From positions 43,587 to 107,586 of the forward strand of contig CAVTKZ010000004.1 in the NCBI GenBank assembly GCA_963735455.1: a stretch of DNA of 64,000 bases, read 5' to 3'. This document shows, one piece after another, positions 1-64,000 of the stretch (its first letter is position 1; each line of letters begins with the position of its first letter). The notes beneath the pieces are model-generated. The model was not told where the DNA came from, did not search any database, and saw only the letters and a program-made list of their open reading frames with translations. Made by a program: the position numbers and the translations under genes. The stretch comes from an uncultured Chloroflexia bacterium. GTDB lineage: Bacteria; Chloroflexota; Limnocylindria; Limnocylindrales; CSP1-4.

Positions 1-1
1 G

Positions 2-481
2 TTCAGCTACGACGAGCCGAATGGCGACACCCCGCTCGCCGATGGGGGCATCCTCATTACGGAGATCCGGGGTTCACGGGTGGTCCGGCTCGATGCCGCG
101 GGCCGGGTCGTGTTCGACATTCATGTGCCAACCCTCTACCCCTCGGATGCCCAGCTCGATCCTCATGGCAACGTGGTCGTGGCCGACTACTCGAACCCTG
201 GAGCGGTGGTGGCGGTGTCGCCGACGGGCCACCTGCTTTGGCGCTACGGGCCGGCTTCAGGGCCCGGCCGGCTGGACCATCCAAGCCTCGCAGTTCCCCT
301 GCCGGACGGGACCATCGTGCTCAACGACGACTTTCGGAACCGGGTCATCCTCCTGAACCCAAAGACGGGCCGGATCCTGTGGCAATACGGCCGAACCGGG
401 ATTGCCGGGCGCGGGCCCGACCGTCTCAACATCCCTGACGGCGTGAACCTGATCCCGCCGGGCGCAATCCAGGGCCTTTGA
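2..481 (+). CDS. beta-propeller-like repeat protein, C-terminal part (5' end lies outside the window)
   Basis: The frame of ORF 80..481 stays open back to nt 2. It has repeated blade-like motifs (NVVVADYSNPGAVV, TIVLNDDFRNRVILL, RILWQYG). The family was not identified. Confidence 0.5.
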   Translation, partial: FSYDEPNGDTPLADGGILITEIRGSRVVRLDAAGRVVFDIHVPTLYPSDAQLDPHGNVVVADYSNPGAVVAVSPTGHLLWRYGPASGPGRLDHPSLAVPLPDGTIVLNDDFRNRVILLNPKTGRILWQYGRTGIAGRGPDRLNIPDGVNLIPPGAIQGL

Positions 482-1533
482 GAGGAACCTGGGTGGCCAA
501 GAAGCATTCGCCTGCCCCGGGCGTCTTGAGTGCCGCCCTGATCATCGCCGCTGGGCTAGCCGCCTGTGGTCAGCCATCCCCGCCCGCATCGGCCTCGGCC
601 GGCGCCGGCCTACCTTCGCCCGCGGGAACCCAGGTCGCGTCGGCGTCGAGTCCGGCTACCTCGGCTTTGGCCAGCCCGACAGCGATCCCGCGGATCGTCA
701 TCGCGCGATCCTCGGCCCGGCTGCCGGCTGGACGCAGCCGGGCCGTGGCGCTGGTCTTCGGCTCGGAGGTTCTCCTGTGCGGCGGGTTGACGAGCACCGG
801 AGCGACGACCGGAGCCATCCTCGACCTGAACCTCCAGGACGGGAAGGTCAGGCAGCTGGGCATGCTGCCCACGGCCGTTCACGATGCCGGTGGAGCGGTC
901 CTTGATGGAGCTGGCTACGTCTTCGGTGGTGGCAGGGCTGTTGCGGGATCGACAATCCAGCGGATCGATCCGACTGGCCTGGCAACGGTGGCCGGCCAGC
1001 TGCCCGCGATCCGGGCGGACCTTGCAGTGGCTACGGTCGATGGCGAGCTCATCGTCGTCGGCGGGGGTACGCCTGCCCTGAGCGACGGCCGGGTCCTGGC
1101 GACAACCGACGGTCATCAGCTGCGCACGATCGGCCACCTGGTCGTGCCCGTCCGATACCCCGCGGTCACCGTTTTCGGTGGCCTCGTCTACGTCATCGGC
1201 GGCGCCACACCGGGCGGCGACACGAACGTGATCCAGGCGCTCGATCCGGCCACAGGCTTGGTCCGAGTGATCGGACACCTCCCGCACGCGCTATCGCATG
1301 CGTCCGCGCTCGTGATCGACGCGGTGATCCTGGTCGCCGGCGGGCGAGCCGCCGGCCGGGCACAGGGCGGCGTGCTGAGCGTCGCCCCGGCGACCGGGAC
1401 GGTGTCGGCCGTGGGCCACCTGCCCGTGCCCGCATCGGACATGGCGGCTGTCGTCGTCGCTGGGGTCGGCTACCTGATTGGCGGCGAGACAACGAGCCCG
1501 ATCACGTCGATCGTGACCGTTTCGATCGAGTAA
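478..1533 (+). CDS. Kelch-repeat lipoprotein (start may be GTG 493)
   Basis: 351-aa ORF with a signal peptide and lipobox (LIIAAGLAAC|GQ). It has repeated GG-x-hydrophobic Kelch-like blades (LLCGGL, YVFGGG, LIVVGGG, VYVIGGA, ILVAGGR, YLIGGE). Its start overlaps the stop of the upstream gene. Confidence 0.65.
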   Translation: MRGTWVAKKHSPAPGVLSAALIIAAGLAACGQPSPPASASAGAGLPSPAGTQVASASSPATSALASPTAIPRIVIARSSARLPAGRSRAVALVFGSEVLLCGGLTSTGATTGAILDLNLQDGKVRQLGMLPTAVHDAGGAVLDGAGYVFGGGRAVAGSTIQRIDPTGLATVAGQLPAIRADLAVATVDGELIVVGGGTPALSDGRVLATTDGHQLRTIGHLVVPVRYPAVTVFGGLVYVIGGATPGGDTNVIQALDPATGLVRVIGHLPHALSHASALVIDAVILVAGGRAAGRAQGGVLSVAPATGTVSAVGHLPVPASDMAAVVVAGVGYLIGGETTSPITSIVTVSIE

Positions 1534-1597
1534 GACTGGGTCGCGCGAAGGGCGGCAATTCAGAGAACTCTCATGAAGCCGGCCTAGACTGGGCTGC

Positions 1598-1981
1598 GTG
1601 GACTCCCGGAATCAGCGCGCCCGCGCGCGCCGATTGAGCTCGAACACTCGCTCCCGACCCGTGGTGGGCCGTCGCCCGCAGCCGGGGGTCCGGCCGGCGG
1701 TCGATCCGCGGACGTTCGTGGCCCGGATGAAGCGCCGAATCGCGGCAGGCTCGGTCGTCACGTTCGGGGCCTTCTTCGGGTTGGCGACACTGAATGTCGT
1801 GGGCGTCACCGCGCTGGCCGCAGGTCCCGGCGGCACGACGCCGGCCAGCAGCGCAGCTCCCGTCCTGGCCCCAGGCGACTTCTTCGGCGTGCCCCAGGGA
1901 CCGATCGTGGCGGGTCCTCTACCTCAGCCTCAGGTGATCTTTGGCGGCGGCCCGCCGATGCTCACGAGTGGCGGCTCCTGA
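1598..1981 (+). CDS. small membrane-anchored Pro/Gly-rich protein (more likely start ATG 1727)
   Basis: One hydrophobic helix (AAGSVVTFGAFFGLATLNVVGV) followed by a Pro/Gly-rich tail ending ...MLTSGGS. The stop lies 5 nt before the ApbE start. It resembles the small proteins upstream of the second ApbE copy at 60343-61067. Confidence 0.4.
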   Translation: MDSRNQRARARRLSSNTRSRPVVGRRPQPGVRPAVDPRTFVARMKRRIAAGSVVTFGAFFGLATLNVVGVTALAAGPGGTTPASSAAPVLAPGDFFGVPQGPIVAGPLPQPQVIFGGGPPMLTSGGS

Positions 1982-1985
1982 AGGC

Positions 1986-2946
1986 ATGCCCCGGCGGCCG
2001 GCTGCCGGTGATCCGGGGACCGATCAGCTCCTGACTCCGGACGGCCTCATCCGCCATACGTTTTGACGCGATGGGCACGACCGTCACGGTCCTGCTGCCG
2101 CAGGCACGGGGCGCTGAAGCGACGCGCGTGGAGCAGCTCTTTGCGACCTGGCAGGCGATCTGCACCCGGTTCGACCCGCTCAGTGAGCTGAGCCGGCTCA
2201 ACGCGGCCCGCGGCGAGCCGATCGTTGTCAGCGAATTGCTCTTTCATGTCCTGTCGACGGCCATCCAGGCGGCAAGCGCGACCGATGGGTTGTTCGATCC
2301 GACCCTGCTCCGCTCGCTCGAGGCGATCGGCTACGACCGTGACTTCGAGGTCCTCGCCGCGGGCGCCCCGGCCCGGTTAGCCCCGACCAGCGCCGTCCCC
2401 GCGACCGGTGGCTGGCGGGCCATTCGACTTGACGCCGAACGGCGAACGGCCCAGCTGCCCGCCGGTGTCGGCATGGACCTCGGCGGGCTCGCGAAGGGAA
2501 TGGCCGTCGACGCCGCGATCGCCGATCTGGCTGCCCGGGGGGTCGAGGTCACGGCCGTCGATGCCGGCGGGGACCTCTCGGTCCTGGGCCGGCCACCCGG
2601 GGCCGAGGCTTGGCCGATCTCGATCGAGGCTCCGGGTCACCCCCGGACGATATCGCTCCGTTCCGGGGCCCTGGCCACCTCCAGCATCGCACGTCGCCGG
2701 TGGCGCCAGGGAACGCTCGAGCGCCACCACCTCATCGATCCCCGAACCGGCCTACCGTCGACCGCCGGGCTCTATTCGGCCTCGATCGCCGCGCCGTCCT
2801 GCGCTCAGGCGGAGGCGGCTGCGAAGGCCGCATTCCTGCTCGGCCTGGTTGACGGTTCGCGATTCCTGGCTGAGCGCGGCCTGGCCGGGCTCCTCCTGAC
2901 CGTGGACGGAACGGCGCACCCCGTCGGACCGTGGGCGGCTACGTGA
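1986..2946 (+). CDS. apbE: FAD:protein FMN transferase (ApbE family), interrupted by a 1-nt insertion in the T-run 2061-2064; the uninterrupted ORF is 2071..2946
   Basis: ApbE hallmarks are present: AMGT near the N-terminus, LSRLN, and GGLAKGMAVD. ATG 1986 opens a 26-codon frame ending ...RHTF*. Removing one T gives ...RHTFDAMGTTV, the canonical ApbE N-terminus. Confidence 0.85.
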
Positions 2947-4013
2947 CCAGCTCCGGCCTGACCTGGGAGATCGCTCGGGCTGGCGGGTTCGCGGCGTACG
3001 GGCTGCTGTCGGCCTCGGTGGCGATCGGCCTGGTCCTCAGCCTCAAGTGGCGATCCCCGCGCTGGACGCGGTTCATCACCAACGAGCTGCATCGGTTCGT
3101 GACGTTGCTCGCTCTCGTCTTCGTGGTGATCCACACGTTGATGGTGGCGATCGACCCGTTCATCCGCTTCACGCCCGCCGAGGTCCTGGTCCCGTTCCTC
3201 AGCCACTATCGGCCGCTATGGATCGCCATGGGAATCGTGGCCATGGACCTCCTGATCGCGGTGTATGTCAGCGAATGGGTCCGGCCGCATGTCGGCTACC
3301 GCTGGTGGCGTCGCTTCCACTACCTCTCCTTCGCGGTCTTCATCCTCGCCCTGGTCCATGGCCTGGGCACGGGCAGCGACTCACGGACGCCGTGGGCGAT
3401 CGGAGTCTATGCCGCGAGCGTCGTGGTCGTGGCCGCCCTCATCTCGGTCCGGGCGCTGCCTGGGTCGGGTGAACGCGCCCACCCGATCATCGCCGTGGTG
3501 ACTGTGCTTGTCGTCGTGGCTGCGGGCCTGTGGGCGTGGGACGGCCCCCTTCAGCCCGGCTGGAACGCGATCGCCAATGACGACCGTGGCTCCGGCTCGG
3601 CAAGCGCAGGTGGTCCAAGCCCCGGAGCATCGAGCGCTCCTGCGAGCACGCCGCCGCAGTCCAGCACGCAACCCGCCAGCGGGCAAGCATTCTCGGACGC
3701 CTTATCCGGCCAGTTGGTCCAGGCCGACGATGGGTCGGTCACCCTGACCGCGACGCTGAAATCGAGCCGTGATCGGTTGACGATCCGCTTTCCGTCGGGT
3801 CAGGGCGGCCAGCTGGCGATCGACGGCGCCACGCTCTCACTGCAAGCTCCGAACGGGGATACCTGCAGCGGCGACCTCCGCGGGCTGGATGACAATCAAA
3901 TCGTGGCCGCCTGCCAGGGCGTATCCAGCGGGGCCGACTGGATGCTGCGGATGACGCTGATCGACAATGGAACCGGGTTGATCCAGGGCGCGTTCGAAGC
4001 CGCTCCCCAGTAG
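2931..4013 (+). CDS. ferric-reductase-like (MsrQ/YedZ-type) transmembrane protein with a C-terminal extracytoplasmic domain (start possibly GTG 2943, overlapping the apbE stop)
   Basis: Six predicted TM helices carry conserved His residues (HRFVTLLALVFVVIHTL; FHYLSFAVFILALVHGL). It is a paralog of 62054..62830. A Ser/Pro linker and a beta-rich domain of about 130 aa follow the membrane part. Confidence 0.75.
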   Translation: MGGYVTSSGLTWEIARAGGFAAYGLLSASVAIGLVLSLKWRSPRWTRFITNELHRFVTLLALVFVVIHTLMVAIDPFIRFTPAEVLVPFLSHYRPLWIAMGIVAMDLLIAVYVSEWVRPHVGYRWWRRFHYLSFAVFILALVHGLGTGSDSRTPWAIGVYAASVVVVAALISVRALPGSGERAHPIIAVVTVLVVVAAGLWAWDGPLQPGWNAIANDDRGSGSASAGGPSPGASSAPASTPPQSSTQPASGQAFSDALSGQLVQADDGSVTLTATLKSSRDRLTIRFPSGQGGQLAIDGATLSLQAPNGDTCSGDLRGLDDNQIVAACQGVSSGADWMLRMTLIDNGTGLIQGAFEAAPQ

Positions 4014-4088
4014 GCTCGAGCCGCCCAGCCGGCCCAGGGGGTACGGGACCCAGTCCGGCGAACCCACGAACGCCGTAGACTGATCCCA

Positions 4089-4421
4089 ATGGATGAGCTC
4101 GACGGGGTGATCGCCGCTCCGGATCATCACAAGGTGATCTTCGAGAACGAGACCGTCCGGGTGCTCGAGATCCGGATCCCCGTCGGCGACACCGCGCCGC
4201 TCCACACCCACCTTCGGCCGACGTCCTTGTACGTGGTCTCCGGCTCACACTTTATCCGCCGCGACGAGAACGGCGCGGTGATGATGGACACGAGATCCGA
4301 CCCGAGCTTCGTCATGCCCCGGGTGATCTACCAGGCGACCCAGCCCCGCCACACCCTCGAGAACACGGGCAGCAACGACATCGTGATGATCGGCACCGAG
4401 CTCAAGGAGCCGGCCGGCTAG
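4089..4421 (+). CDS. cupin-domain protein
   Basis: 110 aa with a small beta-barrel pattern and a metal-site-like motif (GDTAPLHTH...H). The assignment rests on motif resemblance only. Confidence 0.6.
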   Translation: MDELDGVIAAPDHHKVIFENETVRVLEIRIPVGDTAPLHTHLRPTSLYVVSGSHFIRRDENGAVMMDTRSDPSFVMPRVIYQATQPRHTLENTGSNDIVMIGTELKEPAG

Positions 4422-4425
4422 GAGG

Positions 4426-5787
4426 CTATGGCGCGAGTCGCTGCCAGCTGACCCGCTCCGGGCCCCCGATCGGGGCCGGATCGCCGAGCTGGATCGAAAT
4501 CGTGGGCAGGATTGCCGCTCCCGGGACGGGACTCTGGCTCGCAGGCACGAGCTCGATGACCGCGTAGTCCATTCCGTAGGTCACGACCCTCTGGCCATCG
4601 GGCGACCAGATCATCGGGTTCAGTGGTTGTGTTCCCGGCGAGGTCAGGCGACGAAGGCCGGTGCCGTCCGTGTTCACGACGTATGCCGTGACCAGGTCGT
4701 CTAATGCCGATGCCGAATATTGCTCAAAGGCGATCTGCGATCCGTCCGGCGAGAAGATCGGCAGGAGGTCATCGCCCGCGGGCAAGTTGAGGGCCTGCTC
4801 GGCGTGGCCGTCCACGGCGGCGATCGCCAGGGTGTGGTGGTCGGTGGCACCCGTCGCAAAGAGAAGCGACCGGCCATCGGGCGACCAGGACGGTGCCGTC
4901 CCGGCATAGGGGCCACCAAACGAATAGTTGTTCGGCGCGCCCCCCGCGCGGGCCGACTGGCTGACCTTGGCCTGCCCCGTTCCGTCCGGCGCGATCACAT
5001 AGACCCCGATGGCCGGGTCGGGCGGATAGGCGTCCGGGAGGACGCCGATCGTGTGGCCACGGAAGGCAATCAGCCGGCCATCAGGCGACCAGGCAGGATC
5101 CGAGCGGGACAGCGTTCCGCCGCCTACCTGGTGGAGGTCGGTACCATCAGCGTTGACGACGTACAAGGCCATGCTCGAGTAGTAGTCGCCGACGGCAAAG
5201 GCAATTCGGCGCGAGTCCGGCGCCCACGCCGCCTGGAGGTTCTGGCTGCCCTCGAAGTCGCGGCTACCGGTGACCTTGTGCTTGCCCGACCCATCGGCAT
5301 TCATCACCCACAGGGACGCCGGCAGGCCATTATCGGCGGCGCTCCAGTAGGCAATCATCGTCCCGTCCGGCGAGAAGCTCGGGCTGGTGTCCAGATCGCG
5401 ACTGGACGTCAGGTTGCGCTGATGGCTGCCATCGCCGTCGAAGACGACGATGTCGCCGCCGATGTCGGCTGCGATGACTCCGGCTCGGGCAGGACCGGTC
5501 GGCGATGGCAGCGGAGGGGTCGAGCCAACCACGAGTAGGCCGCCAACGAGGAGGGCGACGAGGGCGGCGACGCCGAGCAACCTCGCTCCCCAGGAGAATC
5601 GAACGGTCGACCTACCCTCGGCAAACGACGGGATCAATCCGAGACGGGCGGCCAAGGCCGGTCGTCGGCGCGTCGTGGCTGTTCGGGCCACGACGCTGCG
5701 CAGCAACCCGGCTGGCTCGTCGACGGGTGCATCGGCCTTGAGCCAGCTCGCCAGGCGGCGCTCAAATTCTTCGTTGGATTCGGTCAT
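4426..5787 (-). CDS. single-pass membrane protein with a TolB-like (PD40/WD40-like) beta-propeller; putative anti-sigma/sensor partner of the adjacent ECF sigma factor
   Basis: The internal Met (MTESNEEF) at 5787 overlaps the sigma-factor stop as ATGA. The protein has one TM helix, then repeated SPxxSPDG / WSPDG blades (SFSPDGTMIAYWS, AWAPDSRRIAF, AWSPDGRLIAF, SWSPDGRSLLF, IFSPDGSQIAF, IWSPDGQRVV). The 5' extension of the ORF-track entry (to 5979) overlaps the sigma gene and was dropped. Confidence 0.75.
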   Translation of the reverse strand: MTESNEEFERRLASWLKADAPVDEPAGLLRSVVARTATTRRRPALAARLGLIPSFAEGRSTVRFSWGARLLGVAALVALLVGGLLVVGSTPPLPSPTGPARAGVIAADIGGDIVVFDGDGSHQRNLTSSRDLDTSPSFSPDGTMIAYWSAADNGLPASLWVMNADGSGKHKVTGSRDFEGSQNLQAAWAPDSRRIAFAVGDYYSSMALYVVNADGTDLHQVGGGTLSRSDPAWSPDGRLIAFRGHTIGVLPDAYPPDPAIGVYVIAPDGTGQAKVSQSARAGGAPNNYSFGGPYAGTAPSWSPDGRSLLFATGATDHHTLAIAAVDGHAEQALNLPAGDDLLPIFSPDGSQIAFEQYSASALDDLVTAYVVNTDGTGLRRLTSPGTQPLNPMIWSPDGQRVVTYGMDYAVIELVPASQSPVPGAAILPTISIQLGDPAPIGGPERVSWQRLAP

Positions 5788-6365
5788 GCCAGGCGCCCTC
5801 TCGTGCTCGCGACCGACCGTCCCCCGGCATCGAGGTCTGCCCGCATCGCCTGCGTCGCGCGGTGAAGCCTGGACTTCACGGTTCCAAGCGGGATCGCAAG
5901 CACGCTCGCGATCTCGGCCAGGGGCATCCCGGAGAAGAAGTGGAGGACGACGATGGAGCGCTGTTCGGCGTCCAGGCACCGGAAGCTGCGCTCGAGCTGG
6001 TCACGATCGGCAATCGCCCGACTCTCGTCCGGGTGGCCCACGTCGAGCGCCGCCACGTGGACCTCAAGGCGGCTGATTCGCCGCGTCCGACCAGCTTCCC
6101 GGTAACACGCCCGGACGAGCAGGCGATGGAGCCATGCCTCGAAACGATCCGGGTCGCGGAGGCCGCCGATATCGCGCCAAGCGGCGACGAGTGCCTCCTG
6201 GACGGCATCTTCGGCGGGCTCCGTCTCGCGCAGGATCAGGCGGGCCACGGCGAACAACCGGCCGATCGAGGCGCTCGCAAGCTGGGCGAATGCATCGTGC
6301 TCGCCGGCCATTGCCCGGATCACGAGATCCTTGTGCATCGCGCCTCCCCGTTCCGGCGGAGCCAC
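5784..6365 (-). CDS. ECF-type RNA polymerase sigma-70 factor (alternative start 6338)
   Basis: Region 2 is recognisable (EDAVQEALVAAWRDIGGLRDPDRFEAWLHRLLVRAC). Region 4 is also present (LDAEQRSIVVLHFFSGMPLAEIASVLAIPLGTVKSRLHRA). Confidence 0.9.
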   Translation of the reverse strand: MAPPERGGAMHKDLVIRAMAGEHDAFAQLASASIGRLFAVARLILRETEPAEDAVQEALVAAWRDIGGLRDPDRFEAWLHRLLVRACYREAGRTRRISRLEVHVAALDVGHPDESRAIADRDQLERSFRCLDAEQRSIVVLHFFSGMPLAEIASVLAIPLGTVKSRLHRATQAMRADLDAGGRSVASTRGRLA

Positions 6366-6423
6366 TCGCCGCCGGTACAGGGTATGGGGCCGCGACCCTG
6401 GAATTGGTCCCTGCGCATCCGCC

Positions 6424-7110
6424 CTACCCTCCGGTCCCTCGGATGACCTGCGTCGTCGACCCTTGAGAGCCCGTCGTCGCGTCGCGCCAACTGGTCTCTA
6501 CAAGACAACCTTCGACCAGGTTCGAGCTCGCCAATACGATCCGGAAATGGAAGGTGCCCTGCCCGAGGCGACGTTCGCCGCCCGTTCCGGGACGCTCATC
6601 AGCGACGGCCACCGGCACGACAGCGGATCGGAGGACGACGCTCGACCTTGACCGGACCGTGACCGTGATCGCCTCGATGCTCGAGGGTGCGTAGCCATCG
6701 ACCGTGATGACGACAGGATGATTGCCCGTCGCGATCGGGGCGACATGCCAGACGCTCACGGGCGCGATGCCCCCCTGCAGCTCCTCGGATCCGATGCCGT
6801 CAGCACGGCCGGCCGGGACTGCGGTTGCGGGTGCCTGCGGTGTCTCCGGAGCGAGCTCCTGCGTTGGCGGCGCCGCCTCGGACGCACTCGGTGTGGGAGC
6901 CGTCGGCGGCGGCGTCGCCGCGTGGCCAACGAGCCCCAGGCTGAGGACGCCTGCACACACGGCGATCACGGCGCCCAGCCACCGGTCGGTGTTGCGCCCG
7001 GCTCGAAGAGGCCCTGCGCTGGGCAGCTCGACGATCGACGGCGCGGGGTCGTCGACGTCCCAAACTTCCTCCGGGATCCGCCTGATCGGGTCAATGGCCT
7101 GGGACTTCAT
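6424..7110 (-). CDS. hypothetical membrane-anchored, Pro/Ala-rich protein (first gene of the sigma operon)
   Basis: Met at 7110 (MKSQAIDP...), one TM helix (WLGAVIAVCAGVLSLGLV), a Pro-rich linker and a beta-rich C-terminal domain. Same strand as, and 58 nt upstream of, the sigma gene. No family recognised. Confidence 0.45.
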   Translation of the reverse strand: MKSQAIDPIRRIPEEVWDVDDPAPSIVELPSAGPLRAGRNTDRWLGAVIAVCAGVLSLGLVGHAATPPPTAPTPSASEAAPPTQELAPETPQAPATAVPAGRADGIGSEELQGGIAPVSVWHVAPIATGNHPVVITVDGYAPSSIEAITVTVRSRSSVVLRSAVVPVAVADERPGTGGERRLGQGTFHFRIVLASSNLVEGCLVETSWRDATTGSQGSTTQVIRGTGG

Positions 7111-7225
7111 GCGGGCGACCGATCCTCCCCGGCCCCGGTGTGGGGCTCTACCTCCATTGGGGTCGCTCGATCGCATTTGGTTCCCGATTCGCGGGCGAAC
7201 GCCTGGACTCCAGCTGGCGAAGGAC

Positions 7226-8644
7226 CTAGTCGCTCAGCCGGCGCTCGACGAATTGGCCGTAACCGCGCTGGCCGACGAAGACGCCGTCTCGGATCACCGC
7301 GCGGCCACGGACGAAGACGGACCGCACGGCTCCGCTCAATGACAACCCCTCGAACGCGGTGTAGTCCGAGGTGTGGTGGAGGTCGGCGGCCCGGATCGTG
7401 CGCTGGGCCGTCGGGTCGAACAGGACCAGGTCCGCATCCCGGCCACGCTCCAGGACGCCTTTCGAGCTCAGCCCGAAGAGCCGGGCCGGTGCCGCCGACA
7501 GCAGCTCGACCAACCGCTCGGCGCTGATCCGGCCGGTCGCCACGCCTTCCGACCAGGCGATCGCCAGGAGCGTCTCGATGCCCGGGGCGCCGTTGCTGAT
7601 CTCGTTGAACGGCATGCCCTGGACCCGCTTCTCGACGGCGACTCGATCGGCGACGTGGTCCGTCGCCACCAGGTCGAGCGACCCGTCGGCCAGGCCGGTC
7701 CACAGGGCGTCACGGTCCGCGGCGGAGCGGAGCGGGGGAGAGATCACGACCTTGGCCACCTCGGCGTCGTCGGGATCGAGGTAGCGCGCATCGGTCAGGA
7801 CCAGATAGTGGGGGCAGGTCTCGGCCGAGACCCGCACGCCCCGTACTCGAGCCGCGCGAACGGCTTCCAGCGCACCCGCCGACGAGAGGTGGACGACGTG
7901 GACCGGCGCGTCGGCGGCCTCGGCGAAGGCCATCACCCGGGCCGTCGCGACCGCCTCGGCCAATGCCGGCCGCGACGAGGCGTGGAAGCGCGGCGCCACG
8001 TCGCCCCGGGCCAGGGCCGCGGCGATCGCGGCGTCGACGAGCCCGGCATCCTCGCAATGGACCTCGAGCCGGCCGGCGCGCCGGCCCATCGTCCGGATCG
8101 CCTCGAACAGGCGCTCGTTGTCGAGCCGGAAGTCGAAGACCATGAACGCCTTGGCCGTGGGCACGCCCGAGTCGACGATCGCCGCCAGCTCGCCGACCGG
8201 GTCGTCCATCCGGCCGCTGATCGCCAGGCTGACCGCGTAGTCGACGGCCGCATCGGATGAGGTCGCGGCCCGCCATTCCGAGAGCCCGGCAACCAGCGAG
8301 CGCTCGGCCGCCGGCGACGAGCCGGTCCCCGGGTTATTGAAGGCCAGGAACGTGGTCGTGCCCCCGTATGCCGCCGCGACCGAGTCCTGGAAGAAGCGGT
8401 CGGGCTCGGCGTCGGAGGCCACCCGGGTGTGAGTATGGACATCGACGACGCCCGGCAGGACGAGCAGGCCCGAGGCATCGACGATGGCTCGAGCCGAGGC
8501 GGCCAACCGTGAGAGATCGCGCTCGATCGCCGAGATCCGGCCGCCCTCGACCGCCAGGTCGGCTGGCAACGAGCCGGCCGGCGTGACGATCGTCCCGCCC
8601 CGGACTACGAGGTCGACCCGGCTCGCGGGCGAAACCGCGGTCAC
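7226..8644 (-). CDS. dihydropyrimidinase/hydantoinase-type cyclic amidohydrolase (possible allantoin-type ring opener)
   Basis: GTG start at 8644, 4 nt after the upstream gene's stop. Metal-site motifs are present: DVHTH, AKAFMVF (carboxylated-Lys position), VHCED, HVVHLSS, ETCPHYL, ISPPLR, ATDH. The longer ORF-track version (to 8929) overlaps the DUF3830-like gene. Confidence 0.85.
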   Translation of the reverse strand: MTAVSPASRVDLVVRGGTIVTPAGSLPADLAVEGGRISAIERDLSRLAASARAIVDASGLLVLPGVVDVHTHTRVASDAEPDRFFQDSVAAAYGGTTTFLAFNNPGTGSSPAAERSLVAGLSEWRAATSSDAAVDYAVSLAISGRMDDPVGELAAIVDSGVPTAKAFMVFDFRLDNERLFEAIRTMGRRAGRLEVHCEDAGLVDAAIAAALARGDVAPRFHASSRPALAEAVATARVMAFAEAADAPVHVVHLSSAGALEAVRAARVRGVRVSAETCPHYLVLTDARYLDPDDAEVAKVVISPPLRSAADRDALWTGLADGSLDLVATDHVADRVAVEKRVQGMPFNEISNGAPGIETLLAIAWSEGVATGRISAERLVELLSAAPARLFGLSSKGVLERGRDADLVLFDPTAQRTIRAADLHHTSDYTAFEGLSLSGAVRSVFVRGRAVIRDGVFVGQRGYGQFVERRLSD

Positions 8645-8648
8645 CCGA

Positions 8649-9083
8649 TCAGTCCACCTCGCGGATCGTGATCGGCTGGGCGCCCTGCCATAGGCAGCGC
8701 CGGCCGACCTCGCGCAACCGGTCGGCCCAGCCCAGGTCCATAGGGCCGTCGGGCTCGATCGTGGCGAAGTGGTTGGCGGCCAGCTGGCCGACCTTCGAAC
8801 TCGTCGTGCAGGCGCCGTACGGGAAGAAGATCTCGCATTCGCTGATCCCGCCCGGGTACATCGCCAGCTGGCCCGGCGCCGGATGCGAGGTGTGGTTCTC
8901 GTAGTCGATCCCCGGTCGCAGGTCGCCATACGGGATCCAGGTCGACTCGCCGCTCCAGCGGCAGTGGATCAGCGAGGCCTCGATCGGCAGCATCCGCCGG
9001 ATCGCCTCGATCGTCTTCGGCGCGGCCGCCTCCCAGCGAGCGCTAAAGTGGAGGTCGCCGACCACGATCTGGAGCCGAGCCAT
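8649..9083 (-). CDS. DUF3830-like (cyclophilin-like fold) protein
   Basis: Met at 9083 (MARLQIVVGDLHFSARWE...). The motifs LIHCRWSGESTWIPYG, ENHTSHPAPGQLAMYPGGISECEIFFPYG and GQLAANHF match my recollection of this family. Confidence 0.6.
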   Translation of the reverse strand: MARLQIVVGDLHFSARWEAAAPKTIEAIRRMLPIEASLIHCRWSGESTWIPYGDLRPGIDYENHTSHPAPGQLAMYPGGISECEIFFPYGACTTSSKVGQLAANHFATIEPDGPMDLGWADRLREVGRRCLWQGAQPITIREVD

Positions 9084-9116
9084 ACCGCGGAGGATAACGT
9101 GGCCCACCGGGCGCCG

Positions 9117-9431
9117 ATGATCTCCAGCCACGTCCTCGACACGAGCCGCGGCGAGCCGGTCGCCTGGCTGTCGATCACGGTCCTGCGCGTCGAGGCCGAC
9201 GGCGCCGAGACGGAGCTGTGCTCGGTGATGACCGACGCCGGCGGACGGATCGCCGACCTGCTCGGGCGACCGCTCGAAGCCGGCCGCTACCGGCTCCGAT
9301 TCGAGCTTGGCGCGCAGAGCTCGTTCTTTGCCGCCCTGGCGGTCGACATCGTGATCGAGGACATCGGTCGGAGCTACCACGTGCCGCTCCTGGTCAGCCC
9401 GTTCGGGCTGTCGACCTATCTCGGCAGTTGA
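9117..9431 (+). CDS. uraH: 5-hydroxyisourate hydrolase (transthyretin-like)
   Basis: 104 aa. N-terminal SSHVLDTSRGEPV motif, and a C-terminal HVPLLVSPFGLSTYLGS (the Y-[RL]-GS tail typical of HIUases). Confidence 0.85.
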   Translation: MISSHVLDTSRGEPVAWLSITVLRVEADGAETELCSVMTDAGGRIADLLGRPLEAGRYRLRFELGAQSSFFAALAVDIVIEDIGRSYHVPLLVSPFGLSTYLGS

Positions 9432-9469
9432 GCTCGTCGGGCAAGCCGGCTACGCCGCCGGCCCCCCGG

Positions 9470-9994
9470 GTGAATCAGGGGCTGCCGTCGATTGACGCCC
9501 TGAACGCACTGCCGGTCGCCGGCTTCGTCGCGACGATGGCGCCGCTGTTCGAGGGCGCGCCGGGCTTCCTTGCTCGCCTGGCGAGCGCCCGGCCGTTCGC
9601 AACCTATGCCGACTTGTGGCCGCGCGCCCTGGCCGTCGCCCGGGAGATGCCCGAAGCAGAGCAGCTCGAGCTGATCAACGCCCACCCCCGGCTCGGTGCC
9701 CCGCCGGCCAGCGTCTCAGCCCTGTCGTTCCGGGAACAGGGCTACAACCGAGCGGCAGCGAATTCCGAAACCGCCGAAGCCGCTCGCCTCGCGGCCGAGC
9801 TCGAGCGGCTCAACTCCGCCTACGAGCAGCGCTTCGGCTTCCGGTTCTGCGTCTTCGTCGACGGCCGGCCGCGGCCGGCCCTGCTGCCGGTGATCGAGAC
9901 CGCGCTCGAGGCCGACCGGGCGGGCGAGATCCGGCGGGCGCTGGGCGACGTGATCGCGATTGCCGCCGACCGGGCGCGGTTGCTGGGCCGATGA
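9470..9994 (+). CDS. uraD: 2-oxo-4-hydroxy-4-carboxy-5-ureidoimidazoline (OHCU) decarboxylase
   Basis: GTG 9470 is in frame. Motifs present: LNALP...F...LFEGAPGF, RPF, LINAHPRLG, ERLNSAYEQRFGFRFCVFV. It lies directly downstream of the HIUase. Confidence 0.8.
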   Translation: MNQGLPSIDALNALPVAGFVATMAPLFEGAPGFLARLASARPFATYADLWPRALAVAREMPEAEQLELINAHPRLGAPPASVSALSFREQGYNRAAANSETAEAARLAAELERLNSAYEQRFGFRFCVFVDGRPRPALLPVIETALEADRAGEIRRALGDVIAIAADRARLLGR

Positions 9995-10869
9995 CCCTCA
10001 GCCATCTCGTCAACCCGGCGCAGCGCTGGCGGATCGTGAGCGGCTACGTCCCGAGCTGTCCCGTCGGCACCGTCGTGACGCTGTCGACGAGCGGTGATCG
10101 GCTCGACGTCGTCCGGCCGGGGGCCGGGATCGTGGCCCAGCTCGACCTGAGCAATGCCCGGATCAGCGCCAGCCCGGACGGTCGCGAGCTGACCCTCGGC
10201 ACCGCCACCGGCGAGGTCGTCTTCCAGAACGACGACGCCCTGAGCGCAAGCGGTCCGCTCGTGGCGCAACCGATCGCGCTAGCGCCGGCCGCCGATGCCG
10301 CCGCGCCCTCGATCGCCTATCCGGCCGCCCCGCCGTCGATCGCCGTTCCGGGCCCCGTCCCGGCCCAGGCCCCCGCTCCCGCTCGGCCTGCGCCGGACCC
10401 CGCCTCATACATCGGGCAGGTCGTCCAGTTCGGCGCGCTCACTCCGAACGCGGACGGCTGGAACCTGTTCGTCTTCCTGGTCCTGCGCCGGGTCAACGGC
10501 TGGCTGATCGGCCTGACCCAGGCCGGCCGTCCGGTCGGCATCGCCGAGCACAACATCGCCTGGTCCCACGTCCTGGATCCGGGACCGCGGCGCGCATCGG
10601 ACCGGCTGGTGCTGACCTACCTGGGCAAGCGCCAGGAGTGCGACCGTGCCTTCCAGCTCGATGCCCCGACGCTGCGCGAGCTCGGCTACGAGCTGACCAG
10701 CCAGCACTTCCTGCAGGAGCGCCGGAGCGCATCGACGATCGCCCTCGCCGCGATCGTCGCCCTGCTCCTGACTCCGCTGCTGATCGGCATCGCGATCTGG
10801 GCCTGGCTGGTCGTGAGCCGCCCGGGCGGTGTTCTCACCGCGATCTTCGAGCGCCGCGCGCCTGCCTAG
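9991..10869 (+). CDS. hypothetical protein with a Pro/Ala-rich linker and a C-terminal TM anchor
   Basis: ATG 9991 overlaps the uraD stop (ATGA). C-terminal helix LAAIVALLLTPLLIGIAIWAWLVV. No family recognised. Confidence 0.5.
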   Translation: MTLSHLVNPAQRWRIVSGYVPSCPVGTVVTLSTSGDRLDVVRPGAGIVAQLDLSNARISASPDGRELTLGTATGEVVFQNDDALSASGPLVAQPIALAPAADAAAPSIAYPAAPPSIAVPGPVPAQAPAPARPAPDPASYIGQVVQFGALTPNADGWNLFVFLVLRRVNGWLIGLTQAGRPVGIAEHNIAWSHVLDPGPRRASDRLVLTYLGKRQECDRAFQLDAPTLRELGYELTSQHFLQERRSASTIALAAIVALLLTPLLIGIAIWAWLVVSRPGGVLTAIFERRAPA

Positions 10870-10878
10870 GGACCACGA

Positions 10879-11403
10879 ATGACCCCCGACTTCGCCTCCG
10901 AGATCCAGGTCGACGGCCGCCTCCGGCTCCGGGCGCCAACGCCCGCCGATCTGCCTCGCCTCGAACAGATCCTGGCGGAGCCGTCCGTCGCTCGCTGGTG
11001 GACCGCCGCCAGCGAGGCCGGGGCGGCGGCGGACTGGCTGGCCGGCGACGAGCTGATCCACTTCGTGATCGAAGACGATGGCCAGGTGATCGGCAGCCTG
11101 CAGATCGACGAGGAGCTCGATCCCGACTACGAGTTCGCCAGCCTCGACCTGTTCCTCACCACGACGGCCCAGGGCCGCGGCGTCGGCCCTGCCGTGATCC
11201 GGGCGATCGCCAGCCACCTGTTCGACGTCCGCGGCCACCACCGCCTGACGATCGACCCGAACGTGGCCAACGAGCGGGCCATCCGGGCCTATGCCAAGGT
11301 CGGCTTCCGGCCGGTCGGCGTCATGCGCTCGTACGAACGGAGCGCCGACGGCGCCTGGCACGACAACCTGCTGATGGACCTCCTTGCCGGCGAGCTCACC
11401 TGA
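10879..11403 (+). CDS. GNAT-family N-acetyltransferase
   Basis: 174 aa with an acetyl-CoA-binding core (QGRGVGPAVIRAI...) and a RAIRAYAKVGFRPVG motif. Confidence 0.8.
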   Translation: MTPDFASEIQVDGRLRLRAPTPADLPRLEQILAEPSVARWWTAASEAGAAADWLAGDELIHFVIEDDGQVIGSLQIDEELDPDYEFASLDLFLTTTAQGRGVGPAVIRAIASHLFDVRGHHRLTIDPNVANERAIRAYAKVGFRPVGVMRSYERSADGAWHDNLLMDLLAGELT

Positions 11404-11617
11404 CCTGCGGCCTGAGCCCGTCGGCCCAGTGACCGACCCGGGCTGGGGGTTGCGGGCGAGCCATCTATCGCATACTCTGCGCGTTATGCACCGTCAGCTC
11501 GCATCGTTCGAGACGAAGCAGAAGCTCTGGCGGCCCAGCCGAATGGCTCGGGCCCTGGGGCTCTGACGGCGCGCACGACCGCCGACCAAGGGCCTCCAGG
11601 GACGGAGGCTTCGAAGG

Positions 11618-11654
11618 GCCGCGACACCATCGGGTGACGCGGCTCTTTCTTTTT
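11618..11654 (+). terminator. intrinsic terminator/attenuator hairpin in the dapB leader
   Basis: 11-bp GC-rich stem with one A/A mismatch (11618-11628 pairs with 11633-11643) and a 4-nt loop. It is followed by TCTTTCTTTTT (11644-11654). It ends 60 nt upstream of the dapB ATG and 215 nt downstream of the GNAT stop. Confidence 0.55.
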
Positions 11655-11714
11655 GCCCGACGCGCGGGCAGGCCTCCTCCCCAGGGCCGACGCACAACAG
11701 GGGAGAGACCTGCC

Positions 11715-12488
11715 ATGGACATCGCGATCTTCGGAGACGGCCGGCTCGGGACCGAGATCGGCGACGCGCTCGGCGCGCGGTCGGGGATCCGGCCGACGAT
11801 CCTCGGACGCCCGTCGAACGGCCGCCACCCGAGCGCGTCGCTGGCCGGAATTGACCTCGTCTTCGAGGCCAGCGTGGGCAGCGCCGCGCGGGACAACATC
11901 GAGACGGCACTGGCCGCCGGCGTCCGCCGGTTCGTGATCGCGACGACGGCCTGGGCCGGCGACGAAGCGGCAGTCGAGGCCGCCCTCCGTCGGATGGACG
12001 CCGCGGCCGTCGCGACGCCGAACTTCAGCATCGGGGTCAACCTGTTCTTCCGGCTCGTGGACGCGGCCGTTGGGCTGTACGGGCCGATCGGCGCGTTTGA
12101 TCCCTACGTCCTCGAGTGGCACCACGCCGCCAAGGCCGACCGACCGTCGGGGACTGCCCGGGAGCTCCTGCGCCGCATCGTCGCGGCGCACCCCAGGAAG
12201 CGCGGGGCCCGCGACCCGGGCTCGGACGGGCCACCCGATCCCGGCCTGGTCGACGTCGCGGTCCTGCGGGCCGGCGCCGGCCCGGGGATGCACCTCGTCG
12301 GCTTCGACGCTCCGGGCGAGACGCTCGAGCTCCGGCTCACGGCCCGCGACCGCTCCGCCTATGCGACCGGCGCTCTCGCCGCAGGCGATTGGCTCATGGC
12401 CCAGCCGCGGAGTCCGGGCATCCATCCCTTCGACGAGGTCGTCGACCACCTGCTCGCGGCACCCCAACCATTCGCCGTTCCAGCCTGA
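11715..12488 (+). CDS. dapB: 4-hydroxy-tetrahydrodipicolinate reductase
   Basis: ATG 11715 is preceded by GGGGAGAG. Motifs: IAIFGDGRLG (NAD(P)-binding), TPNFSIGVNLF, LEWHHAAKADRPSGTA. Confidence 0.85.
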   Translation: MDIAIFGDGRLGTEIGDALGARSGIRPTILGRPSNGRHPSASLAGIDLVFEASVGSAARDNIETALAAGVRRFVIATTAWAGDEAAVEAALRRMDAAAVATPNFSIGVNLFFRLVDAAVGLYGPIGAFDPYVLEWHHAAKADRPSGTARELLRRIVAAHPRKRGARDPGSDGPPDPGLVDVAVLRAGAGPGMHLVGFDAPGETLELRLTARDRSAYATGALAAGDWLMAQPRSPGIHPFDEVVDHLLAAPQPFAVPA

Positions 12489-12514
12489 CCCCCAAGTCTG
12501 ACAAGGAGAATCCG

Positions 12515-13540
12515 ATGACTCGCTACACCCGCACAGCTCAGACCCAGCGGCCCGCTCTCCGTGGCGCGCTCACCGCGCTGGTCACCCCGTTCACCGCTGA
12601 CGGGTCCGTCGATGAGACGGCCTTCCGGCGGCTCGTCTCGTGGCAGGTCCTGGCCGGGATCGACGGCCTCGTCCCGTGCGGGACGACCGGTGAGGCTCCG
12701 ACGTTGAGCGCCGACGAACGCGACCGGCTGATCGAGATCACCCTCGAGGTAGCCGGCCAGCGCCCATCGCGCGAACGAATCGCGGTCGTCGCCGGGACCG
12801 GCACCAACGACACCGCGGCGACGATCGTGGCGACCCGCCGGGCGGCCGCCCTCGGCGCGGATGCCGCCCTGGTCGTCGGCCCCTACTACAACCGACCCGA
12901 CCAGCGGATGCTCCTGGGCCACTTCCGGGCGGTCGCCGACGAGGGTGACTTGCCGATCGTCGTCTACAACGTGCCCTCGCGGACGGGCTCGAACCTCGAG
13001 GCGGACACCTTCCTGCAACTTGCAGGCCATCCCCGGGTAATCGCGATCAAAGAGGCGTCTGGCAACCTCGAGCAGATCGCCCGGATCTGCCGGGAGCGGC
13101 CGCGCGACGTGGCGGTCCTGGCCGGAGACGACGCATGGACGCTCCCGGTTCTCGCGCTCGGGGGCAACGGCGTCGTGTCGGTCGCGAGCAACGAGATCCC
13201 GGGAGAGATGACCGCCCTGTGCGCGGCCGCCCAGGCCGGCGACTGGGACGAGGCCCGCCGGATCCACGATCGCTGGCTGCCCCTGATGCTGGCGAACTTC
13301 CGAGGTGGCCCGAACCCGGTGCCGGCCAAGGCTGCCTTGCTGGCGATGGGCCTGATCGGGTCCGACACGACGCGTCGGCCGCTCCTGCCGCTCGAGGTCG
13401 GTCCGCGCGAAGCATTGGCCGCGCTCCTGCGCACGCTGGGGCTGGTCGCGCCATCGGCAGGCCGGTCGAGTGAGCCGCGCCCTGCGACGGGTATCCCTGG
13501 CGGCGGAACCGCCGGGGCGGCAGAAGAGGCGGTCGCATGA
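12515..13540 (+). CDS. dapA: 4-hydroxy-tetrahydrodipicolinate synthase
   Basis: ATG 12515 is preceded by AAGGAGAA. Motifs: ALVTPF, LVPCGTTGE, VYNVPSRTG, IKEASGN (Schiff-base Lys). Confidence 0.9.
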   Translation: MTRYTRTAQTQRPALRGALTALVTPFTADGSVDETAFRRLVSWQVLAGIDGLVPCGTTGEAPTLSADERDRLIEITLEVAGQRPSRERIAVVAGTGTNDTAATIVATRRAAALGADAALVVGPYYNRPDQRMLLGHFRAVADEGDLPIVVYNVPSRTGSNLEADTFLQLAGHPRVIAIKEASGNLEQIARICRERPRDVAVLAGDDAWTLPVLALGGNGVVSVASNEIPGEMTALCAAAQAGDWDEARRIHDRWLPLMLANFRGGPNPVPAKAALLAMGLIGSDTTRRPLLPLEVGPREALAALLRTLGLVAPSAGRSSEPRPATGIPGGGTAGAAEEAVA

Positions 13541-14340
13541 TCGCCGCGACCGGCTCGCTCCTCGAGGATCTCGAAGCCGGGCGCCTGCGTGCGGCCATGC
13601 CCGATCCGGTCGCGCCGGATGGCTGGCGCGTCGAGCCGGCGGTCAAGGCGGCGATCCTCGACCAGTTTCGCGATCGCCAGACGTCGGATTGGGCCGCCGG
13701 CCCGCTGGCGTTCCGCGACCGGGTCGGCGTCCCACCCAAACGGCTCTTCGAGTCGCCCGACGGGCGCGCGGCCGATGCGGCCGGGCGCTCCTGGCGAGTC
13801 GTTCCGGGCGGGACGAGCATCCGGGCCGGGGTCCACCTGGAGCCGGGCGTCGTCGTCATGCCGCCGGCGTTCATCAACATCGGCGCCTGGATCGGCGAGG
13901 ACGTGATGGTCGATTCGCACGTCCTGGTCGGATCCTGTGCCCAGATCGGGGCGCGGGTCCACCTGGCCGCCGCCGTCCAGATCGGCGGGGTCCTCGAGCC
14001 GGCCGGCGCCCGGCCCGTGATCGTGGAGGACGATGCCTTCGTCGGCGCGGCGTCGTGCCTGCTCGACGGCGTGCTCGTGCGGGCCGGGGCGGTGATCGGC
14101 GCGGGCGTCGTCCTGACCGGGACCTCGACCCTCTACGACCTGGTCGCTGGCCGGATCCTGGCCGGGAGGACCGAGGCGCCCCTGATCGTGCCGGCCGGGG
14201 CGGTCGTGGTGCCCGGCTCGCGCCCGGCGCGGGGAGCCTTTGCCGAGCGCCACGGGCTGGGGATCGCGACGGCCCTGATCGTGAAGTACCGCGACGCTGG
14301 CACGAGTGCCCGGGTTGCGCTCGAGGGTGCGCTCCGATGA
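13537..14340 (+). CDS. dapD: 2,3,4,5-tetrahydropyridine-2,6-dicarboxylate N-succinyltransferase
   Basis: ATGA overlap with dapA. Left-handed beta-helix hexapeptide repeats are present (IGAWIGEDVMVDSHVLVGSCAQIGARVHLAAAVQIGGVLEP...VIVEDDAFVGA). Confidence 0.85.
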   Translation: MIAATGSLLEDLEAGRLRAAMPDPVAPDGWRVEPAVKAAILDQFRDRQTSDWAAGPLAFRDRVGVPPKRLFESPDGRAADAAGRSWRVVPGGTSIRAGVHLEPGVVVMPPAFINIGAWIGEDVMVDSHVLVGSCAQIGARVHLAAAVQIGGVLEPAGARPVIVEDDAFVGAASCLLDGVLVRAGAVIGAGVVLTGTSTLYDLVAGRILAGRTEAPLIVPAGAVVVPGSRPARGAFAERHGLGIATALIVKYRDAGTSARVALEGALR

Positions 14341-15661
14341 GCCTTGCGCTCGATCCGGCGACAGGCTCGCGGCCGGCCCGGCAGTTCCCCCGGACGCTCT
14401 GGCGCTTGACCTCGATGGGCTTGACTTGGGCGATCTCGCGAGCCGCCATGACACGCCGTTCTACCTGTACGACCTGGCCGTCATCGAGCGTCGGGTCGCG
14501 GCACTCCAGGCTGCCCTGCCGGACGTGTTCCGCCTCGCCTACGCGGTCAAGGCGAATCCGAACGGGGCCGTCCTGGGCCGAATCGCGAGCCTCGGGCTCG
14601 GCGCGGACGTCGCCTCGGCGGGCGAGCTCGGGAGGACCCTGGCAGCCGGCTTCAATCCTGCCCGGGTCGTCTTCACCGGACCGGGCAAGCGCGACGACGA
14701 GCTGCTTGCCGCGGTCACGGCCGCCGTCGGCCTGATCACGGTCGAATCACCGGGCGAGCTGCGCCGCCTCGAATTGATCGCCGAGGCGGCAGGCCGGCCA
14801 GTTCCGATCCTGCTCCGGCGCTCGATCGATCCGTCCGACGGTGGTCCGGCCGAGGACGTCCGGATCATCGGCGACCTGGGCGCGGGCAAGTTCGGGATGG
14901 ACGACGCCGACCTTCGGGCCTCGGCCCGTTTCACGCTCGGATCGCCCTGGCTCGAGCTCCACGGGATCCACGCGTTCGGTGCCTCGAACGTCCTCGACGC
15001 GGCCGCGATCGTGGGCCACGCAGCGAGGACGATGGCCTTCGGGCACGATCTGGCGCTCGAGCTCGGCTTCCGTCTGCGTGTCGTCGATGTCGGGGGCGGA
15101 CTGGGGATCCCCTACGCCGACGACGAGGTGCCGCTCGACCTTGCCCAGCTCGCGGCCGGCCTGGCCGGCCTCGCCGACGGCTGGTCGCATGATCCGGTGA
15201 CTGCCGAAACCGAGGTCCTCGTGGAGCCGGGACGGTTCCTGGTTGGCCCGGCCGGTGCCTACGTGACCCGGGTCGTCGATACGAAACGGGTCCGCGGCCG
15301 GGCGATCGCGATCGTGGATGGCGGGATCAACCACCTCCTCCGGCCGGTGCTCGTCGGCCAGCCCCAGCGGATCCGGCGTCTCGCCGGTCCGCCGATCCGC
15401 CTCGGACCCGAGGCCAATGTCGGGATCGAGGCTGGGCTCGGCCCCGAGAGCGCCCTCGAGCCCAGGCTCGGGCTGAGCCTCGAGCAGGTGACGATCGCCG
15501 GTCCGCTGTGTACCGGCCTCGACATCCTCGCCCGCGACCTGCCGATCGGCATGCCCGAGGTCGGCGAGCTGCTCGCGGTCCTCGACGCCGGCGCCTACGG
15601 CTACACCGAGTCGATGCCCCTCTTCCTGTCCCGCCCGCTGCCCGCCGAGGTCGCCGTCTGA
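14306..15661 (+). CDS. lysA: diaminopimelate decarboxylase (PLP-dependent, fold type III); start uncertain (ATG 14306 overlaps dapD by 35 nt)
   Basis: Motifs: TPFYLYD, AYAVKANPN (PLP Lys), DVGGGLGIPY, VEPGRFLVGPAG, AGPLCTGLD, DAGAYG. It is the last gene of the dap operon. Confidence 0.85.
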   Translation: MPGLRSRVRSDEPCARSGDRLAAGPAVPPDALALDLDGLDLGDLASRHDTPFYLYDLAVIERRVAALQAALPDVFRLAYAVKANPNGAVLGRIASLGLGADVASAGELGRTLAAGFNPARVVFTGPGKRDDELLAAVTAAVGLITVESPGELRRLELIAEAAGRPVPILLRRSIDPSDGGPAEDVRIIGDLGAGKFGMDDADLRASARFTLGSPWLELHGIHAFGASNVLDAAAIVGHAARTMAFGHDLALELGFRLRVVDVGGGLGIPYADDEVPLDLAQLAAGLAGLADGWSHDPVTAETEVLVEPGRFLVGPAGAYVTRVVDTKRVRGRAIAIVDGGINHLLRPVLVGQPQRIRRLAGPPIRLGPEANVGIEAGLGPESALEPRLGLSLEQVTIAGPLCTGLDILARDLPIGMPEVGELLAVLDAGAYGYTESMPLFLSRPLPAEVAV

Positions 15662-15689
15662 GGGCGCCCTCTTGGCGCAGCTCGACGCA

Positions 15690-15962
15690 ATATTCCCCAC
15701 ATTCTTAGCCTGCGCGTCTCTCCCGATGTTTGGCGCTCGATCCGCCGATTCGTGGCCAGGGGACGGCTCGCGAGACCCGATTTACGCATGGACGTCATGA
15801 AATCGAGCGCAGGACGGCTGATGACCCGCCGAGCGTGGCAGACCGTCGTGAAATGCTGCCGGCTAAGCATGTCGGTCATATCGGAGCCCGATCGGCTCCC
15901 TGACTGGGCAAGGGCCGGCCCGGACCGCCCCGTTGGCGCGCTTCTTAGGATGTGCGGAATAT
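15690..15962. repeat. structured non-coding element E1 (terminal inverted repeats plus an internal alternative partner)
   Basis: 15690-15708 pairs with 15944-15962 (16 Watson-Crick pairs, 1 G-U and 2 mismatches out of 19). 15699-15710 also pairs with the internal segment 15861-15872 (11/12). No credible ORF. See findings. Confidence 0.4.
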
Positions 15963-16024
15963 CTGGCGCCGAGGTGGGGGGCTTGGTGGGACCGTGCCAG
16001 AGGATCGAGTCCGCCGGCGCGCCG

Positions 16025-16214
16025 CTCCGTACCACAACTATCCTTAGGTGGCCCCGTCGGCGCGCGATTGAGCGGGTCTGCGGTCGCGAACCAGCCGGCT
16101 GGCGATGCAACGATCAGTAGTTGTGGTGAAACGGTCGTCAAGTGCCCGACTGAAGGGTCGAGCCCGCGCCGGTCGGCCGGAACGGCGTCATCTAAGGTTA
16201 GTCGTGGTACGGAG
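16025..16214. repeat. structured non-coding element E2 (diverged copy of E1)
   Basis: 16025-16050 pairs with 16189-16214 (23/26). 16031-16040 (ACCACAACTA) also pairs perfectly with the internal segment 16118-16127 (TAGTTGTGGT). Its 3' domain resembles that of E1 (GACTG..AAGGG..CCCG...GGCG..TCT.AGG). Confidence 0.4.
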
Positions 16215-16264
16215 GCTCTTGGCGGCGAGGCAGAACGCAAGGCGCAGCCAGCAACCCGGCCGCG

Positions 16265-17557
16265 TCAGCCCTTCGGGCGGAGGGCCCCGCTGTCAGTCTC
16301 GACGCCTTCGACCCGCAGTCGCCACAGGTCGGGATACCACCAGCCCACGAGGAGCAGCGAGACCACGGTCAGGACGCCACCCGCGGCCAGCGTCAGGGGG
16401 GCGCCGATCACCTCGGCCACGCCGCCGGCCAGGAGGCTGCCGATCGGCGAGATCCCGATCGAGGTCAGGACGTAGATGCTGATGATCCGGCCGCGCAGGC
16501 GGCCCGGCGACAGGAGCTGGATCAGCGTGTTCGTGCTCGTGTAGTAGGCCACCTGCGAGGCGCCCAGGACGGCCAGGGCGAGGCAGGTCAGGAGCTCGAT
16601 CCGCGACAGCGAGAAGACGGCCACCGAGATGGCCATCATCGACAGCCCGATCGCCAGGGTCCGGCCGTTCGCGCCGGTCCGCCGCCGGAACGCCACGGCC
16701 AGGGCACCGGCCAGGGCCCCGACCCCGATCGAGGCGGTCAGCAGGCCCAGGCCGGCGGCCCCGATCCCGAGCTCGTTGGCGAAGATCGGGAGCAGGGTCA
16801 GGTAGGGCAGGATGAAGACCGCCGGGGCCATCGCCAGGGCGAGCAGGGCCAGCAGTGGCTTGCGCCCGCGGACGTAGCTGAAGCCCTCGCCCAGGTTGGC
16901 CCACAGACCGGCCCGGGACTGCTCGACCATCGACTCGGTCGGCATCCGGATCGCGACCAGGGCCACGATCACGGCGATGAAGCTGATCGCGTTGAGCCAG
17001 AAGCTGGGTGCCTCGCCGGCGATCCCGATCAGCACGCCGGCGATCGCCGGGCCGACGATCCGGGCGAGGTTGAACTGGGCGCTGTTGAGCGCGATCGCGT
17101 TGCCCAGCGCCGCCCGTCCCACGAGGGCCGGGATGATCGCCTGGAACGCCGGTCCGGCCAGCGCGTTGGCCACCCCGGCGAGGCCGGCCAGGACCAGGAC
17201 CTCCGCAAAGAGGATCGCGTCGGCCTGGACCAGGATCGCCAGGGCGCCGGCGAAGATCGCCAGCCCGACCTGGGTCGCCAGCAGCAGCCGGCGCTGGTCG
17301 ATGCTGTCGGCCAGGGCCCCGGCATACAGGGTCAGGAAGATCGCCGGGGCACTGCCCACGAACGAGGCCAGCCCGAGGAGCCCGGCCGAGCCGGTCAGGC
17401 GCAGGACCAGCCAGCCCAGCGAGGTGACCTGCATCCAGGTCCCGATATTCGAGATGAACGTGCCGGCCAGGAAGATCCGGTAGGTGGGCGAGGCGAGCGC
17501 CGGCAGGCGGGCGGGCTTGGGCACCGACACGCTGGCCGCTTGGTCAGGGATGGTCAT
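16265..17557 (-). CDS. MFS transporter (EntS/MFS_3-like)
   Basis: Met at 17557 (MTIPDQ...). About 12 hydrophobic helices, with a typical N-terminus FRIFLAGTFISNIGTWMQVTSLGWLVL. The ORF-track 5' extension was dropped. Confidence 0.8.
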   Translation of the reverse strand: MTIPDQAASVSVPKPARLPALASPTYRIFLAGTFISNIGTWMQVTSLGWLVLRLTGSAGLLGLASFVGSAPAIFLTLYAGALADSIDQRRLLLATQVGLAIFAGALAILVQADAILFAEVLVLAGLAGVANALAGPAFQAIIPALVGRAALGNAIALNSAQFNLARIVGPAIAGVLIGIAGEAPSFWLNAISFIAVIVALVAIRMPTESMVEQSRAGLWANLGEGFSYVRGRKPLLALLALAMAPAVFILPYLTLLPIFANELGIGAAGLGLLTASIGVGALAGALAVAFRRRTGANGRTLAIGLSMMAISVAVFSLSRIELLTCLALAVLGASQVAYYTSTNTLIQLLSPGRLRGRIISIYVLTSIGISPIGSLLAGGVAEVIGAPLTLAAGGVLTVVSLLLVGWWYPDLWRLRVEGVETDSGALRPKG

Positions 17558-17740
17558 CGGCGTCGGGAGGGCAGTCGAGCCGGCACGGGCCTCGAGTATA
17601 GGGGGACGCGCCTGGCCTTCAGGCCCCACAATCACCGTTGGTGCTCGACCGAGCTGCCCCCCGGCTTGGTCGGGCACTCCTGCGCCTTGACCCGTGAGGG
17701 CCTGCCGCAGCCCGACTCAGGCCCAGAGCGGCGCTCCGTC

Positions 17741-19699
17741 TCAGGCCGCGGCGGCGCTGTGCCAGACGGGGTCGCTGTCGAGGGGCTTCTTCTCGCCGGC
17801 GCTGTGGGGCGGCACCGGTGGATGGAAGAGGGCGACCGCCAGCCGGGCGATCTCGTGCTCCTGGCCGGGCTCGAACTCGAGGCCCAGGTCCCAGCCGCCG
17901 CCCGCCACGGCCGTCTGCCGGCGGAGAACGCATGAGAACTCGACCTCGGTCCCGTCGAGGTCGAGCGACAGCCAGACCGAGCCGGGGTCGGCGGCGACCG
18001 GGGTCGGCACGATCACCCGGGCGCCGGTCACCGACAAGTCGCGGATCTCGCACGGCGCCCCGAGCAACCGGCCCACCACCTCGACTGGCAGACGGGTGCT
18101 CGCGCGCCGGTTGGCCGAGAACTTGCTCGAGCGGATCCGGCCGATCGCGGCCAACAGCAGGCCCAGGTTGGCGGCGATGAAGAATGCCGAGCCGATTGCC
18201 GCCCAGGGCACGCTGTAGTGGATCGGGCTCAGGCCGAAGACCGAGGCGGTGAAGACCACCAGGGCAAAGGCACAGACCACGGTCAGCCCGGTGAGCAGGC
18301 GGGGGACCTCGGCCCGGGTCCGCCCAGGGCCGCCCCCAGCGCCGCGGTCGTGGCGGCCCTTGGGTGTCACCTGGAAGCGGCTGTCGCGGCGCGGGGCGAA
18401 GATCGCCAGGGTGGCCGGCAGCACGGCCGGCATCCGGAGGACCTCGAACAGGACCGACAGGATCGGCGGGTAGTGGCCCCGGGCGAGCAAGCGGAAGGCG
18501 ACAAACTGGAGGCCCAGGGTGAGCACGAAGAACGGCGCGAAGATCACGCCCGGGGCGTTGATCGGGACCGCACCGGTCAGGACCACCGCGACCGGGATCA
18601 GCATGTACGACAGGGTTCGCCATGAGTCGAACCAGCCGAAGAGGGTGGTCAGGAACGACAGCCGCTGGCCGGCGTTGAGGCCCGGCCCGAAGAGCGGGTT
18701 CTCGCGGCGCAGGACCTGCATCGCGCCCTTCGCCCAGCGGTTGCGCTGGAGGAGGTAGGCCCGGGCATCGTCGGGCGCAAGGCCGCGGGCCAGGACCTCG
18801 TTGTGGTAGACCCCGGTCCAGCCGGCCCGATACATCCGGATCGTGGTGTGGATGTCCTCGGTCACGCTGTCGATGCTGACCCCGCCCACCGAGCGCAGGG
18901 CGCTGGTCCGGACGAGAGCGCACGTCCCGCACCAGAAGGGCGCCGACCAGCGGGTCTTGGCCGGCGCGATCACCCGGTAGAAGACGGCCTCCTCGTTGAA
19001 CGTCCGGCCGTTCGACTGGCGCTCGTGCTCAAACGACTCGAGGTTGTAGAAGTCCTGGGGGGTCTGGACGAAGGCCAGCCGGTCGTCGTCGAAGTAGGGC
19101 AGGGTGGCCGTCAGGAAGCGGGCCGTCGGGATGTGGTCCGCGTCGAGCACGGCAATGATGTCGACCTCGATCCGGTCGAGGGCGTAGTTCAGGTTGCCGG
19201 CCTTCGCGTTGCGGTTGTCCGGGCGGGCCAGGTAGCGCGCACCCAGCTCCTCGGCGAGGACGCGGACCCCGTCCCGCCGGCCGTCGTCGAGGACCCACGT
19301 CTCATGGGCCGGCTCGAGGGCGACCGCGGCGGCAATCGTCGGCAGGAGGATCTCGGTCGGCTCGTTGAAGGTCGGGATCAGGACCGCCACCTTCCAGCGC
19401 TCCAGGTCGTGGGCGATCGGCGGGGTCTCGGGATCCAGGTTCCACAGGGCGACCGTGTACAAGACCAGGCCCAGCGCGTTGTGGAGCTCGACCACGAACA
19501 TCGGGATCGCCACCCACCACCAGGCCAGATCGATCGTGCCGGTCAGCCGCCAGCCGAGGTAAAGCGCCGTGACAACGATCGCGGCGAGGGCCCAGCCACG
19601 CACGAGGAGCTTCTTGCCGGCCGTCTCGGGCATCGGCAGCGAGCCGTCCGGGAAGCTGCGGACGGCCGCATCGCTGCGCAAGTGGGCGGTGGTGGCCAT
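17741..19699 (-). CDS. processive family-2 glycosyltransferase with a C-terminal PilZ domain (BcsA-like, c-di-GMP-gated beta-glycan synthase)
   Basis: GT2 motifs: LDADH, QTPQDF, TEDIHTT, QRNRWAKG (QxxRW). Multiple TM helices. PilZ motifs: RRASTRL and DLSVTGARV. Confidence 0.85.
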   Translation of the reverse strand: MATTAHLRSDAAVRSFPDGSLPMPETAGKKLLVRGWALAAIVVTALYLGWRLTGTIDLAWWWVAIPMFVVELHNALGLVLYTVALWNLDPETPPIAHDLERWKVAVLIPTFNEPTEILLPTIAAAVALEPAHETWVLDDGRRDGVRVLAEELGARYLARPDNRNAKAGNLNYALDRIEVDIIAVLDADHIPTARFLTATLPYFDDDRLAFVQTPQDFYNLESFEHERQSNGRTFNEEAVFYRVIAPAKTRWSAPFWCGTCALVRTSALRSVGGVSIDSVTEDIHTTIRMYRAGWTGVYHNEVLARGLAPDDARAYLLQRNRWAKGAMQVLRRENPLFGPGLNAGQRLSFLTTLFGWFDSWRTLSYMLIPVAVVLTGAVPINAPGVIFAPFFVLTLGLQFVAFRLLARGHYPPILSVLFEVLRMPAVLPATLAIFAPRRDSRFQVTPKGRHDRGAGGGPGRTRAEVPRLLTGLTVVCAFALVVFTASVFGLSPIHYSVPWAAIGSAFFIAANLGLLLAAIGRIRSSKFSANRRASTRLPVEVVGRLLGAPCEIRDLSVTGARVIVPTPVAADPGSVWLSLDLDGTEVEFSCVLRRQTAVAGGGWDLGLEFEPGQEHEIARLAVALFHPPVPPHSAGEKKPLDSDPVWHSAAAA

Positions 19700-19879
19700 G
19701 GCCGCGACATGCTGGGCGCGATCCTAACCGCACCGAAATCCAGCGAATGTCCCCGGTCCAGATCGCCAATGGTCCGCGGTCGGGCTTCTCTGGAGATGGT
19801 CCTGTCGAGCGACCGGCGCGGTGCGATCGTCCCGAGCCACCCGTAGCCCCGTGGGATTCCTTGCACTACGCTACGGGCC

Positions 19880-22800
19880 GTGATCTGCCCGAACTGCGCC
19901 ACCGAGAACAAGCCGGGTCGCAAGTTCTGCGTGGCCTGCGCCACGCCGCTGGCGACGGCCTGCCCGAATTGCGGCGCGGCGTTCGATCCGGGCGACGTCT
20001 TCTGCGGCGAGTGCGGCACGCCGCTCGGTGGCGGCCAGCCGGCGGCGCGGACCGCGGCCTCGGGATTCGGGGTCGGACCCGCGAGCGCAACCCGCGGCAC
20101 GAGTGGCGGTGCGAGTGGCAGCCCGGCGCCGGCGCCCGGAACGCCGGCTGCGCTCGCCGAGCGCCGTCTCGTCACCGTCCTCTTCGCCGATCTCGTCGGA
20201 TTTACGCCCTTCGCCGAGGAGCGTGACGCCGAGGAGGTGCGCGACACTCTGACCCGCTACTTCGAGCTCGCCTCGGACGTGATCGGCCGCTACGGCGGGA
20301 CCGTCGAGAAGTTCATCGGCGACGCGGTGATGGCCGTCTGGGGCGCGCCAACGGCTCGCGAGGACGACGCCGAGCGTGCCGTCCGGGCCGCACTCGACCT
20401 GGTCGATGTCGTGAAGGGGCTCGGCCCGACGATCCAGGCCCGGGCCGGCGTGCTGACCGGTGAGGCCGCGGTGACCCTCGGCGCGACGAACCAGGGGATG
20501 GTCGCCGGCGACCTCGTCAACACCGCGGCCCGCCTCCAAAGCGTGGCCCAGCCTGGAACCGTCCTGGTCGGCGAGCCAACGATGCGCGCCGCGAGCGCGG
20601 CAATCGCCTTCGAGGAAGCTGGCGAGCAGGTGCTCAAGGGCAAGCAGGCGCCGGTCGCGGCGTATCGGGCCCTGCGGGTCGTCAGCCAGCGTGGCGGCCA
20701 GGGCCGGTCGGACCTGCCCGAGCCGCCGTTCGTCGGCCGCGACGAGGAATTGCGCCTGCTCAAGGACCTGATCGCCACGACCGGCCGCGATCGCAAGACG
20801 CGCCTCGTCTCGATCACCGGGCCCGGCGGGATCGGCAAGAGCCGGCTCGCCTGGGAGCTCGAGAAGTACATCGACGGGATCAGCGAGACGATCTACTGGC
20901 ACCGTGGCCGCTCGCCGGCCTATGGCGAGGGGATCACCTTCTGGGCGCTGGGCGAGATGGTCCGCCGCCGGGCGCGGCTGGCCGAGACCGACGACGAGGC
21001 GGCCACCCGCGACCGGATCCGGTCGACCGTCGCCGATTTCGTGCCTGACGAGGAGGACCGGCGCTGGGTGGAGCCGGCACTCCTGACCCTCCTCGGTCTC
21101 GAGCCGGCGCCGGCCGGTGGCCGCGACGTCCTGTTCGCCGCCTGGCGGATCTTCTTCGAGCGAATCGCCGAGCGAGGCACCACGGTCCTGCTCTTCGAGG
21201 ACCTCCAGTGGGCCGACACCGGCCTGCTCGACTTCATCGAGCAGCTCCTGGAATGGTCGAAGAACGTGCCCCTGATCGTGGTCACGCTCGCGCGGCCGGA
21301 GCTGTTCGACCGGCGGCCCGACTGGGGCAGCGCCACGCGCAACCTGACCCGGCTCGCCCTCGAGCCGCTCGACGACGGGGCCATGCGCCGGCTGCTCGAC
21401 GGCTTCGTGCCCGGCCTGCCCGACGACGCGATCGCGGCGATCCTCGGCCCGCGCCGACGGGATGCCGCTGTACGCCGTGGAGACGGTCCGTTCGCTCGTC
21501 GCCGACGGGCGCCTTGAACGCGACGGCGACGCCTACCGACCAGTCGGCGAGCTCGGCACGCTGGCGATCCCGGACACGCTCCGGTCGCTGATCGCCAGCC
21601 GGCTCGATGCCCTCGACCCCGCCGATCGGAGCCTGGTCGCCGATGCATCGGTGCTCGGGCAGGCGTTCGTGGTGACCGGCCTGGCCGCGGTCAGCGGGCA
21701 GACCGCCGAGGCGCTCGAGCCACGGCTCAAGGGCCTCGTCCGGCGCGAGCTGTTCGATGTCGAGATCGATCCGCGCAGCCCCGAGCGCGGCCAGTACCAC
21801 TTCGTCCAGTCGCTGATCCGCGAGGTCGCCTACGGCACCCTGGCCAAGCGGGAGCGGCGAACCCGGCACCTCGCCGCCGCCCGCTACTTCGAGGCCCTCG
21901 GCGAGGACGAGCTGGCCGGCGCGCTGGCCTCGCACTATCTCGCCGCCCACGAGGCGTCGGCCGAAGGCGCCGAGGCAGACGCCGTCGCGATCCAGGCCCG
22001 GCTGGCACTGTCCGGCGCGGCCGAGCGAGCCGCGACCCTGGGCAGCCTCGACCAGGCCGTGGCGTATCTCAACCAGGCGATCGCGATCACCGCCGATCCC
22101 GGCGAGCGTGCCGCGCTCTTTCTGCGGGCGGCCCGCTCGGCCAACGACGCGGCCTTGCACGAGCAGGCCGAACACCTCATTCGGGCCGCCATCGACCTGG
22201 CCCGCTCGAACGGCGATCTCCAGACGACCGGCGAGGCCGAGGCGCTCCATGGCGACATCCTCATCGACTGGGGCCGGACCTCCGAGGCCGCTGAGGTCCT
22301 CGAGGCGGCCTTGGCGGCGTTCCCGGAATCGGGTACCGGCGAGGTCAGGGCGACGCTCCTCGCCAGCCTGTCGCGCGCCTATATGCGGACGGGCCGACCG
22401 GCCCAGGCGGTGGCGACTGCCGACCTGGCCCTCGACCTCGCCGAGCACTTGGACCTGGACCGGATCATCGCCGAGACGTTCAACAACAAGGGCTCAGCGT
22501 TGGGCTACCTCGGCCGCCGACGGGAGGCCCTGGTCCTGTTGAAGGCGTCAATCGAGGCCGCCCACGCCGGCGGCTTTGTCGCCGCCGAGACCCGGGCGAT
22601 GAGCAACTTCGGTGCGCAGTCGGAGGACGTTCGCACGAGCGCTGAGATGTACCGGGCCGCCACAGAGCTGGCCCGCCGGGTTGGCAACCGGAACATGGCC
22701 AACTGGGCATTGGTGGCGAGCCGCTACGGCAACCTGATGCTCGCCGAAGGCTGGGACGAGGTGATCGAGGAGAGCCAGGACGAGCATGCGGACGACCAGG

Positions 22801-23483
22801 ACAGTCCCCAGGACGTGATGCGCCGGCTGTCCGTGCTCACCTTCTTTCTGGCTCCACGCGGCGATTCCCTCGAGGCGCTCATCGACCGGATGGCCGAGCT
22901 CGTCGACCAGGTGTCCGACAAGGCGGCGCCGGCGATCCTGCACTTTGCGCGCTCCCAACAGGCCCTGCGCGCAGGCGACTATGAGCAGGCGATCGACGAG
23001 GGGCTCCTCGCCGCGGAGGATTCAGCGCTCCGCCGGATCTACCTGAGCACCTCGATGCGCCCGGCCTTGTGGGGTCGAGACCTGGCCCGCGGGCGCGAGA
23101 TCGCGAGCTTGCTCGATGCGGATCCGGCGACTGGGATCGACGTCACTGCCAGCCGGGCAGCAGCGCACGCCGGGATCGCCGCGCTCGAAGGTCGGACCGA
23201 CGAGGCGGTCAACGGCTTTCGCCAAGCGTTCGCGGGCTTCCGTACGATGGGCGCTACGTACCTGCTGGCGTCCTACCAACTCGACATGGTCGTCGTCCTG
23301 GGGCCGGATCATCCGGCTGCTCGCGAGGCGGCCGCGGAGGCCCGGCCGATCCTCGAGCGAATCAAGGCGCGGTTCTGGCTGGAGATCCTCGACGCAGCAC
23401 TCGCCTCCGGCCCCGTACCAACGGCGGCGCCGCCTCTTGCGCCGAAGCCTGACCCGCGCCCGCTCGAGGCGCCACGGGCTTAA
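19880..23483 (+). CDS. double zinc-ribbon / class III adenylate-guanylate cyclase / STAND-type AAA ATPase / TPR-like protein (paralog 1), split by a 1-nt insertion near 21446-21447 (fragments 19880..21517 and 21462..23483)
   Basis: Zinc ribbons: CPNCATENKPGRKFCVAC...CPNCGAAFDPGDVFCGEC. Cyclase core: RRLVTVLFADLVGFT...GGTVEKFIGDAVMAVWGAP. P-loop: GPGGIGKSRL. Deleting one G restores ...AAILARADGMPLYAVETVRSL. Confidence 0.85.
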
Positions 23484-24145
23484 TCGGCCGGTTCGAGGAG
23501 CTCGTGCCGGAGTGCCGCGCCAAGCCACTTGGTGTAGCGCTCGGGTGACCAGCCCCGGATCTTGACGAGCATATGAAACAGGCCAGGATCGACCAGGACC
23601 CAGACGAGGTCGGCGGCTGCCTCGGGGTCGAGCCCGGGCCGGAGGGTCCCCTTTGACGCGGCGTCTGCGACGACGTGCGCCGCACCGATCCGACGCTCGC
23701 CCTGGATCTTGTCCCAGACGGGACGAAGATCGGGATCGGCCGACGCCGCTCCCCGGATTGCCTCGTAGATCGCGGCGACCCGACCGCCGAGCTCGACGAT
23801 CAGCCCGGCATACCGTTCGAGATAGCGGCGCGGATCAGGCTCGGCGCGGATGGCGATCGACTGCGGCCGGAGCGGCAGGGGAATGTCAACGTCGTCGCCG
23901 ACGAGCGCAACGTCATACGCCGTTTTGAGCAGGGCCGCCTTGCTGCCACAGGCCGTGAACACGGTCGCCCGGCTGACCCCCGCCTCCTCCGCGATGGCCT
24001 CGATCGACGTCGCGCCATAGCCGTCGCGCACGAAGAGGAGCGTCGCTGCGTCGATGATCGCCCGCCGGGTTTGGCCGGCCTGGGCCGAACGCAAGGGCGA
24101 TCGATACCTGCGCTTGACAGCCGGTTCGTCGTTGAGCATACTCAC
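23480..24145 (-). CDS. TetR-family transcriptional regulator
   Basis: N-terminal HTH (TRRAIIDAATLLFVRDGYGATSIEAIAEEAGVSRATVF). It is divergent from the SnoaL/NmrA pair. Confidence 0.85.
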   Translation of the reverse strand: MSMLNDEPAVKRRYRSPLRSAQAGQTRRAIIDAATLLFVRDGYGATSIEAIAEEAGVSRATVFTACGSKAALLKTAYDVALVGDDVDIPLPLRPQSIAIRAEPDPRRYLERYAGLIVELGGRVAAIYEAIRGAASADPDLRPVWDKIQGERRIGAAHVVADAASKGTLRPGLDPEAAADLVWVLVDPGLFHMLVKIRGWSPERYTKWLGAALRHELLEPAD

Positions 24146-24177
24146 AGTATAGTCAATCAGTGGACAGTCTAGTCAAC
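24145..24177. promoter_or_regulatory. candidate TetR operator: 13-bp direct repeat CAGT[A/C]TAGTCAA[T/C] x2
   Basis: Copies lie at 24145-24157 and 24165-24177, 20 bp centre to centre. They sit in the 65-bp AT-richer divergent region between the TetR gene and the SnoaL gene. Confidence 0.35.
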
Positions 24178-24210
24178 CGAGCCAAGTCACCACCAAGGAG
24201 CCCAACGATC

Positions 24211-24672
24211 ATGATCGCCGAACCGGGAACCGTCAGCGACGCCAGTGCAGTCGTCCATCGACTCCAGCTCGCGACCAATGCGCACGACCTGGACGCGGTC
24301 GTGGCCTGTTTCGCGGCTGATTATCTCAGTGAGATCCCGGCGCACCCGGCGCGGACCTTCCGGGGCAGCGAGCAGGTTCGCCGCAATTGGGCCCAGATCC
24401 TCGGCGGCGTGCCCGACCTCCACTCGGAGCTCATTCGAGAAGCTGTCGACGGCAATGTGGTCTGGGCGGAATGGGAGTGGAGCGGAACCCGTCGGGATGG
24501 CGCGCCGCACCTGATGCGGGGCACGACGATCCTGGGCATCGAGGATGGCAGCATCGGCTGGGCCCGGTTCTACATGGAACCCGTGGTCGACGATGGCGGG
24601 CCGGTCGGACGGGCCGTTGCCGCGACGCTGGGCGCCGGCGCGCCGATCGAGCCTGCGAGCTCGGTCCGATGA
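24211..24672 (+). CDS. SnoaL-like / NTF2-fold protein
   Basis: ATG 24211 is preceded by AAGGAG. The pattern HDLDAVVACFAADY...W..I....PD...E......G..V..EW.W.G is typical of SnoaL-like polyketide-cyclase-fold proteins. Confidence 0.7.
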   Translation: MIAEPGTVSDASAVVHRLQLATNAHDLDAVVACFAADYLSEIPAHPARTFRGSEQVRRNWAQILGGVPDLHSELIREAVDGNVVWAEWEWSGTRRDGAPHLMRGTTILGIEDGSIGWARFYMEPVVDDGGPVGRAVAATLGAGAPIEPASSVR

Positions 24673-25574
24673 TCGCAGTGATTGGCGCTTCCGGCACCCT
24701 CGGGCCACTCCTCGTCCCGCTTCTCGTCGGCCGGGGCGAGCCCGTTCGCGTCGTGACGCGCGACCCGGATGGCGCTGCGGCGCGCCTCGCAGGCGTCGAG
24801 CTCATGACCGGCGACGTGACCAGGGTCGATGACGCGCGCCGGGCCGTCGAAGGTGCCCGCGTCGTCGTGTCGGCGATCACCGGCTTCGGCTCGCCGAGCG
24901 GTGTCGTGGCAGTGGACCAGGACGGCAACCGAACCCTGGCCAAGGCAGCAGCCGATGCCGGTGTCGAGCACTACGTGCTGCTCTCGGTCTGCGGTGCATC
25001 CGCCGTCCATCCCATCCCACTGTTCCGAGCCAAGCACGCGGCCGAAGAGGCCGTCCGGGCGAGCGGCCTCAGCTGGACGATCATTCGACCCTCGGCCTAC
25101 CTCGAGACGTGGCTCGGGATCATTGGTGGACCGCTCCTCGCGACCGGCAAGACGCTGGTCTTCGGTCGAGGCGAAAACCTGATCAACTTCGTGTCGGCGG
25201 TCGATGTGGCCCGCTTCGTCGATCTGGCGATCAGCGACCCGACGATGCGCGGACGCGTCGTCGATGCCGTCGGCCCGGCCAACCTGACCCTGAATCAGCT
25301 CGTCGAGGAGGTGGAGCGGGCGTCCGGTCGGACCGGCCGTATCTCGCACTTCCCGCGGCCCGCGATGCGCCTGCTGTCGGTTGTCCTCCGGCCGATCAAT
25401 CGGATGCGAGCGGGCCAGGTCCAGGCGGCGCTCGTCATGGACACCAGGGAGATGACCCTCGACACCAGTGCGGCCCTCCCAGCCGATCCGGCGACCCCGC
25501 TCAGCACCGTCGCCGACGTCGCGGCCCGCATGTTCGGCCACGCCGCTCTGCCATTGGTGGCTCAGCCGGCCTAG
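24669..25574 (+). CDS. NmrA-like / atypical SDR NAD(P)-binding oxidoreductase
   Basis: ATGA overlap with the upstream gene. Rossmann motif VIGASGTLG, plus WTIIRPSAY. Confidence 0.8.
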   Translation: MIAVIGASGTLGPLLVPLLVGRGEPVRVVTRDPDGAAARLAGVELMTGDVTRVDDARRAVEGARVVVSAITGFGSPSGVVAVDQDGNRTLAKAAADAGVEHYVLLSVCGASAVHPIPLFRAKHAAEEAVRASGLSWTIIRPSAYLETWLGIIGGPLLATGKTLVFGRGENLINFVSAVDVARFVDLAISDPTMRGRVVDAVGPANLTLNQLVEEVERASGRTGRISHFPRPAMRLLSVVLRPINRMRAGQVQAALVMDTREMTLDTSAALPADPATPLSTVADVAARMFGHAALPLVAQPA

Positions 25575-26491
25575 GCTTTCAACGCCTCGACGATCGGGGC
25601 GAGCTGGTCGATGGCCCGTGACGTCATCGAGGGGAACGGGCCGGTGTCATCCGGATCGCCCGTGAAGAACGTGACGTGACGCAGGCCCGCGACGCGCATC
25701 TCCTGGAGCTTGGCGATCACCTCGACATCGTCGCCGGCCAGTGAATCCGGGCGGGTGTCGGCGGCCGACTTGTCCAGCTCGAGTCGGACGCAGGTGGTCA
25801 GGGGCAGGGTCGTCGGGTCGCGGCCAACCAGCTCGCAGGCCTCGGCAACCGCGGCCATCGCGTCGCGGACCGAATTGGCGCCGGTCAGGTTCTCGCTCCA
25901 GTTGACGGCATCGGCCCAGCGGGCGGCGACACCAAGCGTCCTCGGCCGGCCGGCGGCGATCCAGAGCGGCGGCCCGCCCGGCCGCGGGCCCTGCGGCTTG
26001 GGCTTCGCTCCGGCCAGGTGGAAGAACTGGCCGTCGAAGGTGAGCGGCGCATCCTCGCGCAGGAGCCGGGCGGTGATCTCGACCGCCTCGACGAAGCGGC
26101 CGACGTGCTTGTGGCTGTCGTAGCCGAGCTGGGCCCAGCGGTGATCGGTCGGGCCGACCCCGGCGCCGAGGCCCAGGATCAGTCGGCCGCCGCTGACCTC
26201 GTCGAACGACTCGGCCATCGAGGCGACCAGCGCCGGCGAGCGATAGCCGGCGCACAGGACGAGCGGCCCGAGCTCGACCCGGGAGGTTGCCTCAGCCAGC
26301 GCCGGCAGGATCGACCACGGCTCCCAGAAGCCAGGTTCGTCGGCGACCCAGATCGTGTCGACGCCGATCTGCTCCAGGCCGATCCCCAGCTCGCGCATCT
26401 CTGCCCAGCGCGGGCCGGGCTTGCCGGGCGGACCCCAGGTGGTGACGTAGGCGCCGATCCCGAGGCGATCGTCAGGCAGGGAGCTGGTCAT
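25571..26491 (-). CDS. luciferase-like monooxygenase family (LLM class, probably F420-dependent) oxidoreductase
   Basis: TIM-barrel LLM pattern: VDTIWVADE, LGPLVLCAGYRSPALVA, SGGRLILGLGAG, and a C-terminal FTGDP... Confidence 0.8.
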   Translation of the reverse strand: MTSSLPDDRLGIGAYVTTWGPPGKPGPRWAEMRELGIGLEQIGVDTIWVADEPGFWEPWSILPALAEATSRVELGPLVLCAGYRSPALVASMAESFDEVSGGRLILGLGAGVGPTDHRWAQLGYDSHKHVGRFVEAVEITARLLREDAPLTFDGQFFHLAGAKPKPQGPRPGGPPLWIAAGRPRTLGVAARWADAVNWSENLTGANSVRDAMAAVAEACELVGRDPTTLPLTTCVRLELDKSAADTRPDSLAGDDVEVIAKLQEMRVAGLRHVTFFTGDPDDTGPFPSMTSRAIDQLAPIVEALKA

Positions 26492-26580
26492 CGGCGGGAT
26501 TGTACGGGCCCCGGGTCAGGGACGGCGACATGACGAATTGTCATGACGCGTTGGTGCCAGGGTGCAACGCTTCTTGAACC

Positions 26581-27768
26581 TTGCGAGGGCCGCCGAGCAG
26601 CTCGACCAAGGGTGGGTGTAGCGACCCCCGGGGTGGACCGTTGAAGAGCGTCGTACAAGCAAGCGGAAGACGGCCGCCGGCAGCCGGTTCGAAGGTCAAG
26701 CAGCGCGCGGCTGGCGATCACCGGGCTGTGCTCCGCCGGGATGCTGCGATCGCCGACCTTGAGCAGTCGGCGGCCGAGACCGACCAGACCCTGGCCGATG
26801 CCGACGAGGCCGCCTCCGGCACGGATCAAGCCGCGGCCGATCGGGACCAGCGCGTTTCGGACCAGGATCAGGCGGTTGCGGACCGCGACCACGCCACGCA
26901 CCCTCACCAGGGCCAGGCGGCGGAGAGCCTCTACATCACGTCCCGCAACGAACGGGCGACGGGCACGTTCGAGCGCCACTGGAACCGGCTGATGCGGGGC
27001 AGCACGGCCGATGCCCGCAACGTGACCGCAACTGATCGAGATCGGATCGCCTCGACCCGGGATGACGCGGCGCGGGCGCGCGACACCCGTTCCATGGAGG
27101 AGGCGCTGGTCTCGATCGACGCAAGGGCATCCCTGCTGAAGCAGCTCGACGACCTTCGGCTGAGGGCCGAGACCTATCGGGCGCGGGCGGCCGCCGATCG
27201 TGCTCGGGCAGCCAAGGACCGGGCCGATGCCGCTCGCGAACGGACCCGGCTCGAGGAGGAGCTCATCGCCGCTCACCTCGACGAGCTGACCGGCGCCTAC
27301 CGCCGGGAGATGGGTCGCTTGGCGCTCGCCCACGAGATCGCCCGGGCCAGGCGGTCCGGGGGCCACTTCGTGCTTGCGTTCGTCGATGTCGACGGGCTCA
27401 AGGTCGTGAACGACACGCAGGGCCACGGGGCCGGCGATCATGTCCTCCAGACCGTTGCCGACGCGATCCGGGCGAGGCTGCGCTCGTTCGACCCGGTCGT
27501 CCGCTACGGCGGCGACGAGTTCGTGTGCGGCCTCGGTGGGACCGACCTGGCCGACGCCAAGCGGCGCTTCGAGCTGATCGCGGCGAGCATCGAGAAGGAC
27601 CGTGGCGCCGGGATCAGCGTCGGCTTTGCCAACCTGGCCCCGGGCGACAGCGCGGATGACCTGATCGCGCGCGCCGATGCCGCGATGCTCGTCGTCAAGG
27701 CCCGCCATCACGCCAGTGCGAGCCGTCGCCTCCGGGCTACCAGCCCTGGGTCCCCGGCTCGCCCTTGA
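26581..27768 (+). CDS. GGDEF diguanylate cyclase with an N-terminal D/Q-rich coiled coil (start uncertain)
   Basis: Catalytic core: LDELTGAYRR...FVDVDGLKVVNDTQGHGAGDHVL...RYGGDEFVC. The N-terminus has repeated ADxDQ/DRDQ heptad-like units. Confidence 0.85.
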   Translation: MRGPPSSSTKGGCSDPRGGPLKSVVQASGRRPPAAGSKVKQRAAGDHRAVLRRDAAIADLEQSAAETDQTLADADEAASGTDQAAADRDQRVSDQDQAVADRDHATHPHQGQAAESLYITSRNERATGTFERHWNRLMRGSTADARNVTATDRDRIASTRDDAARARDTRSMEEALVSIDARASLLKQLDDLRLRAETYRARAAADRARAAKDRADAARERTRLEEELIAAHLDELTGAYRREMGRLALAHEIARARRSGGHFVLAFVDVDGLKVVNDTQGHGAGDHVLQTVADAIRARLRSFDPVVRYGGDEFVCGLGGTDLADAKRRFELIAASIEKDRGAGISVGFANLAPGDSADDLIARADAAMLVVKARHHASASRRLRATSPGSPARP

Positions 27769-28276
27769 ACGGGCCGACGACCTTCGAGGTGACCCAGCCG
27801 CCGTAGAAGCGGCCGGGCTGGGGCGTGGCCCGCTCGTCGCCGACCCAAGCCTCGTCGACGAGCCAGGCGTAGAAGGCGAGGTAATCGCGGATCGACTCGT
27901 AGCCGGCCATCGGCTGGGGGTAGGCCCAGCACGCGTTCGGGATCGTCCGGTCGGGCAGCACGATCGACCAGTACGAAGCCTCGCCCTTCCACTCGCAGAA
28001 TGTGTGGTGGGCCGAGGGCACGAGGAGGTCCATCCGGACGTCGGCCGGCGGCACGTAGTAGACCGGCGCGCCGGCCGTCTCGAGGACTCGCAGCGCCGCT
28101 GAGGAGTCGGCCAGCGGGTAGCCGTCGACCACGACCCGGATCCGCTCGGGCACCGGCTCGACCCGCGGCGGCCGGGGGTAATCCCAGACCGATTCCTGGC
28201 CAGGGCCCGGAATCGCCCGGACGGCGGGCGGCGGCACGGTTCCAGCCGTGACGCGAGGTCGATCCATCAGGAGCAT
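27737..28276 (-). CDS. DUF427-domain protein
   Basis: Met at 28276 or 28267. The motifs PVYYVPPADV, HTFCEWKGEASYWS and AWAYPQP are characteristic as I recall the family. The ORF-track 5' extension was dropped. Confidence 0.7.
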   Translation of the reverse strand: MLLMDRPRVTAGTVPPPAVRAIPGPGQESVWDYPRPPRVEPVPERIRVVVDGYPLADSSAALRVLETAGAPVYYVPPADVRMDLLVPSAHHTFCEWKGEASYWSIVLPDRTIPNACWAYPQPMAGYESIRDYLAFYAWLVDEAWVGDERATPQPGRFYGGWVTSKVVGPFKGEPGTQGW

Positions 28277-28322
28277 CGTACGCCGAGCTCGGTTGGACGA
28301 CCGCCGTCGATCCGCCGAGTCA

Positions 28323-28361
28323 GGTTGTCGCACGAATTCATCGGTTGTAGAATTCGATCGA
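28323..28361. promoter_or_regulatory. candidate operator upstream of the ABC exporter: GGTTGT-N-GAATTC repeated twice
   Basis: The sequence is GGTTGTCGCACGAATTCATCGGTTGTAGAATTCGATCGA. It is an AT-rich patch immediately 5' of ATG 28363. The arms TCGCACGAATTC and GAATTCGATCGA form an imperfect palindrome. Confidence 0.3.
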
Positions 28362-28362
28362 A

Positions 28363-29109
28363 ATGCGTGCGTCCGGGCCAGTTGAGCCGGCGATCGAAAC
28401 CCACGACCTGCATAAGGCCTTCGGCGAGATCCGAGCCGTCGACGGGATCGACCTGTCGTTCCCGGCCGGGCGGATCTACGGCCTGCTCGGACCGAACGGC
28501 TCGGGCAAGACGACCCTGATCCGGCTGATGGCCGGGCTCGCCGTGGCGACGTCCGGGACGGTGACCGTGCTCGGCACCCGGATGCCATCCCGCCCGCTCC
28601 TCGCCCGGATCGGCTACATGACCCAGAGCGACGGCCTGTACTCCGAGCTGTCGGTCTGGGAGAACCTGAAGTTCTTCGCCGCGATGTCGGGCCAGCGCGA
28701 TGACGCGGCCATCGCCGAGACGCTCGACGTCGTCGAGCTCGGGGACCGGCGCGACACCCCGATCCTGGAGCTGTCGGGTGGCATGCGCCGGCGCCTGTCG
28801 CTGGCGTGCGCCCTGGTCCATCGGCCGGCCGTCGTCTTCCTCGACGAGCCGACCGTGGGCGTCGATCCCGTCCTGCGCTACCAGCTCTGGGACCACTTCC
28901 GCCGGCTCGCGACGGCCGGTACGACCCTGGTCGTGTCGAGCCACGTGATGGACGAGGGCGACCGCTGCGACGAGCTCGTCCTGATCCGCGCCGGCAAGGT
29001 GCTGACGACCGGCACGGGCACGGAGATCCGCCGGCAGGCCGGCTCGCCCGACCTCGAATCGGCGTTTCTCAAGCTGTCCGGCGTGACGATCGAGGGCGAC
29101 GCCCAATGA
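28363..29109 (+). CDS. ABC transporter ATP-binding protein
   Basis: Walker A GPNGSGKTT, signature LSGGMRRRL, Walker B VVFLDEPTVGVD. Confidence 0.9.
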   Translation: MRASGPVEPAIETHDLHKAFGEIRAVDGIDLSFPAGRIYGLLGPNGSGKTTLIRLMAGLAVATSGTVTVLGTRMPSRPLLARIGYMTQSDGLYSELSVWENLKFFAAMSGQRDDAAIAETLDVVELGDRRDTPILELSGGMRRRLSLACALVHRPAVVFLDEPTVGVDPVLRYQLWDHFRRLATAGTTLVVSSHVMDEGDRCDELVLIRAGKVLTTGTGTEIRRQAGSPDLESAFLKLSGVTIEGDAQ

Positions 29110-30257
29110 GCAGGTTGCGTGTGGCGGCGATCGCCCGCCGGGTCATCCAGCAGATCCGTCGCGACCGCCGCTCGCTGGCCCTGCTCCTCGTCGCGCCAAT
29201 CGCGGTGCTGGCCCTGCTCGGCTTCGTGATCCGGGACGAGAAGCCACTCGCGACGCGGCTGGGCATCGTGGCCCTCGGTGGCCCGGCCGAGGCGCCCGTT
29301 GAAGCCGCGTTAAGCGCGGCCGCGGCGCAGGCCGGCGTGACGGTCGTGGACGCCGGGACCGACGTGGCGAGCGGGCGGGCCGCGGTCCAGGCCGGCCGGG
29401 CCGATGTTGTCATCGTCCTGCCGGCCAATCTGTCCAGCGGCCTGGCCGGCGGCGCGGCCTCGGTCCAGCTGATCACCCTCGGCGAGGCGCCCATCGATGA
29501 CGGTGCCCGGCTCCAGGTCGTGGCCGGCCTGCTCCAGCGAGCAGCAAGCCAGGGCGGGGCGGCGCTGACGATCGAGCACGACACGATCTACGGCTCGCCG
29601 ACGGCCGACGTCCTGGACACGTTCGCGCCGGGGCTGATCGGCTTCTTCGGCTTCTTCTTCGTGTTCGTCCTGACCGGGATCAGCTTCCTGCGCGAGCGAA
29701 CGGGCGGCACCTTGGAGCGGCTGCTCGCGACGCCGGTCCGGCGCAGCGAGATCGTCGTCGGCTACAGCCTGGGCTTCGGCCTCTTCGCGACGATCCAGGT
29801 GGTCCTGATCCTGTTGTTCACCCTGTCGGTGGTCAGCGTGCCCGCGATCGGCCCGCTGGCCAGCTTCACCGTTGGCCTGGGCATCACCAACGCCGGCAGC
29901 CCGCTCCTCGCCTTCCTGGTCTTGTTCCTGACCGCGATCGGGGCGGTCAACCTGGCGATCTTCCTGTCGACCTATGCCCGGACTGAGCTCCAGGTCCTCG
30001 AATTCATCCCGATCGTGATCGTCCCCCAGGCATTTCTCGGCGGCCTCCTCTGGTCGGTCAATAGCCTGCCGGATCCACTCGGGCCGATCGCCGGCCTGCT
30101 GCCGATGACCCACGCGATCGACGGCCTGCGGGCCGTCCTGGTCCGCGGCGCGGGGCTGGCCGACGGCAGTCTCCAGCTCGATATCGCCTACCTGGCCGGC
30201 GTGGCGATCCTGTTCGTCGTCCTCGCCGGAGCGACCATCCGCCGCGAGATCGCCTAG
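29106..30257 (+). CDS. ABC-2 type transporter permease
   Basis: ATGA overlap with the ATPase gene. An N-terminal TM helix, a large extracytoplasmic loop, then five C-terminal TM helices. This topology is typical of ABC-2 exporters. Confidence 0.85.
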   Translation: MSRLRVAAIARRVIQQIRRDRRSLALLLVAPIAVLALLGFVIRDEKPLATRLGIVALGGPAEAPVEAALSAAAAQAGVTVVDAGTDVASGRAAVQAGRADVVIVLPANLSSGLAGGAASVQLITLGEAPIDDGARLQVVAGLLQRAASQGGAALTIEHDTIYGSPTADVLDTFAPGLIGFFGFFFVFVLTGISFLRERTGGTLERLLATPVRRSEIVVGYSLGFGLFATIQVVLILLFTLSVVSVPAIGPLASFTVGLGITNAGSPLLAFLVLFLTAIGAVNLAIFLSTYARTELQVLEFIPIVIVPQAFLGGLLWSVNSLPDPLGPIAGLLPMTHAIDGLRAVLVRGAGLADGSLQLDIAYLAGVAILFVVLAGATIRREIA

Positions 30258-30259
30258 GC

Positions 30260-30853
30260 GTGGCGCGTTCCGGCCGCCGCCCCGGCGAGAGCGGGGCCCG
30301 CGAGCGGATCGCCGAGAGTGCCCGCGAGGCGTTCGGCGAGGAAGGCTTCGACGGGGCGACGATCCGCGGGATCGCCCTTCGAGCCGGCGTCGATCCCGCG
30401 CTCATCCATCACTACTTCGGATCCAAGCAGCGCTTGTTCCTGACCGTCATGAGCCTGCCCTTCGACAGCGCGCTCCTCCAGGCCCAGCTCCTTGGGCCTG
30501 GTCGGGGTGGCATCGGCGATCGGCTCGTGCGCTTCTTCCTGGGACTCTGGCTGCAACCAGGCCTTCGGCCGGTCCTGACCGGCCTGGTCCGCTCGGCAAC
30601 GACCGAGCCCGACGCCGCGGTCCTGCTGCGCGACTTCCTCGGCCGGCAGGGCCTGTTCCGGCTCGTCGCCGCGATCGCGCCCGACCAGCCGGACTTCCGG
30701 GCGGTGCTCGTCGGCTCGCACCTGATCGGGTTGGCGATGGCCCGCTACATCGTCGGACTCGAGCCGTTGGCATCAGCGGACCTGGAGCGCATCGTCGCCG
30801 CGACGGGTCCGACGATCGAGCGCTACCTGATCGGCGACCTGGGCGGCGCCTGA
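30260..30853 (+). CDS. TetR-family transcriptional regulator
   Basis: GTG start 3 nt after the permease stop. HTH region: RERIAESAREAFGEEGFDGATIRGIALRAGVDPALIHHYFGSKQRLF. Confidence 0.8.
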   Translation: MARSGRRPGESGARERIAESAREAFGEEGFDGATIRGIALRAGVDPALIHHYFGSKQRLFLTVMSLPFDSALLQAQLLGPGRGGIGDRLVRFFLGLWLQPGLRPVLTGLVRSATTEPDAAVLLRDFLGRQGLFRLVAAIAPDQPDFRAVLVGSHLIGLAMARYIVGLEPLASADLERIVAATGPTIERYLIGDLGGA

Positions 30854-30948
30854 CGCGCCGCATCGCGAGGGCTGCGCGAGGACGGCCGAGCGACGATCAT
30901 GGGCAGGAACGGACCCGCGCGAAACCCGCCCACTGGAGAGCGACCGGC

Positions 30949-32323
30949 ATGGATCACTTCGACTTCATCATCATCGGCGCCGGGCCGGGCGGCGAGGCGG
31001 CGGCCTACGAGGCCCGGACGCGCGGGGCGAGCGTGGCCGTGATCGACGAGGACCTGTTCGGCGGGTCGTGCCCGCATTGGGGCTGTATCCCCTCGAAGAC
31101 GCTCCTCCACGCGGCGGCCGAGCATGCCGAGGGCGCCGACTACGACTGGCCGCGCGCCTCGGCCCGGCGCGATTACATGATCAACCGCGAGAAGCGCGAC
31201 TACCCCGACGACTCGGGCCACGTGAAGGGCCTCGAGGCCGCCGGCGCGCTGACGTACCGGGGTACGGGCGCGCTCGACGGCAGGAGCGGCGGCACGCTCA
31301 AGGTGAGCGTCACGCATGACGACAAGCGGCACGAGCTGACCGCTGCGAACGTGCTGATCGCCGTCGGCTCGGGCACGAAGATGCCGCCGATCGAGGGGAT
31401 CGAGACGGTCCGCACCTGGACCAACAAGGACGCGACCGGCGCCCGGGAGCTGCCCAAGAGCCTCCTCGTCCTGGGCGGTGGCCCGACCGGCGTCGAGCTG
31501 GCCGAGGTCTACGCCCGGTTCGGCGTCCCGACGACGGTCGTCCAGTCCGGCAATCGGCTGATCCCCACGGACCATCCCCGCAACTCGGAGGCCGCAAGGC
31601 TGGCCCTGATCCGCGACGGCGTCGACGTCCGGCTCGGCGTCCGGGCAATCAAGGCCGAGGCCGGGATCGGGCCCGACGGCGCCGACGTGATCCAGCTCGA
31701 CAACGGCTCGACGGCCCACGGCCACGCGATCCTGCTGGCGGTCGGGCGGACCTTCCCGCTCGAGCCGCTCCACCTCGAGACCGTCGGGATCGACATCAAG
31801 GACCGCCACGCCCTGCCCCACGACGGTCGGCTGAGGATCCAGGACGGCCTGTACCTGATCGGCGACCCGGCCGGGCCCGAGCTCCACACCCACCAGGCCC
31901 ACTACCAGGGCCAGGTCGCCGTCCGGATGGCGCTCGGCGACGACGTGAAGCCCGACTACCGGGCCCTGCCCCGGGCGACCTACACCGACCCCGAGCTGGC
32001 CTCGGTCGGGGTGACCCTCGACGAGGCGACTGGCCGCCGGCCTGGACGCGTTCGAGTGCGTCGCAGATTTCCCGACGACGGCCAAGGGCTACTCGGTCGA
32101 GGCCACCTTCGGCCACGTCACGATCGTCGTCGATCGCGCGACCCACGAGCTGATCGGCGCGGCGATGGCCACGCCCGACGCCTCGGCGGCGATCCACGAA
32201 TGCGTCCTGGCGATCAAGGCCCATGTCAAGATCGAGGTCCTGGCCGACACGATCCACGCCTTCCCGTCGACCTCGCGGATCTTCAACGGCCTGTTCGACG
32301 AGGCCTGGCGCAAGCTCGCCTAG
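30949..32323 (+). CDS. class I pyridine nucleotide-disulfide oxidoreductase (dihydrolipoyl dehydrogenase / mercuric or mycothione reductase family), with a 1-nt frameshift near 32029
   Basis: FAD motif GAGPGG, redox-active CPHWGC, NAD motif GGGPTGVE. After ...VTLDEA the track ORF becomes Arg-rich junk (running to 32361). The adjacent frame instead reads LAAGLDAFECV...IHAFPSTSRIF...WRKLA*, ending at 32323 (dimerisation domain). Confidence 0.85.
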
Positions 32324-32347
32324 GGCCCGCAAACCCGTCTAGCCGGC

Positions 32348-34477
32348 CTACGGGCCCTTGAGCGTCACCGTGTAGGTCGTCTGAAGCTCTGCGGACAGGC
32401 CGCCGAAGCCGAGATCGACGCCATTCTCGTGAGAGAACGACCAGGTCAAGGTCCCGCCGCCAACCGAGGTCGGGGCACCCAGCGGCAGCGGCGGCACGAG
32501 TCCCGACAAGGGGATGGTCTTGCCGGCGCTCCCGCACATGCCAAGCTTTTGGGGCTCGCCCGTCGCCGTGCACGTGGTTTCGACCTCGCTTGCGAAGGTC
32601 ATCGTCAGGTTGCAGAGCGTGCCGCTGATCCCGGCCCCCTGGAGCTGGATGGTCTTGTCGATCGTGCCCACGGCCGGGCCCTGGAAGACCATGTGGTCCA
32701 TCGTGGTCCACTGAAAGGTCCCCCCCAGCGTCCCGTTCGGCGCGACGATGACGGTCAGCGGCCCGGTGGAATGGCTGTTTTCACCGCCCGACTCGCCCAG
32801 GTCGATCTGGCCCGGCGGCTCGATGGTCGTGGTGTCGCCCGTGAACGTGCCGGAATACGTGCCGGCAGGCAGGCTAACGCTGCACGAGGCCGTGCCGTCA
32901 CTCGCCGCCGCGCTCGACGGCTTCGGAGTGGCCTGGTCGTGGTAGTGCAGGAAGGCGTAGCCCGTCCCGCGGGCGTCAAGGATCGGGTTGACGTTGTCCT
33001 GGAGCTTCTCGACGGTGGGTTGGAGGATCTCCTGCTTGACAAAGTTGCGCAGGAGCTGGGGCACGAACCCAAGCAAGGCATTGGTCAGCGCATTCCGCAA
33101 CTTGTCGAGCTCGGGCCGATGGGCGGTCACCGGCATCTCGTCGGACTGGGTGCGATCCTCGCCGGTCTTGCCCGGATCCGGGCTAACGGTGAAAGCCCAC
33201 GTTGCAACACCGGTGCTGTCGGTCTGGTCCGCGACCTGCCCCGGTTTGTTGCCGGCAAGAAGCGCCCCGCCGGCCGGCTCGATAGCGATCGGCCCCCACG
33301 TGATCGGGACGTTCTTCGAGCTGAAATCGGGCAGGGCGATCTTGGCCACGTTGGCGCAGTCCTGGAGGATCGCCGGCCACTTGGGGATGTCGGCAGCCGT
33401 GATCGTGGCCACGTAGGCGCCGGGCAGGGGACCGTCGCCCAGGGTGAAGTCGGCTCCGTTGAACGCCGCGTTGGAGCCGCCAGAGACCTCGACGTCGACC
33501 CCGTAGGGCAGGAATGAGACGATCTCCTCGGCTACCCCGGAGATCGTCGCGGCAATGCTCCGGATCCCGTCCAGCACCGCACCGGTGACGGTCGTGATCA
33601 GGCCCTCGGCGAACTTCTGGAGGACGGTGACCGCGAAGTTCCAGATCGTGGCAAAGATCTTGCCGAAGGGGTTGCTCGGCTCGGCCAGCTTCAGGGCATC
33701 GAAGAGGGCATCGATCTTGCTTTGGAGCCAGTTCGCGGCATTCGAGCAGATCCCGCCGACGGGATCCGCCGGCAGGACGAAGCCCCGGCCGTCAGCGGGG
33801 TTGGCCACCGACGCGATCTCGCGTGATGTGTCGAGGGCCGCAGCCGACGGGGATGGCGACGGCGCCGCGACCTGGCCGCCGGCCGTTCCCAGGTCGGACG
33901 CGAAGAGGACCAGGACCAGGGCCGGGAAGCGGACCGTTGGCGGATCGAGGAGGTCCTGGCCGGCCATCACGGCTCGGGCCAGGGCGGCGCCGGGCGAGTC
34001 CACAGCCGCGACATAGCTGGCCAGGAGGACCGAGGCGGAGGCGATGGTCGTATTGCCGGCGGGCACCGGCACCACCCTGTCGAGCTCGGCCCCGGACCAG
34101 GTCGCACCGGTCCAGATGCCCACCGCCAGGGCATGGGTCTGGAAGTCGAGCAGCTGCAACGGGCTCGCCGCCGCCGTGAGCGGCGCTTCTGGGGTCACGC
34201 TCGACGGATCGCTGTACGTTGCGATTCCGGCCCGGGCCAGGGCGGCGACCATCGCCGAGGTGTTGTCTGCCGTGTAGCTCGCGGCGGTGAGGCGGTCGGC
34301 GAGGGCCCAGGCGGCGTCATCGATCGGCGCCGTGGCGCCGTTCGGGGCCAGCCGGGCAGCGACCGTCCGGCTGGTGCCCAAACCAGGGCTGGCCGCGGCC
34401 GGCGTCGACGGGCTTGCCGCGCAGCCCCAGACCAGCAGGGCGATCGCGAGCACGGCCGCGGCGCGGGTGGCTCTCAT
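32348..34477 (-). CDS. large secreted lipoprotein, function unknown
   Basis: Met at 34477 with a lipobox (LLVWGC|A). About 709 aa of Ala/Gly/Thr-rich, non-repetitive sequence. No family recognised. Confidence 0.55.
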   Translation of the reverse strand: MRATRAAAVLAIALLVWGCAASPSTPAAASPGLGTSRTVAARLAPNGATAPIDDAAWALADRLTAASYTADNTSAMVAALARAGIATYSDPSSVTPEAPLTAAASPLQLLDFQTHALAVGIWTGATWSGAELDRVVPVPAGNTTIASASVLLASYVAAVDSPGAALARAVMAGQDLLDPPTVRFPALVLVLFASDLGTAGGQVAAPSPSPSAAALDTSREIASVANPADGRGFVLPADPVGGICSNAANWLQSKIDALFDALKLAEPSNPFGKIFATIWNFAVTVLQKFAEGLITTVTGAVLDGIRSIAATISGVAEEIVSFLPYGVDVEVSGGSNAAFNGADFTLGDGPLPGAYVATITAADIPKWPAILQDCANVAKIALPDFSSKNVPITWGPIAIEPAGGALLAGNKPGQVADQTDSTGVATWAFTVSPDPGKTGEDRTQSDEMPVTAHRPELDKLRNALTNALLGFVPQLLRNFVKQEILQPTVEKLQDNVNPILDARGTGYAFLHYHDQATPKPSSAAASDGTASCSVSLPAGTYSGTFTGDTTTIEPPGQIDLGESGGENSHSTGPLTVIVAPNGTLGGTFQWTTMDHMVFQGPAVGTIDKTIQLQGAGISGTLCNLTMTFASEVETTCTATGEPQKLGMCGSAGKTIPLSGLVPPLPLGAPTSVGGGTLTWSFSHENGVDLGFGGLSAELQTTYTVTLKGP

Positions 34478-34481
34478 CGGA

Positions 34482-35159
34482 TCAGCTCCCGACCGAAAAC
34501 ATGTCTGTGCACAGGACGGCTTCCTTGGCGGCATAGGCCGCCGCCGCGGCATCGCTGACCTGGAAGATCGGGCCGCTGCCGGTCTTCTCGATGGTCAGCG
34601 GAGTGGCGTCCGCCGGGGGCAGGACGACGCACGTCAGCGAGCCCTTGTGAGCAACGACGAACGGTGTCGCGCCGGCGACGGGCTGCTCCCAGACCGCGAC
34701 ATCGCCGACGCCGGGGAGCGGGTTCTGCGGGCCGGACGCCATGCCGGTGGCCTGGTCGTTGTAGAAGCTCTTGTCGGTGTCGCCGGGGAAGACCGTCACG
34801 GTCATGTTGTCGCCGTTGATCGGTTCCCCGGGCAAGACGAACGCGCACGACTCGGGTCCGCCGGTCTGGGCGGCCGAGATCGTCGGCTTGATGAGGGCCT
34901 GGGCGTCGGCGACCTTCAGAGCGGCGCAGTACCTCGCGTCGGAGCCGGTGTTGCCGGCCGGCGCGGAGCCACCACCGCCGGCCGGAGCGGAGGCCGCGGC
35001 CGAGCTGCCATTGCCTGCTGGCGCCGAGCCTCCTCCGGCCGGGGCGGCCTGGCTTCCGCCTGCGCCGGCCGGGGCGGTCGTTGCGGAGCCCGAGCAGGCA
35101 GCGACGCTGAGAATGACCACGAGCAGGGCGATCGACCGACCCCGATCGAGCAGATGCAT
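34482..35159 (-). CDS. secreted lipoprotein, function unknown (four conserved-looking Cys; DUF3558-like at best)
   Basis: Met at 35159, lipobox LSVAAC|S, then a Gly/Ala/Ser low-complexity linker and a 4-Cys globular domain. The stop lies 4 nt before the next lipoprotein gene. Confidence 0.55.
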   Translation of the reverse strand: MHLLDRGRSIALLVVILSVAACSGSATTAPAGAGGSQAAPAGGGSAPAGNGSSAAASAPAGGGGSAPAGNTGSDARYCAALKVADAQALIKPTISAAQTGGPESCAFVLPGEPINGDNMTVTVFPGDTDKSFYNDQATGMASGPQNPLPGVGDVAVWEQPVAGATPFVVAHKGSLTCVVLPPADATPLTIEKTGSGPIFQVSDAAAAAYAAKEAVLCTDMFSVGS

Positions 35160-35353
35160 GGACACGTCCGACCTCGCTCCGAGTGGATGAACGAGGCGGA
35201 GCGTCGCATCGGCCGATCGCAAACCGATCGCAGCGAGATCGCAGCTCGGTTGCGGCGGCACGAGGCCCCGTCGATTTCGGTTGGCGGCCGAGGATATCTA
35301 CTGGATATCCTCTCCGGCGGCACGATTCCCCCGGGACGACCCGGACGCGCTCT

Positions 35354-35761
35354 CTAATCGGCCAGTTCGGACAGGAACTCCGCAGGGGTCCGCACCGGCA
35401 CCCGCTTGGCCAGCGACGTGAGGTGGACGTCGCCCGAGACCAGCAGGGCATGCTCCGCGGCAGCCAGCGCGATGAGGTAATCGTCGTTGGGGTCGCTGGA
35501 GCGGATGGGCGGTGGCTCGACGGGGTCGGCCGCGAGATCCGCCGAGCGCCCAAGCCAGTCCACGAACGCTTCGGCGTCAGCCGCCGGGACCAGGCGCGCA
35601 AGCTTCGGGTACGCCAGGGCCCGCCGGACCTCGGCGAGGAGGAGGGGCGAGACGACCAGGTCGAACGCGCCGGCCTGCCACGCCAGGAGGAGCTGAGCCG
35701 GGCTGCCTCGTGGTGAGATGACCGCCGAGATCAAGACATTGGCGTCGAGCACGGCGCGCAC
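35354..35761 (-). CDS. PIN-domain toxin of a type II toxin-antitoxin pair
   Basis: Motifs: LDANVLISAV, SPLLLAEV, and DPNDDYLIALA...LVSGD (PIN acidic residues). Confidence 0.8.
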   Translation of the reverse strand: MRAVLDANVLISAVISPRGSPAQLLLAWQAGAFDLVVSPLLLAEVRRALAYPKLARLVPAADAEAFVDWLGRSADLAADPVEPPPIRSSDPNDDYLIALAAAEHALLVSGDVHLTSLAKRVPVRTPAEFLSELAD

Positions 35762-35768
35762 GGGTGCG

Positions 35769-35990
35769 TCAGCCGCGGGTCTGGTGCTGGGCCTCGTTGG
35801 CGAGCGCGAGCGCCTCGTCCTCGTCGAGGTCGTTCGTCGCCCAGAGGCGGTCGAGCAGGTCGAGGCCGAGATCTCGCCGAAGCGCCTCCTCGATCACGTC
35901 ACTGTCGCCCTTGCCGAGCCGTGCCGCCCGCACCTTGACCGCGCGCAGCACCCCCGGGTCAATCGTCAGGGTCGTGCGAACCTTTGTCAT
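35769..35990 (-). CDS. ribbon-helix-helix-type antitoxin
   Basis: 73 aa, 7 nt upstream of the PIN gene. The N-terminal part (TTLTIDPGVLRAVKVRAARLGKGDSDVIEEALR) fits an RHH strand-helix-helix pattern. Confidence 0.7.
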   Translation of the reverse strand: MTKVRTTLTIDPGVLRAVKVRAARLGKGDSDVIEEALRRDLGLDLLDRLWATNDLDEDEALALANEAQHQTRG

Positions 35991-36033
35991 CGATACATCA
36001 TAGCATCAAGATGTGGCTGTCGGCCCCGGGAGA

Positions 36034-36076
36034 GGCGTCTGGAAAGGGCGTCGGAAAGGGCGTCGGAAAGGCTGAT
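36034..36076. repeat. 12-bp tandem repeat GGAAAGGGCGTC x3 (third copy degenerate) upstream of the TA operon
   Basis: Units at 36041-36052, 36053-36064 and 36065-36076, preceded by a partial GGCGTC. They lie between the cyclase-STAND stop (36104) and the antitoxin start (35990). Confidence 0.5.
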
Positions 36077-36103
36077 CGTCTCGCGGATGTAGCCGGCGAG
36101 GCC

Positions 36104-39100
36104 TCAGGCCTTGCGGGAGGTCGAATAGCGGTCGTGCTGCTCGATGTCGCCGATCTCGAGCAGGCCGCGCAGCCCGGCGTCCACGAGGGCCTGATCGCCG
36201 GTCAGCCGGCCGAGCTCGACCCGCACCCGGGCGGTCGCCGGACGCGCCCCGGCGCCTTCGAAGAACTCGAGGGCGGCCCGTAGGGCCGAGGCATCGCCGT
36301 GGGCCAGGCCCCGAGACCGGTCGAGCTGGGCCTTGACGAGCCTGGCCTCGGGCAGGATCGCGGCGGCGACCGTCGTGAGCGTCTGGTCGGGCAGGACGAA
36401 TCCGCGGTCCGAAACGAATGACAAGGCTCGCTCGGTCGTCTCATAGCCGACGGCGCCGGTGTCGCTCGAGGCCAGCAACGCGGCAACGGCCGCCGGGTCG
36501 CCCTTCACGATCGCTCGATGCGTGTCGGCCCGGGAGGAGTCGTGGAAGGCTCCATCGATCTCGGCAATCGTCTCGCCCCAGCGGGTCATGCCCGCCTCGT
36601 CGCCCTTGGCGCGGGCCACCTGGAACGCCGCGATGAAGCCTCGGGTCGCATAGCCCGCTGCGACCCGATCGAGGAGCTGCCACAGGGCGTGAGCGCGGGA
36701 GGCGATCCGATCGACCTCGCCCCAGTTGCCCTGAAGCGTGGCGGTCAGGGTCCACCACGCCGACAGGTGGAGGGCCCAGTTCGAGGCCTGTCCCGGCTGG
36801 AGCTGGGGGAACGTCGTCTCGCAGGTGGTCGCGGCCAGCTCCAGGTCCCCGGTCGTGTCGGCGGCCCAGACGACCATGCACGCCGCGTCGATCCGCTCGC
36901 TCAGGTCGAGCCCGATCGCCCAGTGCCAGCCGGCGTCGGGCCGTGCTGGTCATCAAGGCATAGTCGCCCCGTTGCTGGGCGTTGCCGCCGATCCCGTCGA
37001 GGGCGGCGCTCTGCAGGTTCTTCTCGCCGTGGCGCGAGGCGAGTTCCAGGCCTTCCTGGGCGCTCGCGTCCGCCGCGGCCATCTCGGCCTCGGTCGGCAC
37101 GCGGCCACCGGCATTGATCCAGAACGGCAGGAAGGCCTCGGCGATCCGAAACCCGGCGATCGCCACCTCGTCGGTGACCTGGGGCAGGAGGCTGCGACCC
37201 TCCTCGAACATCGCGGCCAGCTCGGCCTCGCTCGGCCGCCCGGCGACGGATCCCTGCCAGCGGGTATGGAAGGTCAGGATCGTGTTGAGGATCCCCAGGA
37301 CCCGATTGGGCGGCGCGTTGGTCGAACGGGCCAGACGGAGGGCGATCGTCATCGCCTCGATGCTGATGTCGCCGTGGACGAACGTGTTGCCGAGCCGCTC
37401 GTACAGGTCGAGATGGCGATCCGGCGTGGCGAGCTCGATCGCCGCTCGCAGGTGACGGAGCGCCTCGACGTTGGCCGCGGCCGCCTCCGCGGCCGTTGCC
37501 GCGGCCTCGAGCCGGATCACGGCCTCGCGGCGCAGCTCCGGCGCGTCGTCGAGGTCGAGAGCCGTGGCCAGGGACGCGGCTTCGCGGGCATGGACGGCGA
37601 TCAGCTCGGCGAAGGCATCGCCCTGGCCGCCAGCGCGCGACGCCAGCCAGTCCGCCGCCGCGTGGTGGAGGTGAGCCCGCTCGGCCCGCGGGAGCATCCC
37701 GTAGGCGACCTCGCGGATCAGGATGTGCCGGAAGCTGACCTCGTGCGCGCCCGACTGGCGGACGAGGTCGCGCTCGAGGAGATCCTCGAGGACCCGTTCG
37801 GCGTCGGCCGCCAGGGCCGGATCGAGGGCCGTGATCCCGGCCAGGGCAAAGCCGCGGCCGAAGATCGAGCCGACCTGGAGCATCCGCCGCTCGGCCGCCG
37901 AGAGCAGGTCGAGGCGGGCCAGGACCGTGGCCTGGACCGTGTCCGGCAGGCGCCGAAGCGCGTCCTGGACCAGGCCCGGCTCGAGGCTCGGGCCGACCTG
38001 CTCGACCAGGGCCCGGACGATCTCGCCGGCGTAGAACGGGTTGCCATCGGCCCGCTCGACGACCGCCTCGACCACGTCCGGGGCGATCCCCTCGACGAGG
38101 TGCTCGACCAGCGTGGCGACGTCCACGTCGGGCAGCGGCTCGAGCGACAGCGACAGGGCGTTGCGCCGGCCGCCGCTCCACGAGGCCCGCCGATCGAGCA
38201 GCTCGGGCCGGGCGATCGCCACGATCAGGATCGGCAGGTCGGGTCGCGGCTGGACGAGCGAGTCGAGCAGGTCGAGGAGCGAATCGCTCGACCAGTGGAG
38301 GTCCTCCAGGACGACGGTCAGCGGACCCTCCGTGGCGGCGGCTTCGATCGCCGTCCGCCAGGCGTTGAACAGGGCGCCCCGATCGGTGACCTCCAGGTCG
38401 ATCGTGCCGATCGTGGCCAGGAGCGCGTCGGCGATCGCCGGCGCATCCTCGACGCCGCGCTCGCGGAGCCAGTCCGCGGTCATCCGGCGGGCCTCGTCGG
38501 GCGGGGTGTCGTCATCGATCCCGACAAGCGTGCCGAGCACCGATCGCAGCGGCCAGTAGCTGAGGCGCTGGCCGTAGGGCAGGCACTGGGCGGTCGCCAC
38601 GGTGCCGCCCCCGCTGATCTCGGGCAGCCGGTCGAGAAGCGCCTCGACGAGGCGGGTCTTGCCGGTCCCGGCCGGGGCCACGATGCTGACCAGGAACGGC
38701 CGTCGCTCGGTGAAGACCCGCCGGGCGACGAGCTCGAGCTGCATCAGGTCGGCGTCGCGGCCGATCATCGGCAGCTGCCGCCGGGATCGCGTTGCCCGCC
38801 CGACGAGCGCCCGGGCCGGGATCGGCAGGGCCTTGCCCTTCGCCTCGAGGCGGGCCGGCGGTCCGTACACGAAGCCGCTCGCCGATTGCGAGCTGCGCTC
38901 GGCGACGAGGATCGCCCACGGCTCGGCCTGCTGCTGGAGGCGGGCAGCGGTGTTGACCGCATCGCCGGTGATCAGGAAGTCCTCGCCGGCCGAGGCGTCG
39001 CGGCGGGCCACGACCTCGCCGCTGGCGACGCCGAGCCGGATCGGCAGGCGCTCCTTCAGGCGCGGGTCGTCGCGGACGCGATCCCTGAGGTCGAGCGCGG

Positions 39101-39338
39101 CGCCGATCGCCCGCTCGGCGTCGTCGCCATGGGCCACCGGCAGGCCGAAGACCGCCATCACCGCGTCGCCGATGAACTTCTCGACCGTCCCGCCGTAGTC
39201 GCCGATCACCTCGCTGGCGATCGCGTAGTAGCGGGTCAGCAGGGCGCGCAGGTCCTCGGGATCGAGCTCCTCGCCGAGCGCGGTCGAGCCGGCCACGTCG
39301 GCGAACAGGATCGTGACGAGCCGGCGCTCCTCGGTCAT
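36104..39338 (-). CDS. class III cyclase / STAND AAA ATPase / TPR-like protein (paralog 3, no zinc ribbons), with a 1-nt insertion in the homopolymer 36938-36940 (track fragments 36441..39401 and 36104..36877)
   Basis: Start Met at 39338 (MTEERRLVTILFADVAGST...GGTVEKFIGDAVMAVFGLP). P-loop APAGTGKTRL. Removing one base gives ...MTSTADAGWHWAIGLDLSERIDAACMVVWAAD, which joins the two frames. Confidence 0.85.
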
Positions 39339-39518
39339 CGCTGCCTCATGGCTTGATGGTACGTGGCCGGCGCACGCCGTTCCGGCGGATATCCCACTCA
39401 CGTATCGGCGTCGCCCCGTCGCGATTCGGCCACGGAGTTGTCATCGAATCGTCATTCCCCCGTCATCTCCAGCGGCGAAGGTGAGCGGCGTACAGCCTCC
39501 GTAGCGAGAGATGCCAGG

Positions 39519-39794
39519 ATGCGTCGTTTCAACCTGTCCAGCCGTCGATGGCTGCTGCCACTCGCAGTGATCGCGGCGGTCGGTGCCGCCGCCTGCACGA
39601 CCCCCGCGGGGGCGACGTCCGCCCCGGCGAACAGTCCAGCACCCAGCGGCATGATGGAGGAGAGCCCGAGCCCGGCCGCGAGCGGGATGATGGAGGAGAG
39701 CCCGAGCCCAGCCGCGAGCGGGATGATGGAGGAGAGCCCGAGCCCAGCCGCGAGCGGGATGATGGAGGAGAGCCCCTCGCCGTCGGCGCCATAG
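39519..39794 (+). CDS. Met-rich tandem-repeat lipoprotein
   Basis: Signal peptide and lipobox (AAVGAAAC|T), followed by four SGMMEESPSP[AS]A units. Its stop lies 1 nt before the DsbD-Trx gene. Confidence 0.6.
   Translation: MRRFNLSSRRWLLPLAVIAAVGAAACTTPAGATSAPANSPAPSGMMEESPSPAASGMMEESPSPAASGMMEESPSPAASGMMEESPSPSAP
39645..39788 (+). repeat. 36-bp coding tandem repeat x4
   Basis: AGCGG[CG]ATGATGGAGGAGAGCCCGAGCCC[GA]GCCGCG is repeated head to tail. It encodes the SGMMEESPSPAA units. Confidence 0.9.
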
Positions 39795-39795
39795 G

Positions 39796-41127
39796 ATGGT
39801 CGTCATCCTCGGGTTCGCGTTCGTCGCCGGGATCCTCACGATCCTGGCTCCGTGCACCCTGCCTGTCGTCCCGTTGATCCTGGGCGCGGCCGCCGCGGAC
39901 GGCCGCCGGCGGCTGGCCGGCCTGCTCCTCGGGTTCGGGCTCACGTTCGTCAGCGTCACGGTGCTGCTGGCATCGGTCCTCGCGGCCGTCGGGCTGACCA
40001 CCGCCACCCTCCGGCCGGCGGCCGCGATCGTCCTCGGCGCGGTCGGGCTGGGCTTGGCGTTGCCTCGCATCGGTCGGTGGCTTGAGCGTGCGGCGACGCC
40101 ATTGGCGGACCTCGGGTCTCGCCTCGCCGGAAGATCACCAGGCAGCGGCCTCGCCGGCGGCCTGGTCCTGGGCGGCGCGATCGGCCTGATCTGGGCACCG
40201 TGCGTCGGGCCGATCATGGCGGCGGTGATCGCCGTCGCCGCCAGTCGCGGACCGACGCTCGAGACGGTCGCGATCGCGCTCGTGTACGTCGCGGGTGCCG
40301 CGGTCCCGCTGGGGCTGATCGCCGGCTGGGGGCAGCGCGCCACACGCCGGCTGGGAGCGATCTCGAGGGGCGGTCGAGTCCAGCGCTCGTTCGGGGTCGC
40401 GATGCTCCTCAGTGCGCTGCTCGTCGTGAGCGGCCTCGACTTGACCGTCGAGAACGGCGTGGTCGGCTTCCTGCCGGCGGACTGGACGGGCGCCCTTACC
40501 TCGGTCGAGGACCAGCCGGCCGTCCAGGACGGTCTCGCAGCCATGGAGGAACGAGCGGTGAACCAACCTGCGAACCCTGGCGCCGGACCTTCGGCCGGGG
40601 CGCCAGGCGGCGCCCAGGGCGGGCTGCCTGCGCCCCTGCCTGCGCCCCTGGCCGGCTCGCTGCCGGCCAACGTGACCCTCGAGGACCGGGGCCCGGCGCC
40701 CGACTTCAAGGGGATCACGGCCTGGATCAACTCGCCCGGCCTGACGATGTCCGCCTTGCGCGGCAAGGTAGTACTGGTCGAGTTCTGGACCTTCGCCTGC
40801 ATCAACTGCCAGCACGTCCAGCCGTATGTCACGGCCTGGTCCGATCGCTACGGCCCGGCCGGGCTGGTCGTGGTCGGGGTCCACACGCCGGAGCTTTCGT
40901 TCGAGCGTGACCTGGGCAATGTCCGGCAGGCCGTCGCGCAGGCCGGGCTGCACTATCCGGTCGCATTCGATCCCAGCTTTGCGACCTGGAATGCCTACGC
41001 CAACAACTTCTGGCCGGCGTTCTACTTCATCGACAAGGACGGCCAGATCCGCCACACCCACTTCGGCGAGGGCGACTACGCCGGGTCGGAGCAGGTGATC
41101 CGCCAGCTGTTGGCCGCGCCGGGGTGA
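39796..41127 (+). CDS. cytochrome c biogenesis CcdA/DsbD-type membrane domain fused to a thioredoxin-like (redoxin) domain
   Basis: N-terminal TM domain with APCTLP and WAPCVGP Cys motifs. C-terminal domain FWTFACINCQ (CxxC) with a thioredoxin-fold pattern (VVGVHTPE, WPAFYFIDKDG). Confidence 0.85.
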   Translation: MVVILGFAFVAGILTILAPCTLPVVPLILGAAAADGRRRLAGLLLGFGLTFVSVTVLLASVLAAVGLTTATLRPAAAIVLGAVGLGLALPRIGRWLERAATPLADLGSRLAGRSPGSGLAGGLVLGGAIGLIWAPCVGPIMAAVIAVAASRGPTLETVAIALVYVAGAAVPLGLIAGWGQRATRRLGAISRGGRVQRSFGVAMLLSALLVVSGLDLTVENGVVGFLPADWTGALTSVEDQPAVQDGLAAMEERAVNQPANPGAGPSAGAPGGAQGGLPAPLPAPLAGSLPANVTLEDRGPAPDFKGITAWINSPGLTMSALRGKVVLVEFWTFACINCQHVQPYVTAWSDRYGPAGLVVVGVHTPELSFERDLGNVRQAVAQAGLHYPVAFDPSFATWNAYANNFWPAFYFIDKDGQIRHTHFGEGDYAGSEQVIRQLLAAPG

Positions 41128-41386
41128 CCGACGCCGCCGGTCAAGAGTGGGCTGGGGCGAGCATGGCACGGGGCGACCCTGCGACGTCGCCACCAGCGAA
41201 CAGAACGAGGGAATCGACGGCATCGTGAGCCCCGAAGAGGGTCAACTCGCCTGGCCTTGGGCTTTTTGTTCGCGTCCGGCGGACGTTTCGTCGGTCTGAT
41301 CGGGACCCGCACCCCTCGGGGTCCTCTTGGCCCCCGTTTGTTCTCCTGGGGCGAACGCGCGCAGAGGAGGCGCACCAAACCTCGAG

Positions 41387-44300
41387 TCAGGTCGGGGCAG
41401 GGCTCTCGATCGAGGAGGACCCCGCGGTCGAGGCTCGCGGTGATCGAGCGAGGGCGGAGCCGGCGCTCGCGCCCGCCACGGCGTCGTCGAGGAGCTTGAG
41501 CAGCGCGACGGCCCCGATCCGGATGAAGATCTCGCGGGCCTCGTCAATCGCGGCCAGGGTGCCGGTGTCTGGAGGCTGGATCAGCGTGGCCCGAACGATG
41601 GCTGCGATGCCGAGGTCAAGCGTGTAGCCGATCCGGCGGTTGATCGCGGCCGAGCTCGTGAACAGGAGCGCCGCCTCGGCCGGCTGGCCCTCCATCGCGA
41701 GCCTGCAGGCGTCGAGCTCGGAGAGCAGGGAATCCAGGCGCAGCGAAGGCCCCATGCCCTCCGAGACCAGCCTGATCGCGGTTCGGATCCCGTCGATATC
41801 GCCGAGGAGCGCCGCGGCTCGGGCGGCGAGCCCGCCACTGTCGTCGATCGTTTCCCACGAAGCGGCCGCAGCCGCGATGGCGCCGGCGTAGGCATCGGCG
41901 TGGCGGCCTTCGCAGAACGCTAGCCAGGCGGGGGCCATGTCGGCAACGTAGGACACGGTCGTGGGATTCGAGCTGCCGGCGGTGGTTCGAATGGCCTCGG
42001 CGTAGGCGGCCCGGGTTCCGTCGAAGTCACCCCTGGCCGCCAGGATCTGGCCGCGCATGATCTCGTAGCCGGCGATCATGTCGTCCGGAGGGTCTCGCGG
42101 CTCGACGGCATCGATGTTGGCCAGCGCGCCGTCCCACTCGCCAAGGCCGAACTTCACGACGACCAGGAACCGGGAGAGGGCAAACTCCCAACCACCTTCG
42201 CCGAACCGACGGGCCAGGGCGATCCCGTCCTCGAGCAGCTGGCGGGCCTCGGTCGGATCGTCGGCGGCCACGAACCCGGCCAGGTTGTTGCGGGCGCGCA
42301 GGTTGGTCCCGGTCAACCCGCGCCGTTCGGCCAGGTCCAGGGCGCCGCGCAGCAGCGCCACCGCCTCGTACCAGCGATTGTCGTTGGCGAGGCAGGTCGA
42401 TTTCGAGATCAGGGCATTGGCGATCACGATCGCATCCCGGGCCCGGCCGGCGTATTCGAGGGCAGCATCGGCCGCTTCACGACCGGGCCCAGGCTCGCCG
42501 TGGAGCGAATACGCCCGGGCCAGCTCGGCGTGGAGCGCCCCAAGCTCGCGGTCCCCGACGTGCTCGCGGACCTCGTCGATCGCCTTCGTCAGGAGGGCGA
42601 TCGCAGGTTCGTTGAACGTCCCGTTGACCAGGATCCGTGAGCGCCCGACCAGCGCGTCGGCCAGCATCGACCAGGCGTTGTTCGCCCGCGCCCACGACTC
42701 GACATCGACGAAATACGCGGCGGCCGCATCGAACTGGGCGGCAGCTTCGGAGCTCCCGGCCGCGGCGAGGCGGAGCCCTGCCTGGTCGGCCTCGTCGGGC
42801 GTCACCTTGATCGCCTGGTCGAGGAAGCTGACGGCCTGGGCCTGGGACCCGAGCGCGATCGCCCGGTCAGCGGCGCTCCGGAGCGCGATCCGGGCCTGGC
42901 CGGCGAGCGCGTCGGCCTCCGGGCCCTCGGGCGCGTTCTGATGGGCGGCGAGGTAGTGGCCGGCAAGGGCTCCGGCGAGCTCGTCCGATCCGAGCGACTC
43001 GAAGTAGCGGGCCGCGGCCAGGTGGCGCGTCTTGCGATCGCGCTTGGCCAGCATCCCGTAGGCGACCTCGCGGATCAGGGCCTGGACGAAGGCATATTGC
43101 CCGCGCTCGGGCGAGCGTGGATCGCTGCCGACGGTGAGCAGCTCGCGCTTGACCAGGGCCTGCATCCGGGGCTTGATCGCGGTCTCGTCCTGGCCGCTGA
43201 CGGCGGCGAGGCCCGAAGGGGTGAAGCTCTGGCCGAGGACCGCCGCGTCGAGGATCAGGGCACGGTCTTCCGGCGGGAGGCCATCGAGCCGGGCGGCGAT
43301 CAGGGCGGTCAGCGTCTCGGGCACGGCGAGGGAGGTCAGGTCGCCGACCGGGACGTAGACGTCATCCTTGAGCGCCAGCTTGCCCTCGGCCAGGAGCATC
43401 CGGATCGTCTCGACCGCGTAGAGCGGGATCCCGTCGGCCCGGGCGATGATCGCCTTGACCGCGGCCTCGGGCAGGCCCGGGCACCAGGCCGGCGAGCATC
43501 TCGCGCATCGCGGCCTCGGGCAGCGGCTCGAGGTAGATCGAGGTGAAGTTGCGCTTGCCCGCGCCCCAGTCGGTCCGCCGCTCGAGGAGCTCCGGCCGGG
43601 CGAGGGTGACCACGTAGATCGGGTAGGCCCGCGACCACTCGAGGATGTGGTCGACGAAGTCGATCAGGCCCGAGTCCGCGTTGTGGAAGTCCTCGAAGAC
43701 CAGGACCACCGGCGCCGTCGCCGCGAGGCGCTCGAAGAACGTCCGCCAGGCGCCGACGAGCTGCTCCGGCGCGACGCCGGTCTCGACGCCGAGCAGGGCG
43801 AGGAGGGCCGGCTCGATCCAGCTCCGTTCCTGCTCGTCCTTGACGACCTCGCGGACCTTCGCGGCGACCTTTTCGCGGGTCGTGGCCTCGTCGTCGGTCT
43901 CGCGCAGGCCGCAGCGGGCGCGGATCATCTCGCCAAGGGCCCAGAAGCTGATTCCGTCGCCGTACGCCGGGCTGCGGCCCTCGTGCCACCAGAGCAGGTC
44001 GGCCAGGCCGTCGACGTACTTCAGGAACTCCCAGGCGAGCCGGGTCTTGCCGAAGCCGGCCGGGCCGATCACCGAGATCAGGCGGGCGCGGCCCTCGCGG
44101 GTCGTGGCGTGATACAGGTCTTTGAGCAGGCGCATCTCCTCGTCGCGGCCGACGAACGGGGCCTCGAGCGTGTCGCGCTTGTTGCGGCCGCCGACCTCGG
44201 CGACGACCCGCAGCGCGCGCCAGGCCTCGACCGGCGCCTGCTTGCCCTTGAGGTGCTGCTCGCCGGCCTTCTCGAAGGCGATCGCCTTGCTCGCGGCGCG

Positions 44301-44975
44301 TTGGGTTGCCTCGCCGACGAGGACCGTGCCCGGCTGGGCGACGCTCTGGAGGCGGCTCGCCGTGTTGACGAGGTCGCCGGCGACCATGCCCTGGTTCGTG
44401 GCGCCGAGCGTGACGGCGGCCTCGCCAGTGAGGACGCCGGCCCGGGCCTGGATCTGCGGGCCCAGGGTCTGGACCGCGTCGACGAGCTCGAGGCCCGCCC
44501 GGACCGCGCGCTCGGCGTCGTCCTCGCGGGCGACCGGGGCGCCCCAGACCGCCATCACGGCATCGCCGATGAACTTCTCGACGGTGCCCCCGTACCGGCC
44601 GATCACCTCGCGGGCGAGCTCGAAGTAGCGGTTCAGGAGCTCGCGGGTGTCCTCGGCGTCGTGGCCCTCGGCGATCGTGGTGAACCCGACGAGGTCGGCG
44701 AACAGAACGCTAACGAGGCGCCGTTCGGCGACGGGGGCCCGGGCGGTGTCGTCCAGGCTCATTGCGGCCGCTTCGACGGCGGCGGCCGAGGCGGTGCCGG
44801 TGGTCAGCGGCGAGGCGCACTCACCGCAGAAGAGGTCACCGGGGTCGTAGGCGGCGCCGCAATTCGGGCAGGCAAGCCCGAGAGGCGACGCGCAGCGAGC
44901 ACAGAACTTGCGCCCGGGCTTGTTCTCGGTTCCGCAGTTCGGGCAGATCACGCACGGAGCGTAGCCGAATCCCAT
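41387..44975 (-). CDS. double zinc-ribbon / class III cyclase / STAND AAA ATPase / TPR-like protein (paralog 2), split by a 1-nt insertion in the CCC run 43476-43478 (fragments 43362..45041 and 41387..43399)
   Basis: Zinc ribbons: CPNCGTENKPGRKFCARC...CPNCGAAYDPGDLFCGEC. Cyclase core: RRLVSVLFADLVGFT...GGTVEKFIGDAVMAVWGAP. P-loop: GPAGFGKTRL. Removing one base restores LVPGLPEAAVKAIIARADGIPLYAVETIRMLLAEGKL. Confidence 0.85.
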
Positions 44976-45180
44976 GGCTTGTGACCACTGCTGCCACGTG
45001 GCTGGGCGGCAGCTCCTGATGCGTCCGTACCGGAACATCATCGGCGCTGCCTTCCACTAGGACCTTGACGTCGCCCGGTCCCGATTGGCAATTGTTCGAT
45101 CGAGTGCACGATGTACCCTACGGGTGCCCATCGGGCTGGGCCATCGCCGCTTGTCAGGTTTGCAACTGGGGGGACCACCC

Positions 45181-46046
45181 GTGGTAGACAACCCACCGTT
45201 CGATGAGGAGTGTTTTTTCGTCGCCCCGATCGGCGCCGAAGGCAGTGAAGAACGCAATCGGTCCGACGGCGTCCTCGAATTCATCATCGAGCCAGCGGCA
45301 GCCGAACTTGGCCTCCGCGCACTGAGGGCAGATCGCACCGCGAAACCTGGGCAGATCACGCTGGAAGTGATGATCATCTTCTGTCTGCTAAGGCGGCCGT
45401 GGCGGACCTGACCGGCCAGAACGCCAACGTCTACTACGAGTTGGCGGTTCGGCACACAGCCCGACTACCGATTGTCCTGATTGCGGAGGATGGGGAAAAG
45501 CTGCCCTTCGATATCGTGCAAATGAGGACCGTGTTTTTCAGGCACAACGACCTAAGAAGCGCGGCCGCCTGCAGAAGAGAGCTTGTCGCTCAGCTTGGGC
45601 AAGCCCTACAGGGGAATTTCAATTCCCCGATCGCTACTGCGGTCGATGTCAAGAGCCTGAAGTCCGGCAATACCGTTGAGAGGACGGTCGTCGAACTCGT
45701 AGGTATCGTCGACGCATTGGGCGCCGAACTTCGAGAGACACACCTGGATTTTCGGCGTCTCGCGGCGGACCTCCAAGACAGGAGTGAATCCGCCGACGCG
45801 GCGGAATTCGCTTTACGGTCATTGCTCTTGATGGACGAATTAGCGGCACGCCGAGACGACAAGGAGCTCCAGGAGCTTGTCCGGCGAGCACGCGCACCCA
45901 TGGAGCACTTGGCTCGAACCCGTAGGCATCAGCGTGCCCGCGAGAGCGGCTCCGTCGAACGCGAAGATGGTCGACCTGAGTCGACCCCACTCAGGGTGAC
46001 TCTGGGCAAGCCCCCTGCAACCGGACCGTCGCGTCCCGGTCTCTAG
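45181..46046 (+). CDS. TIR-like / nucleoside 2-deoxyribosyltransferase-like Rossmannoid domain protein with a helical C-terminal half; 1-nt deletion near 45368-45375 (track fragments 45085..45411 and 45399..46046)
   Basis: Motifs: CFFVAPIGAEGSEE...VLEFII.PA....G...LRAD....PGQI, then (after frame repair) DHLLSAKAAVADLTGQNANVYYELAVRH..LPIVLIAEDGEKLPFDI. The pattern is that of NDT/TIR-like defence domains. GTG 45181 is proposed as the start. Confidence 0.5.
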
Positions 46047-46130
46047 TTGGACCGGGCATGCGGGTGCTGATGCTGCCGTTCCGCGACACCGCGTCGTGGT
46101 GGGGGTCCGCGAAGCGGATGATCGGGTTCT

Positions 46131-49100
46131 GTGCCTGATGAGGTCTCACGAGTGACCGAGAGGCTGGACGCGGGCATCTACGAGGCCCTTGTAACTCGAG
46201 AACTGAGATCTCGGATCGAGCTGGCTCGCAAAGCCGGCAAGATCGTCGATCTCAAAGCGATTGATGAACAGGCCCTTGTACGAGTCCTAGCCAGGCACCT
46301 CTATGATCGAGCGCTCGACCGGATCTCTCAAATCCCGGCATCGACGCCAGCCCGGCGAGAAGTCCAGATCGCTCTCGCGAATCGGCTCCTTCGCGAGCTC
46401 AACGACTCAGCCGACGACGAACTTGGGCCTGAGCCCGACTTTCTTCTAGAAGTCGCCGATCCGCGTCCTTCGGGCAGCAATGAGCCGACGCAACGCCCCG
46501 GGATCTCACTGCGCGAAAGTGTTCTCCTGACCAACGGGCATCGCGAGCTCCAGATTGGCACCCAGGTAGCTCTCGAAATTGCCAGCGCAGATCGGGTCGA
46601 CCTTCTATGTGCGTTTGTCCGATTCGCCGGCATTAGGCTCATTCGGAAGGAATTGGCAGAATTCCTTGTCCGCGGCGGGCAGATGCGCGTAATCGCCAGC
46701 GTCTATACAGGTTCGACCGAGAAACGGGCGCTCGACGACCTTGTCGGCCTGGGCGCCAGGGTCAAAGTTTCCTATGAGACCTCGAGGACACGACTGCACG
46801 CCAAGGCCTGGCTGTTCGGGCGCAATTCCGGGTATCAGACGGCATATGTCGGGTCGTCGAATCTCACCGCCTCCGCGCTTCTTGACGGTCTCGAGTGGAA
46901 TGTTCGAGCGACGTCTGTAGACAACCCCACGATCATCGAGCGGATCGACGCGACCTTCGAGCAGTATTGGAACGAGCCGGAGTTCGAGTCCTACGACCCG
47001 CGTGTCGATGGCGAACGGCTCCAGGCTGCGCTCGACGCCGAGAATGGGCCTGCGACGCTCCAAGCCCCGTTCCGGCTGTCAGTCGATTTGGCGCCGAAAC
47101 CATTCCAGGTCGAGATCCTTGAAGCGTTGAGCGCCGAACGTGACCGTGGTCACTTCCGGAACCTTGTCGTGGCGCCGACAGGAACTGGGAAGACATGGAT
47201 CTCCGCGTTCGACTTCCAAAGGCTCCGAGCCCAGGGCTATGAGCGGCTCCTCTTCGTTGCCCATCGAAACGAGATCCTCCAGCAAAGTCAGGAGGTGTTC
47301 CGCGCGGTCCTGCACGAGCCCGACTTTGGCGAACGATTCGTCGCGTCCGAACGACCGAAGCACTGGGATCACGTCTTCGCCTCGATTCAATCGTCGAGTC
47401 GAGCCGTCGACGAGCTGGATCCCACCGCGGTTCGATGTGGTGATCATCGACGAGTTCCACCACGCCGAGGCGGACACGTACCGGCGTCTCCTCGAACGCC
47501 TCAAACCGCGCGTTCTGCTGGGCCTCACGGCGACGCCCGAGCGATCAGATGGGCGCGAAATCCTGCACTGGTTCGATGACCGAATCGCCTCGGAAATGCG
47601 GCTCTGGGAGGCTCTGGAGGACGGCCTGCTCTGCCCATTCCACTACCTCGGTGTCGGCGACGGCACGGACCTCCGTGGCGTTGGATTTGAGCGGGGACGC
47701 TATGTCGCGGCCGAGCTGGAAGGCATCCTGACCGGAGACCATATTCGGGCTACCCGGATCATCGACTCGGTCCGTGAATGGGTGGTCGACCCATCCAAGA
47801 TGCGAGCGCTAGGGTTCTGCGTCGGCATCAGCCATGCCCGTTTCATGGCGCAGCAGTTCACCGCGGCCGGCATGCCATCTGTTGCGCTCGACGGGAGCTC
47901 AGATGCCTCCGTCCGGGCAGAGACCGTGCGTCAGCTTCGCCGAGGCGAGATCCGAGCGATTTTCACGGTCGACATCTTCAACGAAGGGATCGACATTCCT
48001 GAAGTCGACACAATCCTGCTCCTGCGTCCAACTGAGAGCGCGACGGTCTTTCTCCAGCAGCTCGGCCGCGGTCTCCGTTGGTCCGAAGGCAAGAGCGTTC
48101 TGACCGTTCTCGATTTCATCGGCCAGGCTCACGCTGAGTACCGCTTCGATACGAAGTTCCGAGCCTTGCTCGGCGGAACGAAGAGGCAGGTCGAGGGGGC
48201 CCTGGATGGCGGGATGCCGCTCATGCCTCCCGGTTGTGCGATCCGGCTTGATGAAATCGCCCAGAAGATCGTTCTCGACAACCTGCGCCAGAGCATCAAG
48301 ACCACGCGGCGGGCAATAGTCGAAGACCTTCGCGGAATGCCGGCGGCGACGACCCTGCCCGAGTTCCTGGCTGCGAGTTCGTTCGACCTACTCGACGTCT
48401 ACAGCAACCCCTCGGTCGGGACGACGTTCACGGCGGCACGGCGCCTGGCGCGTCGGATTACTGATGCCCCGAGTGCAACCGAGGAGATGTACGCCAAGGC
48501 CCTCGGAAAGATGCTCCACATCGACGACGAGGAGCGCTATGCGCATTGGCGCACCTGGCTCGGCAATGAGGAGCCGCCTGGGACTGCTGTCTCCGGTTCT
48601 CGGACGGAGCGACTTCAGTGGATGCTCTTTGCCGCTCTCGGTCAGCGCCAGCGTCCGCTGACGCAGCTCAGGGCCGTGTTTGAGGAGCTTTGGGCCGCGC
48701 CGAGGATGAAGGAAGAGCTGATCGATCTCCTCGATGTCCTTCGAGAGAGGACTCGGCTATACACGCGGCCGCTCGATCGGGCCGGGGACATTCCACTTCA
48801 CAGCCACGCGACCTACAACCTCTACGAAATAATGGCGGCCTACGGCCTCGTAGGCGGAGAGTCGCTCCGCGAAAACCGTGAGGGCGTCGTGTGGTCCGAA
48901 GCTCATCGGACCGACATATTGTTGGTCACCCTCAACAAGTCGGAATCCGACTACTCGGCGACGACTCGGTATGAGGACTACCCGATCTCGCAGACCAGAT
49001 TCCACTGGGAATCCCAGTCGCGGACTGCCAGCGCATCGCCGACCGGGCAGCGCTACATCAACCACGTGGCTCGTGGATCTCAAGTCGTCCTCTTCATCCG

Positions 49101-49263
49101 GGAAAATCGTCGCGACGAACGGGATGTGACCACCCCATATTTGTGTCTCGGGTATGCCCGGCATGTGGGTCATAAGTCAGATCGACCAATGCAGGTCGAC
49201 TGGGAGCTCGAACGCCCCATGCCCGTCGAGATCTTCGAGCATGCCAAAGTGGCCGCGGGCTAG
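46131..49263 (+). CDS. PLD-family nuclease / SF2 (ResIII-type) helicase / DUF3427-type C-terminal domain protein, with a 1-nt insertion near 47421-47430 (track fragments 46131..47579 and 47140..49263)
   Basis: PLD motifs: RLHAKAWLF...GSSNLT. Helicase motifs: APTGTGKT, IIDEFHHA, LTATPER, QQLGRGLR. The C-terminal FHWESQS...VVLFIRE...YLCLGYA pattern matches what I recall of DUF3427. Confidence 0.85.
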
Positions 49264-49318
49264 GCGGCTTGAACGGGCATCCGGGGCGCTATGGGGATCC
49301 TCGCGGCATCGTGGCAGG

Positions 49319-50092
49319 TCAAGCGGGGGAGGTCAGGAGCTCAACCGCCAGGCCTGGATCGCCGCCGAGGTCTCGCTTGCCGCGGCAACCATTCGTGACA
49401 CATCGAAACCACCAACCACGCTCGGAGTGGCCAAGCGTCATAGGTGACTGACAGATCGGGCACGGCTCAACTCTCCGGGCCTTCTCGACCCGAGCGAGCA
49501 GATCGGCATTGTCGATCAGCGACAGACCGACCTGTTTGGCCTCCTCCCGGGCTTGTGGCGTGAAGTCCGACAGGGTCACGAAGATCCCATCAGGTCCCGC
49601 CAGCCCCTCGCGCATCAGGGTGCCCGCGAATGCGCGGACCTCCTCTACGCCGACGAGCCATGACTGCCACCGCTTGCACTGAACAATGATCCGTCGACCA
49701 AGCTGGGTGAGCGCGAGGTCGATGTTCCCGTCGGGACCGTCCTGGCGTCCAGTCTCCTCCACCGTCCAGCCTTCGCGCCGGAACACCTCGCCGACAAGCC
49801 ACTCGAACTCCTCGGCGGTCAGCAAACGAAGATTCGATGTCCATTCGACAAGGTGGCGACGGTTCGCCGCCCGGATTCGCTCGCCAAGCCAACCGAGGAT
49901 CAAGCCGGCCGCAATGGAGGTCCCGACGAGGTTCGCTGAGATCAGCCAGGGATCAGACCACTGAAGGCCCACGGGCAAGATCAGACCGATGCCGACATAC
50001 GAGATGGCCGCGACGATCCCGATCGATCGCCCCGACGCCCGAGTCACGACGCTCATCAAGGCCCGATCGAAAAGAGCGTCGAGTCTGCCCAT
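49319..50092 (-). CDS. membrane-anchored Mrr-like restriction endonuclease with a C-terminal zinc ribbon
   Basis: Two N-terminal TM helices. Mrr_cat-like core: EFEWLVGEVFRREGW...DGNIDL...IIVQCKRW. C-terminal zinc ribbon: CPICQSPM...FRCVTNGC. Confidence 0.8.
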   Translation of the reverse strand: MGRLDALFDRALMSVVTRASGRSIGIVAAISYVGIGLILPVGLQWSDPWLISANLVGTSIAAGLILGWLGERIRAANRRHLVEWTSNLRLLTAEEFEWLVGEVFRREGWTVEETGRQDGPDGNIDLALTQLGRRIIVQCKRWQSWLVGVEEVRAFAGTLMREGLAGPDGIFVTLSDFTPQAREEAKQVGLSLIDNADLLARVEKARRVEPCPICQSPMTLGHSERGWWFRCVTNGCRGKRDLGGDPGLAVELLTSPA

Positions 50093-50146
50093 CCGTCCGA
50101 TTGTGGCAGGAACAAGGCACAGTACCCAGCGGGTACGATCTCGGCG

Positions 50147-51917
50147 ATGGAGGACCGGGGGATCCTGGGCTCAATGCCACGTGAATCTGCGCGCGAGGCG
50201 CGTGGCGCGATCGCCGAACGCCTGGTGTTCGATCGCCTTCGGGCGGTACTGCCGGTGAGCGTCGCGCTGCTTCCCCACGTTCGCTGGCTCCTCCGCGAAA
50301 ACGGTCGCGTTCGCGAGGGAGAGGCGGACATCGTGATCGGCGATCCCAAGCGGGGAATCCTGGTGATCGAGGTCAAGGCCGGCGAGATCCGGCGGGACGC
50401 CGACGGTCGTTGGTGGGCTGGGCCGCACCCGCTGCCGCGCAGCCCGTTCGAGCAGGCGGCGGACAGCCGCCATTCGCTGATCGACAAGCTGCAGGAGTTG
50501 CCGGGCTGGCCGGGGCGTCTGACCCCGATCTCGGGCCATGCGGTCGCATTTCCGCACGTCGAGATGGACACGATGCGCGGTCGGCTCGGCCTGCTCGGGC
50601 CCGATGTTGATGCCGACCTGATCGCCGACCAGTCGACCTTCGTCGACACCGACGCGGGTCGCGCCGAGCTCGGCAGCTTCGTCGACCGGGCATTCGAGGC
50701 CTGGAGCGGCGGGTCGAAGACCCAACCGCCGGGCAAGGTGGCGATCGACCTCCTCGTCGCCACGATGAGCGCGCCCTTCGAGATCACGCCGATGCTCCGC
50801 AACGAGATCGCGGAGGGCGAGTCGAAGGTGGTCAAGCTGACCGCCGAGCAGTTCAGCCTCCTGAACACGCTCCGGAGCATTCGCCGGGCGTCGATCATCG
50901 GCGGCGCAGGCACCGGCAAGACACTGATCGCCGCCGAGAAGGCGCGCCGGCTCGCTCGCGAGGGCTTCCGGACGCTACTTGTGTGCTTCAACTCGCCGCT
51001 CGCCGGAATGCTTGCTGACGAAGTCGCCAAGACCGCCGACGAGACGGGAATGCTCGACGTCAACACGTTCCATCAGCTGTGCGAGGACCTCGGTCGCGAG
51101 GCCGGCGTCCTCGGTCCGCGGCCGACGCCGGTGCGCCAGCCGTGGTTCGACGAGACGCTCCCGCGCGCGCTCGACGACGCGATCGCGAAGCTCGGTCCGC
51201 GCTACCACGCCATCGTGGTGGACGAGGGCCAGGACTTCGACCCCGGCTGGCTACTCTCGCTCGAGGGGCTGCTGTTCGACGGCCGGCAGGACGTCCTGTA
51301 CGTCTTCCACGATCCGGCCCAGGCACTGTTCCGCGAGGACTCGGTCCCGGGGCTCGGGTTAAACGAATATCCGCTCGCGATCAACTGCCGGAACGCGGAG
51401 CCGATCCATGCGCTGATCCAGCGCTTCGCGGGGGAGGGGTTATCGGCCGAAGCACTCCGCCGGGACGGCCGCGCGCCAGAGCTGATCGAAGCCGATGGAC
51501 CCCAGGCGACGATCAAGGCGCCTCCAGAAAGTCCTCCATCGACTGCGCGTCAACGAAGGCGTCAAGCCCTGGGATATCGCGGTCCTGACCGGGGCCGGCT
51601 CGAGGATTCGCCCGTTTCGGCACGTGCCCGGCCGCCAGTTCGGCAACGAGGTCCTCGGCAACCCCGCGGTCGACGATGCAGGTCGCAGCCTCGGCGTGGC
51701 GTCCCGGGACGTGCCCGAGCTCCCGTCGGACATGATCCTGTTCGACACGATCCGCCGCTTCAAAGGCCTCGAGCGGCCGGTGATCATCCTCGTCGAGCTC
51801 AGCAGCGACGACTCGAAGATGCTCGACCGGCTGCTCTACGTTGGTGGATCGAGGGCTCGCCAGCATTTGGTCGCGATCGGCACCACCGAGGTGCTCGCTC
51901 GGCTTTCACGCGGCTAG
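50147..51917 (+). CDS. NERD-domain / UvrD-like (SF1) helicase, with a 1-nt insertion near 51517-51521 (track fragments 50147..51925 and 51495..51917)
   Basis: NERD motif: EADIVIGDPKRGILVIEVKAG. Walker A GGAGTGKT and Walker B VVDEGQDF. After frame repair: LQKVLHRL...WDIAVLTG...FDTIRRFKGLERPVIILV (UvrD_C-like). Confidence 0.8.
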
Positions 51918-51953
51918 CTGGTTAACTCGCGTGCGTTGTCTGATCGGAAGGCC

Positions 51954-54029
51954 CTAATGCCCTGCGTAGGAGCGCCTCGCGGACATGCGTCGCGAGTCTC
52001 GCAATGAGGCGGACGATGTGAGCGCGAGTAGGCCAGCCCGATCGAGCTGCTTCAGACCAAGCGTCGACACCTGCGCGCGCTCCAACGATGCTGGGTACAG
52101 ATCGGCCGGTAGTGCGTCGGCGATGTCCGACACCGACCGTTTTCCGTCCGCTGCAACCAGAAAGTACGCCAACAATGGGCTAACCCGAAGGGTCTCGACC
52201 CGCGAACCATACGGCCGGGTGACGACGAACGACGGGCGCTCCACCTCTGGGCCGGGCGTGGCGCCGGTCCGGAGGCAATCCATGATTGCCCCGATGTCGT
52301 AAGCGAGCGACAGCACACGAACGTGCGGATACGGCCGGGGAATCGAGTCGACAATCGGACCCCAATCAGGCTCATCCTCACGTATTGCTAGATCGAGTTT
52401 TCTCGAATACTCAAGCACCCCTTTGATCGTGGGACTGCTCCCGCGAGCATCGGACCATCGCTCGACGAAAGCCAGGAAGGCTTGTGTCCACTCGATCGAG
52501 CCGTAAAGCTTGGCCCGGCCCGCGTCGTCCAGCCCGACTCCCATCGTGCGGCCAAAGTAGCTCTGCCAGTCCTCGAATAAGTCGAGTACGTCCCCATACT
52601 GTTGTCGAATGGCGACGAGGAGCCACCGGTGGCGGGCGATCAGCCCTTTCAGGAAGAGGCGCAATTCCTGGACGTATGCCCGATCCAAGTGCGCCAGCGG
52701 AAGGCTAAAGAAGCTCACGAAAATGTCAGGATGTGCCTCAATGAGCACTCGGTCGAGGTCCTCCTGAACCCAACCGGAATGCGACAGGTCTGGGTAAGTC
52801 GCACCAAGGATCAGGGCGGATCGGTGCTCGGCCTCGAGTGACGTTCCGTTCAATGGCGTAAGGATGTGCAGTTGCGGATCGACGAGGTCTTCCCTCAGGA
52901 GATCCACCAGCAGGTTGGCAGTGGCTCTCGTGTCTTCCCTCGTCTCTTCGGGGAACCCTAGGATCAAGGACGTTGTCGTTTGAATTCCCCGACGAGCGGC
53001 TTGCCGCACGCGATCGGCGGCGACATCCAAGTTTAGATGTTTATCGATGACCTCCTGAAGGTCAGCCGATCCTGACTCCAGCCCAAAGAAGATTCCACGG
53101 CAGCCCGCCTGGCTCATCAAGTCAATCAGTCCTTCGTCGATCCGGTCGGTCCGTGAGCTGCAATACCAAGTGAAACCCGCACTCTGCTGGATCAGCAAAT
53201 TGCAAAAGTCGACAACCTTGGTGCGATTTGCTGTGAACATGTCATGCACAAGATCGAAGGCACTGACGCCATACCGCGCATTTAGACTCTGCATCTCCTG
53301 GAGGACTCGTCCCGGCGACTTAACGCGGAAACGTCGACTGAAAAAAGAGCTGGTCGAGCAGAAAGTGCAAGCGAATGGGCATCCGCGGCCCAACTCGATG
53401 GGCACATAAGCACCCGCTCGCAGGTCCTCGAAGAGGTGAAAGGCCGGTGGTGGGAGCAAATCCAAATCGGTTAGCAGTGTCGCGTCGGTGTTTCGCACTA
53501 CTTCTGGGCCAGATCGGTACGAGAGTCCAGGCACGGCACCGAAGGTGCGATGGTCCTCGAGCGACTGGACAAATCGCGGGAATGTCTCGTCACCCTCGCC
53601 CCGGACGACCGCGTCGATCCATGGAAACTGTTTCAGTGTCGCTTCATCCACGACCGACGCTTGGGGGCCTCCGAAGACGATCACAGCATCCGGTCGCTCG
53701 ACTTTGAGCGCCTGCGCCACGCGGATCGTAAACGGATAGGTACTCCACATGGTGCTGAACCCGAAAACATTCGCACCCGTGGCACAAAGCTCCGAAACGA
53801 CATGTGAGGCGAACGAGACTCGCTGACTGTCCGACGGATGCAAGTACTCGTAGAGGACACGATTCAAGTCAATGGCAACTGGAGCGTGGCCGGAACGTTC
53901 TAGGGCAGAAGCGAGTGTAAGGATGCCGAGAGGAGCACTCTGCACACGAAGTGCTGCCGCCTCCGGAGCCGAAAGCGAGGTATCTCGGAGCTCGGTGATC
54001 GACGGAGGACTAACCAGGCACACTTGCAT
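51954..54029 (-). CDS. B12-binding-domain (class B) radical SAM enzyme with a roughly 230-aa C-terminal extension containing a PqqD/RRE-like segment
   Basis: The N-terminal cobalamin-domain pattern is VCLVSPP...APLGILTLASALERSGH...VFGFS...VIVFGGPQAS...DAVVRGEGDETF. The radical SAM cluster motif is GCPFACTFC. The C-terminal tail contains LLAYFLVAADGKRSVSDIADAL...LKQLDRAGLL. Confidence 0.9.
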   Translation of the reverse strand: MQVCLVSPPSITELRDTSLSAPEAAALRVQSAPLGILTLASALERSGHAPVAIDLNRVLYEYLHPSDSQRVSFASHVVSELCATGANVFGFSTMWSTYPFTIRVAQALKVERPDAVIVFGGPQASVVDEATLKQFPWIDAVVRGEGDETFPRFVQSLEDHRTFGAVPGLSYRSGPEVVRNTDATLLTDLDLLPPPAFHLFEDLRAGAYVPIELGRGCPFACTFCSTSSFFSRRFRVKSPGRVLQEMQSLNARYGVSAFDLVHDMFTANRTKVVDFCNLLIQQSAGFTWYCSSRTDRIDEGLIDLMSQAGCRGIFFGLESGSADLQEVIDKHLNLDVAADRVRQAARRGIQTTTSLILGFPEETREDTRATANLLVDLLREDLVDPQLHILTPLNGTSLEAEHRSALILGATYPDLSHSGWVQEDLDRVLIEAHPDIFVSFFSLPLAHLDRAYVQELRLFLKGLIARHRWLLVAIRQQYGDVLDLFEDWQSYFGRTMGVGLDDAGRAKLYGSIEWTQAFLAFVERWSDARGSSPTIKGVLEYSRKLDLAIREDEPDWGPIVDSIPRPYPHVRVLSLAYDIGAIMDCLRTGATPGPEVERPSFVVTRPYGSRVETLRVSPLLAYFLVAADGKRSVSDIADALPADLYPASLERAQVSTLGLKQLDRAGLLALTSSASLRDSRRMSARRSYAGH

Positions 54030-54054
54030 GTGTCGCCCCCAGACAGTGGTGGGC

Positions 54055-54315
54055 CTATCCCCGCTTCTTGTATCTGGCCACGAGCGCTGGCAGCTGGGCA
54101 GACTTGTCGAGGGTTAGGTCACCAACTCGGATTGGCGCTGCGGGACCGCTCACTGAGTGGATCTTGAAGTCCTCACTCGGAGTGTGAGTCGCATACGCGA
54201 ACTCCAGCACGCTGAGCCGGAGCGCCTCGGTAAGGTACTTGGCTTCGTCGTCGGTCAGCTGGTCCGGGATCTCCACCAAGAGGGAGACGGCGCGCGGCTT
54301 TTCCTTGGATGCCAT
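54055..54315 (-). CDS. 86-aa hypothetical protein, candidate substrate or partner of the radical SAM enzyme
   Basis: A strong SD (AAAGGAGGGG, with GGAGG 8 nt from the ATG). The stop lies 25 nt upstream of the rSAM start on the same strand, and GC is as low as in the rSAM gene. No Cys; an acidic amphipathic N-terminal half; a basic C-terminus (ARYKKRG). No family recognised. Confidence 0.6.
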   Translation of the reverse strand: MASKEKPRAVSLLVEIPDQLTDDEAKYLTEALRLSVLEFAYATHTPSEDFKIHSVSGPAAPIRVGDLTLDKSAQLPALVARYKKRG

Positions 54316-54391
54316 AAGGATCCCCTCCTTTGGAGGCAGTCTGCGCGCTCCAATAGAAGCACGTCAATACTCCTTCGTTGCCAAAACCGGT

Positions 54392-54458
54392 GGTCTCGAC
54401 TGGGCTCTTCCCAGGTCGCTGCGATGGCCCGATCCAGGCGGCCGGTCGGTCTCGACTG
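54392..54458. promoter_or_regulatory. direct repeat CCGGT(C)GGTCTCGACTG x2 upstream of the rSAM cassette
   Basis: The GGTCTCGACTG core occurs at 54392-54402 and 54448-54458 (56-bp spacing). This is 77-143 nt upstream of the 86-aa ORF, within the divergent intergenic region. Confidence 0.25.
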
Positions 54459-54665
54459 CTACATCAAGGCGACCGGCGCGACGTTTGCCGGGGCTTTCAC
54501 GGCTCTTTCAGGCCAGCGCGGCGCGATCATCTTGCTCGAGGAAGAGTCGAAGGATCCGGGAGTAGCCGGGAGCCGCTAGCAACGTTCGAAGGCGCAGGAC
54601 GCGCATTGTCCCGAGGGTACCGTTCGCCGATACTCCGACTCGTTTCTTGGTGCAGGGGGTGGTCA

Positions 54666-55761
54666 ATGAGCATCGCTTCTCGGCGTGTCATCGCGCTGGC
54701 TGCGGCCATGTTCGCGATGGCGGCCTGCGGCGGCGGAGCGCAGGCGAGCCCAAGCGGCGGCGGAGTGCAGGTGAGCCCAAGTGCCGGCGCGCCGGCCGCG
54801 ACCGCCACGCTTGCTACCCCCTCGGCGGCGGCACTCGGGTCCGCGGTCCCTGCGACGGCCCGCCCCGTCGAGCCCATCGCGTCGATCAAGGTCGGCAATC
54901 TCGCCAACGGCATGGCCGCCGGCCCGACGGGTCTGTGGGTCGTCACCGATGCGGGTCTCGTCCGGATCGATCCCGCGACGAACCAGGTCGCGACGTCCTT
55001 TGCGCTAACGGCAACCACCGACAGCTATCAGTTGGCGGTCACTAGCGACGCGCTCTGGCTGACCGTCTTCGACTCGGACCTCGTCAAGCGGCTGGACCCG
55101 GTCACTGGCAAGACGGTCGCTACCATCGCCAGCCCGCCGGGTCCGGGCCCGATCGCCACGTACAACGGGGAGGTCTGGTTCGGCGGCCACCACGCCGGGA
55201 ATATCAACCGGATCGACCCCGAAGACGAACAAGATCGTCGCGACGGTGCCGGTCAACCCGTCAGGAAATGGCGGCCCGGACAACATCGTGCCGATCCAAG
55301 GGAGCCTGTGGGTCGGGTTCGGCGACTACGCGAAGGTGGTGGAGATCGATCCCAAGTCCGCGAAAGTGACCGCCACCGTCGCCGTCCCCGACACCAACAC
55401 GATGCCGTTCGAGGCCGCTCCAGGCCGCATTTGGGTGTCCTACGCCGGCGACATCCAAGGGATCGCCGTGCTCGATCCCAGCTTGAACGGCGCCCCACAC
55501 CTGATCGACGTCGGGGGCGTTCCAGGCGGCGGAATCTTCACTGGCGGCGCGGTCTGGGTGTCGGTCCTGCTCCATTCCTCGAACCCCCCGGGCGAGCTCG
55601 TGGCGATCGACCCGACGACGAACGCGATCGTGGACAGGGTCACGGTCGCCGATGGTGCGCCCGACCAGGTCCTGGAGGCGTTCGGTTCCATATGGGTCGA
55701 GCTCGGCCTGCAGGGCACGATCGTTCGCCTCGCGCCGGCGGCGCTCACGGTCTCGCCCTGA
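54666..55761 (+). CDS. secreted lipoprotein with beta-propeller-type repeats, with a 1-nt insertion in the C-run 55217-55220 (track fragments 54378..55766 and 55246..55761)
   Basis: Met at 54666 with a lipobox (FAMAAC|G). Repeated ...W.....G.L.RIDP.TN.V blades (LVRIDPATNQV, LVKRLDPVTGKT, INRIDP|KTNKIV after repair, VVEIDPKSAKV, LVAIDPTTNAI). Confidence 0.6.
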
Positions 55762-55789
55762 CCTGATCTCCGCCTCGTTGACCCCTGGC

Positions 55790-56077
55790 TCAGCGTCGGC
55801 GAGAAGGAATCGGCCGGTGGCGATGAAACCCGGCCAAGGCGACGGCGAATCCATTTCGGCTCGTCAGCGTATCCCCCGCTCGGCGCGGAACGTTGCCGAC
55901 GATCGCGTTGGCGTGGCCATGACCCATGCCGTAGTCGTTCTTGAGCAGCCTGACCATCTCCATGTGCCCCAGGTCGCGATGCGGCTCGAGCACCGCGAAC
56001 CAGGCGTCGATCGGCTTGCCGTACTTCGTCTCGATCGAGGCGAAGTAGGCGACGATGCCGGGCGGTCGATCGGGCAT
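55790..56077 (-). CDS. DUF4287-like protein (C-terminal tail looks unnatural; a further indel is possible)
   Basis: Met at 56077. The sequence YFASIETKYGKPIDAWFAVLE...MVRLLKNDYGMGHGHANAIV matches my recollection of DUF4287. Confidence 0.55.
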   Translation of the reverse strand: MPDRPPGIVAYFASIETKYGKPIDAWFAVLEPHRDLGHMEMVRLLKNDYGMGHGHANAIVGNVPRRAGDTLTSRNGFAVALAGFHRHRPIPSRRR

Positions 56078-56114
56078 GATCGGAGGGTAGCAGCCACGCC
56101 GAGGAGCCAGGGCC

Positions 56115-56660
56115 ATGGACCAGAAGAACCTTGCCGACCTCTACCACCTCGACCCAATTCCCTGGTCGCGGGCGCTCGAGGCGCTCGAGTCGGCCGAGCC
56201 GCGGATCCAGACACCGTTCCTGGCCACCACCCGGCCCGATGGTCGGCCGCACGTCGCGGCGGTCGGCGCATTGTGGGACGGCGGCAAGGTCTACTTCGTG
56301 AGCGGCAGCGGGACGCGCAAGAGCCGGAACCTCGCCGAGAATCGGAGCTGCGTCATCTCGATGTCGCTCATCGGGATCGATCTCGTCATCGAAGGCACGG
56401 CGTCCATCGTGACGGACGGCGAGACGCTCGAGCGCCTGGCACAGCGCTACGCCGACCAAGGTTGGCCGGCCGTCGTCAAGGATGGCGCCTTCACCTATGA
56501 CTACAGCGCGCCGAGCGCCGGCCCACCACCGTGGGACCTCTACGCGCTCACGCCAGCGACGGTCTTCGGTGTGCTCACCGTCGAGCCCGGCGGTGCCACC
56601 CGCTGGCGATTCCAGCGTCCTGGACTCGGCGCGGGGCCGGCGGAGGATCGGCCCCTCTAG
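56115..56660 (+). CDS. pyridoxamine 5'-phosphate oxidase-family (split beta-barrel flavin/deazaflavin-binding) protein
   Basis: The pattern LATTRPDGRPHVAAVGALWDGGKVYFVSGSGTRKSRNLAENRSCVI is typical of the PPOX/F420-binding family. Confidence 0.75.
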   Translation: MDQKNLADLYHLDPIPWSRALEALESAEPRIQTPFLATTRPDGRPHVAAVGALWDGGKVYFVSGSGTRKSRNLAENRSCVISMSLIGIDLVIEGTASIVTDGETLERLAQRYADQGWPAVVKDGAFTYDYSAPSAGPPPWDLYALTPATVFGVLTVEPGGATRWRFQRPGLGAGPAEDRPL

Positions 56661-56815
56661 TCGCCCGCGACCTGGTCAGCCGAACGAGGAAACGGCGGAT
56701 CTGACGGGGGCGGCGGCGATTGACAGCCTCCGATCGCAGTCGCCGCTCCACCCATCCTTCTGTTAGGCCCGCGTGCCCCCGCCGATGGGTGGGCAGGCCT
56801 AGCGGGCGGGCAGGC

Positions 56816-57493
56816 CTAGCTGATCGAGTAGGCGACCGTCACGGTCACTTCGAGCTGCTCGGTCGTCGGCTCGCTCGGAGCGGACCCGCCGATCGCGGGC
56901 GGAACGCTCGTGACACCGCCGCTCGAAGGCGCGCTCATCGGCGGTTCGACGACTCCAATCGGCATCGCGTAGTTGCCACCGACCGAGACGCTCAGCGAGA
57001 CGACCCCACCGAGGGTGACCCCGGCGTCGGTCGCAGCCGCCTGCGCTTGTGCCTTCGCATCGGCCATGGCCGCCGCCAGCGCGGAGCGCTGGGCAGCCGT
57101 GCGGTCGGTCAGGTCGAGCTTCACGGTCGCCCAGCCGGTCCCACTCACGACGAGCTCGTGATCGGGGGCAAGGCCGGCGCTGCCGCCCAGGCCCGGGTAG
57201 GGGTAGACCATCGCGCCGCTCGCCGAGCCGCCGCCCGAGGAACCTGCGCTGATGCTCCCGGTCGTCGTCGTCGACCCATTCGGGACTGGCGCGATCGCCG
57301 GCCCGAAGGCGCTGGCAGCCGGGGCACCGATGGCCGGAGCACCGAGCTCGGAGCTGGCCGGGCTCGAGGCCCCGACGACGCTCGAAGGTGCCGCGGCGGC
57401 TGAGCAGCCGCCGAGGAGGATGGCCAGGAGCGGAATGAGCAGGCCGGCGTGTCGCCGGGCAATCAGGGTTCTCGGGGTTGCGAGGCGGTCCAT
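56816..57493 (-). CDS. SIMPL-domain (DUF541-like) lipoprotein
   Basis: Lipobox LLGGC|S, a Ser/Ala/Gly linker, then VSGTGWATV...AMADAKAQAQAAATDAGVTLGGVVSLS...LEVTVTVAYSI, which fits the SIMPL layout. Confidence 0.65.
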   Translation of the reverse strand: MDRLATPRTLIARRHAGLLIPLLAILLGGCSAAAAPSSVVGASSPASSELGAPAIGAPAASAFGPAIAPVPNGSTTTTGSISAGSSGGGSASGAMVYPYPGLGGSAGLAPDHELVVSGTGWATVKLDLTDRTAAQRSALAAAMADAKAQAQAAATDAGVTLGGVVSLSVSVGGNYAMPIGVVEPPMSAPSSGGVTSVPPAIGGSAPSEPTTEQLEVTVTVAYSIS

Positions 57494-57738
57494 CGAGGTA
57501 GCTCCTGTTTAGGTCGGTGGCGATCGGCATCTGCGGCCGGATGCTCTGGAGACGCTCCGGCTGCGATCGCGGTTCCCTCGTCTTCTTCGGGTCCAGCCAG
57601 ATCACGGTCGGCCACCCGAAGATGCCCGTCATCGCGATGACGACCGAGGCCAACGCGATCGTCGCTGCGTTGCCGTGAGGCTCCATAGCCTGCGAGACGT
57701 GGCGACCCCGCGAGCCGGTCCGGGCATAGACTCCGATC

Positions 57739-59001
57739 GTGGTCTTTCCGGCCGGCTGGGACCGACACGACCCTTGGACGCTCCAATTCACTGATCCGAA
57801 CCTGGAGCGCTCCTACCAGCGTGCCGACGAGGTCGAAGGCGTGCGTCGCACCCGGACCGCCAGCCTGGGTGCCGTCGTCGTCTGGTTGCTCGTCGGCCTG
57901 ATCGGCCCGCCGGCGATTGGGACCGCACCCGGCCCGGTCTGGCTCATCTCGGGGGTGATGACGGCGGTCTTACTCGCCTGCGCCGGACTGAGCCACTGGG
58001 CGACGACCCAGCGGCGGCGCGACGCGATCGGGCTCGGCCAGCAACTCATCGCCGGCGTGGCGGTGCTGGCCTTGGTCACGGTGACGGGAACCTTCTCGAC
58101 CTACGGGATGCCCGGGGTGATGCTCACGGCGGTATTCGGGTTCTCGATCACCCGAACGCCGTTCGTGGGTTCGGTCGCCCTGGGGGCCGCCTACTGCCTG
58201 CTCTTCCTGCTCTTTGCGCTGGGCCGCGGGCTCGGGGCACAGTTGCCCCTCCAGCTCTTCGTGGTCGGCGCGACCGTGGTCTGTGGCTGCGCCGGGGCGT
58301 TCCTCCTTGAGCGATCGCAGCGCGCGGCCTTCGCCCAGGGCCAGCTCGTCGGCGCCCTGCACGAACGAGTCGACCAGCTGCTCCACCAGTACCTCTCGCC
58401 CGACGTGGCGAGCGCGCTGATCGAGGATCCCGGCCGGGCCGCCCTTGGTGGCGTCGAGGTCGAGGTGACCGTCCTCTTTGCGGACCTGCGCGGCTATACG
58501 AGCTGGGCCGAGCACCGCACGCCGGCCGAGGTCATGGCGATGCTCAACCGGGCGTTCGGGATCGTCGTGCCGATCGTGCTCGCCGATGGTGGCGCCGTCG
58601 TCCAGTTCATCGGCGACGCGATCATGGCCATCTGGAATGCCCCGACGCCGCAACCCGACCACGCCCTGCGGGCCGCCCGGGCGGCGCTCGCGATGCAGGC
58701 CGCCATCGCCGAGCTGCCTGAGTCGCTCGGGCGGCCGCAGTTCCGCGTCGGGCTGAGCAGCGGACCCGCCCTGGTGGGCAACATCGGCGCGGCCCAGATC
58801 CGGAACTTCTCGGCGATCGGTGATACGACGAACCTTGCCGCTCGGCTGCAGACGTTCGCGCCCGTGGGCAGCGTGGTGATCGCCGCCAGCACCTATGAGC
58901 TCATCGGCGAATCGGCGGATGTCCGGCCGCTCGGTGCACCGGCGCTCAAGGGCAAAGCGGATTCAGTTGAGGTCTACGAACTGTTGGGCTTGCGATCCTG
59001 A
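57739..59001 (+). CDS. membrane-bound class III adenylate/guanylate cyclase (about 6 TM helices plus catalytic domain)
   Basis: Catalytic core: VTVLFADLRGYTSWAE...GGAVVQFIGDAIMAIWNAP...RVGLSSGPALVGNIG...FSAIGDTTNLAARL. Confidence 0.85.
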   Translation: MVFPAGWDRHDPWTLQFTDPNLERSYQRADEVEGVRRTRTASLGAVVVWLLVGLIGPPAIGTAPGPVWLISGVMTAVLLACAGLSHWATTQRRRDAIGLGQQLIAGVAVLALVTVTGTFSTYGMPGVMLTAVFGFSITRTPFVGSVALGAAYCLLFLLFALGRGLGAQLPLQLFVVGATVVCGCAGAFLLERSQRAAFAQGQLVGALHERVDQLLHQYLSPDVASALIEDPGRAALGGVEVEVTVLFADLRGYTSWAEHRTPAEVMAMLNRAFGIVVPIVLADGGAVVQFIGDAIMAIWNAPTPQPDHALRAARAALAMQAAIAELPESLGRPQFRVGLSSGPALVGNIGAAQIRNFSAIGDTTNLAARLQTFAPVGSVVIAASTYELIGESADVRPLGAPALKGKADSVEVYELLGLRS

Positions 59002-59012
59002 CTCGCCGGAGA

Positions 59013-60041
59013 TTGGGACTCGCCATCGTCGCGATCGTCTCGCTGTGGGCTGGGCTGGTCGCGATTTCTGTCGGGTTGCGCGCGCCGTCGGGCGAGTCGC
59101 TTGGGTCGAACGCCATTGTGCAGAGTCCAGGATCGGCAGGTGACGGTGGTTCGCTCGGGGCGCCGGCGCCGAACGAGACCGCGGAATCAGCCTCGCCGAA
59201 TCCCACCGGTGTCGGCGGGTCGCCGGAGTCGCGGTCCACACCGCCGCTTACCGCCGGACACGTGTGGTGGATCATCCTCGAGAACCACGAATACGGCTCG
59301 ATCATCGGCAGCCAGCAGGCGCCCTATTTCAACGCGTTAGCCGGGCAGTACGGCCTGGCCACGGACTACTACGGGACGAGTCACCCATCCGAGCCGAACT
59401 ACATCGCGCTCGTCGCCGGCTCGACGCTCGGCGTTGCCTCCGATGGCGTGTATCAGCTCCGGGCTCCTAGCATCTTCAGTGAGCTCGCGGCCGCCGGGCG
59501 CACCTGGCGGGTCTACGCCCAGGATGACCAGCCCGGGTGCTTCACTGGGACCACTGCCGGCGGCGGCGCCGATGGCCCGGGGGCCCCGGGAATCTATGCC
59601 CGCAAGCACAACCCGGCGATCAGCTTCGTGAGCGTCGCCGGCAGCCAGGCGGAGTGTCGGAACATCGAGCCCCTGCGCGACTTCGAGCCGGCCGCCGGGG
59701 CCTTCGAGATGATCGTTCCGAATCTGACCAACGACATGCATGACGGCAGCGTTGCGCAGGGTGATGCGTTCCTGCGCTCATTCGTGCCGACGATCATCGC
59801 TGGCCCGGCATTCGAGGGCGGCGGCGTCCTGTTCATCACCTTCGACGAAGGCAGCTCGAATGCCGGTCTCCACGGCGATGCGGGTGGTCATGTCGCAACC
59901 CTGATCATCGCGTCGGACGTGCCGCCCGGCTACCGTGACCGGGCCTACCTCGATCACTGGGCCCTGCTTCACACGACCCAGGAGCTCCTTGGGCTGCCCT
60001 GCCTCGCGAGCACCTGTCAGAGCTCGTTGATCGGCCACTAA
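59013..60041 (+). CDS. phosphoesterase-family protein (AcpA / phospholipase C-like), membrane-anchored or secreted
   Basis: Motifs: HVWWIILENHEY, APYFNALA, SHPSEPNY, ARKHNP, PNLTNDMHDG. Confidence 0.8.
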   Translation: MGLAIVAIVSLWAGLVAISVGLRAPSGESLGSNAIVQSPGSAGDGGSLGAPAPNETAESASPNPTGVGGSPESRSTPPLTAGHVWWIILENHEYGSIIGSQQAPYFNALAGQYGLATDYYGTSHPSEPNYIALVAGSTLGVASDGVYQLRAPSIFSELAAAGRTWRVYAQDDQPGCFTGTTAGGGADGPGAPGIYARKHNPAISFVSVAGSQAECRNIEPLRDFEPAAGAFEMIVPNLTNDMHDGSVAQGDAFLRSFVPTIIAGPAFEGGGVLFITFDEGSSNAGLHGDAGGHVATLIIASDVPPGYRDRAYLDHWALLHTTQELLGLPCLASTCQSSLIGH

Positions 60042-60342
60042 GGCCCGCCTGCGGCGGATCGCCCGCGCTGGTGCCCCTCGTCAGCCCGACGTGAGCTCCG
60101 TCTCCGTCACCGGCCTCACGATGGCCGGGGCCTCGTGAGATCAGTCTGAGATCAGCGTGCATTCAGCCGAGTGCCGAAGCCTCCACCAGATCCTCAGCCT
60201 GCACATGGCCCGGGAGGAGAAGCTCGATGTCGGCCTGGCGTGATGGGAACCTTCTCATCCGGGCCCTATGTGCCGCACAGGTACCGTTCATAGGGTGGAC
60301 CTAAAGCTCACACCACTGAGCGGGCACACAGGGGTCCACCGC

Positions 60343-60675
60343 ATGAACAACTCTATCCACCGGGTCGGTCTTGGGATCGCCGCCCTGACCGTGGTCACCG
60401 TCGTCGGCGGCGCCTTGGTCGCCGATGGCTATCTCGGCGCCAGCAGCCAGGCTGCCGTGGGCGCCACCAGCGCGACGGTCCAGGAATCGCTACCCGCGCC
60501 GACCTCGGCAGCTCAGCCCGACTCTCCCGAGGTGGTCTACGTCCGGCCGGCGCCTCCACCGAAGGTCATTCATGTCACCAAGCCGGCGCCGGCGGCGCCA
60601 CCGCGCGTCGTCCACGTCACGGTGCCCGGGAGTGGCGCTGGGGACGACTCCGAGAGCGCAGGGGGAGACGGCTGA
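60343..60675 (+). CDS. small membrane-anchored Pro-rich protein
   Basis: Met at 60343. One TM helix (GLGIAALTVVTVVGGALV), then a Pro/Ala-rich tail with repeated VxHVT units. It is the first gene of a tightly overlapped operon. Confidence 0.45.
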   Translation: MNNSIHRVGLGIAALTVVTVVGGALVADGYLGASSQAAVGATSATVQESLPAPTSAAQPDSPEVVYVRPAPPPKVIHVTKPAPAAPPRVVHVTVPGSGAGDDSESAGGDG

Positions 60676-61067
60676 TGGACAGGCGATCGCTAGACCGCGA
60701 GGCCGGGAGCCCAGGGCGCCTCGATGAGCCGTTCCAGGCGGCCGGTGCTCGGCCCGACGCGACAAGGTTGCGCCTGTCCCTTGGCGCGACCGGCATCGCC
60801 GCGCTGTCGGCGATCATCACGGCGATCGTCGTCCCGTCTGCCCCGGCGGTCGTGCCGCCGGCCAGCCTGCCGAGTGCGCCGGCGATGGTCGTCCAGCAAC
60901 GTCCGATCACGTACATCCAACTCACGCCTGGGCAGTCGCCTCCACCCGGTGCAACGGTCATAGATGCCAAGGCCCCAAAGCCCATCACGATCGTGACCAG
61001 GGTCCCGGCTCCTGCGCAACGCACGGTCGTTGTCCGGACCACGCAGTCGGGCAAGGTGATCCCGTGA
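60675..61067 (+). CDS. small membrane-anchored Pro-rich protein
   Basis: TGATG overlap upstream and GTGA overlap downstream. One TM helix (GIAALSAIITAIVV). Pro-rich tail ending ...VVVRTTQSGKVIP. Confidence 0.45.
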   Translation: MDRRSLDREAGSPGRLDEPFQAAGARPDATRLRLSLGATGIAALSAIITAIVVPSAPAVVPPASLPSAPAMVVQQRPITYIQLTPGQSPPPGATVIDAKAPKPITIVTRVPAPAQRTVVVRTTQSGKVIP

Positions 61068-62044
61068 TCACCGCGGAGCGGTCGACCCGTTCCAGCCGCG
61101 ACCGTGCTTCAGCCCTGTCGGCACCAATCGACCCACTGACGGTCGAGACCACCGCCATGGGCGGCCGCCTCGCCGTCCATCTTGCGGCGTCGCCGGGCGA
61201 CGAGCACGCCGGGCGCGACGCCGGTCGCGTCCTGTCGCGGATCGGCCGCTGGGCCGACCGTCTCAGCCGGCACCTCGATACATCGGAGCTCGCCGCGCTC
61301 AATGCCGATCCTCGCCCGAGGGTTCCCGTCGGTCCAACTCTCGGGGCGGTCATGTGGGCCGGGTTGGAGGCGGCGGCCGCGAGCGAGGGACTGGTCGACA
61401 TCACCCTCCTTGATGCCCGGCTCGCGGCCGAAGGCTTGCCATCTGCCGGCGCTGGCGCTGGGGCTTCCAGGAGCTGGTCGCTCGAGCCGGGCCCTCGCCG
61501 GACGGCGGCCGTGCTGCGTTCACCGGGAATCCGGTTCGACCTCGGCGGGGTGGCCAAGGGCTGGCTCGCCGATCGGGGCCTTGCGCTCCTGTCCTCGTGG
61601 CCGAGCGCCATCGTCGATGCTGATGGTGACCTCTCGGTGCGCTGCCGGCCTGGCGACACGTGGACGATCGCCGTGGACGACCCGCGGAGCGACGGCGCGA
61701 CGCTCGCGATCCTCCGCCTGTCGGCCCCGACGCCGGGCTGGCCGCTCCGGTGGGGGGTGGCCACGTCCGGCACGTCCATTCATCGCTGGCGTCGCGGCGG
61801 GAGCGTGGCCCATCACCTCATCGACCCGCGGACCGGCGACGCGGCGGTTACCGATATCGTCCAGGCGACGGTGGTCTGCGGATCCGCACTCCGGTCGGAA
61901 TCGCTCGCGAAGGCGGCGGTCATCGCCGGCACCGTTGACGGCTTCGCACTGCTCGAGCGGGCCGGAGTGGCGGGCGCGGTGATCCTGACCGAGGGGGGCG
62001 AGACGCTAGCCCTGCCCCAGACCCTGGCGCTGTTGACGGAGTAG
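61064..62044 (+). CDS. apbE: FAD:protein FMN transferase (ApbE family), second copy
   Basis: Motifs: TAMGG near the N-terminus, SELAALN, GGVAKGWLAD, HHLIDPRTG. Confidence 0.85.
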   Translation: MITAERSTRSSRDRASALSAPIDPLTVETTAMGGRLAVHLAASPGDEHAGRDAGRVLSRIGRWADRLSRHLDTSELAALNADPRPRVPVGPTLGAVMWAGLEAAAASEGLVDITLLDARLAAEGLPSAGAGAGASRSWSLEPGPRRTAAVLRSPGIRFDLGGVAKGWLADRGLALLSSWPSAIVDADGDLSVRCRPGDTWTIAVDDPRSDGATLAILRLSAPTPGWPLRWGVATSGTSIHRWRRGGSVAHHLIDPRTGDAAVTDIVQATVVCGSALRSESLAKAAVIAGTVDGFALLERAGVAGAVILTEGGETLALPQTLALLTE

Positions 62045-62053
62045 GAGAAGGCG

Positions 62054-62830
62054 ATGTTCGAGATGCCCGACAACGTTCCGGTGCCGGTACGCTCAGGTCG
62101 CGTGCCGCGCCTTCGCCGGGGCCCTGCCTATCGGGGCCTCCCGCGGCCGCTGGTGACCCTCGCGTGGCTGGCGACCGCCGTCATCCTCGGCGCGGCGGTC
62201 GGCGCGACGCTACCAGCAGCGCTACGGTCGCTGGGAGCCACGGCTGCGCTCGCACCTGACAAGCTCGCCTGGTACGCGGTGAGAGCGACGGGCTTCCTGG
62301 CCTATTTCGCGATCGCCGGGTCGGTGATCTTCGGCCTGCTCCTCTCGACGCGTTTGCTCGATGCCGTTGCCCATCGACCGGTGACCCTGACCCTGCACAA
62401 GGACCTTGCTACGGCGGGGCTGGCCCTCTCAGCCCTGCACGGCCTGATGCTGCTCGGCGACCACACCTTCGCGTTCACGGCCACTGCCATCCTCGTGCCG
62501 TTCGCGTCGCCCTATGCGCCCGTCGGGGTCGCGATCGGCCAGTTTGCCTTCTACCTGGTGGCGATCGTCACCGCCAGCTTCTATGTGCGCCGCCAGATCG
62601 GCCAGCGAGCATGGCGGCTCATCCATTACCTGACGTTTCTGGGCTTCGTCGGGGTGACGGCTCACGGGATCGCGGCCGGCTCCGACTCGGCCGCCCCGCT
62701 GGCCATCTGGGCTTATCTCATTCCGATTGCCGCCGTCGCGTTCCTCCTGACCTACCGGGTGGTCGTCGGCATCGCCGCCCGGCGCGATCGAGCGCAGACT
62801 GGCAACAGGGTGGAGATGGTGGGCCGTTGA
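62054..62830 (+). CDS. ferric-reductase-like (MsrQ/YedZ-type) transmembrane protein, second copy
   Basis: Six TM helices with paired His residues (HKDLATAGLALSALHGL; IHYLTFLGFVGVTAHGI). Paralog of 2931..4013 but lacking the C-terminal extra domain. Confidence 0.8.
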   Translation: MFEMPDNVPVPVRSGRVPRLRRGPAYRGLPRPLVTLAWLATAVILGAAVGATLPAALRSLGATAALAPDKLAWYAVRATGFLAYFAIAGSVIFGLLLSTRLLDAVAHRPVTLTLHKDLATAGLALSALHGLMLLGDHTFAFTATAILVPFASPYAPVGVAIGQFAFYLVAIVTASFYVRRQIGQRAWRLIHYLTFLGFVGVTAHGIAAGSDSAAPLAIWAYLIPIAAVAFLLTYRVVVGIAARRDRAQTGNRVEMVGR

Positions 62831-62856
62831 ATACGGATATGGACGGGATTACCTGA

Positions 62857-63531
62857 ATGCGAGTCCTGGTCGTCGAGGATGAGCCCAACATGGGCGAGCT
62901 GATCCGACGCGTGCTGCTCGCCGAGCGAAACGTCGTCGACCTCGTCGAGGACGGGGTGGGCGCCCTGGCCCTGGCCAAGGCCGGCGGCTACGACGCGATT
63001 GTGCTCGATCGGATGCTGCCGGACCTCGACGGGACCGAGGTCGTCCAGCTTCTTCGTTCGCGCGGCGACCGGACGCCGGTCCTTATGCTCACGGCCCTGG
63101 GCACGGTCGACCAGCGCGTCGCCGGGCTCGACGCGGGCGCCGACGACTACCTCGCCAAACCGTTTGCCTTCTCCGAGCTCCTCGCTCGGTTGCGGGCGCT
63201 CGGCCGGAGGCCGGTCGGGGCCGCTGAGGAACGGCTCGTCGCCGGCGACATCGAGCTCGACGAGCAACGCCACGTGGCGCGCGTTGCGGATACCAACGTT
63301 GAGCTCACCGTGCGCGAGTTCGCCTTGCTCGCCTACCTGATCCGCAATGCCGGCCAGGTCCTGAGCCGCCGCCAGATCCTCGATGCGGTGTGGGGCGCGG
63401 AGCCGGACGTCTACTCGAACATCGTCGACCTGTACATCTCGTACCTGCGCCGGAAGCTGGCGGCGGTCGGTCGGGGCAGCCGCGTGCGCACCGTGCGCGG
63501 CGTCGGCTACACGCTCGACGCCCGGGACTAG
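62857..63531 (+). CDS. OmpR/PhoB-family response regulator
   Basis: Receiver domain: RVLVVEDE...DAIVLDRMLPDLDG...LTA...KPF. Winged-helix output domain: LTVREFALLAYLIRNAGQVLSRRQILDAVWG...VRGVGY. Confidence 0.9.
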   Translation: MRVLVVEDEPNMGELIRRVLLAERNVVDLVEDGVGALALAKAGGYDAIVLDRMLPDLDGTEVVQLLRSRGDRTPVLMLTALGTVDQRVAGLDAGADDYLAKPFAFSELLARLRALGRRPVGAAEERLVAGDIELDEQRHVARVADTNVELTVREFALLAYLIRNAGQVLSRRQILDAVWGAEPDVYSNIVDLYISYLRRKLAAVGRGSRVRTVRGVGYTLDARD

Positions 63532-64000
63532 TTGGTGCCCGATCCGACGGAGCGCCTGATCGCCTCCACCCGGCGCAGGCTCGCCTGGCTGACCCTGGGC
63601 CTGATCGCCGCCCTCCTCGTCGCAATGGGGATCGCGACTCTGCTGGTCGCGATCAACCAGCTCGAAAGCGCAACGGATGCAGCACTGAGCGGCACCGCCC
63701 AAGGGTTGCTCTCTTCACTCGAGGGCCAGCTGCCTGCGGTGGCAGGTGGCGAGGGCGAGGCGGAGACGAGCGACGAGCCGGTCGGGTCGGCCGACACGTT
63801 CGCGCTGGTGCTTGACCGTGCCGGAACGGTCGTGCAGAACCCACGCAATGTCCACCTCGCCGGACTCCCGGATACCGTCGCGATTACCGCCGCACTCGCG
63901 GCTGGATCGGACCTGCGCACCGTGAGCGCCGGCGGACTCCCAGTGCGCCTCGAAACACTGGTGATCCGGCCGTCGACCGGCGGCCCGGCGGTCGGCGTGG
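63532..64000 (+). CDS. sensor histidine kinase, N-terminal part (runs off the window)
   Basis: An open frame starts at TTG 63532 / GTG 35, 1 nt after the regulator stop. It has a TM helix (LAWLTLGLIAALLVAMGIATLLVAI) followed by a periplasmic-type sensor segment. The kinase core is not in the window. Confidence 0.6.
   Translation, partial: MVPDPTERLIASTRRRLAWLTLGLIAALLVAMGIATLLVAINQLESATDAALSGTAQGLLSSLEGQLPAVAGGEGEAETSDEPVGSADTFALVLDRAGTVVQNPRNVHLAGLPDTVAITAALAAGSDLRTVSAGGLPVRLETLVIRPSTGGPAVGV

Follow-up and report, generated by a model that had tools for sequence, protein, structure and literature searches.

A two-gene cassette pairing an RRE-fused, B12-binding radical-SAM enzyme with a precursor-like small protein belongs to a widespread, uncharacterised family

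In a window of 64,000 nucleotides from an uncultured Chloroflexia bacterium (the whole stretch of DNA analysed here), two adjacent genes encode an 86-aa protein and a 691-aa B12-binding (class B) radical-SAM (rSAM) enzyme carrying a fused RiPP recognition element (RRE), and the cassette is a member of a widespread but uncharacterised family. On balance, we favour the reading that the two genes form a self-contained, horizontally acquired RiPP-type maturation cassette, in which the 86-aa product would serve as the substrate of a leader-guided C-methylation.

Both ORFs are full length and lie on the minus strand, with the small ORF (54315..54055 in the ORF list) upstream of the enzyme ORF (54029..51954) and a 25-nt spacer (GCCCACCACTGTCTGGGGGCGACAC) between them, exactly the co-directional arrangement described by the first-pass annotation. 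The near-ideal Shine-Dalgarno sequence that it had pointed out can likewise be read directly from the DNA as GGAGG (54324..54328, minus strand), with 8 nt separating it from the small ORF's ATG. The cassette is indeed the lowest-GC 2.4 kb of the window, with a GC content of 0.59 versus 0.71 for positions 1-45000 and a GC3 of 0.67 versus ~0.9 in native-looking genes, although the hand counts of 28-29 in 60 originally given with this ranking fall below the gene-wide mean. Rfam matched neither a riboswitch nor any other RNA in the window, which also contains no tRNA, and neither a promoter nor a convincing terminator was found around the cassette.

The enzyme gene (51954..54029, minus strand) is intact. 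Its product begins with a cobalamin-binding Rossmann-like domain (residues 31-153; 53571..53939, minus strand), recognised by the Pfam B12-binding model PF02310 with 52.9 bits against a cut-off of 32.1, and continues into an rSAM core (residues 211-374; 52908..53399, minus strand) that scores 72.6 bits against a cut-off of 29.5 with PF04055 (Radical_SAM). The CPFACTFC stretch of the [4Fe-4S] motif (53358-53381) corresponds to C217-x3-C221-x2-C224, three cysteines that are invariant in 56 homologues, so that both the cobalamin-domain N-terminus and the cluster motif noted from the letters were recovered. By both domains the enzyme is assigned to the class B rSAM proteins, with cobalamin binding predicted. 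It also retains all 72 of the 72 invariant family positions, and its AF2 model reached a pLDDT of 89 and a pTM of 0.88. Foldseek with the full model matched TokK, CysS, OxsB and TsrM, and the best full-model superpositions were with cobalamin-dependent rSAM enzymes that include the iterative methylases TokK (PDB 7kdx/7kdy) and CysS (PDB 9n1b), with TM scores of 0.58-0.60 over ~660-690 aligned columns and a sequence identity of 15-18%. TokK and CysS act sequentially on sp3 carbons, but their substrates are carrier-linked small molecules rather than peptides, and both are devoid of an RRE. The top PDB sequence match over the rSAM core was AprD4, a B12-independent member of the cobalamin-rSAM fold, which counts against certainty of cobalamin use.

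The ApyD-like catalytic region stops near residue 451 and leaves ~240 residues beyond it, close to the ~230 residues estimated at first sight to follow the rSAM core. This tail opens with a family-specific helical bridging region (residues 450-550; 52380..52682, minus strand), modelled as long helices with pLDDT ~85-94 and belonging to the C-terminal profile that retrieves 462 clusters, and leads into a winged-helix RRE at about residues 565-670 (52020..52337, minus strand). The NCBIfam model of the ApyI RRE matched the window enzyme with an E-value of 2e-5 and 33 of the 56 homologues, and PqqD (PF05402) matched 20 of the 56. The modelled RRE domain (pLDDT 91) retrieved TglI, PqqD and the leader-bound lasso B1 proteins TfuB1 and TbiB1 as top Foldseek matches. 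The residues LLAYFLVAADGKRSVSDIADAL...LKQLDRAGLL, initially read as the winged-helix signature of a PqqD/RRE-like tail, are placed in helices 1 and 3 of this domain, in agreement with that reading. A non-peptide-binding fold of the DUF4080 type had been named as the outcome that would speak against it; the region models instead as a peptide-binding fold, and Pfam searches with E-values up to 10 matched neither DUF4080 nor DUF5825 in the C-terminal region. Scanned in isolation with Pfam, the last 291 residues of the window enzyme gave no match, and the RRE emerges only from homologues, NCBIfam and structure. Against PDB sequences, the C-terminal profile yielded only a sub-threshold match to PqqD (E 0.24). 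These profile and model data support the assignment of the C-terminal domain as an RRE, that is, a predicted peptide-docking domain.

A co-directional ORF of 57-102 aa lies 0-280 nt directly upstream of the enzyme gene in ~37 of ~40 homologous loci from at least four phyla (Streptomyces, Kitasatospora, Bradyrhizobium, many Acidobacteriota and one Actinomycetota MAG among them), and it is the only gene conserved beside the enzyme across phyla, the other neighbours being unrelated. In the four closest relatives with DNA available, whose enzymes are 47-49% identical to that of the window, the upstream ORFs encode 82-87 aa and share 35-42% identity with that of the window; in a fifth close relative an ORF of 86 aa was called at the same position, and distant clades carry a 57-102-aa ORF with a related leader in the same place. 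The adjacency of a small ORF, first seen at a single locus, is thus kept among the rSAM homologues, and the label of an orphan cassette no longer applies: the enzyme family comprises several hundred 50%-identity clusters, with the pairing recurring in ~40 independent loci. Divergence of the enzymes and of the small ORFs is correlated (Mantel rho 0.29, a value reached in 0 of 2000 permutations). Cross-clade matches of precursor HMMs were also strongly enriched in upstream ORFs, which account for ~8 of 12 non-self matches in a pool where ~35 of 3768 ORFs are upstream, single-sequence homology of precursors across clades being weak (E 0.4-9). Tandem precursor copies occur at some loci (L029, and L025/L026). 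TTA (bldA) codons numbered zero in the Streptomyces members. Three in-silico tests set beforehand as possible refutations, on small-ORF conservation, the C-terminal fold and clustering with lipid or cofactor methylases, left the idea of a peptide-modifying pair standing.

The 86-aa precursor-like protein (MASKEKPRAVSLLVEIPDQLTDDEAKYLTEALRLSVLEFAYATHTPSEDFKIHSVSGPAAPIRVGDLTLDKSAQLPALVARYKKRG; 54055..54315, minus strand) can be divided into three parts. Residues 1-48 (54172..54315, minus strand) make up a putative leader, in which the sequence pattern suggests a basic N-terminus, a beta-strand-like AVSLLVEIP-D segment and an amphipathic helix (TDDEAKYLTEALRLSVLEF). This architecture is common to 30 family precursors, and the window leader aligns with that of the IPDxGLSK clade over columns 1-38 (hhalign, P 2.3e-4). 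The putative core, residues 49-64 (DFKIHSVSGPAAPIRV; 54124..54171, minus strand), combines a beta-branched strand with GPAxPIR, a motif specific to the clade, and is where modification is proposed to occur; K51, G57, P58, A59 and R63 do not vary among the five members of the window's clade. A C-terminal follower, residues 65-86 (GDLTLDKSAQLPALVARYKKRG; 54058..54123, minus strand), is present only in this clade, where it is partly conserved (P76), and ends in ...YKKRG in the window protein. Beyond a leader common to the family precursors, what varies is a C-terminal strand rich in Val/Ile, for instance VKVSVTVSVGF, IIIRIRIRIIIV or VVVVVVVVIV, at the position where the window protein has KIHSVSGPAAPIRV. 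These cores are hypervariable among clades and consist mostly of Val, Ile and Thr, plus Pro in the window's clade, with no conserved Cys or aromatic residue. The core of the window's clade is less Val/Ile-rich than that of most clades and carries the conserved GPAxPIR motif. An automated measure of strand spacing was crude, as it often took a helix for the second strand.

As stated in the first-pass annotation, the small protein lacks Cys and resembles no known leader family: it had no match in Pfam, NCBIfam, PADLOC or the PDB, its profile found nothing meaningful in the PDB, and a word-indexed search with the 86-aa protein alone returned only itself, its homologues having been reached via genomic context. 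The window peptide and the 30 family precursors matched no family in Pfam or NCBIfam, and hence no NHLP/Nif11-type leader. No curated model was found that covers either the precursor or the enzyme clade, and no description of the enzyme-peptide family appeared in the literature searched by family motifs and keywords, a search whose scope excluded many subscription papers.

Could the small ORF instead be unrelated or accessory, with the enzyme acting on a lipid, a cofactor or some other small molecule? The NCBIfam scores of the enzyme were 346 bits for ApyD, 148 for BchE, 134 for TIGR03975 and 132 for HpnJ, and its weaker matches, which include HpnJ, HpnR, BchE, PhpK and BzaD, do act on small molecules; the small protein, for its part, has no recognisable family. 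Nevertheless, the expected sign of such activity, clustering with a lipid or cofactor methylase, was not seen, since the RiPP enzyme ApyD is the best family by a wide margin. The fused RRE is a peptide-docking domain, the small ORF alone is retained beside the enzyme across phyla and co-diverges with it, and RiPP precursors typically show both tandem copies and the combination of a constant leader with a hypervariable core. A small-molecule substrate is accordingly very improbable. The original argument that a fused RRE implies a peptide or protein substrate, with the 86-aa protein as the candidate, draws support from small-ORF conservation, the RRE fold and the affinity to ApyD.

Two features of RRE-dependent RiPP systems are present in the cassette: a PqqD-like RRE and, next to the enzyme gene, a small precursor gene whose family keeps its leader while the core varies. 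The early view that it could not be mapped to a described system has thus been superseded, as it maps to RRE-dependent peptide modification by B12-rSAM enzymes. The nearest named family is ApyD (NCBIfam NF050148), an RRE-containing B12-rSAM enzyme of aminopyruvatide biosynthesis in Burkholderia thailandensis that makes beta-methyl-Tyr in a RiPP (PMC10635010). It matched residues 33-451 of the window enzyme with an E-value of 3e-103 and was the best NCBIfam match in all 56 of the 56 homologues. Both enzymes share the three-part architecture of B12-binding domain, rSAM core and RRE, and ApyD also acts on a ribosomal precursor peptide, methylating an unactivated C-beta. However, the score of 346.3 bits lies well under the 750-bit equivalog cut-off of this 645-position model, of which only positions 25-439 were matched, so the enzyme is related to ApyD but is not a family member; its last 240 residues fall outside the alignment with the model. 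The flanking ORFs encode no MNIO (ApyH), ApyI, P450 or ApyS, the C-terminal Asp and Tyr-x-Tyr motif of the ApyD precursor is absent from the small protein, and ApyD makes a single methylation, on Tyr, whereas the cores here are aliphatic.

The closest functional analogues are MpcBC of the clavusporins and PoyC of the polytheonamides. In Streptomyces clavuligerus, the clavusporin system MpcA/MpcB/MpcC/MpcP/MpcT introduces up to 8 beta-C-methylations into the core KPSVGITITVPFR in a leader-dependent manner (PMC10849626). Its B12-rSAM enzyme works on a short Val/Ile/Thr/Pro-rich core, as found in the family described here, and the 'short' precursor subfamilies, with alternating or seven consecutive Val/Ile after Arg, resemble VKVSVTVSVGF and ARRR-IVVVVVVVIV. 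In the window, the core KIHSVSGPAAPIRV does include Ile, Val and Pro, though its hydrophobicity is lower; cores of other clades clearly conform to the clavusporin type. MpcB is described as having a CX7CX2C motif and requiring a separate DUF5825 protein, MpcC, whereas the enzyme here has CX3CX2C and a fused PqqD-type RRE; the leader is ~45 aa here versus ~17 aa in MpcA; and the DUF5825 partner, S9 peptidase and MFS exporter of the clavusporin locus are absent from the neighbouring genes here and do not figure among the homologues' conserved neighbours. PoyB and PoyC of polytheonamide, a proteusin, are class B rSAM C-methyltransferases acting repeatedly on Val/Ile to yield tert-leucine and related residues (PMC11285071). 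The window enzyme scored 134 bits with their family (TIGR03975, rSAM_ocin_1), below its 282-bit cut-off, and none of the NHLP/Nif11-type leaders, epimerases, dehydratases or N-methyltransferases of proteusin systems was found here. PoyC also has CX7CX2C, and this difference from CX3CX2C places the enzyme in a different clade from the Val/Ile C-beta methylases PoyC and MpcB, a point that weighs against the favoured chemistry, as does the lower Val/Ile content of the core in the window's clade. TvgB and TigE, cyclopropyl synthases that modify Val/Ile, were discarded as relatives, being rSAM-SPASM enzymes without a B12 domain according to the literature. A tblastn search for MpcB on the S. clavuligerus megaplasmid led to match H11, a different B12-rSAM protein of 502 aa with no MpcA core nearby.

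From these likenesses, we infer substrate, chemistry, modified residues and product for the cassette as follows. The 86-aa product would be the substrate, its N-terminal leader (beta-strand, Pro-Asp, amphipathic helix) docking on the winged-helix RRE at the C-terminus of the enzyme, which would put the C-terminal beta-branched strand (KIHSVSGPAAPIRV) into the active site of the cobalamin-dependent rSAM domain. Methyl groups would then pass from methylcobalamin to unactivated side-chain carbons, probably iteratively, with C-beta of Val, Ile or Pro as the most plausible target; the proposal is modelled on ApyD, MpcBC and PoyC. Such modification would leave the peptide or small protein more hydrophobic. 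The enzyme thus most likely methylates the small protein through leader-guided, probably iterative C-methylation of the core. ApyD as nearest named family and TokK/CysS among the best structural matches speak by analogy for methylation as the family's chemistry, and the Val, Ile, Thr and Pro of the cores are also what is C-methylated in clavusporins and polytheonamides. A non-methylating cobalamin radical reaction on the same core, such as a C-C or C-heteroatom cross-link, a rearrangement or a desaturation, is a minor though real possibility. PbsB, a B12-rSAM enzyme of a RiPP pathway, makes a C-C cross-link of ortho-Tyr residues (PMC12257519) and does not methylate; compared by description, it shares action on a RiPP precursor, but its target residues and partner enzymes are absent here. 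The class also includes the ring-contracting OxsB and the cyclising BchE, both among the matches of the enzyme, and the GPAxPIR motif could mark a site-directed reaction. Against such chemistry, the family cores offer mostly saturated beta-branched residues without the aromatic or thiol partners of known cross-links, the closest characterised relative, ApyD, is a methylase, and the iterative methylases stand among the best structural matches.

The cassette has Mrr and a NERD-UvrD helicase to one side of it and further genes of the island to the opposite side. The window does contain the defence-type neighbours listed in the first-pass annotation, namely a type IV PLD-helicase restriction enzyme, Mrr and the NERD-UvrD helicase, but the TIR-like gene amounts to a weak match (E 2e-5 over 50 aa). 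A defence or conflict module, in which the modified peptide or the enzyme activity would act on phages or competitors, would account for this location. The same low-GC island also holds the PLD-helicase enzyme and the weak TIR match, and a PycC-like cyclase marks its edge; the enzyme weakly matches the PADLOC candidate PDC-M51A, its only defence-model match (71 bits), and the small protein matches none; and some relatives lie in mobile regions, L045 near an integrase, a transposase and a relaxase, and L044 near an IS110 transposase. Yet the 71 bits are below generic B12-rSAM matches such as BchE (148 bits), indicating superfamily similarity only, and the GC of the cassette (0.59) differs from that of the adjacent defence genes (0.61-0.69), which suggests separate acquisition into a variable region. 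Moreover, no nuclease, helicase or restriction family, nor any other defence gene, recurs across the ~40 homologous loci, where the flanking genes are metabolic or regulatory, or else particular to a clade, with a Ser/Thr kinase-PD40 protein, an ECF sigma factor and an Asp protease among them. The proposed link to conflict systems did not extend to these relatives, and a defence function is quite improbable. The defence neighbourhood is real but not conserved, and the position of the cassette among phage-defence genes looks incidental.

The flanking genes encode no protease or transporter, as originally remarked, and a leader peptidase or exporter is likewise absent from the window neighbourhood; a retropepsin-like Asp protease lies downstream in 7 loci, limited to another clade. 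With no dedicated protease or exporter at the locus, the product of the favoured methylation cassette may stay uncleaved or be processed by host enzymes. A bolder version, which we deem unlikely, is a new RiPP class working as an autonomous two-gene unit, in which heavy C-methylation or other radical chemistry would fall on one strand of a small beta-alpha-beta protein that no dedicated machinery cleaves or exports, the unit having been captured here by a defence island and perhaps used as a conflict effector. If this were true, extremely hydrophobic or amphipathic products, such as poly-tert-leucine-like or Arg/Ile-alternating strands, could act as surfactants, membrane-active agents or self-assembling materials.

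For annotation, the lesson is that location within a defence island does not by itself make a gene pair a defence system. Few systems are known to yield ribosomal peptides with heavy C-methylation, namely the polytheonamides and the clavusporins, both of which require multi-gene clusters, whereas the family described here would do so with two genes and a fused RRE, and its natural core variants number in the hundreds, some with runs of 8-10 Val/Ile. It would thereby offer a compact system for studying and engineering the methylation of unactivated carbons, and soil Acidobacteriota and Actinomycetota could provide unusually hydrophobic peptides through it.

The cassette comprises two co-directional minus-strand ORFs separated by 25 nt, an 86-aa small ORF (54315-54055), with a Shine-Dalgarno GGAGG 8 nt 5' of its first ATG, and the gene of a 691-aa B12 radical-SAM (rSAM) enzyme (54029-51954). 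GC reaches its minimum for the window here (GC 0.59, GC3 0.67), against a GC of 0.71 across positions 1-45000 and a GC3 of ~0.9 in native-looking genes, and the composition of the cassette is unlike those of both the host genome and the adjacent defence genes. What the first-pass annotation had observed here, that is, ORF coordinates, Shine-Dalgarno, low GC, cluster motif and neighbours, was borne out in all points.

Pfam places a B12-binding domain at residues 31-153 of the enzyme and a Radical_SAM domain at residues 211-374, both above gathering score. The cluster motif reads C217-P-F-A-C221-T-F-C224, and ~240 residues lie C-terminal to the catalytic region. The best NCBIfam family is ApyD (E 3e-103, residues 33-451; 346 bits, well short of the ApyD equivalog cut-off of 750 bits), far ahead of BchE (148 bits), TIGR03975 (134) and HpnJ (132); ApyD was also the top NCBIfam match in all 56 homologues tested. 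An AlphaFold2 model with these 56 homologues as input (pLDDT 89, pTM 0.88) superposed best on cobalamin-dependent rSAM enzymes, with TokK and CysS at TM 0.58-0.60 and OxsB, TsrM, AprD4 and MgmA as the next structural matches. Cobalamin binding by the enzyme is a prediction. No residue that is invariant across the family has been lost from the window enzyme, which is therefore probably functional.

Several lines of evidence from profiles and modelling identify the C-terminal domain as a RiPP recognition element (RRE), a winged-helix peptide-docking domain. The window protein matched the ApyI RRE model over residues 515-667 (E 2e-5), a match shared by 33/56 homologues (best E 3e-11), while PF05402 (PqqD) was found in 20/56. 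Residues 556-691, modelled separately (pLDDT 91), adopted a strand-strand-strand-three-helix topology whose top Foldseek matches in the PDB were TglI, PqqD and the leader-bound lasso-peptide B1 proteins TfuB1 and TbiB1, at target-normalised TM of 0.59-0.70 and modest E-values (3e-3 to 0.7). No DUF5825 or DUF4080 signal was detected in the C-terminal region of the enzyme.

The 86-aa protein, devoid of Cys, had no match in Pfam, NCBIfam, PADLOC or the PDB, and a word-indexed search retrieved only the protein itself. The decisive evidence came from the genomic surroundings of the enzyme's homologues. Each of the four closest relatives with DNA (47-49% identity) carries an ORF of 82-87 aa immediately upstream and in the same orientation, and an 86-aa ORF is called at the equivalent position in a fifth close relative. 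The window small protein is 36-42% identical to those of the four relatives in a MAFFT alignment (35-40% by pairwise global alignment), with K51, G57-P58-A59 and R63 invariant and forming a 'GPAxPIR' motif. Among less closely related homologues, which come from Streptomyces, Kitasatospora, Bradyrhizobium, many Acidobacteriota and other taxa, a co-directional ORF of 57-102 aa almost always ends 0-280 nt upstream of the enzyme. By our own count, some 37 loci out of roughly 40 distinct ones have the upstream small ORF. The cassette is not the orphan it had been taken for. The doubtful or negative loci are L020, plus L037 and L038, truncated and more distant matches from Chloroflexota and Armatimonadota. 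All-against-all clustering of flanking ORFs revealed no other that is conserved family-wide.

These small proteins share an architecture of basic N-terminus, beta-strand-like motif often ending in Pro-Asp (VVLTIPD, SLLVEIPD), amphipathic helix (LSKxQIxxLKKxFxNxxV), linker and beta-branched strand. The C-terminal strand diverges widely among clades (VKVSVTVSVGF, IEVRISVSVGF, IIIRIRIRIIIVLGEF, VVIIRIRVVRQIAQV, IVVVVVVVIVFQRAKV, LVIVVKDEGW) and reads KIHSVSGPAAPIRV in the window. Three results support homology between the clades: hhalign paired the window-clade leaders with those of a more distant clade, named IPDxGLSK after its leader motif (P 2.3e-4); most weak non-self matches of single-clade HMMs among 3768 six-frame ORFs were upstream ORFs from other clades; and divergence of the enzyme and of the small protein was correlated (Mantel rho 0.29, reached in 0/2000 permutations). 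Tandem duplicates of the precursor gene occur at L029 (3494-3979) and L025/L026 (3529-3970), with near-identical leaders and differing cores, for example VPISTWELPPPP versus VPIIVMELPPPP; the second copy is apparently frameshifted in L025 and L026. At L043 (6652-6960) the upstream ORF, of 102 aa, is a variant: a Tat-like signal (RRAVIRGAFAVGGASVLA) precedes the family leader motif (QIPDLCLTADQLEQLRKAFENTLVTNMG), and the C-terminus is a short tail with Cys, CESPPS, where others have a Val/Ile strand. Neighbouring genes at this locus encode PMT_2 glycosyltransferases, methyltransferases and a 2OG-Fe oxygenase.

Taken together, the conserved leader, the hypervariable core, the tandem copies and the RRE fused to the neighbouring enzyme form a combination that, as is established for RRE-dependent pathways, is the standard hallmark of a RiPP precursor and its maturase. 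The central proposal of the first-pass annotation, a peptide- or protein-modifying rSAM enzyme with the 86-aa protein as its substrate, withstood all three of the in silico refutation tests that this annotation had itself set, and we consider RRE-mediated modification of the neighbouring small protein by the enzyme very likely.

If this pairing holds, the modification would probably be a methylation, and the two propositions taken together, RRE-guided modification and methylation, are still moderately favoured. The RRE-fused enzyme would then act on the small protein in a leader-dependent C-methylation, likely iterative and directed at saturated beta-branched core residues. In such a complex the leader strand is predicted to pair with RRE strand 3, and the core to extend into the gap between cobalamin and Fe-S cluster. 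All of the characterised analogues suggest leader-dependent C-methylation. ApyD, itself an RRE-containing B12-rSAM enzyme, adds a single methyl to the C-beta of a precursor Tyr (PMC10635010). MpcB works with MpcC, a DUF5825 protein, to introduce up to eight beta-methyls into the clavusporin core KPSVGITITVPFR, at Val, Ile, Thr and Pro, in a reaction that requires the leader, and 'short' Mpc precursors display alternating or seven consecutive Val/Ile after Arg (PMC10849626), runs that strongly resemble the cores in the window family. In polytheonamide, PoyC adds methyls to Val and Ile (PMC11285071), and TmoD, TokK and CysS are iterative methylases. However, PoyC and MpcB carry CX7CX2C, whereas the window enzyme has the canonical CX3CX2C, which sets it in a separate clade rather than as an orthologue. 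RiPP B12-rSAM enzymes can also make a C-C cross-link instead of methylating, as PbsB does (PMC12257519). Since the cores here are mostly saturated and beta-branched and conserve neither a Cys nor an aromatic residue, C-methylation appears by analogy the most likely chemistry.

Two gene associations of the cassette are confined to particular clades and may have a functional meaning. The gene of a retropepsin-like Asp protease of ~146-165 aa (PF13650, PF13975) closely follows the rSAM gene, in convergent orientation, at seven loci (L004 10245-10685, L007 4899-5345, L008 6010-6507, L009 6066-6539, L034 6070-6537, L044 9057-9542 and L045 9162-9602); it was seen only in the IPDxGLSK-leader clade with poly-Ile/Val(/Arg) cores and may be the leader peptidase. 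In 21 Acidobacteriota loci from several orders (L011, L015-L016, L018-L033, L035 and L036), a co-directional gene for a Ser/Thr kinase-PD40 protein of ~970 aa (about 900-995) lies ~300 nt 5' of the precursor gene, with an ECF sigma factor gene farther 5' in seven of them; this arrangement may be a regulatory module for the cassette. Among the flanking genes in the window there is no Asp protease, kinase-PD40 protein or exporter, so the product may remain an uncleaved small protein.

The defence-type neighbours named in the first-pass annotation are present: a type IV methyl-directed restriction enzyme with PLD nuclease, ResIII helicase and DUF3427 (46131-49263, plus strand; PADLOC mREase_IV PDLC03659), Mrr (49319-50092) and a NERD-UvrD helicase (50147-51925, plus strand) whose best PADLOC match is a DRT-associated NERD-helicase model. 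The 'TIR-like' label of a 215-aa ORF (45399-46046, plus strand) stands on thin evidence, since its resemblance to a PADLOC TIR effector model is weak (E 2e-5) and confined to the N-terminal 50 residues, and Pfam gave no match. The island has an adenylate/guanylate-cyclase-domain protein on either side. That on the left (43362-45041, minus strand; double zinc ribbons, cyclase domain, AAA_16) weakly matches PADLOC PycC (Pycsar cyclase); given its native GC of 0.72, the gene probably serves host signalling and lies outside the island. The right one maps to 57739-59001 (plus strand).

The intact cassette is flanked by three frameshifted genes. The restriction enzyme is split into two overlapping ORFs, and model positions continue from 324 to 331 over ~47400-47416, revealing a frameshift from either gene decay or assembly error. 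The NERD-UvrD helicase changes frame between ~51430 and 51720, its true C-terminus (UvrD_C_2) lying in ORF 51495-51917. A divergent putative lipoprotein gene (~54666-55761, plus strand; signal MSIASRRVIALAAAMFAMAAC, beta-propeller-like repeats) shifts frame near 55230-55250. Similar frameshifts inside the rSAM gene of MAG loci L029, L031, L032, L034 and L036 point to long-read indel errors as one explanation.

The only PADLOC match of the enzyme, to the 420-position B12-rSAM model PDC-M51A (71 bits), scores below its matches to unrelated B12-rSAM families and was judged generic superfamily similarity; the model, a phage-defence candidate, does show that at least one B12-rSAM protein has been put forward as part of a candidate defence system. 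In the window the defence neighbourhood is genuine, yet it is no family trait, as homologous loci are surrounded by metabolic and regulatory genes. The Streptomyces agglomeratus L045 precursor, rSAM and Asp protease genes are flanked (1218-5116 and 12421-13983) by a phage-type integrase, a DDE transposase and a Replic_Relax relaxase and therefore lie in a mobile element; L044 adjoins an IS110 transposase. Horizontal acquisition of the cassette into a variable region is the simplest reading, and any connection between the cassette and conflict systems is probably coincidental.

The last 250 residues of the enzyme are specific to the family; a profile made from them and searched against 1.84 billion representative proteins matched 462 clusters at E <= 1e-3, 245 at E <= 1e-10 and 94 at E <= 1e-30, with full-length members of 645-773 aa. 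The precursors are annotated 'hypothetical protein' in all sources, no NCBIfam or Pfam model covers them, and keyword and motif-string searches of the full-text literature, a scope that excludes many subscription papers, returned no description of the family. The cassette would work like known B12-rSAM RiPP methylases but falls outside the ApyD, Mpc and proteusin families as these are delimited; it is best described as an uncharacterised variant within a known kind of system, set apart from all three.
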